Shown here piece after piece: positions 1 through 64,000 of a stretch of DNA of 64,000 nucleotides (the stretch's first letter is position 1; every line of letters begins with the position of its first letter). Source of the stretch: Antedon mediterranea. Taxonomy: Eukaryota > Animalia > Echinodermata. The stretch spans positions 3,090,201 to 3,154,200 of the forward strand of contig NC_092670.1 in the NCBI RefSeq assembly GCF_964355755.1, written 5' to 3'. The notes beneath the pieces are model-generated. The model saw only the letters and a program-made list of their open reading frames with translations. It did no database searches and was not told where the DNA came from. A program made the translations under genes and the position numbers.

Positions 1-1452
1 TAGGTTGAGGACAAAAGGAAGTGTTCACGTTGGTATTATGACCTGAACTGAAGAATATGATATGTTGTTATTGCTGAATTTTATTATTTAAATTCATATA
101 TAGTATACACAGTATAATCTGTATCCATATCACATACAGTGTAGAATAGGTGAAATTACGGGACCCGCTATTTATTGCAATTTTTAACATGTTGACGGTT
201 TTAAAATGAAACGCGAAGGTAGCAATTCCGAAAGGAAATTATCTCAGCAACAACGTATTAGCGTGTAGAAGAAATTTGAATACGTGAAATATTGATGCGC
301 GCTCTTTTAAATGTAATGAATTATGACGCAAAAGATGAAAATACGACCTTTTTTATTTAACTGGCCATATGATGACGTCACAACATCCGATTGGCAAAAT
401 TTTTACATAATTTCGTATCTACAATCCAATAGCTTCCAGACAAAGTTTTAATCGTGATTATCACATTTTATTCTTACGAGCTATAACAGATTAAAATTTA
501 CTGTAAAGATGAAATTAATGCCACACGTGATTTAAATTTTTAGGCACGATGACGTCAAAAAAATTAAAATATTTTTAACTCATGCGAAAGATACTTGATT
601 GACCTAGACAATATCAAAATCGGGGTGAAAATGGAAAACGGATAAGTGGAGATGCGCTCTATTCAATGTGATGAGCTATGACGAAAGATACAAAAATCCT
701 AAATTTTATATTCGCGTGGCCATACGATGACGTCATAATGTCCGGTTACCCATATTAATACCTGATCCGATATCTACAACTCATCTACTTCCAGAATATG
801 TCATCCACAAAAATTTGACCGTCTAGTTTAGAAATTACGACTGTTTAAAAAAAGGCATATTTTAAACGAATTTTTTAACCTTTTCATAAAAAACGCGCGC
901 AAATTGTCCAATTCGACGTGCTCGTATGACGTATCTTTAAGTCGAAATTGTTTAAAATTTGGTAAAATTACTAGAAAAGGCTGAAAAAACATAAATCACG
1001 CGAAAAAAATACGTTTTCAATGCTACGTGCGCACCGTACACGTAAAAATGTGCGCACGCGTGGGAATTTTTGACATGCTCAAAACGACATGAAACGCGTA
1101 GAAAGTTGATTAGAAATTAATTTTGCGCATTTTGAAATTTTAAATGCGCGTGCGCGCGTAACTTTGTGTAAAACACGCAATTTTTTTTCAACAGACAGTT
1201 AGCGCATAATATAAATTAAACTTTTGCAAAGTTTCATTTTAAAATGTTGTTTGGTTTTCGACATATGTTAAATACGAGAAAATCGTTAAATCGCGCGTAC
1301 GTCGCGTTGCGCAATTGTAAACATCATGAAAAGCTTCGCTTGACGACGTTACGTGAATGTCAAAATGTTAACATAGTTAACAAAATGTTATGTTTGCAAG
1401 TTTTAGAGAAAAGCGTTACACAAAAATCATACAGAAAGAAAGAAGATGAAAA

Positions 1453-4400
1453 CTAGACATGAAACTCGTCACTTTGACGAGTTAGTTATCCGCACGACAA
1501 ACGCCACGTGCACGCCATACGTTGCAATATTGCACACGGAAAAAGATTATGGCATTATGACCTAAACCGAAGACTATGATATGTTGTTATTGCTGAATTC
1601 TATTATTTTGATTCATATATAGTATACACAGTGTAATCTGTATACATATCACATACAGTGTAGAATAGGGGAAATTACGGGACCCGCTATTTATTGCAAT
1701 TTTTAACATGTTCATGGTTTTAAAATGAAACGCGAAGGTAGCAATTTTGGAAGGAAATTATCTCAGCAACAACATATTAACGTGTAGAAGAAATTTGAAT
1801 AGGTGAAATATTAATGCGCGCTCTTTTAAATGTAATGAACTATGACGCAAAATATGAAAATACGACTTTTTTTATTTAACTGGCCATATGATGACGTCAC
1901 CACATCCGATTGGCAAAATTTTCACATTATTTTGTATCTACAATCCAATAGCTTCAAGAAAACGTTTTAATCGTGATTATCACATTTTATTCTTACGAGC
2001 TATAACAGATTGAAATTTACTGTAAAGATGAAATTAATGCCACACGTAATTTAAATTTTTAGGCATGATGACGTCATAAAAATTAAAATATTTTTAACTC
2101 ATGCTAAAGATAGTTGATTGACCTAGACAATATCAAAATCGGGGTGAAAATGGAAAACGGATAAGTGGAGATGCGCTCTATTAAATGTGAGGAGTTATGA
2201 CGAAAGATACAAAAATCCTAAATTTCATATTCGCGTGGCCTTACGATGACGTCACAATGTCCGGTTAGCCATATTAATGCATGATCTGATATCTACAACT
2301 CATCAACTTTCAGAATATGTAATAAAAATAATTTTTACCGTTTAGTTTAGAAACTACGATTGTTTAAAAAAAGGCTTAATTTTGACGAATTTTTGAAGAT
2401 TTTCATCAAAAAAGCGCGAAAATTATCATATTCTACGTGCTCGTATGACGTAATTTGAAGTCGAAATTGTTTAAAAGTTGGTAAAATTACTAGAAAAGAC
2501 TGGAAAAACATAAATCACTCGAAAAAATGACGTTTTTAACGCTACGTGTGCAGCACGCGCGTAAAAATTTGCGCACGTGTGGGAATTTTTGACATGCTCA
2601 AAATGACATGAAACGCGTAGAAAGTTGATTAGAAATTGATTTTTCGCATTGTAAAATTTTTAACGCGCGTGCGCGCGTAACTTCGTGTAAAACATGCCAT
2701 TTTTAGTGCACAAAAAGTTAGCGCACGATATAAATTAGACTTTTGCTAAATTTCAATTTAAATTGTTATATGGTTTTCGATCTATGTTAAATACGCGAAA
2801 TTCATAAAAACGCGCGTAAGTCATGTTGCGCAACTCTGACGTCATTCAATTATAGGAAAGCACAACTTCACGTGATTGCCCATATGTTGACAAAGTTATA
2901 AAATGTTATCTTTACACGTTTTAGAGATACGCTCTGCACAAAAATGACAGAAAGAAAGAAGAACTAGACATGTAACTCGTCACTTTGACGAGTTAGTTAT
3001 CCGCACGACAAAGGCCACGTGCACGTCATACGTTAGAATATTGGACACAGAAAAAGATTATGGCAATATGACCTGAACTGAAGAATATGATATGTTGTTA
3101 TTGCTGAATTCTGTTATTTTGTGTCATATAGTATATACATAATCTGTATACATATTACATACAGTGTAGAATAGGTGAAATTACGGGAACCCCCGTTTAT
3201 TCCTATTTTTAACATGGCGACGGTATCAAAATGAAAAACTAAGACAGCAATTTGGGAAGGAAATTATCTCAGTAACAACATATTAACGTGCTGAAGAAAT
3301 TTGAATACGTGAAATATTGATGCACGCTCTTTTAAATGTAATGAATTATGACGCAAAAGATGAAAATACGACTTTTCTTATTTAACTGGCCATATGATGA
3401 CGTCACAACATCCGAATGGCAAAATGTTTACATGATTTTGTATCTACAATTCAATAGCTTCCAGAAAACGTTTTAATTGTGATTATCACATTTTATTCGT
3501 ACGAGCTATAACAGATTAAAATTTACTGTAAAGATGAAATTAAAGGCACACGTAATTCAAATTTTTAGGCGTGATGACGTCATAAAAATTAAAATATTTT
3601 TAACTCATGCAAAGGATAGTTGATTGACCTAGACAATATCAAAATCCGCGTGAAAATGGAAAACGGATAAGTGGAGATGCGCTCTATTAAATGTGATGCG
3701 CTATGACAAAAGAGAAAAAATCGCTATATTTTATATTAGAGTGGCCATACGATGACGTCATAATGTCCGGTTAGCCATATTGATGCATGATACGATATCT
3801 ACAACTCATCATCTTCCAGAATACGTAATAAAAACAACTTTTACCGTTTAGTTTAGAAACTACAACTGTTTTAAAAAAGGTATAATTTTGACAAATTTTG
3901 ATGAATTTTTGAACTTTTTCATAAAAAACGCACATAAATTATCCAATTCTACGGGCTCGTATGACTTGATTTTAAGTCGAAATCGTTTAAAAGTTGGTAA
4001 AATTACTAGAAAAGGCTGGAAAAACCTAAATCACGCAAAAAAAATGGTTTTCAACGCTACGTGCGCACCACGCGCGTAAAAATATTCGCGCGCGTGGGAA
4101 TTTTTTACATGGTCAAAATGACATGAAACGCGTAGAAAGTTGATTAGAAATTGATTTTTCGCATTTTAAAATTTTAAACGCGCGTGCGCGCGTAACTTCG
4201 TGTGAAACATGCCATTTTTTTCCCACAGTCAGTTAGCGCAGAATATAAATTAAACTTTTGCCAAGTTTCAATTTAAATTGTTATATGGTTTTTGATTTAT
4301 GTTAAATACGCGAAAATCGTTAAAACGCGCGTAATTCATGTTGCGCAATTCTGACGTCATTCAAAAATAAAAAAGCACAACTTCACGTGAATGCCCATAT

Positions 4401-4629
4401 GTTGACAAAGTTATGAAATGTTAACTGTACACGTTTTTGAGATATGCTCTGCACAAAAATGACAGAAAGAAAGAAGAATACAGAAAAAAAAAAAAGATGA
4501 TGAAACAGGACAGTTACAAGGAGTTATCCGTGAAAGCGGATAACTAATAATACAGAAAAAAAAAAAAAAAAAAAAGATGATGAAACAGGACAGTTACAAG
4601 GAGTTATCCGCCATAGTGCGGATAACTAA
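1453..4629 (-). mobile_element. Two copies of a divergent HINE subfamily B (2964-4547 nested in the linker of 1453-4629)
   Basis: The subTIR variant is TAGTTATCCGC/GCGGATAACTA. The sequence after the hairpin (ACGACAAA...CCACGTGCAC) and the cap (GATGATGAAACAGGACAGTTACAAGGAGTTATCCG...GCGGATAACTA) differ from subfamily A. The bodies are visibly diverged from subfamily A. Confidence 0.85.
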
Positions 4630-4688
4630 AAAAGATGATTTCGTACAATCACAAGAGGTTATCCTGCAACTTCGTTGCGGATAACCAA

Positions 4689-6262
4689 CTAGACATGTAA
4701 CTCGTCACTTTGACGAGTTTGGTTATCCGCCGCGCAAGTGGTGCAACATTAACATTAAGGGGATAGGTTGAGGACAAAAGGAAGTGTTCACGTTGGCATT
4801 ATGACCTGAACTGAAGAATATGATATGTTGTTATTGCTGAATTTTATTATTTAAATTCATATATAGTATACACAGTATAATCTGTATCCATATCACATAC
4901 AGTGACATACAGTGTAGAATAGGTGAAATTACGGGACCCGCTATTTATTGCAATTTTTAACATGTTGACGGTTTTAAAATGAAACGCGAAGGTAGTAATT
5001 CCGAAAGCAAATTATCTCAGCAACAACGTATTAACGTGTAGAAGAAATTTGAATACGTGAAATATTGATGCGCGCTCTTTTAAATGTAATGAATTATGAC
5101 GCAAAAGATGAAAATACGACCTTTTTTATTTAACTGGCCATATGATGACGTCACAACATCCGATTGGCAACATTTTTACATAATTTCGTATCTACAATCC
5201 AATAGCTTCCAGAAAAAGTCTTAATCGTGATTATCACATTTTATTCTTACGAGCTATAACAGATTAAAATTTACTGTAAAGATGAAATTACTGTCACACG
5301 TGATTTTAATTTTTAGGCATGATGACGTTAAGAAAATTAAAATATTTTTTACTCATGCGAAAGATAGTTGATTGACCTAGACAATGTCAAAATCGGGGTG
5401 AAAATGGAAAGCGGATAAGTGGAGATGCGCTCTATTCAATGTGATGAGCTATGACGAAAGATACAAAAATCCTAAATTTTATATTCGAGTGGCCATACGA
5501 TGACGTCACAATGTCCGGTTAGCCATATTAATACCTGATCCGATATCTACAACTCATCTACTTTCAGAATATGCCATCCATAAAAAGTTGACCGTCTAGT
5601 TTAGAAATTACGACTGTTTAAAAAAAGGCATATTTTAAACGAATTTTTTAACCTTTTCATAACAAACGCGCGCAAATTGTCCAATTCGACGTGCTCGTAT
5701 GACGTATCTTTAAGTCGAAATTGTTTAACATTTTGTAAAATTACTAGAAAAGGCTGGAAAAACATAAATCACGCAAAAAAAATACGTTTTCAATGCTACG
5801 TGCGCACCGCACACGTAAAAATGTGCGCACGCGTGGGAATTTTTGAAATGCTTAAAACGACATGAAACGCGTAGAAAGTTGATTAGAAATTAATTTTGCG
5901 CATTTTGAAATTTTAAATGCGCGTGCGCGCGTAACTTTGTGTAAAACACGGAATTTTTTTTCAACAGAAAGTTAGCGCATGATATAAATTAAACTTTTGC
6001 AAAGTTTCAAGTTGAAATGTTATTTGGTTGTCGAGCTATATTAAATACGACAAAATCGTTAAAAAGCGCGTAAGTCACGTTGCGCAATTGTAAACGTCAT
6101 GAAAAGCTTCGCTTGACGACGTTACGTAAATGTCAATATGTTAAGATAGTTACCGAAATGTTATGTTTGCGAGTTTTAGAGAAAAGCGTTACACAAAAAT
6201 CATACAGAATGATTTCGTACAATCACAAGAGGTTATCCTGCAACTTCGTTGCGGATAACCAA
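4689..6262 (-). mobile_element. Complete HINE copy, subfamily A (both termini, linker microsatellite deleted)
   Basis: Runs from CTAG+hairpin+subTIR at 4689 to GGTTATCCTGCAACTTCGTTGCGGATAACCAA at 6262. Essentially identical to 10922-12495. Confidence 0.85.
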
Positions 6263-9200
6263 CTAGACATGTAACTCGTCACTTTGACGAGTTTGGTTAT
6301 CCGCCGCGCAAGTGGTGCAACATTAACATTAAGGGGATAGGTTGAGGACAAAAGGAAGTGTTCACGTTGGCATTATGACCTGAACTGAAGAATATGATAT
6401 GTTGTTATTGCTGAAATTTATTGTTTAAATTCATATATACTGTAGTATACACAGTATAATCTGTATCCATATCACATACAGTGTAGAATAGGTGAAATTA
6501 CGGGACCCGCTATTTATTGCAATTTTTAACATGTTGACGGTTTTAAAATGAAACGCGAAGGTAGCAATTCCGAAAGGAAATTATCTCAGCAACAACGTAT
6601 TAGCATGTAGAAGAAATTTGAATACGTGAAATATTGATGCGCGCTCGTTTAAATGTAATGAATTATGACGCAAAAGATGAAAATACGACCTTTTTTATTT
6701 AACTGGCCATATGATGACGTCACAACATCCGATTGGCAACATTTTTACATAAAATCGTATCTACAGTCCAATAGCTTCCAGAAAAAGTTTTAATCGTGAT
6801 TATCACATTTTATTCTTACGAGCTATAACAGATTAAAATTTACTGTAAAGATGAAATTAATGCCACACGTGATTTAAATTTTTAAGCACGATGACGTAAA
6901 AAAAATTAAAATATTTTTAACTCATGCGAAAGATAGTTGATTGACCTAGACAATATCAAAATCGGGGTGAAAATGGAAAACGAATAAGTGGAGAGGCGCT
7001 CTATTCAATGTGATGACCTATGACGAAAGATACAAAAATCCTAAATTTTATATTCGTGTGGCCATACGATGACGTCACAATGTCCGGTTAGCCATATTAA
7101 TACCTGATCCGATATCTACAACTCATCAACTTCCAGAATATGTCATCCACAAAAAGTTGACCGTGTAGTTTAGAAATTACGACTGTTTAAAAAAAGGCAT
7201 ATTTTTAACGGAATTTTGAACTTTTTCATCAAAAACACGCGCAAATTGTCCAATTCGACGTGCTCGTATGACGTAACTTTAAGTCGAAATTGTTTAAAAT
7301 TTGATAAAATTACTAGAAAAGGCTGGAAAAACATAAATCACGCGAAAAAAATATGTTTTCAATGCTACGTGCGCACCGCACACGTAAAAATTTGCGCACG
7401 CGTGGGAATTTTTTACATGCTTAAAACGACATGAAACGCGTAGAAAGTTGATTAGAAATTAATTTTGCGCATTTTGAAATTTTAAATGCGCGTGCGCGCG
7501 TAACTTTGTGTAAAACACGCAATTTTTTTTCAACATAAAGTTAGCGCATGATATAAATTAAACTTTTGGAAAGTTTCAATTTGAAATGTTATTTGGTTTT
7601 CGACCTATGTTAAATACGAGGAAATCGTTAAATCACGCGTAAGTCACGTTGCGCAATTGTAAACGTCATGAAAAGCTTCGCAGCACATCTTCATGTGCAT
7701 GACGATATGTTGAGAAAGTTACAAAATGTTATGTTTACAAGTTTTAGAGAAAAGCGTTCCACAAAAATCATACAGAAAGAAAGAAGATCAAGAAAAAGAC
7801 TAGACATGTAACTCGTCACTTTGACGAGTTTGGTTATCCGCCGCGCAAGTGGTGCAACATTAACATTAAGGGGATAGGTTGAGGACAAAAGGAACTGTTC
7901 ACGTTGGCATTATGACCTGAACTGAAGAATATGATATGTTGTTATTGCTGAATTTTATTATTTAAATTCATATATAGTATACACAGTATAATCTGTATCC
8001 ATATCACATACAGTGTAGAATAGGTGAAATTACGGACCCGCTATTTATTGCAATTTTTAACATGTTGACGGTTTTAAAATGAAACGCGAAGGTAGCAATT
8101 CCGAAAGGAAATTATCTCAGCAACAACGTATTAGCGTGTAGAAGAAATTTGAATACGTGAAATATTGATGCGCGCTCTTTTAAATGTAATGAATTATGAC
8201 GCAAAAGATGAAAATACGACCTTTTTTATTTAACTGGCCATATGATGACGTCACAACATCCGATTGGCAACATTTTTACATAATTTCGTATCTACAATCC
8301 AATAGCTTCCAGAAAAAGTTTTAATCGTGATTATCACATTTTATTCTTACGAGCTATAACAGATTAAAATTTACTGTAAAGATGAAATTGATGCCACACG
8401 TGATATAAATTTTTAGGCATGATGACGTCAAAAAAATTAAAATATTTTTAACTCATGCGAAAGATAGTTGATTGACCTAGACAATATCAAAATCGGGGTG
8501 AAAATGGAAAACGGATAAGTGGAGATGCGCTCTATTCAATGTGATGAGCTATGACGAAAGATACAAAAATCCTAAATTTTATATTCGCGTGGCCATACGA
8601 TGACGTCACAATGTCCGGTTAGCCATATTAATACCTGATCCGACATCTACAACTCATCTACTTCCAGAATATGTCATCCACAAAAAGTTGACCGTCTAGT
8701 TTAGAAATTACCACTGTTTAAAAAAAGGCATATTTTAAACGAATTTTTTAACCTTTTCATAAAAAACGCGCGCAAATTTTCCAATTCGACGTGCTCGTAT
8801 GACGTATCTTTAAGTCGAAATTGTTTAAAATTTGGTAAAATTACTAGAAAAGGCTGGAAAAACATAAATCACGCGAAAAAAATACGTTTTCAATGCTACG
8901 TGCGCACCGCACACGTAAAAATGTGCGCATGCGTGGGAATTTTTGACATGCTTAAAACGACATGAAACGCGTAGAAAGTTGATTATAAATTAATTTTGCG
9001 CATTTTGAAATTTTAAATGCGCGTGCGCGCGTAACTTTGTGTAAAACACGCAATTTTTTTTCAACAGAAAGTTAGCGCATGATATAAATTAAACTTTTGC
9101 AAAGTTTCACTTTAAAATGTTATTTGGTTTTCGACATATGTTAAATACGAGAAAATCGTTAAATCGCGCGTACGTCACGTTGCGCAATTGTAAACATCAT

Positions 9201-12200
9201 GAAAAGCTTCGCTTGACGACGTTACATAAATGTCAAATTGTTAACATAGTTCACAAAATGTTATGTTTGCAAGTTTTAGAGAAAAGCGTGCCACAAAAAT
9301 CATACAGAAAGAAAGAAGAGAAATAAAAAGTTGATGATGTTGATGATGATTTCGTACAATCACAAGAGGTTATCCTGCAACTTCGTTGCGGATAACCAAC
9401 TAGACATGTAACTCGTCACTTTGACGAGTTTGGTTATCCGCCGCGCAAGTGGTGCAACATTAACATTAAGGGGATAGGTTGAGGACAAAAGGAAGTGTTC
9501 ACGTTGGCATTATGACCTGAACTGAAGAATATGATATGTTGTTATTGCTGAATTTTATTGTTTAAATTCATATATAGTATACACAGTATAATCTGTATCC
9601 ATATCACATACAGTGTAGAATAGGTGAAATTACGGGACCCGCTATTTATTGCAATTTTTAACATGTTGACGGTTTTAAAATGAAACGCTAAGGTAGCAAT
9701 TCCGAAAGAAAATTATCTCAGCAACAACGTATTAACGTGTAGAAGAAATTTGAATACGTGAAATATTGATGCGCGCTCTTTTAAATGTAATGAATTATGA
9801 CGCAAAAGATGAAAATACGACCTTTTTTATTTAACTGGCCATATGATGACGTCACAACATCCGATTGGCAACATTTTTACATAATTTCGTATCTACAATC
9901 CAATAGCTTCCAGAAAAAGTTTTAATCGTGATTATCACATTTTATTCTTACGAGCTATAACAGATTAAAATTTACTGTAAAGATGAAATTGATGCCACAC
10001 GTGATTTAAATTTTTAGGCATGACGACGTCAAAAAAATAAAAATATTTTTAACTCATGCGAAAGATAGTTGATTGACCTAGACAATATCAAAATCGGGGT
10101 GAAAATGGAAAACGGATAAGTGGAGATGCGCTCTATTCAATGTGATGAGCTATGACGAAAGATACAAAAATCCTAAATTTTATATTCGCGTGGCCATACG
10201 ATGACGTCACAATGTCCGGTTAGCCATATTAATACCTGATCCGACATCTACAACTCATCTACTTCCAGAATATGTCATCCACAAAAAGTTGACCGTCTAG
10301 TTTAGAAATTACGACTGTTTAAAAAAAGGCATATTTTAAACGAATTGTTTAACCTTTTCATAAAAAACGCGCGCAAATTGTCCAATTCGACGTGCTCGTA
10401 TGACGTATCTTTAAGTCGAAATTGTTTAAAATTTGGTAAAATTACTAGAAAAGGCTGGAAAAACATAAATTACGCGAAAAAAATACGTTTTCAATGCTAC
10501 GTGCGCACCGCACACGTAAAAATGTGCGCACGCGTGGGAATTTTTGACATGCTTAAAACGACATGAAACGCGTAGAAAGTTGATTATAAATTAATTTTGC
10601 GCAATTTGAAATTTTAAATGCGCGTGCGCGCGTAACTTTGTGTAAAACACGCAATTTTTTTTCAGCAGAAAGTTAGCGCATGATATAAATTAAACTTTTG
10701 CAAAGTTTCACTTTAAAATGTTATTTGGTTTTCGACATATGTTAAATACGAGAAAATCGTTAAATCGCGCGTACGTCACGTTGCGCAATTGTAAACGTCA
10801 TGAAAAGCTTCGCATGACGACGTTACGTAAATGTCAAAATGTTAACATAGTTAACGAAATGTTATGTTTGCGAGTTTTAGAGAAAAGCGTTACACAAAAA
10901 TCATACAGAAAGAAAGAAGAACTAGACATGTAACTCGTCACTTTGACGAGTTTGGTTATCCGCCGCGCAAGTGGTGCAACATTAACATTAAGGGGATAGG
11001 TTGAGGACAAAAGGAAGTGTTCACGTTGGCATTATGACCTGAACTGAAGAATATGATATGTTGTTATTGCTGAATTTTATTATTTAAATTCATATATAGT
11101 ATACACAGTATAATCTGTATCCATATCACATACAGTGACATACAGTGTAGAATAGGTGAAATTACGGGACCCGCTATTTATTGCAATTTTTAACATGTTG
11201 ACGGTTTTAAAATGAAACGCGAAGGTAGTAATTCCGAAAGCAAATTATCTCAGCAACAACGTATTAACGTGTAGAAGAAATTTGAATACGTGAAATATTG
11301 ATGCGCGCTCTTTTAAATGTAATGAATTATGACGCAAAAGATGAAAATACGACCTTTTTTATTTAACTGGCCATATGATGACGTCACAACATCCGATTGG
11401 CAACATTTTTACATAATTTCGTATCTACAATCCAATAGCTTCCAGAAAAAGTCTTAATCGTGATTATCACATTTTATTCTTACGAGCTATAACAGATTAA
11501 AATTTACTGTAAAGATGAAATTACTGTCACACGTGATTTTAATTTTTAGGCATGATGACGTTAAGAAAATTAAAATATTTTTTACTCATGCGAAAGATAG
11601 TTGATTGACCTAGACAATGTCAAAATCGGGGTGAAAATGGAAAGCGGATAAGTGGAGATGCGCTCTATTCAATGTGATGAGCTATGACGAAAGATACAAA
11701 AATCCTAAATTTTATATTCGAGTGGCCATACGATGACGTCACAATGTCCGGTTAGCCATATTAATACCTGATCCGATATCTACAACTCATCTACTTTCAG
11801 AATATGCCATCCATAAAAAGTTGACCGTCTAGTTTAGAAATTACGACTGTTTAAAAAAAGGCATATTTTAAACGAATTTTTTAACCTTTTCATAACAAAC
11901 GCGCGCAAATTGTCCAATTCGACGTGCTCGTATGACGTATCTTTAAGTCGAAATTGTTTAACATTTTGTAAAATTACTAGAAAAGGCTGGAAAAACATAA
12001 ATCACGCAAAAAAAATACGTTTTCAATGCTACGTGCGCACCGCACACGTAAAAATGTGCGCACGCGTGGGAATTTTTGAAATGCTTAAAACGACATGAAA
12101 CGCGTAGAAAGTTGATTAGAAATTAATTTTGCGCATTTTGAAATTTTAAATGCGCGTGCGCGCGTAACTTTGTGTAAAACACGGAATTTTTTTTCAACAG

Positions 12201-12670
12201 AAAGTTAGCGCATGATATAAATTAAACTTTTGCAAAGTTTCAAGTTGAAATGTTATTTGGTTGTCGAGCTATATTAAATACGACAAAATCGTTAAAAAGC
12301 GCGTAAGTCACGTTGCGCAATTGTAAACGTCATGAAAAGCTTCGCTTGACGACGTTACGTAAATGTCAATATGTTAAGATAGTTACCGAAATGTTATGTT
12401 TGCGAGTTTTAGAGAAAAGCGTTACACAAAAATCATACAGAATGATTTCGTACAATCACAAGAGGTTATCCTGCAACTTCGTTGCGGATAACCAACTAGA
12501 CATGTAACTCGTCACTTTGACGAGTTTGGTTATCCGCCGCGCAAGTGGTGCAACATTAACATTAAGGGGATAGGTTGAGGACAAAAGGAAGTGTTCACGT
12601 TGGCATTATGACCTGAACTGAAGAATATGATATGTTGTTATTGCTGAAATTTATTGTTTAAATTCATATA

Positions 12671-13999
12671 CAGTCAACTCTCCCAATACCGGACTCTCCC
12701 AAAACCGGAATTCACGAAAAACCGGACTTTTTTGGAGGGCCCAATTTGTCCCTATTCTAAATGTACTGTAATTTATCATGAAAACCGGAATACCCAATTC
12801 CGGATTCCGGACAAATTATGAAGTACAAAACACAAAAATTAGCGTCTGAAAACCGGACTGACAGTTAAAAAACTCCAAATATTTACGAAAACAACGTAAC
12901 ATCGTCGTCGCTGACTCGGATTCAATACATTCACAATGTACAAACGCTTTTAACCATACCCTCACCATGCATGAAGTGCGCGACGTTTCGCGGTACGATC
13001 AAATAATGTTGCCATGGAGCACACACTGTGATTGACAGGTCAGTTTCATTGTTAACCCACGAGGCGGCAATTGCTTTGTTGCGTATCGAACTGCGGTGGG
13101 CTTTTTCACATCGAAGCGCTATGTCTTAATGTCTATTGTTTTTAGCAGGGAGTTGTTAACAACTCCCTGTTTTTTAGCATATGAATTGTTTTTTAATAAA
13201 GTTCAATTTACATTCCACTTTGTGTCTTTGTTTTGTTTAAATTATTGTTAAATTCACAATTGCAATAGGACTTTAAAAAGGAATGTTTCACTAAAAATGT
13301 GCATCATTATAAATTTGGAAATCATTATGGCAAAACGTAAACGGAATGAACTTGACTTAACTAGTGTTAATAAACTTTGAAATGTTACCAATTAATTATT
13401 GTGTCATTATTGCTTGGCTCGTTTACCTAATCAATTTTCATCATTGCTATCAAATTACGTCAAAATAAAGGAGCTTAAAAAACATGTGGTCTAGGTGTGG
13501 GCGTTTTTATTTGATTATGACACCTCTGCACATGCGCATCAATCAAAGCCCTTCACACCCATGCTGCTGCTGCTAGCTAGCTCACGAAAAACAATAAACA
13601 GACCGAAATTATGTTCACCGTACGTACGTACATAGGCCTTTTTGCCGTTAAAAACACATTGAGAAACAATAATTTACTATTGTAATGTTTTATTGGTACA
13701 GTAAATAATGTAACTTTTAAAAAAGGTAAATTGAATTACTGTAGCTTAATATTAATAAAGTAGGCCTAGCCTAGGCCTATCAGTATTTATTTAATTAAAA
13801 CTAGATTGACACAATCATAGCCTAGCCTAGGCCTTCCCTACGCTAGGAGACCGTACCGGGCAGCATTCGGACCGGTGATTCAAAGCATTTTCAGTGACAA
13901 CGTGATGACTTAAAAAATATGTTTTCAGGAAACCGGACTTTCGAAAAACCGGAAAATATATGCCCGCCCAAGGGTGTCCGGTATTGGGAGAGTTGACTG
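12671..13999. mobile_element. Non-autonomous Tc1/mariner-superfamily (pogo/Tigger-like) element, 1329 bp
   Basis: Perfect 24-bp TIR CAGTCAACTCTCCCAATACCGGAC, TA target duplication and subterminal AAAACCGGA repeats. The empty site is visible in the paralogous unit at ~6431-6450. A short remnant ATG-AKRKRNELDL at 13327 resembles a pogo transposase N-terminus. Confidence 0.9.
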
Positions 14000-15427
14000 T
14001 ATACTGTAGTATACACAGTATAATCTGTATCCATATCACATACAGTGTAGAATAGGTGAAATTACGGGACCCGCTATTTATTGCAATTTTTAACATGTTG
14101 ACGGTTTTAAAATGAAACGCGAAGGTAGCAATTCCGAAAGGAAATTATCTCAGCAACAACGTATTAGCATGTAGAAGAAATTTGAATACGTGAAATATTG
14201 ATGCGCGCTCGTTTAAATGTAATGAATTATGACGCAAAAGATGAAAATACGACCTTTTTTATTTAACTGGCCATATGATGACGTCACAACATCCGATTGG
14301 CAACATTTTTACATAAAATCGTATCTACAGTCCAATAGCTTCCAGAAAAAGTTTTAATCGTGATTATCACATTTTATTCTTACGAGCTATAACAGATTAA
14401 AATTTACTGTAAAGATGAAATTAATGCCACACGTGATTTAAATTTTTAAGCACGATGACGTAAAAAAAATTAAAATATTTTTAACTCATGCGAAAGATAG
14501 TTGATTGACCTAGACAATATCAAAATCGGGGTGAAAATGGAAAACGGATAAGTGGAGATGCGCTCTATTCAATGTGATGAGCTATGACGAAAGATACAAA
14601 ATCCTAAATTTTATATTTGCGTGGCCATACGATGACATCACAATGTCCGGTTAGCCATATTAATACCTGATCCAATATCTACAACTCATCTACTTCCAGA
14701 AAATGCCATCCACAAAAAGTTGACCGTTTAGTTTAGAAATTACGACTGTTTTAAAAAAGGCATATTTTAAACGAATTTTTTAACGTTTTCATAAAAAACG
14801 CGCGCAAATTGTCCAATTCGACGTGCTCGTATGACGTATCTTTAAGTCAAAATTGTTTAAAATTTGGTAAAATTACTAGAAAAGGCTGGAAAAACATAAA
14901 TCACGCGAAAAAAATACGTTTTCAATGCTACGTGCGCTCCGCACACGTAAAAATGTGCGCATGCGTGGGAATTTTTGACATGCTTAAACCGACATGAAAC
15001 GCGTAGAAAGTTGATTAGAAATTAATTTTGCGCATTTTGAAATTTTAAATGCGCGTGCGCGCGTAACTTTGTGTAAAACACGCAATTTTTTTTCAACAGA
15101 AGGTTAGCGCATGATATAAATTAAACTTTTGCAAAGTTTCACTTTAAAATGTTATTTGGTTTTCGACATATGTTAAATACGAGAAAATCGTTAAATCGCG
15201 CGTACGTCACGTTGCGCGATTGTAAACATCATGAAAAGCTTCGCTTGACGACGTTACATAAATGTCAAAATGTTAACATAGTTAACAAAATGTTATGTTT
15301 GCAAGTTTTAGAGAAAAGCGTTACACAAAAATCATACAGAAAGAAAGAAGATTAAGACTAGACATGTAACTCGTCACTTTGACGAGTTTGGTTATCCGCC
15401 GCGCAAGTGGTGCAACATTAACATTAA

Positions 15428-18328
15428 AATGGATATGAAAGGATTTTAAAATTTCACAAAAAGGACTTTGTATGAATCCTTTTAATGTTAATAAACAGCA
15501 CACAAAAAATTAGATTCAAATACCTAGTAGAAATTGAGAAATAAACAAATTAAATTTTGGTATAAAACGTCCGCAAAATGGCCGACCAACTGGCACGCCA
15601 TCTTAATTTTTATGAACGTTCTATACGCACGTACGAGATCGTCAAATTTAGAGTTTGAAACACCCGGGGTTGTAGCCACGGCAGCAGTCGTTTTGTGATT
15701 GGTTAATGAATTTTAATACAGTCCAATCACCGCCTTGTCTCGTTCGCGGACTGTGTGGTGTAAACAAAATAAACAAACCCATGCTACACGAGACTCGCGT
15801 GTTGCAAGCTCCCTGTTGCTGCAGTCGTAGAAAATATCGATATTTCACAAATCAATAAAAAGTTATGTCTGCAAAGATTGTACGTGAAAAGAAGAAAGTG
15901 TGTATTTGTACTTCTCACACTAAACCACTCACGCAGACTACAAATTAGGCTAGGTCTAGTAGACTATAGTTTCTTCTAAATTCGCTAGTAGTAGGCTAGG
16001 CCTACACATGGAGTTACTCCATGGCCTACAGTACAAGAGAGTAGCAGTCGCCGGTCCACCGACGAACCTCCAGGAAGTGGACAAGGCGCGGGCGTAGACG
16101 TATGTAAAAGGCGACGTAAATAAAAAAGGTAAGCTTGTGTTGAACTTGTTTTTGGCTCTGACTTTTGTTATTGACTAATATAGTAATATAATAATACTAA
16201 TAATTAAAGTAGAGCAGAGAGGAGGTGAGGCCGAGAGGATTATTATAGTTTAGTTAGTAACTGTAGTGTAATTAAATAATAACCTCTTTCTGTTTGTTAC
16301 CAAGTCATAAAATATAATACTATAGGGCCTAGAGGTAGGATTGAATAAAAATAATAGTACATTTCCATCCATTTATTGGTCTTATCTTTGCAGATTTATG
16401 GAATCAACAGTACATGAGATGGCTTTGAAGAACTGTAATAGTACTAGTAATAAAATTGTAAACATCAAATTATATGGCAGAAATAGTGTGTGGAATGAAT
16501 TTTATTGAACAAATGCATCATAATGAGTTTGGAACAAGCAGGATTTTTCAAACAGGACATAAATTACTTTTGAGACCTGAGACATTTTAATTCTATCAAC
16601 ACCAGCCAGCTCCATCATATTCAAGAGATGGATTCTTTCATAAATGTCCATTGTACATAGTATTTGGCTAAATAAATAAAAAAAGAAGTACAGTAGTGGT
16701 TTATTTGTTTATATACCCAGACCCATTTAGATGGTTAAAAACAAACACTATATGATGCACTGCTACTAGTGTACTGTCTGGTAGTACATTACCATAGTTA
16801 CAGTATGACTGTAACCCTAGCACTCGCGTCTAAAGAATTCTATTATGCATATTTTACTATTCTTCATAAATATTTAGTTCTGTAATTTTAATTGTCTGCG
16901 CTCATTCTATACTTGGTGTCTTAGTATACTGCATAAATGTATCGTGCAAGCATGATCCAAGTAGCATCTATTATAAAGTACTCTGGGTATCTTTCTATTC
17001 ACCTGAAAAAAGGAAAATGAATAAGCACATGTTTATCTGCCCTCAAAACAAAATAATAATTTAGTATAATGTATTATGTAGGTTTGATCAACAGTTTAAA
17101 ATAGCAATGCTCAGTATCTGTTACCTTAATATTATAATTTGACTCTAACATTTGCGCTTCCATTCCAATCAATAAATACATTTGCTTATCCCGTCCATCA
17201 ATTATCATAATTGCACTCCAATTATAGACCTGTAGGTAGGTAAAAATACAAATGAATTGTTTATTTACTGTATACTGTACTGTATATGATACAAGCTGAA
17301 ATACCCCTAACTAGGCCTGGCCTGTTATAACCTTTATTACTACATTAGAGAAAATCCAACTCTATTCATTTTATTGGGAATCATAATATTTAGTATTCAG
17401 TGTTGCCTAGCCTACTAGCTAGTAGGGCGGCATGTAATAACAAAAAAATATTTCAATAATACGTTAGTCAGGACACTACAGCACACAACAATATTAATTA
17501 ATAAACGTACTTATAAATAATGTGTATATACATAATACAGTAACACAATTGTGCCTACCATTAACACCCTCAACGATACATCAAGGAGCATACGCTCTCA
17601 GCTCACCTCTGGCCGGGCGACTAAACATCGTATCCAGCAGTCATCACTACTAAAAAGGCCTAGGCCTAGTAGCTAGCTCCAGGCCATGGCATTGTCAAAC
17701 ACCATTTACTCGTCCAACCGTTTCTTCAAAACGATGTTAACATCCGTGTTAACAAGACGATGTGGACGAATTTCCATCAATTTCAGTTAATTACAACGAA
17801 ATAATAATAAAATGAATGTTTCAATAATACGTGTATAATAAATAGCGAAATAAACATCGCTCGCGAGGAGGGTCGAGAGAGAGGCCAAGGTGGTCGACTC
17901 TGTGATTCTCACGCATGCGCAAAATAACTCCGTGTACCCAGCAAGATAGGCATTTGGCTATGAATTTCGTAAAAGATGGCCTTGAAAAACGAAATTAAAA
18001 TCCGTTTAAAAAAAAACTTGGTTGATAATATGAATTAATTTTATTCGATTAGGCTAACATACTTATCCAAGAATAAAAATATCAAAGCAATAAGTAATTA
18101 CTACCATGCTTTTGCATCAATCAATGATTTACTGCTAAATTCCTATCTCTGTAATACAAAAATAACTTTTAGTGACGTCACAAAAAGTTTTTCACAGGTT
18201 TCTCAGGGGCGTTTTGAGGGCGTTGTCGTCCTCCAAAACATTAAGTATGACTATGGCAAGCTTAAAACTGATTGATCTACACGTTGAGCCAATAAAATGA
18301 TATTGCTAGGAACCCTTTCATATCCATT
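15428..18328. mobile_element. TTAA-specific non-autonomous DNA transposon, 2901 bp, Kolobok-like
   Basis: TTAA is duplicated (15424-15427 and 18329-18332) at the ACATTAAGGGG site that is empty in the other units. 15-bp TIR AATGGATATGAAAGG. The purine-starting terminus fits Kolobok better than piggyBac (CCC). Confidence 0.8.
16907..17780 (-). pseudogene. Decayed 3-exon gene inside the Kolobok-like element
   Basis: GT-AG exons in matching phase 0: one ending at 17607 (..DCWIRCLVARPE, upstream in-frame stops), 17229-17125 (VYNWSAIMIIDGRDKQMYLLIGMEAQMLESNYNIK) and one starting at 17002 (VNRKIPRVLYNRCYLDHAC...). No recognisable homology. Confidence 0.4.
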
Positions 18329-21300
18329 TTAAGGGGATAGGTTGAGGACAAAAGGAAGTGTTCACGTTGGCATTATGACCTGAACTGAAGAATATGATCT
18401 GTTGTTATTGCTGAATTTTATTATTTAAATTCATATATAGTATACACAGTATAATCTGTATCCATATCACATACAGTGTAGAATAGGTGAAATTACGGGA
18501 CCCACTATTTATTGCAATTTTTAACATGTTGATGGTTTTAAAATGAAACGCGAAGTTAGCAATTCCGAAAGCAAATTATCTCAGCAACAACGTATTAGCG
18601 TGTAGAAGAAATTTGAATACGTTAAATATTGATGCGCGCTCTTTTAAATGTAATGAATTATGACGAAAAAGATGAAAATACGACCTTTTTTATTTAACTG
18701 GCCATATGATGACGTCACAACATCCGATTGGCAACATTTTTACATAATTTCATATCTACAATCCAATAGCTTCCAGAAAAAGTTTTAATCGTGATTATCA
18801 CATTTTATTCTTACGAGCTATAACAGATTAAAATTTACTGTAAAGATGAAATTGATGCCACACGTGATTTAAATTTTTAGGCATGATGACGTCAAAAAAA
18901 TTAAAATATTTTTAACTCATGCGAAAGATAGTTGATTGACCTAGACAATATCAAAATCGGGGTGAAAATGGAAAACGGATAAGTGGAGATGCGCTCTATT
19001 CAATGTGATGAGCTATGACGAAAGATAGAAAAATCCTAAATTTTATATTCGCGTGGCCATACGATGACGTCACAATGTCCGGTTAGCCATATTAATACCT
19101 GATCCGATATCTACAACTCATCTACTTCCAGAATATGTCATCCACAAAAATTTGACCGTCTAGTTTAGAAATTACGACTGTTTAAAAAAAGGCATATTTT
19201 AAACGAATTTTTTAACCTTTTCATAAAAAACGCGCGCAAATTGTCCAATTCGACGTGCTCGTATGACGTATCTTTAAGTCGAAATTGTTTAAAATTTGGT
19301 AAAATTACTAGAAAAGGCTGGAAAAACATAAATCACGCGAAAAAAATACGTTTTCAATGCTACGTGCGCACCGCACACGTAGAAATGTGCGCACGCGTGG
19401 GAATTTTTGACATGCTTAAAACGACATGAAACGCGTAGAAAGTTGATTATAAATTAATTTTGCGCATTTTGAAATTTTAAATGTGCGTGCGCGCGTAACT
19501 TTGTGTAAAACACGCAATTTTTTTTCAACAGAAATTTAGCGCATGATATAAATTAAACTTTTGCAAAGTTTCACTTTAAAATGTTATTTGGTTTTCGACA
19601 TATGTTAAATACGATAAAATCGTTAAATCGCGCGTACGTCACGTTGCGCAATTGTAAACATCATGAAAAGCTTCGCTTGACGACGTTACATAAATGTCAA
19701 AATGTTAACATAGTTAACAAAATGTTATGTTTGCGAGTTTCAGAGAAAAGCGTTACACAAAAATCATACAGAAAGAAAGAAGAAGAATAAAAAGTTGACT
19801 AGACATGTAACTCGTCACTTTGACGAGTTTGGTTATCCGCCGCGCAAGTGGTGCAACATTAACATTAAGGGGATAGGTTGAGGACAAAAGGAAGTGTTCA
19901 CGTTGGCATTATGACCTGAACTGAAGAATATGATATGTTGTTATTGCTGAATTTTATTATTTAAATTCATATATAGTATACACAGTATAATCTGTATCCA
20001 TATCACATACAGTGACATACAGTGTAGAATAGGTGAAATTACGGGACCCGCTATTTATTGCAATTTTTAACATGTTGACGGTTTTAAAATGAAACGCGAA
20101 GGTAGCAATTCCGAAAGGAAATTATCTCAGCAACAACGTATTAGCGTGTAGAAGAAATTTTAATACGTGAAATATTGATGAGCGCTCTTTTAAATGTAAT
20201 GAATTATGACGCAAAAGATGAAAATACGACCTTTTTTATTTAACTGGCCATATGATGACGTCACAACATCCGATGGGCAACATTTTTACATAATTTCGTA
20301 TCTACAATCCAATAGCTTCCAGAAAAAGTTTTAATCGTGATTATCACATTTTATTCTTACGAGCTATAACAGATTAAAATTTACTGTAAAGATGAAATTG
20401 ATGCCACACGTGATTTAAATTTTTAGGCATGATGACGTCAAAAAAATTAAAATATTTTTAACTCATGCAAAAGATAGTTGATTGACCTAGACAATATCAA
20501 AATCTGGGTGAAAATGGAAAACGAATAAGTGGAGATGCGCTCTATTCAATGTGATGAGCTATGACGAAAGATACAAAAATCCTAAATTTTATATTCGCGT
20601 GGCTATACGATGACGTCACAATGTCCGGTTAGCCATATTAATACCTGATCCGATACCTACAACTCATCTACTTCCATATATGTCATCCACAAAAAGTTGA
20701 CCGTCTAGTTTAGAAATTACGACTGTTTAAAAAAAGGCATATTTTAAACGAATTTTTTAACCTTTTCATTAAAAACGCGCGCAAATTGTCCAATTCGACG
20801 TGCTCGTATGACGTATCTTTAAGTCGAAATTGTTTAAAATTTGGTAAAATTATTAGAAAAGGCTGGAAAAACATAAATCACGCGAAAAAAATACGTTTTC
20901 AATGCTACGTGCGCACCGCACACGTAAAAATGTGCGCACGCGTGGGAATTTTTGACATGCTTAAAACGACATGAAACGCGTAGAAAGTTGATTATAAATT
21001 AATTTTGCGCATTTTGAATATTTAAATGCGCGTGCGCGCGTAACTTTGTGTAAAACACGCAATTTTTTTTCAACAGAAAGTTAGCGCATGAAATAAATTA
21101 AACTTTTGCAAAGTTTCACTTTAAAATGTTATTTGGTTTTCGACATATGTTAAATACGAGAAAATCGTTAAATCGCGCGTACGTCACGTTGCGCAATTGT
21201 AAACATCATGAAAAGCTTCGCTTGACGACGTTACATAAATGTCAAAATGTTAACATAGTTAACAAAATGTTATGTTTGCAAGTTTTAGAGAAAAGCGTTA

Positions 21301-23061
21301 CACAAAAATCATACAGAAAGAAAGAAGATTAAGAAAAAGATGTTGATGATTTCGTACAATCACAAGAGGTTATCCTGCAACTTCGTTGCGGATAACCAAT
21401 GATGATGATGATGATGATTTCGTACAATCACAAGAGGTTATCCTGCAACTTCGTTGCGGATAACCAACTAGACATGTAACTCGTCACTTTGACGAGTTTG
21501 GTTATCCGCCGCGCAAGTGGTGCAACATTAACATTAAGGGGATAGGTTGAGGACAAAAGGAAGTGTTCACGTTGGCATTATGACCTGAACTGAAGAATAT
21601 GATATGTTGTTATTGCTGAATTTTATTATTCAAATTCATATATAGTGTACACAGTATAATCTGTATCCATATCACATACAGTGTAGAATAGGTGAAATTA
21701 CGGGACCCGCTATTTATTGCAATTTTTAACATGTTGACGGTTTTAAAATGAAACGCGAAGGTAGCAATTCCGAAAGGAAATTATCTCAGCAACAACGTAT
21801 TAGCATGTAGAAGAAATTTGAATACGTGAAATATTGATGCGCGCTCGTTTAAATGTAATGAATTATGACGCAAAAGATGAAAATACGACCTTTTTTATTT
21901 AACTGGCCATATGATGACGTCACAACATCCGATTGGCAACATTTTTACATAATTTCGTATCTACAGTCCAATAGCTTCCAGAAAAAGTTTTAATCGTGAT
22001 TATCACATTTTATTCTTACGAGCTATAACAGATTAAAATTTACTGTAAAGATGAAATTAATGCCACACGTGATTTAAATTTTTAAGCACGATGACGTAAA
22101 AAAAATTAAAATATTTTTAACTCATGCGAAAGATAGTTGATTGACCTAGACAATATCAAAATCGGGGTGAAAATGGAAAACGGATAAGTGGAGATGCGCT
22201 CTATTCAATGTGATGAGCTATGACGAAAGATACAAAATCCTAAATTTTATATTTGCGTGGCCATACGATGAAATCACAATGTCCGGTTAGCCATATTAAT
22301 ACCTGATCCAATATCTACAACTCATCTACTTCCAGAAAATGCCATCCACAAAAAGTTGACCGTTTAGTTTAGAAATTACGACTGTTTTAAAAAAGGCATA
22401 TTTTAAACGAATTTTTTAACGTTTTCATAAAAAACGCGCGCAAATTGTCCAATTCGACGTGCTCGTATGACGTATCTTTAAGTCAAAATTGTTTAAAATT
22501 TGGTAAAATTACTAGAAAAGGCTGGAAAAACATAAATCACGCGAAAAAAATACGTTTTCAATGCTACGTGCGCTCCGCACACGTAAAAATGTGCGCATGC
22601 GTGGGAATTTTTGACATGCTTAAACCGACATGAAACGCGTAGAAAGTTGATTAGAAATTAATTTTGCGCATTTTGAAATTTTAAATGCGCGTGCGCGCGT
22701 AACTTTGTGTAAAACACGCAATTTTTTTTCAACAGAAGGTTAGCGCATGATATAAATTAAACTTTTGCAAAGTTTCACTTTAAAATGTTATTTGGTTTTC
22801 GACATATGTTAAATACGAGAAAATCGTTAAATCGCGCGTACGTCACGTTGCGCGATTTTAAACATCATGAAAAGCTTCGCTTGACGACGTTACATAAATG
22901 TCAAAATGTTAACATAGTTAACAAAATGTTATGTTTGCAAGTTTTAGAGAAAAGCGTTACACAAAAATCATACAGAAAGAAAGAAGATTAAGAAAAAGAT
23001 GATGATGATGATTTCGTACAATCACAAGAGGTTATCCTGCAACTTCGTTGCGGATAACCAA

Positions 23062-24232
23062 CTAGAAATGTCATCAACATTGGTTCCCCGGGGGTTAGCG
23101 CAATGAATCGGGTGCATTCTAAGAAGTAGAGGCCCGGCCCGGGTTAGCCTAGTACTAGGCGTAGGCCGAGGATAGGCCCCTTAGGTACACACATTCATAC
23201 TTTACCTATTAAACATCCTTGATCGTGGACCATGATAATATGTAATATTGTATATATAGTAAACTTCCGGAAAAAATTGTTGAATGAGTTGGGATAAGAA
23301 AGGCTGTTGGGGATTTTTGTCGGTAAGCATAGGCATCACCGGTGTTTACCATTTTCGAACATCAGCAGGCTACGGGGCGCCGTTTAGGACATTGCTAATT
23401 TGGTCGCAATATTACTATTTAGTCAATCGAACATTCATTTCGTCAATATAAAATTCATTTTGTCAACACGTAACTCATTTTGTGTTGGAAAAATTTATTC
23501 TGTGTAGACAAAATTCATTTTGTCTCGACATAATTAATTCTGTGTAAACAAAAATCATTTGCGTTCAAAGCTCTTCGTATTTCTTCATCAGTTCCTTTCT
23601 GAACTTAGTCAACCCCGAATTCAGTTATTTGTAAGTGGAAACATTATTAAATAATTATCAACTACTGAGGTTATGGAAAGTTACCTACACTAGAATTATC
23701 TTCATCATTGGTTGCCCGGGGGTTAGCGCAATGAATCGGGTGCATTCTAAGAAGGCCCGGCTTAGCTAAGTGTACGCCGATGGTAGGCCCCTTAGGTACA
23801 CACATTTATACCTTACCTATTAAACTTCCTTGAACGTGGACCATGGTATTATGTAATATTGTATATATAGTAAACTCCCGAAAAAAGGCAGATGAATGAG
23901 GTGGGATAAGAAAGACTGTTAAGGATTTTTTCGGTAAAGCATATAGGCATCACCGGCGTTTGCCATTTCCGTACATCAACAGGCTACGGGGCGCAGTTTG
24001 GGACATTGCTAAGTTGTTGGAAATATTACTATTTAGTCAATACAACATTCATTTTGTCAATACAAAATGCATTTTGTCAACACATACCTCATTTTGTGTT
24101 GACCAAATTTATTCTGTGTAGACAAAATTCATTTCGTCTCGACACAATTACTTCTGTGTAAACAAAATGTATTTGCTGTCACTGCTCTTCATACTTCTTC
24201 ATCTAAGTTCATTTCTGAACTTATTCAACCTT
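23062..24232. repeat. Diverged tandem duplication (~630 bp) of the CTAG terminus of the large element
   Basis: ACTAGAA...CATTGGTT(C/G)CCCGGGGGTTAGCGCAATGAATCGGGTGCATTCTAAGAAG occurs at 23061 and 23689. Each copy contains ~21-bp AAATTCATTTTGTC subrepeats. Confidence 0.85.
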
Positions 24233-24239
24233 ATGTTCC

Positions 24240-24502
24240 TAGACGGTCTCTGAGATCTAGATCTGAGTCTGTTCTTACCCATATATTTCATCCTTCCACT
24301 AAGTTTTATGGAAGTCGTTCATTTTTTTCGGCATCCGTTTCTCTATGGAATGCGTTGCCTATTGAAATCTGTCAGGCTACTTCCACCAGTGCCTTCAAAT
24401 CTCTCCTCAAAACCCACCTTCTTAGTTTGTAATGTTTCAAAATGTTCTGTCTTTGTAAAGCGCATTGAGGCTTTAAGCATAATGCTCTATATCAAGTACC
24501 AG

Positions 24503-24534
<32 letters not shown>
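24240..24534 (+). mobile_element. 3' fragment of an L2/CR1-group LINE
   Basis: Translates with a frameshift as TKFYGSRSF/ASVSLWNALPIEICQATSTSAFKSLLKTHL, matching the L2/CR1 ORF2 C-terminal motif. It is followed by a GTAAAGCGC... 3' UTR and a (TTA)n tail. Confidence 0.8.
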
Positions 24535-27500
24535 TGGTTCGTGAGTCGCGGTAAAGAAAGTGTACCTTTTGTCTTTCAAAAGCATATAGCAAACAAGGCC
24601 AACAGCCACTGTAAATCGCGTGCAGTTCAAAGAGTACATAAACGCGAGGAAACGCAAACTGATACCGGACCGATCGACAGACCGACCGACATAACAATTA
24701 TTTAGCTGTTCATGTTAAGTATATTGTTTATGAAATGACATCAAATATGTTACTTGCCTTTTACAGAACAGTTTCCGTATGAGAAGGGCAACTTATTAAT
24801 GTTATGTCCGTAGTGATGTGGTGTTTTTGTAGGGCATATTGTATCACAAAATAATGTGCAGACTATAAAACCGTATCTGTATAGTATACGATAGTAGTTG
24901 ATATTGCTAGGCCTCAAAACATTTTTATTGAAGCACTGATTATAATTGTACTGTAACTATCTAATAGAAAAAGTAGAAACCAAATATATATATATATATT
25001 ACATCGACATTGCTTAATAAAATTGTTTATACAGAAATGGAGGTTATTATCAATAACAATAATAACTATACGGTATTTCCTTTATATATGAAGAATATTG
25101 CTAATTAGCTGTGGCTTTGTTTGTGCGTATTGTATGTGATTGTTGTTGTAGAAATCCAGATCATATGATCGTACATGCAAGTCATTCCCGAGATTAAATG
25201 TTATGACATATGTACATAATATATGTATGTCCACCAAAATGAGATTGATCTGCTTGTTTGAAACATGACGGTTTTGTCGATATGTTTACAACCTGCGGTG
25301 TGGCCGCGATAGGTTACTCAAAGTAGGACGGTGGCATTAGTATTCTGGGTTAATTATGCTAAATATGTTTGTAAGAGTGCCATAAATTGTAATCGGTAAT
25401 AAATTTAGAGGAATATGTCAGTATGTGTCTCCGAAGCTGACAGATCTGTCATAATACACAAAACCGTCTTCTGATAATCCGTTAGGGACGAGAAAAATTT
25501 ACTGTGAATTCATAAATGTATAACGTGACATATTACAATAAATATTTTAAAGACATAGACATACTATATATCTGAATCTGTCAATGACAATTAAGAAGTA
25601 TGGTGTATTGTTAGGCAGGTGTGACCAGTAGTCAACTTTGGTGTGATGTACGTGTTGTGTTGAATAACCAGGCGTTTCCGAGCATAATAATCCATTTGTT
25701 TTCGTCCTGTCACGTCTCAATTCATTTAATACTTTTTAATGTCAACCTTATTTTTCACCAGTTTCACACACTCTATTGTGAGATTTCTTGGGTTTATTCC
25801 CAGTGAATATAGATTAATTTCGGAATTTGTTCTTTTTTTGAGTCATCACCCTGTCCTCAACACACAATAGCCTGAAGCTGTCTAGTTCTTTTTGTTGTAA
25901 TTGAAATGGAGGCCCTCTTTGGTGTGTTGTACCAATTATTGTCTTCAATAACCAAGCGTTTTCGAGCATAATAATCCTTTTTCCCTTGCCGTCCGCCTTA
26001 CTTTAGCTTAATACTTCTCGGAATACCCTTTATTTTGCCACTCCTTTTACAATCCTATAATGTGAGATTTCATAGGTCTTTTCACAGTGAATGTCGACAA
26101 ATTATTTATTTCGTCCTTCTTTTTTGTTCGTTTTCTATAAGAGAAGATGTTTGTGTAGGCCTGTAGAGAAATACAGTTTATTAAATAATTAATATTTGTT
26201 CACCTGTAACATTTCATGAAGGGTTGCCCTTAATTATTTGAGCGTAATTTTTTTAATGAATTATGTTGTACGATCAGCAAATATATTTAGGCCTAGGCCT
26301 ACATAGCAGTTTTGGATGATGAAAATCACAGCTATTCATATGGTCTATGACCTGTAAGATTTAGGCATATAATAGGGCTCAATTCAGCTTAACAAGAAGA
26401 CTAGATTGTGCGCAAAATAAATTGTGAAACCTAACATAGCCATAGTAGCAGAATAGTTGAAGAGTAGGTTAGCGTAGTTCAGGAACAGTCTAATCCACTG
26501 AAAATTAGCTAATCGTTTTCTAGCATTAGGACGGCCGTCGCGAAGCTCCATATTGGTTGGGAATCCAGTCCCTTTTCAAAGTATTAAAAAAGCAGAATTT
26601 TTACAACATGAACTTACACAAGCTACACATTTGTCATGTATACACAATTTGAACCGAATAAGGACAGGGCAAAGGTCAATCGATGATTTCCAGAAGTATA
26701 GGCTAATGAATATACTATTATTTCAATGTCCAATGCAGTACTAGGATATTTTATAGGTTAGAAAACATGCATGACAGTATAGTTACAATGTATTAGTAGT
26801 GCTTTAGTATGGGCTTTTTTAATTACCATTATTAAGAATATTTGTTTTTAAAAGAAGTGAACTTTCGGTGGGTAAAGGCATAAGACTACCTACTTTTTTG
26901 TGCAAAGATATACAATTGACCACAGTTTGTAAATGATTTGACATAGACGTCATCATTTACGTGTTAATTTTGAAATAAATAATATTGTTGGTAAACAACC
27001 TGAACCGTTTTGTACTTCTACGATTTCGGGAATGACAATGGATATGTCAATAAATTAAAGTCAACACTTTTTCGAACCCTTGTATGAATACGCGTTAATG
27101 TTATTAATATGAACTGATCAGTATCATGGAAATTGACGTGTTACTGTAACCGGAGCTGTGGGAAATTTACACAAGCTGAATATGTCATGAAAATGATGAA
27201 AAGTGACTTGGAAATGTGAAAGTAACATTTGGTATTTGAACATAAAGGATGGGCAGCGTGCATCACATTCAAGGAAATTTCAATGGGATATTTCACTAAC
27301 TACACAGTTTCTACAGTAATAACTGTCTAATAGCATGACGTCATCATCTATCCACCCGCATGAGAAATGTGAGTATTTGTTTTTTATTTGTCATAGTTTT
27401 ATCATACCCATATTTATTAATGTGCATGAACTGTCAGAAACAGAGACTGCGAAAACTGTTGTAATGTCTAGCTAACTGTAAATGTTGTTTTGTGTATGTA

Positions 27501-29119
27501 GTTGATATATTCCGGAAGCAGCAATACCGCAATTAGACGTAATGTGCAAATTGCAAAATGTTATTGAATGAACACGTGAACGTGCTGTTGAAAAGATTAG
27601 CAATGTTGAAATGTCATATTCAAACAGTCATGTGGAAGTTCAGAAATTGTTAGTTTAAAGTTAATTGCAAATGCGTTTTTACAATGTGTTACGCATCTAT
27701 GTTAATTGCATCTGCAATTTTGCACATGTTATTTTTGAACATTGTTTCGAATTACAACGACATAACGTTAACGTTTACATTGTAAGCATTGGTTCAATTT
27801 TAAATTCTTTGATAAATTTGTATGTTAAACTATGGTTGCGCTATATAATTCTTTGTTTATATTATAAACATTTATAATATCTTCAACATTATGTTGTCGA
27901 TATCGATACAATGTCAGAGATCGTTTGAGAGTAGGTGGGGGGACGCAGAAAAGATAAAGGGCAGTTTCAAATTGACAACTTTGCACCTAGCGGTTTGTGG
28001 AGCGATGGGTTAGTTAATGTAGGACGCTGTCGTTAGGAATTTAGGTAAATTTTGTGATATATGTGTTTGGAATTGTAAGTTGAAGAATTGTGATTGATAT
28101 TGCGTTGGGTCGAAATGTCAGCCTGTGATATTGTTGTTTATCGACAGTAAGCATCTGTTAAATTGCATATATTCGTTTAAAAAGTGTATGAAGTGGGTCG
28201 ATTAAAAGTATGATGGTATTCTGCTTCCAGGCAAATCATTTCCAACAACATTGGTACATTTATCTTCTGCCAAACGTCGTAGTAGTAAAGTTATGGGTAG
28301 GTGTCGGTACCACATCTGAAATGATACTACATCTTCAGTCAACATACATCTGTACTAGTGTCAATTATAAGAAATAACAAAATACAAACGTCCTTCAATG
28401 TAAATATTTTAAAGGATTGCCAAAGGGCATGAGTAAAGAATGAGGTGTATTGTTCTTCCGTGTTATGTTGGTTGTTGTGTCTTGAGGGGACCAGTAGGGA
28501 AGATGAAACAGTTTATCAGTACCGGTTTTCCGGTCTTATCAGTTGGGATACACATACCACGTGTAGTTATACCAATTGGAATGACGCGTAGATTGTAGAG
28601 TTGTGCATAAAAGCGGGAGTTGATAAGCAGTAGTGGAAGTGAAATCCTGTGTGTGGTATTGGGGGTCTATAACATTGTGTATAAATAGTAAAATGTGATG
28701 AGGTGGAGAAGAATCAATTCATACCATGACAGCATATACCTCCTGTCTGTTGTACTTGTAACTTAATTGCTAGTAGGGTCTCCACTAAACGAATCTATAT
28801 TACAATATACGGTAGAGGGAAACTCTAGGGAAATTCTAGTCGTTACGATGGTAAGGAGACTCTGTACCAATGAGGTTATAAATCATGTACTGTAACAAAG
28901 ACCAATGTGGGTTTAGGTGAAACGTGCGTTCCGTTGTATGTATAGAAAATGAATGTTAACAGAAATATAAGGTCCGATATCATCATTTTTATTGTTCGGC
29001 CATCGGGGGAAAGACAATTTCAGTCGTGACTGTTAAAGATTAGGAGACAGTGTAATAGCTGGGCTCGGCAAGAAATAAGCCATTTAAACCGTGACTCAAA
29101 ATCGCCAGGGTTGGACGAC

Positions 29120-29640
29120 GAATTTGAAATAGCGGGAGGGGGCGTCAGGTGCAGATTCCATATAACATCAATTATAATGTTCAGAACAACATTGTGTTGT
29201 AGGTCGTCGTTGGGTTGGTCTTGACCTTGCAATATCAATATCAAATGCAACAATTGAGGAGCGGAACGTTTCGTATTACTGAATTATTTTAGTATTTCCA
29301 ATAATGTTTGGCGCCTCCAAGGTAACGCCTTGTACGATATTACCAGGTCCCCCAAAATGACGTATTGTAGCTGAAAGGCAAATTGTACAAAATGCATAGC
29401 GCCCTCAATGGTAGTTTAGTGGCGGTGAAGGTGACGTGTTTAGGAAGCATTAGGTACGTGGTTTGGACTCATCCAATCGTATTGATCCGGTGAGGTTTTC
29501 ACAACATAGCAAATTTCCATGAGGGGGTTTCTTGGCCTTCATCATGTTACGCTAGTGCCTGCAAATGCCTAATGCGTTGGAATGGGACAGTGGGGGAATT
29601 GTTGTAATTCATTTGTTATAAGCCAGTTTGTTAATTAAGT
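29120..29640 (+). repeat. Diverged ~520-bp direct repeat, copy 1 (copy 2 at ~36400-36920)
   Basis: Collinear shared blocks TGAAATAGCGGGAG, ATTACCAGGTCCCCCAAA, ATTGATCCGGTGA, TGAGGGGGTTTCTTG and CATGTTACGCTA. Confidence 0.8.
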
Positions 29641-32022
29641 TTCATGGGGTTGAGTGTTGGGTTTCTATGGTGGGTTAAAGGTTTGAATGTACATATATGA
29701 TGTGGTGTAATCTAATCCAAAAAAAGGGTCTAAACAAACCTAGAATACATGTAATTCATATACCTTATGAATAACATTTATATTACGACGTACAGTGAGT
29801 GTGCGCGCAAAGTAAATTTAGAATAAATAATTCACACCATATATCTCCATGACCACACATTACAGTTTCACGAGAAACTATATTTATCACGTGTCTAAAT
29901 CAGCAGGGTAGGACGAGGATATTGGAATAGGGGGAGGGGGGAAATAACATCCTCAATTTCCATGTATCATGTCATTCGACAATTACCTCACTGCTACTTT
30001 GGGGCGTTATATATAGGAGGAATTCATTTGTTACGGACATGAATTACATTTGGGGATATCAAACGGATATAGTGGTCCGTTGTCTTAAAGTATCTTATTA
30101 CATTAATGTAAGAGGTCTCTGTTTCAAATGTGATCGCGACCACACAGACCCCACCAACAGACGACTCATTATTACGTGATACAGCGATTCTCCTTTACAG
30201 TTGAAATGCTTTTATTGACATGATTCAGTCGAGAATTATACACATTGTCCTTTCATTATGCTAACGCACAGCATGGTAACTAGGCCGTGATCTAGTACAG
30301 TTTTGATGAATGGAATACAACACTAACATATACTATAGTTATTTCCTATGGAAATAATAATTGTCTTATCTTTATATAGTGCGAACTAGTTTTGTCAGAA
30401 ACTTACATATATTTCTGAAATTGGCGTTATCATGTATGTGGTGCTGTCAATATGTTTTTGTAAAATATGGCTAAAAAAGTTGTTCAGTTATTTTTAAAGA
30501 AATTTGGTACTCACATGCAGAGAATGGGTAAATGAATTTATGAAGTGATGTTTAAGATTTGTCAGAATAGTAACCAGCAAGGTAACTGTGACATTTTTAC
30601 GCGTTAATAAATTGTAGGATCACAGAGCTAGTTGGTCATCAACTATAAATATCAGCAGGGGGCGTATAGTCTGGTATTGGCGTCATGACTTCAGAACTGG
30701 TTCATGTATGTGTACAGTCTAGTAGTGTTGATTTAGTGTGATGATATGTCCGACAGTTTGGATGAAATTAGATCGCGTCACATTTTCGGAACAGAAAAGA
30801 TATAACCTAAACCGTGTTTCGGCGTCTCAAAAACAGTAGAAAAGATATAACTTAAACCGTGTTTCGGCGTCCCAAAAATAGTTCCTAACGTTTAAAAAAA
30901 AAACATCTTGACTGCAACTGCTGCACGGGCTATATCAAATTCATTAAACTGGTGTTAAATAATCAGTTACCATAACCAAATTTGTCTTATTTATTAGTTC
31001 TATCTTATAACGGATGATCGCAAAATATGTTAATACACCAGCTACAATGATACAGCTATTTCATTCTCGTGTATAGTCAAAGTAACAAGACGTTTCTATC
31101 TAATAATGTATTACTATATTATCTAATCAAGAATCATGACAAATCACCCCATTAAGAAGAACTGGTATAGGTCCCTCATTACAGCTGTGTTCTTCAGTAA
31201 AATGTAACGAAATTGTTAATCAAATCATGTTATTTTATAACTCGACGATGATGATTACATTCCTTTAAGTCTGATATATTTGAAAAGAGTAAGTGTTATT
31301 AAATCATGTCATTTTATAACTCCACGATGATGATTATATTCCTTTGAATCTAATATATTTGAAAAGAGTAAGTGTTAGTTAAAATGATTTTTAGTCTCAA
31401 AAGATTTCATACGAGTATTTGTCATTAGTGTAGAGCCTATATTAAGATATCACCGACAACATGCCGGGTTGAACATCCACATTAGTGTTTTTTGGCATTT
31501 CCACACGGGCCCGGCTGCGCTTGGCTTTACGTCGGTCTGTCCAGGGAACGTCGGAAGAACCAAGAAACCATTAACGATCGCGTAAAAAATGTTGTAAAAT
31601 TCGGGAAGGAAAATCAGGCTTTTGGCTAATGACGCCAAAAGGAAAAGTTCGGTATATAATGGTCTATAAAACCCAGTATGTCAAGATAAATATGTGACAT
31701 GAAGTCGATTGGTCTAAACGCCTGAGATGGTTGATTTGCAGGCGTCTAGAAATATTTTTTCCCCCTAGACGATTATATTACAGTGTCGGACCCCCACTTT
31801 ATAAATATCCTAGATCCGCCCCTGAAAGTTCTGAGCTTTTGATTGGCTTATACATTTTGGGATGGTTTTTGCGGACCACATATATATCAGATTAATTAGA
31901 CTTTTATTCATACCCAATTTTTGATAGTGTCAAAATGACTAGTTTTTCAAATTGCAAGTTGTGTGTTGTTGAAATGTTCACAGAACGAAAGAAGCGGGGT
32001 TCGGATGCGTTGTTTCTCGTAG

Positions 32023-34987
32023 GTAGTGTTATTGAAGGGAGTGAGAGCAGAAATAACGACGTTGTCCCATGCTACATAAACGACAACACAGATGGAGAGA
32101 TGGCCACGAAAGCAAAAGACCTGGTGGTAGGGGACAAATTTTTGGCAACTAAATGTCACTCCGGAGCAGGAAGTGTCCGAATGACGGCTGCGTCAAAGGT
32201 ACATGAATTTTTTTATCGTAAACAATGTATTCCTTCCATATGGTGTGACCATGTGTATGTAGTGTCCACATATTCAGACGTGTTGTTGATTTGTTTTAGT
32301 GTTCATTAGTACACAGTTCAACGATTTCTGTTGCTCGTGTCAATAAGTGCAACGCGCAGATAGGTTTTTAGTGGGTATTCATTCATTGTACATATATGTT
32401 ATATCTAATTCAAGCCTAGTTATTGTATTAAACAACAATGTTACCAAAATAATACATACGAAAGTATGGTGAAATTGTAAATCCGAAAGAAAATAGAACC
32501 AAATTACTTTGACCGTGCCTAGGAACTGTATTTCCCCTCCCCCGCAATATTGATATTGAAAGTAGCTCGATTCGCTTCGTTGGTGTACGCGTACCCCGCT
32601 AATATCCTGGCCTGAATGTTTGTACATTTTGTTATGTAATTGTAAAAACAGAGTGTGGTCAGGCCAATAACGGAAGGAGTTGACTGCAGTAGTTCGAGTA
32701 AACGGCTCTTTACATAAACGTACGTCGAGCCCCCGGGACACTGTATTTGGACTAAACGTCTCCCTAAACAACACCAAGGGGCGTTTGTTATTTCATTTCA
32801 TTAAACGCCACTTCACATGTACTGTACATACAATACTGTACGGTATTTTAACATTCACTATTTGTTACTGGAATACAGTTGTATTGTATAGACTTAACAA
32901 TTATTGACACAGATAATGTACATTTAAGAAAGTTTTCCGGCCGTTAGTATTGTAATGTATTTTGGACTGTTTTTATACACATTGTGTTGTAGGTTCAGTT
33001 TTTGAATAGGGTATTGCAATGGATTCATTATTAAGGTCATGATTTCAACTTGAAGTTCTGATAAAGTACGAATCATGTAACATGACATTCTGGCATGGTC
33101 GCGGTATATACTAGCTGAACATGTTATCGGAAATAACTACATAAAGGAACGACGCGAAAACCGTTTGTTTAACAATTTATACGGTATCAACCCCACAAAT
33201 GTTGTCATTCAGTTACAACTTTCTTTCTTACATTACCAATACTTTGTTTATGAATTCTTCTTAGGTATTACAACAAAACAACTGTAATGTTGTGTGTAAA
33301 TAACTTTAAATAAATATATGTCAATTTCAGCTTTGGTGAAGGATAATAAGACATTGTAAGTATATGCTGTTATGATAACCAAGTAGAAATGAAGTACACC
33401 TGCGCGAATACTGCATCGGAGGTGCTTTTGTGTAATGTACTGTTGTCTGTTAATTTGCAGATATTTACGAGAGTGTCCAGCTTCAATGTCGATCAGGACA
33501 AAATAGAGTCATATTTAACTCCCGATGTAGTTACAGTATCTGAGGCGAAAGGGTCGCCAACAAAAAGGCGTCTTAGCGTAGTAGGAGATGTTTCAGAGGT
33601 AAATGGTTGTAAAAAATATCATATTGTTCTTGTAATATACTCATTTAATTTACTTAACTTTGTATAGTTCATTTATTTTTGTATTGTTTTATTTGACTTT
33701 CAATGTGTTAATTTTAATTTACTTTCAGTTATTTTTATTTATTTCAATTCTTATACTTTATTAGTATTATGATTACTAAATGTTGTAATTGCCGACTTCA
33801 ATTGAAATGGGAAATGTGTGGTACATTTTCAAGAAATTGTTTATGTTTGTACCATCAACTGCTTTCCTATTATGTTTTCGTAGCTTGGAGAATACGTTGA
33901 GACACCCAAATACAAACGGAGAGCGCTAAGTCTAGAAGGAGGAGGGGCAAAGGTAGACATCATTCTGTGGGGGGAGGCAGCACATCGAAGCCAAGACGTA
34001 GCACTGGGCGACGGCGTAACTATCACTGGGGTCGTCAAAGAAGACAGTAGACTGTCAAGTACGCCTTCCACCACAATAACAGTAAGTGTGCAACTAATGT
34101 AATATATATGTGTGTGTTGGGTTGATGATCAGAGTTTCAGATTTCTTGTACAGAACAAATCTTTGTATCTGAATTGTAGTGTATCTATTGTCAAAACGTG
34201 AAAGGCAAACCCTATAAGACATACATTTGAATTTTATAGTTTAGATGTAGGTGACAGATTTATCAGTACTTGTCCGTTTCATTTGTATACGTTTTGTATT
34301 TGTATTTTCAGTTTGGTAATTCGGACGAAAAAACTGCTGAAGTCATCGCTATGGACGATTCAAATGGGTATGTGAATCTCGTAGCATTGTTGATGGGCTA
34401 ATAAACCAAATATTTAAAATACCAAGAACGACTGTGTCGAGCCCAGGGTTCATGTTTTAAAAACGATGTGGGGGGGGGGCCGTATATGACGTAGAGTGAA
34501 ATGGAAAATGGCCGGACATACAGTAACAGACTTCCCGACGAACAATGACGATGACATGATATAATACTGTCTAATTAATGACAACCGAATGCATCTACGT
34601 ATTCCGTCAGTGAACACACAAATGCATTTAATTAATGTATGGTTTGAAATTATGTTTGGGAAATGTTATATATGTAGGCAAGGGAAGTGGGTCTTCTTTA
34701 ATGTATCGTTGCAATCATTATCTTCAATAAACACAATTTCCCATGGGGAAGGTGTTGCAGTGTTTTGTGTGACATTACTAACTGCTTATGGTAAATACAG
34801 GAATAGTCCTAAAATTTCCGGATTACAGAAAATTCACATATCCATTACTTCGCACTCTTAATTATGTCTTATTTTTGTTGGTGCTTTAAAGGTTTCCAGC
34901 GGAGTTAGTGCTAGACTCTGGGGACATTGTGTATTTACCAGAGGACGTGGAATTCGACTTTTCAGCCGAGTTGCCAATCACAGTCAA
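32023..34987 (+). CDS. Spliced gene (partial model, 5 internal exons) for a probable OB-fold ssDNA-binding (RPA-like) protein
   Basis: Exons 32023-32198, 33461-33598, 33884-34081, 34312-34367 and 34892-34987 all have AG/GT boundaries, compatible phases and no stops. The peptide includes RRLSVVGDVSELGEYVETPKYKRRALSLEGGGAKVDIILWGEAA...LGDGVTITGV, an OB-fold pattern (strand-LWG-A..GD-V-I). The last exon is probably at ~35623/35639-35720. The first exon was not found. Confidence 0.7.
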
Positions 34988-35069
34988 GTATGTTGAGTCA
35001 ATGCGACAAGTACTCCGTTTGACTGTTGTGGAATAGACTATATTCCAACTGTTGGAATTAACGATAAGA

Positions 35070-35533
35070 AGTAGGCTACAGTAATAACGGTTTTGACAAG
35101 TTTTAATTAGTTTAGTTAAAATTTCAAATAATTTTGTAGTGTAGTAACAAATAAAACGCTTGAATAGCACAAATGTAGAAAGCAGACACGTATTTGCAAA
35201 TTTAATACACGTTTACAAACAAATGAATAGTCTTTGATCATGTCAAGTTAAATAAACAGCAGTAGGTAATACTGAACTAAGTAGGTCCTATCCTATTGGA
35301 GTAGGCTACAGTAATAACGGTTTTGTTACGTTTTAATTAGTTTAGTTAAAATTTGAAATTATTTTGTAGTGTAGTAACAAATAAAACGCTTGAATAGCAC
35401 AGATGTAGAAAGCAGACACGTATTTGCAAATTTAATACACGTTTACCAAAAAATGAATAGTCTTTGATCATGTCAAGTTAAATAAACAGCAGTAGGTAAT
35501 ACTGAAATAAGTAGGTCATATCCTATTGGAGTA
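35070..35533 (+). repeat. Recent tandem duplication, 2 x ~232 bp, intronic
   Basis: GTAGGCTACAGTAATAACGGTTTTG...TCCTATTGGAGTAG is repeated nearly identically at ~35070 and ~35302. Confidence 0.9.
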
Positions 35534-35959
35534 GTAGTTTGTTGGTTATGGAAAATACATTAAAACTAACAATACTTTTACTGAAGTTTACTCTTCTTTC
35601 ATTTAGTCTTATTATTTCATAGGGTGGCGTTATTACAGGTACTACTTCACGTTGCAAGAAACTATCGAGCTAGTTCGACTTACCACATTCAAAGGTTCCC
35701 CCTGGCCGTGACGCATAACTAAACTGGGTGGTGTTGTCATTAATTACTGTTTTCTAAATATTCATATATTTCGCAATAACTTTTGACTAGTATAGTTTGA
35801 GATTGTTGTGATCACATGCTGTGATTCAAATGTAATGTAACTACACATACTGCATTACCACATTTCTCTACGCGCATTTAAGTCTATGTCTGAAACATTT
35901 ACATTTTCTACAGCGCTGTGTTATGACAAGCCGTTTGGTCAATTACCTCTAATTTCAAC

Positions 35960-36120
35960 TTAGGTTGAATGCATTGCACTGAAGTGCAATACATTCAACC
36001 TGATACAATCGTATAAGTACAATGCAATTGAACCTCACTGCAAATAGAATGTATTGCAGTTTAAGTTGAATGTATTGCACTTGAATACCACTGCACTTCA
36101 GTGAAATGTATTCAACTTAA
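35960..36120. repeat. 160-bp foldback (nested inverted repeats; possible tiny MITE)
   Basis: 29-bp arms TTAGGTTGAATGCATTGCACTGAAGTGCA and TGCACTTCAGTGAAATGTATTCAACTTAA (3 mismatches), with additional internal palindromes. Confidence 0.65.
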
Positions 36121-36946
36121 CATTAATTCAAGGATACATGATAAAACGGCTTGCCATACGATTTTTGTCCCACATTTGTGCGCCAATGAAGAACAGAATA
36201 GTAACCGATTAGAGTATTACATTCCCTTAACGGCTTAAAAGGAATCGCTAATTGTTTAGTGCCATTAACTTCTTTTGTTTGGCCATTGAGGAAAACAAAT
36301 TGATATGACTTATACAGATTTGAAAACAGAGAGGGGAGTCGGGCTTTTCTAGGAATATTGTATTTCACGCGTGACTGAACCGGCAGTGTTGAACGAGGAT
36401 CTGAAATAGCGGGAGAAGAGCGACAGTTGCTGTTTACATACAACATACATTAACATTGTGTTGCAGGGCCTGGTTGGGTTATTCACCTAAGCTATCACTT
36501 GGGGTTTTTCCGGTGAGTTTTTACCTTGCACTACCAATATAAAATGTTACATTTCGCCAGCCTACCGTATTGCAACAAAGCACTTCAATATTTCAGATAG
36601 TGTTTGGCGTCTGCAAGTTGACGTATTGTATGAAATTACCAGGTCCCCCAAATTGACGTATTGTAGACAACATCTGAATTGTGGAAAACGATTAACGCCC
36701 TCAAGGTTAGTTTACTGGGCTTAAGTTCGTACTTTGGGAAGAAGTTACATATTTTGGACTTACTATATTGATCCGGTGAAGTTTTCTTAACGTACCGACA
36801 TTCCGTGAGGGGGTTTCTTGCCCTTCAGCATGTTACGCTAATAACTGTAAATGCCGGATGCGTTTGAATGGGACATGTCATTGCGGGTTCATTGTTTTTA
36901 TTCTTTTGTAATAAGCCACTTCATCCAGTATAATGGCTTTAAATCG

Positions 36947-37842
36947 AATTTAATTACCGAAAACAACAAAACAACAGGCAACAACCATGAACAACTAATA
37001 ACAACCCAGAACAAACCTAAATCAAAATACAATAATCTAAATACCTAAAACCAATATCATATAATATTTTCACTGATGTCGCCCTCTATTGATGGGTGTT
37101 TGTGAAGACCGTAACTAAGAGAACACCGGCGGCGCGGTAAAGTCATTATTTTCAGTCTTTCGATTTTTGATCCCAAAACCAAAGGATTTACTCCTCACAA
37201 TAATTGTTATTACGTTAATACCTAGTACAGAAAGTAAATTTACTATGGTTAATCATGATCAATTTACTTATAGCATTCCAAAGATAATATTACAAAAATG
37301 ATATTTTTAAGAATACCGATAATATAATTAGGGACTATAAAGTATACTTAAAACAAGATCGCGCTAAAAGATTCACAAAATCTTTTTAGTACAATTACCG
37401 TAGTCGTGTAAATAATGTTTTTATGCCTATCACTTCAGTATTAACTTAAGTGGCGAAAACTGCGGACGAAACGCAAAGTCAGATATAATCACGCTTTGTT
37501 TTTGAAGACTAGAAAGATATATGTTTTGTAATGCAGTCTGCGGTGTTTTTCATTAAATTTGTTCGATTTTGAGTTGTATTTTGTGCACTTTGCCATTTCG
37601 TAGGGATCTCCTTGGCATTTACGCGCGCAGTTTCCCCTCTGTATGGTCTTAGCTTAATTAGCTTTAGACCCCCATGAATAGACGGCGAGATTCAAAGAAA
37701 TATTCAACAAATTTGATCTGGGTATTTAGCTTTTTTATTTTGGTTTCGGCTTGTTTTCAGTTTGTTGTCGGTTGTTTACGGTTGTTGACGGTTGTTTGTG
37801 GTTGTTTTCTGTTGTTCTCGGTAATTAGACTGACCCGACCCG
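36947..37842. mobile_element. Old non-autonomous TIR element with ACAAC-rich subterminal repeats
   Basis: TAATTACCGAAAACAACAAAACAAC... at 36951 is the inverted complement of ...GTTGTTTTCTGTTGTTCTCGGTAATTA at ~37827. TTTAAATCG flanks both sides (36938 and 37843), a possible 9-bp TSD. Confidence 0.55.
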
Positions 37843-38226
37843 TTTAAATCGTGTGCAAATTGGAATACAAGCGACAAATATTGGTAGCCTACATAATGTT
37901 TAAAAATGTGTAATGCATTTTATCATGATAGAGGGCGGCAAACATTAATTTGATCGCATCATAGCATTTCACTTCTGTTAGAAATCTGCTAACCTATAAC
38001 ATGTTCTAGGATACCTGATTTCTAAAGATATGTGTTTTATATTCCATTTTCCTGTTGGTTTGGCAGTTGTTCGTCTGTCCTATCTGTCCACTTCTTTTTC
38101 ATCGTTGAACATTATGACAGACCTACGATGTTTGTTAATAACTACAAGAAATCTTTAGATTAACTTCATCTCATTTATTGTCTACCATATCACGTCTGTG
38201 ACGAATTGTATAGCAATAACAAAAAC

Positions 38227-41200
38227 TTAAATTAATATAGTATGCCTTCTACTGTTCCTAACTATAGGGGGAGAAGGTTTGAAAATAAAACTAACTTCTT
38301 TTAGACCAAATGAGCGAACAACTGTATCCACACAACCTTGCTTTCCAAAAATCACCTCTTTTATCAACGCATTATATTCTTCTTGGTTAGTTATGTCCAA
38401 TGACATTATTTGTGTGTCCACTTTTGTGACCAGACACGTCAATGGGAATAGGTCCAAAATGTTGCATGCCACTCAGTCTTTCAAGATGTTTTTCTTACAA
38501 ATGTACTTAGTACCCTCATCACTAGGAAGGACATATCCTGACCTGCACAAAAAATATGTAATATCTACAAAACAAAAATGTAAATACATCACATTAATAT
38601 TTATGATAATACACTAATTATTAACCATTTATCAATTTTCATTTGCAGAATTCCCATGTCTGGATTATTTTGGCTCTAACGGCCGCCCGTAACCTTGGTC
38701 ATCCGGGGTGTGGTATTTGCTTGTTGTAAGCGAGACAATTATATTCATACTACTTTGGCTGTTCCTGTTAATTAAAGTTTTAATATAAATCTAAGGATTA
38801 TATCGCAGTCTCCTACTAATATTGGTAAGTAATAGCCAGGTGCATAGTGGGGGTAAGTAATATTTATAGTACAGATCCTATTGAATCTGAATTGAACCTA
38901 CTACAGCTTCCAGATAATCCACACACGCTTAGGAAAAATCAGGAAATGGCCGACAAGATGCAGACCGGACTGACCTACATATTGAGTCAGGCACAAACTG
39001 GTAACGCTAGCTAGACGTTCGGGCTATAATATTTGTAAGGTCGAGTCATTTGTGACAACAATAAAGACTGAACGCGTGTACCTAAATCAATTAGAGGTAT
39101 AATTGGGCCCTCAAACGGAAAATAAGGTTTTGCTTTTCAAGTTTGTGATAAGGTATGTATTCATTTGACATCATCAGTTATCGGGGAAATAGAGAGAAAA
39201 AGTGACTCGCCGGCGTATGAAACCGTAGCGGGTGTAAATTCATTACAAACCATTCACGCTAGCCAATTTCCTATGTATATACACGGGAATCATGGCGTCG
39301 CCTTCCCAAAAATGTTGTTGTCAATCTCATAAATTGGGTTGTCTTTGTATAGTGACATGTGAGGTACATTTCCCATAAACACCTGCTGACTTCTCCTAAA
39401 TTGAATTGGCTTACTATGGCAACTTGGATTTCCGAAGTTCAATATTAATATTATTATTCACAGACCGAGAATAAGTCATGGACTTTTCCAAACAGAAATA
39501 TGTACATGGTGTAGTTATTAGCGATGTTACATATGTATGTTCCGCTTAAGACAGATGGTCAAGGCACCTGTTATACAAAATAAAGACATATTGTTATTAA
39601 CAATGACAACACTATATTATTACAGTAACGGACGACGAAGCCCTAACAAAATACAATGCAATCCGTGGTAAGGTCGTGCCTCTACCTACCTAGCCATATA
39701 GTAAAGTATACATTACAGGGCTGCTATCTAATATAGGCATATCTAGGTACAGTATATAATTCGAACCTAATTCAAATGATATTACAATAAAGACTGGTGC
39801 ATTGTATTGCCTATTTCAAATTGTTATGCACTGATGCACCTTTCTCAATCAATTTTTTCCTTGCGTGTGTTTGATTTGTGCAGTGTAAGTACTTTACTTT
39901 GATAGTATGGACAGTTCTTAACATACACAATCAACACCGCACAACATGACTTTATATAAGTGGACAAAATGACAAAACCCGCAGTATCATCATCAACATT
40001 ATTATTATTGTAGTATTTCATTACAGTAACAGACCAAGCTCTAACAAATAACAAAATAAACCGTGCTAGGGACATGCCGCGGCTACCTAACCAGATAGTA
40101 CAGTATACAGTAAACGCCTGATACTTAACATATAAAGGCCTACCTAGGTACAGTGCACATTTAAAACACGTCGTAATTCAATTTAAATAACAATAAAGAC
40201 TGGTGGTCATAATGCCATAACATATTTCTTTGTGCAATATTCCAACGTACATCGATTATTCTCTCTTTCGTTATTGTTCATCACATTTAACAGAGCTCAT
40301 CTTGCTCATACGTATTCCATTTGCGCGAGATTTTAATATAGTCTACGTCATTCAACTATCTCTCGCATGAGTTAAAAATATTTCTTTTCTTATGACATCA
40401 TCATGTCTAAAAATGAAAATAACTTGGGTCACTTGTTTTCTAATTTGAAATAACTTTCAATATGTTACTGTAGCTCGTCAGAATCAAAAGTGGTAATCAT
40501 CATTAAAACGTTGTTTGAAAGCTATTGGATTGCAGATACGAATTTATGTAATTATTTTGCCTATGAGTAGTTTATTCATCTTTGTCATCAAAGTTATACA
40601 CATTTCAAAGAGCGCGCACAGCGCTTCTTGGTGCCAAATTCTCTTCCAATTCTTATATTTATTTGCTCAATTCATTGTCTTTAGAAATTGTCATCTTCGA
40701 GTTTATTTTGATAATTCTATCATACAAAACAATTAGAACATGACGTGTGTCCCTAATTTCACCAATGCTACACTGTATATAGATATACAGTATATACTGT
40801 ACATAACGTATATGGCATATAAGTAGGCACAACTGAGCACTACAAGCGTATAATGGGATGGCATACATCTACATTTTCCGATTGTATGTTGACGGACGTG
40901 TATATCTAAACATATTAATGTCAATAAAATTAGAAAAATGATCACCTACAATTCGTCAAACTGACGAATTAAATTCTAGTTTATCTTCTTATTGGTAAGT
41001 GAGATATAAACATTTTACATGTTCTTACCACTTGTGGTTGAAAGTCCATAAAGTATTCAGTGAACTGATACTTGCAATAGACTCGTTATTTTTCTTTCAG
41101 ATTGTATGAAATAGTAATTGATTGACTGCTTGCTGCCTGCTAGCATTACTGCTAAATCAGACGTACAGTTTGATTTATTTGGAACTATCTAAATAGTGTA

Positions 41201-41960
41201 AGTAAATGTTGTTTCACCAATTTACAATTACACAGGAATTGAGTGTTTAATTATTTCTATAGACTCAATTAGGCATTCAATTCCACTGTGTGAGAAAAAA
41301 TAGATTGTATTGAAATGGCACTTTACCTAATTATGTTTTGTCATTTTGAGAAAATTCCTTACTTATTCAAATCTTGTTTGAAAAGCGTGTGGTATTGGCC
41401 ATTTGTAACGCTGCTAGTGCATCGTATTTGGTTATTTTAAATGTGTTCGAACCGATACACCTTATTATTATGTTGTTTTCCCCTTGCAGTTGTTTGATTG
41501 GTGCAGTGGAATTACTGTATGTTGATAGTACGGTGAGTTTCACAGATATACAGTCAACTTTGCCTAAGCTGACTTTGAATAAGTCGCAAAAGTCAAATAT
41601 CTTCAAGGTAGCAATTCCTTCCTATAGTTTACCATGTTGCATTAGTATGATTGGTTTTTATGCATTGTTTACAAGACGTCAAATGTATTGTCTTTCAGTT
41701 TGTTGTATTTCTGACATCTAAACCAGAAGTTTACACCAGTTCAAATCCCGTAAGTGTAAGAATCCAACAAATTAGTCGTTCTTCAAACTTCCCTTTATCT
41801 ACAATTTCTGAAAATTTGTACAAGGAATACATGTTACTGTTAAAATATAACATCAGGTCATATGGCATGTTTAAGATAGCAACACACCAATGTTTCGTAC
41901 AGTAATTCTCGTCAAACAGCCTCTACTTGACAGGCCTTTTTAATCTTCCTTCTGAGCCTA
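38227..41960 (-). pseudogene. Decayed multi-exon gene of unknown family, antisense to RepHel
   Basis: - strand acceptors at ~41958, ~39569, ~38765 and ~38544, and a donor at ~41362. Long protein-like frames (41367-41606, 38227-38543) are interrupted by in-frame stops or frameshifts. Confidence 0.4.
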
Positions 41961-44197
41961 TAAAATATATCAGTTATTTTAAAGTTTGCTCCAGGTTTTT
42001 AGTGGCACTTAACAGATCATGATTTAGTAAAAGGCAAATATGATAAATGTACTAAAAGTACTTGTATGTATAGGACTATTGTAGTATTATAATGTTGCGC
42101 TAATGACCTAAATAATGAATAACATAATACACTCTGGCATTACTGTAATTTTGATACTTCTTATACCACGATAACAATTGACGATAAATAGCTAAACATA
42201 TTATTTATAGAACACCTCCACATTGTAAATGATGAGGCCTATGGCATGGTACATAAATGTGGCACATACAATTTATTGATATTATTGTGCTACTCCATTC
42301 CCATCGCGAGACTGGTGGCTTTGTTTTCAACTAATATTATTATTGAGTTTTTTTTCAGTTGCATTTAATCATTGGGGATTGTTGACATTATATTTGGCTA
42401 TTAACTTTGGTTCCGTTAAACCTTACAATTCTGTTGTTTTTCATTTGCAGTTGTTAATGTTTGATTAGTGTACTTGGCACAACTGTACGTTATTGTGATT
42501 ACAGTAGAAAGGTACGGTAATATTAGTATGGTTCACATTGTTAGAATATTAAGTACAGATCGTGTATTGTGTTTAAATAAACGGCCTGCAGCATTTTAAA
42601 CTTATAAAAAGGAGCGTTTATTAGCGGTGAACTGTACAGTCATACATAGGGCTTTCAAAGCCTAAATACCAAGGTGCATCGCAGAAAATAAGCGAAAGCT
42701 TTTTTTTTTTGGTCTTTTGTCTTTAGTTTTGATTTTATGTATATGAAAAAGAACAAACAAGAAAGAAAGACAATAAAGATTATACATGGAAAAAAAGTCA
42801 CAATCAAACGTCATCATTTCCATACTAAACTACTTACTGCACCTAATTAACCCAACCAGGCCTACTAGATGAGCATTTCTATTGAATTACTACATCCTAT
42901 GGTGTATCGACTTGTTTTTCAAGACCACATGACAAAGACTACATCAAAATAAGCGCTCACCGTTATTACCTTATCACAGCTGCACAACACCGGGACTTCC
43001 TGTGCTGCCTATTATTTGTAAACAGGAGAAACCTATATTTATTAGGTATGCATGGACTGTTATATGCCAATAACATCAAAAATGGAGGAGGGAAGATGTG
43101 GCGTTTATAAGACCCTTCAATTTCTTTGGTCATAATGAAAATGGTACTTCAAATTTCATTATCATATTTCAAAATTGTTTTATAAAGGTGGTTTAGATAC
43201 TGTCGGTGAGGTACATCATTAGGGACTGCTGCATTGTATTTGGCTATGAAAAATTAGTTTGCACGGAAACATCTAATTATTCCGTTCTTTTTCCCTTGCA
43301 GGTGTGTGACTCGTGCAACGGAAGTTTGATACGGTAAGTGTACGAAATACAGGCAATTTCACCTTTACCTAACTTTGCTTAAGTCCCATATTTGCTAAGG
43401 CCACATTTCTTTCTAATTACCAATTCCTTACTGCAGTTTACCTTTCACAGTATATAATTATCGCCTGTAGGAGGACCATGCTTAAAGTAGTTATTAAATA
43501 AACTGAATTCAATATTCTAAACCCATGTATAACGTATGTATCTTGCGAACGGGGACATCAATTTGATTTACTATAACAAATAAGCAATAAATATAGAATA
43601 ATATCTACGGTATCTATTAAACACTGTATAACTTACATTTCAAATTGTCATGATAAAACAATACAATATAAATAATTGTGTGTTGTGTAATAATAATAAA
43701 CCTATATGAAATAAATAAAACAAGTCTCAAGTGCTTACCAAAGAGATGTCTGCGTAACAAGTGAAGCTATAGCTATAGCTCAATTACTGTGATTACTACT
43801 GTACTAATAACCTTCTAAGTAAGCCATAGTACAACTACCATTTCTATTGGTGGTCAGCCAACTTTAGGCTTCAAAGTAACCCTTTTATGTTTACGTGAGC
43901 CTAAGCTACCTACACCCACATTAACATAACACATATGGTTGGCCACTTGCCCACTGGACACCCTTCAATTGATCCAACCACAAACTACGGCTTGGATTGT
44001 CTCTTTCACAATGTTAAATAAACCAAATTGATTATTGTTTTCATTTTATTTTCCAGTTTTGAAAACCCGATCTGCCAAACTTTGGAAGACACAGCACACA
44101 TAACCACAATTAAAGCCAACTAAATATAGAAAATAAACAAAAACATACATACAAATTAATTACAAGTTAATACAAGTAAATACAGTACAAGTGAAGA

Positions 44198-44468
44198 CAA
44201 AGTGAACAAAGAAAAACTGAACAAAGAAAACTGAACACAGAAAAAGTGAACATAGAAAAAGTGAACATAGAAAAAGTGAACATAGAAAAAGTGAACATAG
44301 AAAAGTGAACATAGAAAAAGTGAACATAGAAAAGTGAACATAGAAAAGTGAACATAGAAAAGTGAACATAGAAAAGTGAACATAGAAAAGTGAACATAGA
44401 AAAGTGAACATAGAAAAGTGAACATAGAAAAGTGAACATAGAAAAGTGAACATAGAAAAGTGAACAAA
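44198..44468 (+). repeat. Minisatellite, 15-16 bp unit (GAAAAGTGAACATA), ~17 copies
   Basis: Directly visible tandem repeat. Confidence 0.95.
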
Positions 44469-44494
44469 CTACAGAAAGAGTGAGCAAATTTTCA

Positions 44495-44697
44495 GAACAA
44501 GTGAACTAATTTTCCGAACAAGTGAACTAATTTTCCGAACAAGTGAACTAATTTTCCGAACAAGTGAACTAATTTTCCGAACAAGTGAACTAATTTTCAG
44601 AACAAGTGAACTAATTTTCCGAACAAGTGAACTAATTTTTAGAACAGTGAACTAATTTTTAGAACAGTGAACTAATTTTTAGAACAAATGAACTATC
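44495..44697 (+). repeat. Minisatellite, 20-21 bp unit (GAACAAGTGAACTAATTTTCC), ~10 copies
   Basis: Directly visible tandem repeat that shares the AGTGAAC core with the adjacent array. Confidence 0.95.
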
Positions 44698-44789
44698 TTT
44701 TGTAGCCATACGTAACGATTTTTTGTAGCATTTTTGCAGAATAAATAAATTAGTAATTGTTATAGAATTTGACTTGTTTATTATACATA

Positions 44790-47700
44790 ATGGATACACA
44801 ATTGATAACTGTTGTTGTTACTATGTTGTTTTTAATGTTGTTGTTAATGATGTGGTGTTTATGTAAGAACCATACAGACGTTACAAGTAAAGAGTACAAC
44901 AATGACAACACACCTGGTAAAGTTAGTAATAGCATTATATATACAACCGAGGTTACAGATGTACCTGATCAATGCTGTTTATCTAAAAATGTCAAGGACG
45001 TAAGCACTCTCAACATGGACAAAAAAGATACACGTAATGACATTTGTGAATTCATTAAAGAAATAGTTGATGATATTGTAAATGTTTCTTCTTGTACAGC
45101 GGTCGCCTCTGAGTTTAAGAAATGTGGCCTATGTAATATTGAATATACAGCAGACGAAAATTATGTGTCATGTGATTGTTGCAGTAAATTTTACCATGTG
45201 ACATGTGTAAGACAAATGTTTGAAGGCAAACTCTGTGATTCAAGAGTAATTTGGATCTGTTCAATGTGTGGAAATAGTAATTTTGCAAATAATATGTTGG
45301 GTGAGATAGGTATTACGTGTCATTTTAATAGGTATATGATTCTACAACATGACGAATCTAACGCTAACTTTGAAGAATTTACGGAAAATGAACAGAATTG
45401 GAAGTCCAACCAACGGAATTTAACAAAGGCTAACACCAACTCACAATGTCAACAAACAGAAAGTGAAAATGTACTTGGTAGAGAATGGATTAAGGTAAAA
45501 TCCAGGAAAAATACCAGTATCAGAAAACAAGGGAAAAAAAAAAGGGGAAATAAAAACAAAAGGAGGCGTGTTATAAATGGTACAATTATTGAACTAGGTG
45601 TAACATATATTGGTAAATCTGTCCACGATTACTATGAAAAACGAAAAAAGAAACTGCATGAAAAGGTGGATAGAGAAAAAATTCCAGACAATTCACAAAC
45701 AATACTTAATGAAAAGGTAGATGTTGATGTACATAACTCTACGAGTGATGCATCAGGTATGACGACAATAACGAACACCATACAACAACTTTCTGGTGGT
45801 GGTTTGAACACGAAACAGCCACGCAAAAAAGGTCGTTTTGTCAAAAAGTCAATTAAAATAAAATCACAAGAGGATAATACTAACAATAACATGGAGGAAA
45901 GCATTAGTACAAATTTAATTTCAGATCACTTAGGTAACGATGGCAAATCAAACATAAAATGTAATGAAGACAACGTCTACATAACAGCTAGTGATAAACC
46001 AAACAGTAATAGCAAAATAAATCAACTAAGATTAGACAGTAGTTGTGATGTTACAGATCATGAAGTATTAATAATTGACGAGGAACAAACAAAAACCTAC
46101 AACGAAACAATTAGGGAGAATACACAACCTACAAATACATTTAAACAATACAATATGACTGATGATAACAGTGTCGATATTACAATTTCAACAAATGCAT
46201 ATGAAATATCTGATGATAATACGAAACACGTTGCATCATTTAAGCAATACAACAGTGATGTAAACCCATGTAATAGTATTACTAATAATAGAACTATAGC
46301 ACAGGGTAGTTTTAATCAAGGGAATCCTAGATTTGGCTATGCACGTGGTAAACAGTGTGTTGCAAATAGTCTGGTAGCTATTCTTTATTCAACAAAGAGG
46401 TATGGCAATGAATTTCACACAAAAGACCTTGATACAATATTGACGCTTGGAAATGAATTGTACTACTATATTCAAAAAGATTCCACTATGGATGAGGACT
46501 TATTGTTGATATCTGAACTGCCGAAAGAATTGGATATTTTGGATAACACATTTGTTATATCTCCCAATGAGTCTGTGTTTGGCAAAATAGATGGGAATCC
46601 CGAATTTATGGCTGAATATGGAGGAATGTCATTACATCAAGCTCTTGAACAAACATTACACAACCACGATGCATGTTTCATGAATTTTAACTCCAGCACA
46701 TTTGCTGTTATTAAACGTGTAAATGGCTTCCTCATATTTGATCCACATGCAAGAGATCGATTTGGTTGTCTTAGTGAACGTGGAAAGAGCATTTTACTTT
46801 ACAGTACTTCTTGGCAAGGTGTATACAGTTATTCCTTCAAATTAGCAAGATCAATGAACTGTAACTTACATGATACGGAGTTTGAACTGACTGGTGTAAA
46901 TATTCAAAATAAATCTATGGTTTTATGTTCCACTCCTTCTGTCATATTAGATAATAATTATGAACAAAACAACTCGGAATATTCCGATATTCATGTACCT
47001 AGTACGTCTTGTCAGCATAGTACCTCGACATTACCCGTCAAGAATATCGAAGACAAAGCACATGGTAATAAAAAAGATCACGTATCAAAAAGTAATACAT
47101 GGCAAACTAATGACGACATTGAAATTGTTAATGTTCAATATAGAGAAAGACAAGATAAGAATTTCAATTTTGTCCCCGTTTCAGCAACTCAAAAAACAAC
47201 CGTTTGTAATAAAATAGGCATTAATAGTAAAAACTCTGATAAGAATGTTGGTATTATCAACGTCAGTCACATTGGACATCCTCTACAAATTAAGCAAATT
47301 ACTGGTGATGGTAATTGTTTTTATCGTGCAATTTCATACATTATTTCTGGAACAGAACATAATCATTTTATTTTAAGAACAGCAATTGTTCACCATTTAT
47401 TGGCAACTGATGACTTGTTTAGCAATACATTAGGTCATGAATACAGAACAGTGAAGGAATATGTGTTTAAGAAAAGAGTAATGGATAATGGAACATGGGC
47501 TTCCAATACTGAAATTAGTGCAATGGCAAACTTGCTTAACATAGATATTTATTCATTCAATGATCAACTTTTGACTTGGCAACTGTTTTCTGCCAAAAAA
47601 CCAGGTAGAATAAATTATGTTACAACTGACAATGGTATATATATTCTGTACACCAGAAATGTGCATTTCAATGTAGTGGAATCTGTTAATGTAAATTGCA

Positions 47701-48602
47701 GTTACCCCCACGAAACCATAACAATTATGGATAGCAATCATGCTGATATCTCATCAGAAATGAAAAATTGTACAAAACATGAAAATAAACAAAAACGAAA
47801 GAGACCGAACCCAGGTCATAAAGTGCTAGAAGACGGTATAAGACAACAAGAAAAACGATTTAAAAATGATGAAGACTTGACTTCTAATAACAAAGTGGAG
47901 ATATCAGTAAAGAAAAAGGGTTCACCGGACAGAAGTAAAAGGCAAGTTAACAAAACCCGATTTACAAATAATGAAGGACTTTGTTCTAAAAACAAAGAAA
48001 CAGTACCAAGAAGAAAGAGAAAAACATCGCAAACAAGGCAAAGACACAACAATAAAATCCAAATGAGGATGAAACGTTTAATCGAAACTACAACGAATGT
48101 AGACAACAAACAAAACGTTACAAAGAAATATAATGCGAATGCCCAACGACATAAATATGAAAATGATTCTGTATATAGAGAAGAAAAGAAAAGTAAAGTT
48201 AAAGAGGCACAAAAAAAAAAATATGCTGATGATATTTATAAATTTAACAAAAGAAAGGAAAACAGAGAAAGACAAAAGAAAGCGTACAAATGTGACCCGA
48301 AATATAATGTTAGGGTACGAAGTAGGTCAAGAAAACATTATAACACTAATTTGAATTACAGAACAAACAAAATAGCAAACCTTCAGGAGAGATATAAACT
48401 TAATGAAAAATTTAGACTACATTTGAAACAACACAATAAAACTAAATATCAAAATAGTAATTACCGCAATATTTTTAAGAACAAATTGCAAGCAAAGTAT
48501 TGGAGAAATTCAAAATTCCGCGACAGTTGTAAGCAGAGGTTTACAGAAAAATACCGTAGTAATTCTAAATTCCGTCAGAATTGTAAGAACAACTTCACAT
48601 AA
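44790..48602 (+). CDS. Helentron RepHel polyprotein, N-terminal part: hydrophobic TM/signal segment, PHD finger, herpes large-tegument-like cysteine protease/deubiquitinase, OTU protease, basic repeats
   Basis: First ATG at 44790. Motifs: ITVVVTMLFLMLLLMMWCLC; C4HC3 PHD CGLC..CDCC..FYHVTC..WICSMC (~45123-45270); QGSFNQG..GKQCVANSL...FDPH (~46300-46750); GDGNCFYRAIS...GTWA...HF (~47300-47670). Ends at a TAA in frame with the next ORF. Confidence 0.88.
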   Translation: MDTQLITVVVTMLFLMLLLMMWCLCKNHTDVTSKEYNNDNTPGKVSNSIIYTTEVTDVPDQCCLSKNVKDVSTLNMDKKDTRNDICEFIKEIVDDIVNVSSCTAVASEFKKCGLCNIEYTADENYVSCDCCSKFYHVTCVRQMFEGKLCDSRVIWICSMCGNSNFANNMLGEIGITCHFNRYMILQHDESNANFEEFTENEQNWKSNQRNLTKANTNSQCQQTESENVLGREWIKVKSRKNTSIRKQGKKKRGNKNKRRRVINGTIIELGVTYIGKSVHDYYEKRKKKLHEKVDREKIPDNSQTILNEKVDVDVHNSTSDASGMTTITNTIQQLSGGGLNTKQPRKKGRFVKKSIKIKSQEDNTNNNMEESISTNLISDHLGNDGKSNIKCNEDNVYITASDKPNSNSKINQLRLDSSCDVTDHEVLIIDEEQTKTYNETIRENTQPTNTFKQYNMTDDNSVDITISTNAYEISDDNTKHVASFKQYNSDVNPCNSITNNRTIAQGSFNQGNPRFGYARGKQCVANSLVAILYSTKRYGNEFHTKDLDTILTLGNELYYYIQKDSTMDEDLLLISELPKELDILDNTFVISPNESVFGKIDGNPEFMAEYGGMSLHQALEQTLHNHDACFMNFNSSTFAVIKRVNGFLIFDPHARDRFGCLSERGKSILLYSTSWQGVYSYSFKLARSMNCNLHDTEFELTGVNIQNKSMVLCSTPSVILDNNYEQNNSEYSDIHVPSTSCQHSTSTLPVKNIEDKAHGNKKDHVSKSNTWQTNDDIEIVNVQYRERQDKNFNFVPVSATQKTTVCNKIGINSKNSDKNVGIINVSHIGHPLQIKQITGDGNCFYRAISYIISGTEHNHFILRTAIVHHLLATDDLFSNTLGHEYRTVKEYVFKKRVMDNGTWASNTEISAMANLLNIDIYSFNDQLLTWQLFSAKKPGRINYVTTDNGIYILYTRNVHFNVVESVNVNCSYPHETITIMDSNHADISSEMKNCTKHENKQKRKRPNPGHKVLEDGIRQQEKRFKNDEDLTSNNKVEISVKKKGSPDRSKRQVNKTRFTNNEGLCSKNKETVPRRKRKTSQTRQRHNNKIQMRMKRLIETTTNVDNKQNVTKKYNANAQRHKYENDSVYREEKKSKVKEAQKKKYADDIYKFNKRKENRERQKKAYKCDPKYNVRVRSRSRKHYNTNLNYRTNKIANLQERYKLNEKFRLHLKQHNKTKYQNSNYRNIFKNKLQAKYWRNSKFRDSCKQRFTEKYRSNSKFRQNCKNNFT

Positions 48603-48850
48603 AAGTACCGTACCAATTCCAAATTCCGTCAAAGTTGTAACAACAAGTTCACAGACAAGTACCGTAGTAATTCGAAATTCCGTGAAAGTTGTAACAACAA
48701 GTTCACAGACAAGTACCGTAGTAATTCAAAATTCCGTGAAAGTTGTAACGACAACTTTTCAGAAAAGTACCACAGCAATTCCAAATTCCGTGAAAGTTGT
48801 AACAAAAGATTTCAAGAAAAGTATCATAATGATTCAGAATTCCGACAAAA
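48495..48850 (+). repeat. Coding tandem repeat, 54 bp / 18 aa (KYRSNSKFRESCNNKFTD), ~6.5 copies
   Basis: Visible in DNA. It spans the TAA at 48600-48602 and stays open in frame to 48867. Confidence 0.9.
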
Positions 48851-48866
48851 TGTTGTAACAAAAAAC

Positions 48867-51800
48867 ATGACACATCGTAAAAAAAAGAAAGGAGAGAAAC
48901 GTAATTTTGAAATTGTTTTAAAACAATTTCGCGAAGAAATTTCTTATGGTCCTGAATATATTTGTTGTGTATGCTTTAAAATGTTATTCAAAAATCAAGT
49001 TCTAAAATGCACAAAAGCGAAATACGAAAATAGAACATGCATAAATGAAAAATACTTGCATATTTGTAACAGTAAATGTAACACACCTTGTCAATTTGCC
49101 AACTCGCCAAGAGGATATCTATGGATTTGTTTTACATGTCATAGGAAATTACTTAGTGGAAAAGTTCCTGCAGAAGCGAATTCAAACAATTTAGAACTAC
49201 ATGAAATTCCTCCAGAGCTAAACTGTTTAAACAATTTAGAGCAGCATTTGATAGGATTAAATATTCCTTTTATGAAATTAATGAATTTACCCAAGGGTGG
49301 ACAACATGGAATACATGGACCAGTTGTATGCGTACCATCGAATACAATTGAAACTGTAAAAATTCTCCCTAGACCGCAGGCTGACGACCAATTAATATCT
49401 GTAAAATTGAAGAGAAAGTTGTCTTATAAAGGTTATTATCAATATAAATTTGTAAAAACAGGCAATGTTATTCGAGCTCTTGAATATTTACAAGATCACA
49501 ACAAATGGTATTTTGATGTAGCTATTGATGAACACTGGCACAATTATTTATCGAAAGAAAATATAGTAACAGCAACTGCTAACGTAGATGATCAACAAAC
49601 ATGTGAACAAAACAGTGGCGTAGACAACAATGCAGAAGAATTAGAGGACCGATTGTGTGGTGTTGCTTTAGACACAAGTCTACAACCTGTTGATATCCGA
49701 CAAAATGTGGTTGATGAATATTTCCGTGATATCATTTGTTGTGCGCCATGTGAAAATAACAGCCCTATTGCATTGATAAACAACGAAAGTAACGAAGGAA
49801 AATCATTTCCAGTGTTATTTCCAACTGGGCAACCAACTTTTTACGATACCAGAGATGTTAAAATAACACTTGGTCGATATTTACTCAATAGATTAATGCA
49901 TGTAGATAACAGGTTTGCCAAAAATACAGAATTCATATTTTATGCTCAATCTATATACGAACTTCAACAAATTTTAGGGAGTATCTCTATAGCGTTGCGA
50001 AAAGGGTCAAACAAGAATGATTTCAGTAAAGTAACTATATCTGATTTAAAGAATACGACCAAAATTGAAGAGATTTTAAAATCTGATAAAGGTTATAAAT
50101 TTCTAAAACAAATACGTGGTACTCCACCGTATTGGCAAGTAACACAGAAAGATGTATTAGCAATGGTTAGACAAATTGGGAAGCCAACATTCTTTCTTTC
50201 ATTTTCGAGTGCTGACTTCCGTTGGAAAGAAATAATTACCACATTATTAAGTCAAACAGGAGACCAAAGAAACATTGATGATTTAGAATGGACAGACAAA
50301 TGTCATCTGCTAAAATCAAATCCAGTAACTGTTGCCAGAATGTTCGACAAACGTTTTCATACCTTTTTGAACCAAGTTATTTTATCCGAGGCACATCCTA
50401 TTGGAAAAGTAATAGATTATTTTTACAGAGTAGAATTTCAAATGAGAGGAAGTCCACATGTTCATATGTTGGTTTGGGTAGAAAATGCTCCTGTATTTGG
50501 TGACGATGAAGATAAAAAAGTTATCAATTTTGTTGATAAGTATATTTCTTGTGCTGTGCCATGTCCAATTGCAGATTCTGAAATGAATGAAATTGTTACC
50601 AGTGTACAGATCCACAGTAAAAGACATTCCAAATCGTGTAAGAAGAAGGGAACAAATTGCAGATTTAACTTTCCAAGACAACCTTCTGAAAAAACATTTG
50701 TCATGAGACCTACAAGTGTGGACAAAACCAATGTTGATAAAACAAATAATGATACCAATGCTAATAAACAAGCGGAAGAATTATTAACCTCGGTAAAAGA
50801 TGCTTTGATGAATGAAGAAACGTATCAAAGTGCGAAAGACCTTTTTACAAGTTTAGATACTACTCAACTTGCATATGAATATGCAAATAATTGTATAGCC
50901 ACTAAAGAACAGATTGTTTTAAAGAGAAACCCTCAAGATGTGTGGGTAAATCAATACAATCCCTCCTTACTTAGAGCATGGAATGCTAACATGGATATAC
51001 AATATATAACAAGTGTGTATGCATGTGTCACTTACGTTGTATCATATATGTCGAAAGCTGAAAGAGAAATGGGCTTACTTCTATCTCATGCAGCAGCAGA
51101 AGTGAAAGAAGGAAATGAAAACGCTAGACAAAGTTTAAGTAAACTTGGTCATGTGTATATGAACAATAGAGAAGTGTCTGCCCAAGAAAGTGTTTATCGT
51201 GTATGTGGATTGAGATTGAAAGAATGTTCCAGAAAAGTTGAATTTATACCAGTAGGACCTAATCCGGTTAGAATGAGTTTACCACTAAGTGTAATTAAAA
51301 ACAAAGTGGACGACAGTGGGAGTGCATGGTTACCAAATAAGCTTGACAAATATAAAGCTCGACCAACAAGTTCTGATTTTGATAAAATGTGCCTTGCAAC
51401 ATTTTGTTCTCATTTTAGAATGATAAGTTCATCAGAAATGAAAGGAAAGGCACAGAGAAAGAACGTATTTCAATTACAAAAACATCTAGGATTCATCCAA
51501 AAAAGAACAAGAACTGATAATGCTATAGTAAGGTACCCTAGGTTTCCAGTAAAAACAGCATCTGAAAAATACTTTATGAGTATATTGCAGTTATTTTTGC
51601 CATTTCGAACAGATAAACAGTTAAAACCACCTAAATTTCAAACATATCAAGAATTTTATGAGGAAGGATCTGTCAAATTATGTGACAGTAACTTACAAAA
51701 AGTATATTCTATAGTTGATGAAAACATGCGACAGTATGACAAAAGTGCTGATGATATTGAACATGCAAAAGAAGTTTTAGCAAAATTTGGACCACAAGAA

Positions 51801-54023
51801 GACGCATGGGGCCTATTGTGTCCAGAAAACGAAAAGGAAAGGTTAGAAAATCCACTGCCAAATGTTGACATTGATGATGAAGAAGACGAATTCGTCATTC
51901 CAGATTTTGGACTTAAAAAAAATGAAATATCTACAACAGAGTGTAACTCAAGTCGTATTTCCAGACCAGAATTAAACAAAATGATTCGACCTTTAAATGA
52001 AAAACAAAAACAGATATTTTATAAGACAAGGCAATGGTGCTTAGATAAAGTTAATGGTAAACAACCAGAACCATTTTATACTTTTATAACTGGAGGTGCT
52101 GGCACTGGAAAAAGTCATTTGGTTAATTGTATTTACAATGAAGCAACACGCATTCTCGGACAAATTATGGAAAATCCCGACGACCTGTCAATATTAAAAC
52201 TAGCTCCCACAGGAATTGCCGCATATAATATCAAAGGTCACACAATTCATAGTGCATTGTCTATTCCCATTTATATTTCACTTCCATATCAGCCACTTGG
52301 AGAAGAAAAAGTAAGTGCGCTTCGTAATGAATTAGGACAGTTACAAATTGTCATTATAGATGAAATATCAATGGTCAATCAAAAGCTACTATGGTACGTC
52401 CACGGACGATTGCGGCAAATCAAACAAGTTCGTAACGATAGTGCTTTTGGTAATATTTCAGTAATTGCAGTAGGTGATTTTTATCAGTTGCCCCCTGTGA
52501 AAGGTACTTCTTTGTATAAAGAAACATTGGAAAACTCATTGTGGATAAATAACTTCAAAAAAGTGCAGTTAGATGAAATCATGAGACAAAAGAAAGATAA
52601 AGATTTCGCTGTATTGTTAAACAAATTGCGTACAAAAGGAAAAAGAGACTGTTTATCGGACAAAGAATTATCAGTTTTAAAATCACGTGAAACAGGTGAA
52701 CACTGCGAAGATTCTGTTCATATATACCCATGCAATAAACAAGTTAATGATTGGAATAAACAAATGTTACATAACACCTGTACCAATATTGTTTGTATTG
52801 AAGCAGAAAATATTGTTGTAAACAGCAAAAAGGAGGACAAACATGGTGATAAAACTCAGCAATCGTGTCAATCTAATTTACCAAAACATTTGTGGATTGC
52901 AGTTAATGCCAAAGTGATGTTGATTAAAAATGTAGACGTTAAGAAAGGCTTAACAAATGGATGTATGGGACATGTTAAAGAAATAATTAAGCCCAGTCAA
53001 AACGTAAAGCCAACATCAATTAAGGTAACATTTGACAACAGTGACATTGGTACTCATTTAATAGAAATGTTTCAGGAAACTGTCGGAAAAAAATCTAATC
53101 GTAGGCAGTTTCCACTCAAACTAGCATATGCCTGTACAGTCCATAAAGTGCAAGGAATGACAATGGATAAAGCGGTGGTTTGCCTTAAAAAGACTTTTGC
53201 ACCAGGACAAGCATATGTAGCTCTAAGTCGTGTTACTTCACTTCCTGGACTTGTCATTGAACATGTTCATCCTAACTTAATTTATTGTGATTCTAAAATA
53301 ACGAAATACTTACAAAATATGAATTCATACGTACAATGTGATAAACAAGTTAATAATACTGTTTATAAAAATTCAATCATGTTACATAACATTCAAGGAC
53401 TTAAACAACATTTTGCTGATCTTCAGTGCAATGGTTGGTTTATGCACTCTAGTATCGTATGTCTAACTGAAACATGGTTAAATAAGGATGACGACTTACT
53501 TGATTTCAGTATAGAGCAGTACAAGTTGTATCACCAAACAAGGTATGACTCATATTCTAATAGCAATAACATAACTTTAAAATTAAAAAATCAGGCTCAT
53601 GGTGGCGTTGCAGTCTATACCAAGAACAAGTTTTCAAGCAGGATAGACATACGTATTAACGATATAGAAGCAATTTCCTTTTTAATAACATGTCCAATTT
53701 CAGTTGCTGTTTCAGTAATATATAGACCCCCGAGCTATGATATCAAACAATTTTGTCACCATTTGAGAAACTTACTAGAACAGTTACATAAAGTAAGTAC
53801 AAAATGTATCATAATGGGTGACTTTAACGAAAACCTTTTCAAACTACCTTCAAGAGTGAACAATTTATTGTCAGAGAATGGGTACCAACAACATGTTACA
53901 AGTTCTACTACCGAGAGTAATACATTGATTGATCATGTATACAGCAAAGGTCTAGACTCAATACAGGTGGAAGTGACTCCTATTTATTATAGCTATCACG
54001 AGGCCATTCAAATAAAGTTTTGA
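48867..54023 (+). CDS. Helentron RepHel polyprotein, C-terminal part: Zn-binding region, HUH Rep endonuclease, PIF1 (SF1B) helicase, APE/EEP endonuclease
   Basis: Rep motifs FLSFS-AD, RVEFQMRGSPHVHMLVW and YVVSYMSK. PIF1 motifs GGAGTGKS, IIDEISM, GDFYQLPPV, RRQFPLKLAYACTVHKVQGMT and QAYVALSR. APE motifs HNIQGL, CLTETWL, GGVAVY, IYRPP, MGDFN, LIDHVY and SYH. A C-terminal endonuclease is diagnostic of Helentrons. Confidence 0.96.
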   Translation: MTHRKKKKGEKRNFEIVLKQFREEISYGPEYICCVCFKMLFKNQVLKCTKAKYENRTCINEKYLHICNSKCNTPCQFANSPRGYLWICFTCHRKLLSGKVPAEANSNNLELHEIPPELNCLNNLEQHLIGLNIPFMKLMNLPKGGQHGIHGPVVCVPSNTIETVKILPRPQADDQLISVKLKRKLSYKGYYQYKFVKTGNVIRALEYLQDHNKWYFDVAIDEHWHNYLSKENIVTATANVDDQQTCEQNSGVDNNAEELEDRLCGVALDTSLQPVDIRQNVVDEYFRDIICCAPCENNSPIALINNESNEGKSFPVLFPTGQPTFYDTRDVKITLGRYLLNRLMHVDNRFAKNTEFIFYAQSIYELQQILGSISIALRKGSNKNDFSKVTISDLKNTTKIEEILKSDKGYKFLKQIRGTPPYWQVTQKDVLAMVRQIGKPTFFLSFSSADFRWKEIITTLLSQTGDQRNIDDLEWTDKCHLLKSNPVTVARMFDKRFHTFLNQVILSEAHPIGKVIDYFYRVEFQMRGSPHVHMLVWVENAPVFGDDEDKKVINFVDKYISCAVPCPIADSEMNEIVTSVQIHSKRHSKSCKKKGTNCRFNFPRQPSEKTFVMRPTSVDKTNVDKTNNDTNANKQAEELLTSVKDALMNEETYQSAKDLFTSLDTTQLAYEYANNCIATKEQIVLKRNPQDVWVNQYNPSLLRAWNANMDIQYITSVYACVTYVVSYMSKAEREMGLLLSHAAAEVKEGNENARQSLSKLGHVYMNNREVSAQESVYRVCGLRLKECSRKVEFIPVGPNPVRMSLPLSVIKNKVDDSGSAWLPNKLDKYKARPTSSDFDKMCLATFCSHFRMISSSEMKGKAQRKNVFQLQKHLGFIQKRTRTDNAIVRYPRFPVKTASEKYFMSILQLFLPFRTDKQLKPPKFQTYQEFYEEGSVKLCDSNLQKVYSIVDENMRQYDKSADDIEHAKEVLAKFGPQEDAWGLLCPENEKERLENPLPNVDIDDEEDEFVIPDFGLKKNEISTTECNSSRISRPELNKMIRPLNEKQKQIFYKTRQWCLDKVNGKQPEPFYTFITGGAGTGKSHLVNCIYNEATRILGQIMENPDDLSILKLAPTGIAAYNIKGHTIHSALSIPIYISLPYQPLGEEKVSALRNELGQLQIVIIDEISMVNQKLLWYVHGRLRQIKQVRNDSAFGNISVIAVGDFYQLPPVKGTSLYKETLENSLWINNFKKVQLDEIMRQKKDKDFAVLLNKLRTKGKRDCLSDKELSVLKSRETGEHCEDSVHIYPCNKQVNDWNKQMLHNTCTNIVCIEAENIVVNSKKEDKHGDKTQQSCQSNLPKHLWIAVNAKVMLIKNVDVKKGLTNGCMGHVKEIIKPSQNVKPTSIKVTFDNSDIGTHLIEMFQETVGKKSNRRQFPLKLAYACTVHKVQGMTMDKAVVCLKKTFAPGQAYVALSRVTSLPGLVIEHVHPNLIYCDSKITKYLQNMNSYVQCDKQVNNTVYKNSIMLHNIQGLKQHFADLQCNGWFMHSSIVCLTETWLNKDDDLLDFSIEQYKLYHQTRYDSYSNSNNITLKLKNQAHGGVAVYTKNKFSSRIDIRINDIEAISFLITCPISVAVSVIYRPPSYDIKQFCHHLRNLLEQLHKVSTKCIIMGDFNENLFKLPSRVNNLLSENGYQQHVTSSTTESNTLIDHVYSKGLDSIQVEVTPIYYSYHEAIQIKF

Positions 54024-54149
54024 TAACCATCTTTTATAATCTAACAACAGAAAAAGTAACATAGGCCTATTAGTCATATACAAGAATTTCAGTTACAGAT
54101 AATTCATTACAATTAATATTTCAGCACATTTCGGACAGAAGTAATAACA

Positions 54150-56370
54150 ATTACAACGCACCCCAAATATTACAGGTAATAGATTTGGGAATTAACGTCT
54201 CTGCGCCAAGTGGTGTTCTAACTTCTCCGCTACCTTTTAGTAAGGTTTCAGATAAGATCTTTCCAAGACTATGACCACCTCATTTGTGCAAATCACCTTC
54301 GGAGGATCTCTATCAAAATAGCATTACATTTACATTCAACAATGTCCATTGTAGTGTGTATGATTTACAAAAACATCTATATGTATTACATCATTGATAT
54401 CAATCAAAAATGTACATCTAAACTGAACATTGAACACGCCAGTCGTTTTTGTTTGAAGACATGACATCAGACGACAAAACTTTGAGCCATGTTATTAATT
54501 GAATTGCACGTAATGAGACAAATTTTAAACAGATGACCACGAAAAGGCACGCTTACACATCCAAATTATTACATAAATTTTGTAATTAACGTCCCTGCGC
54601 CGAGTAATGCTCTGACTTCTCCGCCAGCTTCAAGTACGGATTTCAGGTGGGATCTTCCCAAGATTAAGACCACCTCTTTCGTGCAAATCAGCTTGGGAGG
54701 ATTTTATTCGCAATAGCATTACACCTACCTTACATAATGTAGACAGTAGTGAATACCAATTACAAAAAACATCAACATGTATTAAGGCATTGACAATAAT
54801 CAAAATTGAAATTCCGTACACTGAACATGCCATTCGTCGCCATCCCAATCTCTCAGTCGGCCAGAGTTTGGTTTAACACAAGTAAGCAGATTATTAGCCC
54901 TTGGTTTAACACATACGGTAGGTAAATAAATATATGGGCCCTTTCAGAATAAACTTGCGATACTTTGACAATACTGTAAATACCTATTAGATCAAAGATT
55001 GTAACCGCGTAGCGGCACTATACAATCTTTGATTAGATTACCTATTTCTGGTCCTCATTTGAATCGAATAAAAACGCACGCGCACGTACGGCCAAGCGCG
55101 TAAAATCGTGCGTTATCTTGCCGGGATCTCGTTACATTTACATTAAATATTGTGCCGTGTAGTGAATATGAATTAAAGACACATTAATATGTATTATAAC
55201 AATTAAAATCATCTTAGCACAAGTGTTCAATATGTAAATACATGTATCTTAATTTTAATATCATAACAACAACAACAATAATGTTCAATTTACTATAGCG
55301 CACAGTTCAAGACGTCTCGAACAATCAACAGAAAAAAGAAGAGCAAAAACTAACAAAAAAGGTTTTTTTAAAAACGTCGGATTTCAGGCGTTCTTGGAAT
55401 GTCCTGAATAATTCAGAATTCCTGATATAACTTGAAAGACCGCTCGAGAGAACAGCAGCTGCAGCCGAAAAATCACGTTGACCATACAACTTGGATGGAG
55501 AAAATACACACAGATGACGATCTCATATTTCGTTTTGGCTTTTATGAAGACATGACATCAAACGGTAAAGTTGGAGCCATGTTATTAATTGAATTGCACG
55601 TAATGACACAAATTTTAACCAGATTACCACGAATAGGCACGCTTACCCATCCAAAATATTACAGGTAAGAGATTTTGGAATTAACGTTCCTGCGCCGAAT
55701 AATGTTCTGACTTCTCCGCCAGCTTTCAGTACGGATTTCAGGTGGGATCTTCCCAAGATTATGACCACCTATTTCGAGCAAATCACCTTGGGAGAATTTC
55801 ATTCGAAATAGCATTACACCTACATTACCGGTACCTGCATAGTAGTAATGCATAGTAGTGAATACGAATTACAAAAACATCACTACGTATTAAGCCATTG
55901 AAAATAATCATAACTTACATTCTATACACCGAACACGCCATCCGCTTTATTTGCTACAACTTTAATAACTATTATACATTATATCTGTTTTATTTCATTC
56001 AGGTGGTAATTATTATGATTGCATCAATTGAGGCTATACTACAAATGTTCCAGATTTCCGAATACTGTGACCATCTATAAGTGTTCCAGATTCCCGAAAA
56101 TTATGACCACCCATTTTTGGTGAATAATCTAAGCAAGATCTCATTCGGCATAGCATTACTACTTCTACATTAAATAGTGTGCAGTGTTGTGAATATGTAT
56201 AAATGAAACATCAATATATATTAAAGCATTTATAATAATTAACATGAGCTTAATACAAGTGTTCGGTTTTTCACGTTCAATATGTAAATACATGTACCTT
56301 AATTTAATTTTTAAAATAATAATAATATTAGGAATGTTCAATTTACTATAGCGCTAAGTTAAATAGTTTA
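54150..56370 (+). repeat. Degenerate multi-copy ~300-400 bp module downstream of RepHel
   Basis: CCAAA(A)TATTACAGGTAA..AATTAACGT..CTGCGCC..ACTTCTCCGC..GATCTT.CCAAGA..ATGACCACC..ATAGCATTACA recurs at ~54160, 54560, 55650 and (decayed) ~56000. Confidence 0.8.
55266..55490 (-). mobile_element. Decayed L2-like LINE 3' fragment
   Basis: The reverse strand reads YGQRDF/AAAAVLSSGLSSYIRNSELFRTFQERLKSDVF, followed by GCGCTATAGTAAAT and a (TTG/TTA)n tail. Confidence 0.55.
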
Positions 56371-56545
56371 ACTCAAGCGACAGATAGTTGCTTGAAAAAT
56401 GTACATGTTTCAATACTGGTGGAATGTTTTGACATATTGGGATTTGACGAACCAAACGGGCACCAATGTTCTGAACACGCTGAACCTTACCGACAGTTTC
56501 TGCTGTAAGCCCACAAAGAATAAAATTGCAAGCCAGGGGGCGAAA
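56316..56545 (-). mobile_element. Decayed, internally deleted L2-like LINE fragment
   Basis: The reverse strand reads ACNFILCGLTAETVGKVQRVQNIGARLVRQIPICQNIPPVLK (compare the L2 motif YCNSLL-GLP...LQRVQN-AARL...HITPVL), then GCGCTATAGTAAAT and (TTA)n. Confidence 0.65.
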
Positions 56546-56964
56546 TTTTCTTTACTCGTCAGGATAAGCCAGAAATCACAAAAATATCATCATAATATGA
56601 CATAATATGCCACATTAGAGTGCTACGTGCGCACCGCACACGTCAACATTTCCGCACGCGTGGGAATTTTTGACATGCTTAACATGACATGAAACACGTA
56701 GAAAGTTGATTAAAAATTAGTTTTGCGCATTCTCAAATTTTAAATGCGCGTGCGCGCGTAAGTTTATGTAAAACACGCAATTTCTTTTAAACAGAACGTT
56801 AGCCCATGATATAAATTATCCTTTTGCAAAGTTTCACTTTAACATGTTATTTGGTTTTCGACATATGTTAAATACGAGAATATCGTTAAATCGCGCGTAC
56901 GCCACGTTGCGCAATTGCAAACACCATGGTGTTCACGTTGGCATTATGTCCTGAACTAAAGAAT

Positions 56965-59900
56965 GGGATAGGTTGAGGACAAACGGAAGTGTTCACGTTG
57001 GCATTATGACCTGAACTGAAGAATATGATATGTTGTTATTGCTGAATTTTATTGTTTAAATTCATATATAGTATACACAGTATAATCTGTATCCATATCA
57101 CATACAGTGTAGAATAGGTAAAATTACGGGACCCGCTATTTATTGCAATTTTTAACATGTTGACGGTTTTAAAGTGAAACGCGAAGGTAGCAATTCCGCA
57201 AGAAAATTATCTCAGCAACAACGTATTAACGTGTAGAAGAAATTTGAATACGTGAAATATTGATGCGCGCTCTTTTAAATGTAATGAATTATAACGCAAA
57301 AGATGAAAATACGATCTTTTTTATTTAACTGCCCATATGATGACGTCACAACATCCGATTGGCAACATTTTTACATAATTTCGTATCTACAATCCAATAG
57401 CTTCCAGAAACAGTTTTAATCGTGATTATCACATTTTATTCTTACGAGCTATAACAGATTAAAATTTACTGTAAAGATGAAATTGATGCCACACGTGATT
57501 TCAATTTTTAGGCATGATGACGTCATAAAAATTAAAATATTTTTCACTCATGCGAAAGATAGTTAATTGACCTAGACAATATCAAAATCGGGGTGAAAAT
57601 GGAAAACGGATAAGTGGAGATGCGCTCTATTCAATGTGATGAGCTATGACGAAAGATACAAAAATCCTAAGTTTTATATTCACGTGGCCATACGATGACG
57701 TCACAATGTCCGGTTAGCCATATTAATACCTGATCCGACATCTACAACTCATCTACTTCCAGAATATGTCATTCACAAAAAGTTGACCGTCTAGTTGAGA
57801 AATTACGACTGTTTAAAAAATGGCATATTTTAAACGAATTGTTTAACCTTTCCATAAAAAACGCGCGCAAATTTTCCAATCCGACGTGCTCGTATGACGT
57901 ATCTTTAGGTCGAAATTGTTTAAAATTTGGTAAAATTACTAGAAAAGGCTGGAAAACGTTAAATTACGCGAAAAAAATACGTTTTCAATGCTACGTGCGC
58001 ACCGCACACGTAAAAATGTGCGCACGCGTGGGAATTTTTGACATGCTTAACACGACATGAAACGCGTAGAAAGTTGATTATAAATTAATTTTGCGCATTT
58101 TGAAATTTTAAATGCGCGTGCGCGCGTAACTTTGTGTAAAACACGCTATTTCTTTTCAACAGAAAGTTAGCGCATGATATAAATTAAACTTTTGCAAAGT
58201 TTCACTTTAAAATGTTATTTGGTTTCCGACATATGTTAAATACGAGGAAATCGTTAAATCGCGCGTACGTCACGTTGCGCAATTGTAAACGTCATGAAAA
58301 GCTTCGCTTGACGACGTTACGCAAATGTCAAAATGTTAACATAGCTAACGAAATGTTATGTTTGGGAGTTTCAGAGAAAAGCGTTACACAAAAATCATAC
58401 AGAAAGAAAGAAGAACTAGACATGTAACTCGTCACTTTGACGAGTTTGGTTATCCGCCGCGCAAGTGGTGCAACATTAACATTAAGGGGATAGGTTGAGG
58501 ACAAAAGGAAGTGTTCACGTTGGCATTATGACCTGAACTGAAGAATATGATATGTTGTTATTGCTGAATTTTATTATTTAAATTCATATATAGTATACAC
58601 AGTATAATCTGTATCCATATCACATACAGTGTAGAATAGGTGAAATTACGGACCCGCTATTTATTGCAATTTTTAACATGTTGACGGTTTTAAAATGAAA
58701 CGCGAAGGTAGCAATTCCAAAAGGAAATTATCTCAGCAACAACGTATTAGCGTGTAGAAGAAATTTGAATACGTGAAATATTGATGCGCGCTCTTTTAAA
58801 TGTAATGAATTATGACGCAAAAGATGAAAATACGACCTTTTTTATTTAACTGGCCATATGATGACGTCACAACATCCGATTGGCAACATTTTTACATAAT
58901 TTCGTATCTACAATCCAATAGCTTCCAGAAAAAGTTTTAATCGTGATTATCACATTTTATTCTTACGAGCTATAACAGATTAAAATTTACTGTAAAGATG
59001 AAATTGATGCCACACGTGATATAAATTTTTAGGCATGATGACGTCAAAAAAATTAAAATATTTTTATCTCATGCGAAAGATAGTTGATTGACCTAGACAA
59101 TATCAAAATCGGGGTGAAAATGGAAAACGGATAAGTGGAGATGCGCTCTATTCAATGTGATGAGCTATGACGAAAGATACAAAAATCCTAAATTTTATAT
59201 TCGCGTGGCCATACGATGACGTCACAATGTCCGGTTCGCCATATTAATACCTGATCCGAAATCTACAACTCATCTACTTCCAGAATATGTCATCCACAAA
59301 AATTTGACCGTCTAGTTTAGAAATTCCGACTGTTTAAAAAAAGGCATATTTTAAACGAATTTTTTAACCTTTTCATAAAAAACGCGCGCAAATTGTCCAA
59401 TTCGACGTGCTCGTATGACGTATCTTTAAGTCGAAATTGTTTAAAATTTGGTAAAATTACTAGAAAAGGCTGGAAAAATATAAATCACGCGAAAAAAATA
59501 CGTTTTCAATGCTACGTGCGCACCGCACACGTAAAAATGTGCGCACGCGTGGGAATTTTTGACATGCTTAAAACGACATGAAAAGCGTAGAAAGTTGATT
59601 ATAAATTAATTTTGCGCATTTTGAAATTTTAAATGCGCGTGCGCGCGTAACTTTGTGTAAAACACGCAATTTTTTTTCAACAGAAAGTTAGCGCATGATA
59701 TAAATTTAACTTTTGCAAAGTTTCACTTTAAAATGTTATTTGGTTTTCGACATATGTTAAATACGAGAAAATCGTTAAATTGCGCGTACGTCACGTTGCG
59801 CAATTGTAAACATCATGAAAAGCTTCGCTTGACGACGTTACATAAATGTCAAAATGTTAACATAGTTAACAAAATGTTATGTTTGCAAGTTTTAGAGAAA

Positions 59901-62900
59901 AGCGTTACACAAAAATCATACAGAAAGAAAGAAGATTAAGAAAAAGATGATGATGATGATGATGATTTCGTACAATCACAAGAGGTTATCCTGCAACTTC
60001 GTTGCGGATAACCAACTAGACATGTAACTCGTCACTTTGACGAGTTTGGTTATCCGCCGCGCAAGTGGTGCAACATTAACATTAAGGGGATAGGTTGAGG
60101 ACAAAAGGAAGTGTTCACGTTGGCATTATGACCTGAACTGAAGAATATGATATGAATTTTATTATTTAAATTCATATATAGTATACACAGTATAATCTGT
60201 ATCCATATCACATACAGAGACATACAGTGTAGAATAGGTGAAATTACGGGACCCGCTATTTATTGCAATTTTTAACATGTTGACGGTTATAAAATGAAAC
60301 GCGAAGGTAGCAATTCCGAAAGGAATTTATCTCAGCAACAACGTATTAGCGTGTAGGAAAAATTTGAATACGTGAAATATTGATGCGCGCTCTTTTAAAT
60401 GTAATGAATTATGACGCAAAAGATGAAAATACGACCTTTTATATTTAACTGGCCATATGATGACGTCACAACATCCGATTGGCAACATTTTTACATAATT
60501 TCGTATCTACAATCCAATAGCTTCCAGAAAAAATTTTAATCGTGATTGTCACATTTTATTTTTACGAGCTATAACAGATTAAAATTTACTGTAAAGATGA
60601 AATTGATGCCACACGTGATTTAAATTTTTAGGCATGATGACGTCAAAAAAATTAAAATATTTTTAACTCATGCGAAAGATAGTTGATTGACCTAGACAAT
60701 ATCAAAATCGGGGTGAAAACGGAAAACGGATAAGTGGAGATGCGCTCTATTCAATGTGATGAGCTATGACGAAAGATACAAAAATCCTAAATTTTATATT
60801 CGCGTGGCCATACGATGACGTCACAATGTCCGGTTAGCCATATTAATACCTGATCCGATATCTACAACTCATCTACTTCCAGAATATGTCATCCACAAAA
60901 AGTTGACCGTCTAGTTTAGAAATTACGACTGTTTAAAAAAGGGCATATTTTAAACGAATTTTTTAACCTTTTCATAAAAAACGCGCGCAAATTGTCCAAT
61001 TCGACGTGCTCGTATGACGTATCTTTAAGTCGAAATTGTTTAAAATTTGGTAAAATTACTAGAAAAGGCTGGAAAAACATAAATCACGCGAAAAAAATAC
61101 GTTTTCAATGCTACGTGCGCACCGCACACGTAAAAATGTGCGCACGCGTGGGAATTTTTGACATGCTTAAAACGACATGAAACGCGTAGAAAGTTGATTA
61201 TAAATTAATTTTGCGCATTTTGAAATTTTAAATGCGCGTGCGCGCGTAACTTTGTGTAAAACACGCAATTTTTTTTCAACAGAAAGTTAGCGCATGATAT
61301 AAATTTAACTTTTGCAAAGTTTCACTTTAAAATGTTATTTGGTTTTCGACATATGTTAAATACGAGAAAATCGTTAAATCGCGCGTACGTCACGTTGCGC
61401 AATTGTAAACATCATGAAAAGCTTCGCTTGACGACGTTACATAAATGTCAAAATGTTAACATAGTTAACAAAATGTTATGTTTGCAAGTTTTAGAGAAAA
61501 GCGTTACACAAAAATCATACAGAAAGAAAGAAGACTAGACACGTAACTCGTCACTTTGACGAGTTTGGTTATCCGCCGCGCAAGTGGTGCAACATTAACA
61601 TTAAGGGGATAGGTTGAGGACAAAAGGAAGTGTTCACGTTGGCATTATGACCTGAACTGAAGAATATGATATGTTGTTATTGCTGAATTTTATTATTTAA
61701 ATTCATATATAGTATACACAGTATAATCTGTATCCATATCACATACAGTGTAGAATAGGTGAAATTACGGAACCCGCTATTTATTGCAATTTTTAACATG
61801 TTGACGGTTTTAAAATGAAACGCGAAGGTAGCAATTCCGAAAGGAAATTATCTCAGCAACAACGTATTAGCGTGTAGAAGAAATTTGAATAAATGAAATA
61901 TTGATGCGCGCTCTTTTAAATGTAATGAATTATGAAGCAAAAGATGAAAATACGACCTGTTTTATTTAACTGGCCATATGATGACGTCACAACATCCGAT
62001 TGGCAACATTTTTACATAATTTCGTATCTACAATCCAATAGCTTCCAGAAAAAGTTTTAATCGTGATTATCACATTTTATTCTTACGAGCTATAACAGAT
62101 TAAAATTTACTGTATGATGATGAAATTGATGCCACACGTGATTTAAATTTTTAGGCATGATGACGTCAAAAAAATTTAAATATTTTTTACTCATGCGAAA
62201 GATAGTTGATTGACTCAGACAATATCAAAATCCGGGTGAAAATGAAAAACGGATAAGTGGAGATGCGCTCTATTCAATGTGATGAGCTATGACGAAAGAT
62301 ACAAAAATCCTAAATTTTATATTCACGTGGCCATACGATGACGTCACAATGTCCGCTTAGCCATATTAATACCTGATACGATATCTACAACTCATCTACT
62401 TCCAGAATATGCCATCCATAAAAAGTTGACCGTCTAGTTTAGAAATTACGACTGTTTAAAAAAAGGCATATTTTAAACGAATTTTTTAACCTTTTCATAA
62501 CAAACGCGCGCAAATTGTCCAATTCGACGTGCTCGTATGACGTATCTTTAAGTCGAAATTGTTTAACATTTTGTAAAATTACTAGAAAAGGCTGGAAAAA
62601 CATAAATCACGCGAAAAAAATACGTTTTCAATGCTACGTGCGCACCGCACACGTAAAAATGTGCGCACGCGTGGGAATTTTTGACATGCTTAAAACGATA
62701 TGAAACGCGTAGAAAGTTGATTAGAAATTAATTTTGCGCATTTTGAAATTTTAAATGCGCGTGCGCGCGTAACATTGTGTAAAACACGGAATTTTTTTTC
62801 AACAGAAAGTTAGCGCATGATATAAATTAAACTTTTGCAAAGTTTCAAGTTGAAATGTTATTTGGTTGTCGAGCTATGTTAAATACGACAAAATCGTTAA

Positions 62901-64000
62901 ATCGCGCGTAAGTCACGTTGCGCAATTGTAAACGTCATGAAAAGCTTCGCTTGACGACGTTACGTAAATGTCAATATGTTAAGATAGTTACCGAAATGTT
63001 ATGTTTGCGAGTTTTAGAGAAAAGCGTTACACAAAAATCATACAGAATGATTTCGTACAATCACAAGAGGTTATCCTGCAACTTCGTTGCGGATAACCAA
63101 TTAAGAAAAAGATGACTAGACATGTAACTCGTCACTTTGACGAGTTTGGTTATCCGCCGCGCAAGTGGTGCAACATTAACATTAAGGGGATAGGTTGAGG
63201 ACAAAAGGAAGTGTTCACGTTGGCATTATGACCTGAACTGAAGAATATGATATGTTGTTATTGCTGAATTTTATCTATATATAAATTCATATAATTATAG
63301 TATACACAGGATAATCTGTATCCATATCACATACAGTGTAGAATATGTGAACTTACGGGACCCGCTATTTATTGCAATTTTTAACATGTTGACGGTTTTA
63401 AAAGGAAACGCGAAGGTAGCAATTCCGAAAGGAAATTATCTCAGCAACAACGTATTAGCGTGTAGAAGAAATTTGAATACGTGAAATATTGATGCGCGCT
63501 CGTTTAAATGTAATGAATTATGACGCAAAAGATGAAAATACGACCTTTTTTATATAACTGACCATATGATGACGTCACAACATCCGATTGGCAACATTTT
63601 TACATAATTTCGTATCTAAAATTCAATAGCTTCCAGAAAAAGTTTTAATCGTGATTATCACATTTTATTCTTACGAGCTATAACAGATTAAAATTTACTG
63701 TAAAGATGAAATTAATGCCACACGTGATTTAAATTTTTAGGCATAATGACGTCAAAAAAATTAAAATATTTTTAACTCATGCGAAAGATAGTTGATTGAC
63801 CTAGACAATATCAAAATCGGGGTGAAAATGGAAAACGAATAAGTGGAGATGCGCTCTATTCAATGTGATGAGCTATGACGAAAGATACAAAAATCCTAAA
63901 TTTTATATTTGCGTGGCCATACGATGACGTCACAATGTCCGGTTAGCCATATCAATACCTGATCCGATATCTACCACTCATCTACTTCCAGAATATGTCA
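56965..64000 (-). repeat. Continuation of the HINE array (5 copies; first lacks its CTAG end, last truncated by window)
   Basis: Unit starts at 58416, 60016, 61535 and 63116, with the same termini and body as the left array. Confidence 0.9.

What the first reader, a model, noticed from the sequence alone, without database searches (positions are those of the whole stretch)
1430..4700. Russian-doll self-insertion: displaced 5' caps stack in last-in-first-out order
Seen in sequence: three consecutive bodies (A 1-1452, B 1453-2963, B 2964-) have no cap between them. Three caps then follow in the order B (ends 4547), B (4548-4629), A (4630-4688), like matched parentheses. Removing the inner copy rejoins GAAAGAAGAA|TAATACAGAAAA, and removing the next rejoins GATGAAAA|AAAAGATGATTTCG. 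Both restore intact linkers with no TSD. Inference: the array grew by repeated, orientation-specific transposition into the ~40-bp microsatellite linker of resident copies. Unequal crossover or rolling-circle concatemers alone do not explain this. It amounts to a self-targeting (homing) Helentron that builds its own macrosatellite. Helentron tandem arrays are known, but I do not know of this nested, cap-stacking mechanism being described.
Basis: partly seen in the sequence, partly recalled or inferred. Interest (0 to 1): 0.9.

Follow-up and report, generated by a model that had tools for sequence, protein, structure and literature searches.

The report
Rolling-circle transposons nested inside themselves
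Copies of a small non-coding rolling-circle transposon sit inside one another with their end-pieces stacked in matching order, most likely because new copies keep landing in a short repeat near the end of older copies, a habit already proposed for fungal relatives and seen here with whole nests preserved.

Summary
Observation confirmed. Bodies A, B, B at 1-4469 lack caps between them, and caps B, B, A follow at 4495-4688. The 12-bp subterminal repeats are subfamily-specific and pair each cap type with its body type. The element is a 1.6-kb non-autonomous Helentron (HINE/DINE-1 type) on the minus strand. Of 16 CTAG ends in the window, 9 abut a cut linker, 7 abut a cap end exactly, and none lies in a body. 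Four nests close; their linker halves pair best in last-in-first-out order (best of 24 pairings). Contigs of one sample show five more junction types. The reading is overstated in three ways. Four of 8 cap-less bodies do not close within the window. A 1,751-bp exact duplicate and mosaic copies show recombination also shapes the array. Homing is not separated from a liking for GAAA-type tracts. The mechanism is not new: self-insertion stacking 5' termini was proposed for Fusarium Helitron2 (PMC5148889; up to five termini, PMC13342296), and this scan noted a similar nest in another genome (e1-9378304). What this adds is whole nests preserved across subfamilies.

The parts
1..1452 (-). Outer copy A1: body and inner part of its linker (its CTAG end lies left of the window)
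1453..2963 (-). Middle copy B1: 3' CTAG end, stem-loop (1465-1481), 3' subTIR (1482-1493), body, inner part of linker; B-like at both ends, more A-like in alignment columns about 200-900
2964..4547 (-). Inner copy B2, complete: CTAG end, stem-loop, 3' subTIR (2993-3004), body, linker, 5' cap hairpin with subTIR (4536-4547)
4548..4629 (-). Displaced outer linker half and B-type 5' cap, assigned to B1 (82 nt)
4630..4688 (-). Displaced outer linker half and A-type 5' cap, assigned to A1 (59 nt)
4689..23061 (-). Rest of array 1: nine A copies, five opening on exact head-to-tail joins and four on cut linkers; two copies carry unrelated insertions
19799..21467 (-). Second closed nest: complete A copy 19799-21399 inside the linker of the copy that opens at 15358; displaced piece 21400-21467 (68 nt)
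10920..12670 (.). Exact 1,751-bp duplicate of 4687-6437 (recombination, conversion or assembly duplicate)
21468..23061 (-). Complete un-nested A copy (1,594 bp) used as reference
23062..24230 (-). Two copies (84.6% alike) of a different CTAG-ended unit, the first joined exactly to the A cap end
56929..64000 (-). Array 2: five A bodies, the first lacking its CTAG end; runs off the window
61535..63115 (-). Third nest: complete A copy 61535-63100 inside the linker of the copy that opens at 60016; the displaced linker piece 63101-63115 is cut again by a copy opening at 63116
44766..54023 (+). Helentron coding region (OTU protease, DUF6570, Helitron Rep, PIF1 helicase, endonuclease) as two open frames separated by one stop; candidate, unproven, autonomous partner

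Best explanation
This is an array of a non-coding HINE/DINE-1-type Helentron in which new copies most likely inserted, through a transposase supplied from elsewhere, into the short GAAA/GAT linker about 60-80 nt inside the 5' end of resident copies, or exactly at a resident terminus, and which recombination likely reshuffled afterwards. Shown: the anatomy; 9 linker joins and 7 exact head-to-tail joins among 16 CTAG ends; cap type matching body type; linker halves that rejoin; an exact duplicate and mosaic copies. Inferred: each insertion pushes the host's 60-80 nt 5' piece to the far side of the newcomer, so repeated rounds stack caps last-in-first-out. If the element is read as TT...CTAG, it always lands before a T, after an A in 3 of 4 closed nests and after a T in 1. 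The linker is probably favoured because it is the one long pyrimidine tract on the element strand and lies beside the cap hairpin that the transposase is expected to bind. Unequal crossover between 94-99% identical bodies, or read-through of a 3' end, would leave the cap-less joins that do not close.
For: Junction parse: 9 linker, 7 cap-end and 0 body joins of 16; 4 of 11 caps followed by a linker piece. Subfamily-specific 12-bp subTIRs match cap to body. For the four closed nests, last-in-first-out pairing has total edit distance 7, next best 13, best of 24. Against A-rich or T-rich sites in the element, 7 of 7 linker hits has P 2.5e-8 to 4.6e-4 by threshold, if independent (the window has 8 distinct linker joins). 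Neighbouring A copies are no more alike than non-neighbours (96.9%, n=12, against 96.8%, n=79), unlike single-circle concatemers. In contigs of one sample, 7 of the 12 rows shown in table 5c touch a terminus; they give 6 junction types, all linker-to-CTAG, cap-to-linker or cap-linker-CTAG, 5 of them not in the window (68 rows not shown). Twelve contigs leave the reference just before the CTAG end, with a linker-like consensus next to it (agreement 0.65). A loose-end consensus of 6 contigs carries the same eight-A linker variant that A1's halves give (agreement 0.75). Fusarium duplicated 5' pieces are 31-85 nt (PMC5148889), against 59, 68 and 82 nt here.
Against: Four of 8 cap-less bodies (7799, 10921, 15357, 58415) do not close within the window. 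The linker is short and low in complexity, and wrong partners can fit as well (15357 with 4630: distance 0; 7799 with 21400: distance 1). B1's rejoined linker is 3 nt longer than B2's. Inner copies are not measurably younger: B1 and B2 are 10% apart while host A1 is 1.25% from the A majority, and the inner copy at 61535 is 2.51% against 0.93% for its host. Twenty contigs leave the cap end into varied AT-rich sequence (agreement 0.53), so dispersed copies probably exist and their share is unknown. No autonomous partner with the same termini was found. The four runs are one sample, possibly the one the window came from.
Confidence: 0.72

Rival explanations
1. Aberrant circles plus recombination: the transposase sometimes starts at a T inside the linker and makes cap-less circles or concatemers, which integrate or recombine into resident copies; caps are then duplicated separately.
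For: Exact head-to-tail joins are the known circle junction (PMC4778049 passages). Tandem truncated Helitrons are attributed to circular intermediates (as cited in PMC5148889). Four cap-less bodies do not close; copies are mosaic and one 1,751-bp block is exactly duplicated.
Against: It does not produce cap-to-linker joins that fall exactly on the 5' terminus (4 in the window, 2 more types) with halves that complement the upstream cut. The two B caps differ in their loops. Neighbours are not more alike than non-neighbours. It probably explains part of the array, not the nest at 1430-4700.
Confidence: 0.15
2. Composite transposition (the Fusarium Fig. 7 model run forward): nests formed elsewhere, and multi-cap or multi-body composites were later moved here as units, so the order in this array is inherited and not built in place.
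For: Multi-5'-terminus FoHelis transpose as units (PMC5148889). Helitron 3' ends can be bypassed (PMC4778049). One cap-less junction type occurs twice in the window (10921, 58415) and at contig depth well above the rare deletion joints (1,971 against 42-102 in run X12; depth is only a rough guide).
Against: It still needs self-insertion as the first step. A three-deep nest closing perfectly needs no extra step. No identical composite with different flanks was seen in the window.
Confidence: 0.08
3. Assembly artefact in a high-copy repeat.
For: A 1,751-bp block is 100% identical at two places, the family is very abundant, and the 1430-4700 joins were not checked against reads.
Against: B1, B2 and their caps are distinct sequences; every join falls on an exact terminus; junctions of the same classes occur in independent contigs of sequencing runs.
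Confidence: 0.05

Closest known systems
FoHeli (Fusarium Helitron2) multiple 5' termini by self-insertion (Chellapan et al. 2016, PMC5148889, passages and section 10 read; PMC13342296, passages read)
   Same: Same transposon group; stacked 5' termini of similar length (31-85 nt there, 59-82 nt here) explained by a copy inserting just inside another's 5' end; up to five termini; three Metarhizium copies in tandem read as possible double insertion into a 5' end.
   Different: In the passages read, self-insertion is inferred mainly from extra termini on single elements, with one nested example. Here whole nests with all bodies remain, caps match bodies by subfamily, the site is a microsatellite linker, and the result is an array of more than 23 kb. 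Their supplements (Table S6, Figs S11-S13) were not opened and may show fuller nests.
HINE / DINE-1 non-autonomous Helentrons (Thomas et al. 2014, PMC4067079; oyster Cg_HINE, PMC7492417; passages read)
   Same: 12-bp subTIRs, inverted repeat beside the 5' subTIR, microsatellite next to the 5' end, 3' stem-loop, T-rich targets, no target duplication, variable terminal Ts, subfamily-specific changes in subTIRs.
   Different: The passages read describe tandem repeats inside elements and whole-element tandems, not insertion into the element's own microsatellite. Here 3 of 4 rebuilt sites read best as A then T, as for canonical Helitrons and proto-Helentron, though terminal Ts make this ambiguous.
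Xenopus HelenXT233 with two left termini (HELIANO, PMC11417382, passages read)
   Same: An HLE2 with two non-identical 5' termini in direct repeat, each marking a subfamily.
   Different: Only the stacked termini are described; no nested bodies or mechanism in the passages read.
Double insertion as a seed of satellite DNA (McGurk and Barbash 2018, PMC5932611) and Paramecium Helitrons inserting into one strand of telomeric repeats (PMC13085455); passages read
   Same: Repeated insertion at a preferred site builds same-orientation tandems; a strand-specific simple-repeat target fixes orientation.
   Different: Those targets are duplicated target sites or host repeats; here the target lies inside the element.

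Membership tests
HINE / DINE-1-like non-autonomous Helentron (HLE2) | 11-15 bp subterminal inverted repeats | tested here: met
   Perfect 12-bp pairs, different for A and B; feature from PMC4067079
HINE / DINE-1-like non-autonomous Helentron (HLE2) | Short inverted repeat close to the 5' subTIR (5' hairpin) | tested here: met
   Three caps fold with z -5.3 to -5.9
HINE / DINE-1-like non-autonomous Helentron (HLE2) | Stem-loop between 3' subTIR and 3' end | tested here: met
   9-10 bp stem in three 3' ends, about 10 nt from the end (z -2.1 to -4.1)
HINE / DINE-1-like non-autonomous Helentron (HLE2) | Microsatellite near the 5' end | tested here: met
   GAAA/GAT linker between body and cap
HINE / DINE-1-like non-autonomous Helentron (HLE2) | No long coding frame | tested here: met
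   No frame of 150 aa or more in the arrays
HINE / DINE-1-like non-autonomous Helentron (HLE2) | Insertion in TT or T-rich DNA without target duplication | tested here: inconclusive
   All 16 CTAG ends are followed by T on the element strand; rebuilt sites read A/T in 3 and T/T in 1 of 4; edit distances 0-3 leave no room for a long duplication, but 3 extra nt in B1 are unexplained
HINE / DINE-1-like non-autonomous Helentron (HLE2) | Termini shared with an autonomous Rep/helicase/endonuclease Helentron | tested here: inconclusive
   A Helentron coding region lies at 44766-54023 with A-like body sequence at 56621-56928 (90.6%), but no matching subTIR or stem-loop was found around it; no genome is held
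FoHeli-type self-insertion (multiple 5' termini) | Two or more 5' termini in direct repeat, each under 200 bp, on one 3' end | tested here: met
   Three caps at 4495-4688 and two at 21350-21467
FoHeli-type self-insertion (multiple 5' termini) | Multi-terminus composites found at unrelated loci, moved as units | not testable with these tools
   No genome assembly is held; run contigs are too short
Rolling-circle concatemer array | Neighbouring units near-identical, one 5' end per array | tested here: not met
   Neighbours 96.9% against non-neighbours 96.8%; 9 caps in array 1
Homing (structure-guided self-targeting) element | Insertion into own linker above what equal sequence tracts elsewhere receive | not testable with these tools
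   Enriched against other A-rich sites inside the element, but the comparison with unlinked GAAA/GAT tracts needs the genome

The most novel reading that the evidence does not exclude
The Helentron transposase is recruited by a resident copy's 5' cap hairpin and nicks within 0-80 nt of it, so the family truly homes to its own 5' ends, across subfamilies and even for a different CTAG-ended family (23062). Such a transposon would build its own macrosatellite as a safe landing site, with the stacked caps recording the order of insertions.
Probability: 0.3. Interest if true: 0.65.

Novelty: new variant of a known kind. Interest (0 to 1): 0.38.

Why it matters
The preserved nests give direct structural support for a self-insertion model that, in the passages read, rests mostly on leftover duplicated termini. 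They also supply internal empty sites that fix the element's ends and target bases, and they show a route from a dispersed rolling-circle transposon to a kilobase-unit satellite array that is neither concatemer insertion nor simple duplication. If homing is real, it makes Helentron target choice testable by counting junctions in one long-read data set. A specialist would find it neat but not very surprising.

Tried and rejected
No genome is held for the window, so the genome-wide test was replaced by laying run contigs. The second laying was mostly uninformative: the tool skipped 59870-59973 as repeat, so it gave no joints. Runs of two other organisms: one contig of X1 bridges the head-to-tail join with 0 differences at depth 7; none of the 8 listed X2 pieces meets the tool's 31-letter bridging rule. 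These are too thin to claim the habit in other species. A scan of metagenome contigs for the 3' end found 0 matches. The age test (inner younger than outer) was inconclusive. A search for shared termini around the Helentron coding region found none. The 23062 unit's ends do not fold significantly (z -0.38 and 0.71), so it is only a CTAG-ended neighbour, not a shown relative. Slippage duplication of caps was rejected because the cap end and the linker share no homology beyond one base. Global bracket matching was rejected: three A bodies stay open in array 1, unless their caps lie beyond 64000. Literature searches did not list a paper on HINEs inserting into their own microsatellite linker; the library lacks most subscription journals. 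Xiong 2016 and Coates 2010 (a Helitron-like family disrupting GAAA microsatellites) were seen as reference-list titles only. Look-ups of earlier findings by genome, by sequence and by a second word set were empty.
Full report
Observation. The window opens in an array of a roughly 1.6-kb repeat. A token parse finds 15 CTAG ends of families A and B, one more CTAG end of another unit at 23062, and 11 caps. At the finding, body A ends at 1452, B1 runs 1453-2963 and B2 opens at 2964, with no cap between them. Caps then end at 4547 (B), 4629 (B) and 4688 (A).

What the element is. Read on the minus strand, each complete copy has a 5' 12-bp subTIR folded back on a nearby inverted repeat (z -5.3 to -5.9), a 30-40 nt GAAA/GAT linker, a 1.5-kb body without long frames, a 3' subTIR, a stem-loop and a CTAG end. 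These are the DINE-1/HINE features listed in PMC4067079 (passages) and PMC7492417 (passages). The subTIR differs by one base between A and B, and in each family the 5' and 3' copies are exact complements, so cap type can be tied to body type. B differs from A mainly in the first and last 100-150 columns; B1 is more A-like in the middle. A Helentron coding region with OTU, DUF6570, Rep, PIF1 and endonuclease domains lies between the two arrays at 44766-54023, split by one stop. A-like body sequence follows at 56621-56928, but no shared termini were found, so its role as partner is unproven.

Evidence for nesting. Of 16 CTAG ends, 9 abut a cut linker, 7 abut a cap end with no extra base, and none lies in a body. 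Four of 11 caps are followed by a linker piece (4548, 4630, 21400, 63101). Pairing the four upstream cuts with these four pieces last-in-first-out gives edit distances 2, 3, 2 and 0 to the nearest intact linker: total 7, next best 13, best of 24 pairings. This is modest support, since the linker is low in complexity and some unrelated cuts fit as well. The stronger argument is that both sides of every join fall exactly on an element terminus, which recombination without homology does not give. Seven of 7 hits in the linker is unlikely against other A-rich or T-rich sites of the element (P 2.5e-8 to 4.6e-4, assuming independence). Neighbouring copies are no more alike than others (96.9% for 12 pairs, 96.8% for 79), so the units came from different source copies or were reshuffled.

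Beyond the window. No genome is held. Four runs of one sample hold 74-83% of the words of 21400-25400. Laid on the complete copy 21468-23061, 7 of the 12 rows shown in table 5c touch a terminus. They give six junction types: four linker-to-CTAG, one cap-to-linker and one cap-linker-CTAG. Five are not in the window. Another 68 rows of that table and 49 of table 5 were not shown. Depths of the two commonest types (1,971 in X12; 1,674 in X13 and 559 in X14) are tens of times those of rare deletion joints (42-102, 25-59 and 8-15), a rough hint that they recur. In one search the linker was skipped by the tool; loose ends gave a linker-like consensus before the CTAG end (12 contigs, agreement 0.65) and varied AT-rich sequence after the cap (20 contigs, agreement 0.53). 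So both nested and probably dispersed copies exist; their ratio was not measured.

Against the strong reading. Four of 8 cap-less bodies do not close, and three A bodies remain open when array 1 ends. The block 4687-6437 recurs at 10920-12670 with no mismatch. The copy at 12496 matches the copy at 6263 up to about column 735 and the copy at 21468 from about column 510 on, so crossover or conversion between bodies is recent. Inner copies are not shown to be younger. The linker region holds the element's only purine run of 11 nt or more, so a preference for such tracts on one strand explains both site and orientation without any recognition of self; Paramecium Helitrons give a parallel (PMC13085455, passages).

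Mechanism. Inferred from the above and from HUH biochemistry (single-strand cleavage, CTAG joined to a target T, exact head-to-tail circles, 3' bypass: PMC4778049, passages, shown for a Helitron1): a transposase in trans joins an incoming copy's CTAG end to a T in a resident's linker and its 5' TT to the base before, displacing 59-82 nt of the resident's 5' end. Repeats of this stack the caps. Exact head-to-tail joins arise by insertion at a terminus or by integration of circles; the data do not separate these. Crossover and read-through then unbalance the brackets. Confidence 0.72.

Comparison and novelty. It works like FoHeli self-insertion: multiple 5' termini of 31-85 nt, explained by a copy inserting into another, and three Metarhizium copies read as possible double insertion into a 5' end (PMC5148889, passages and section 10); up to five termini in PMC13342296 (passages). 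Xenopus HelenXT233 has two non-identical left termini (PMC11417382, passages). Double insertion as a seed of satellites is in PMC5932611 (passages); Helitron-derived tandem arrays in PMC12001565 (passages). No supplements were opened; those of PMC5148889 may show fuller nests. By anatomy the element is a HINE; two membership features are inconclusive. The scan noted a similar nest in another genome (e1-9378304; unchecked here). Searches did not list a description of whole nests built in the element's own microsatellite linker. The labels Tc1/mariner-like, Kolobok-like and LINE tail in the side notes are recalled, not from a call. Verdict: real, a new variant of a known kind, interest 0.38.

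Noticed in passing
window 44766-54023 (+): Near-intact Helentron coding region: herpes-tegument-like and OTU protease domains, then DUF6570, Rep, PIF1 and endonuclease, split by one stop at 48600-48602. It points opposite to the conventional 5'-3' direction of the flanking HINEs; if it is their partner the family would be of the 'HLE2-reverse' layout.
   Followed up: partly
window 33884-34099 (+): Exon-like frame with weak OB-fold hits (E 0.006-0.08, below curated cut-offs), possibly an RPA-like gene of the same Helentron, which would then span much of 24-57 kb.
   Followed up: partly
window about 12671-14000: 1.3-kb insertion with terminal inverted repeats in a TA-rich spot of one A copy, Tc1/mariner-like by recall; absent from the matching copy at 6263, so younger than that duplication or conversion.
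   Followed up: partly
window about 15428-18326: 2.9-kb insertion with terminal inverted repeats between TTAA sites in another A copy, Kolobok-like by recall.
   Followed up: no
window 23062-24230: Two 84.6% alike copies of a different CTAG-ended 630-bp unit with internal 20-bp repeats; the first is joined exactly to an A cap end, the second is followed by a probable LINE tail ending in a TTA run at 24506-24534.
   Followed up: partly
window 40205-40985: Old, inverted relative of the HINE (67-87% to the body) with its own CTAG end and stem-loop at about 40950-40985; its flank is also GAA/GAT-like.
   Followed up: partly
window 6193-6262, 12426-12495, 63031-63100: A linker-deletion allele (cap almost directly on the body) occurs three times and as a deep joint in three of four runs; these copies have lost the insertion hot spot and all three are intact.
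   Followed up: no
window 44199-44695 and 48507-48861: Minisatellites (14-bp and 21-bp units upstream of the coding region; a 54-bp unit inside it, spanning the stop).
   Followed up: no
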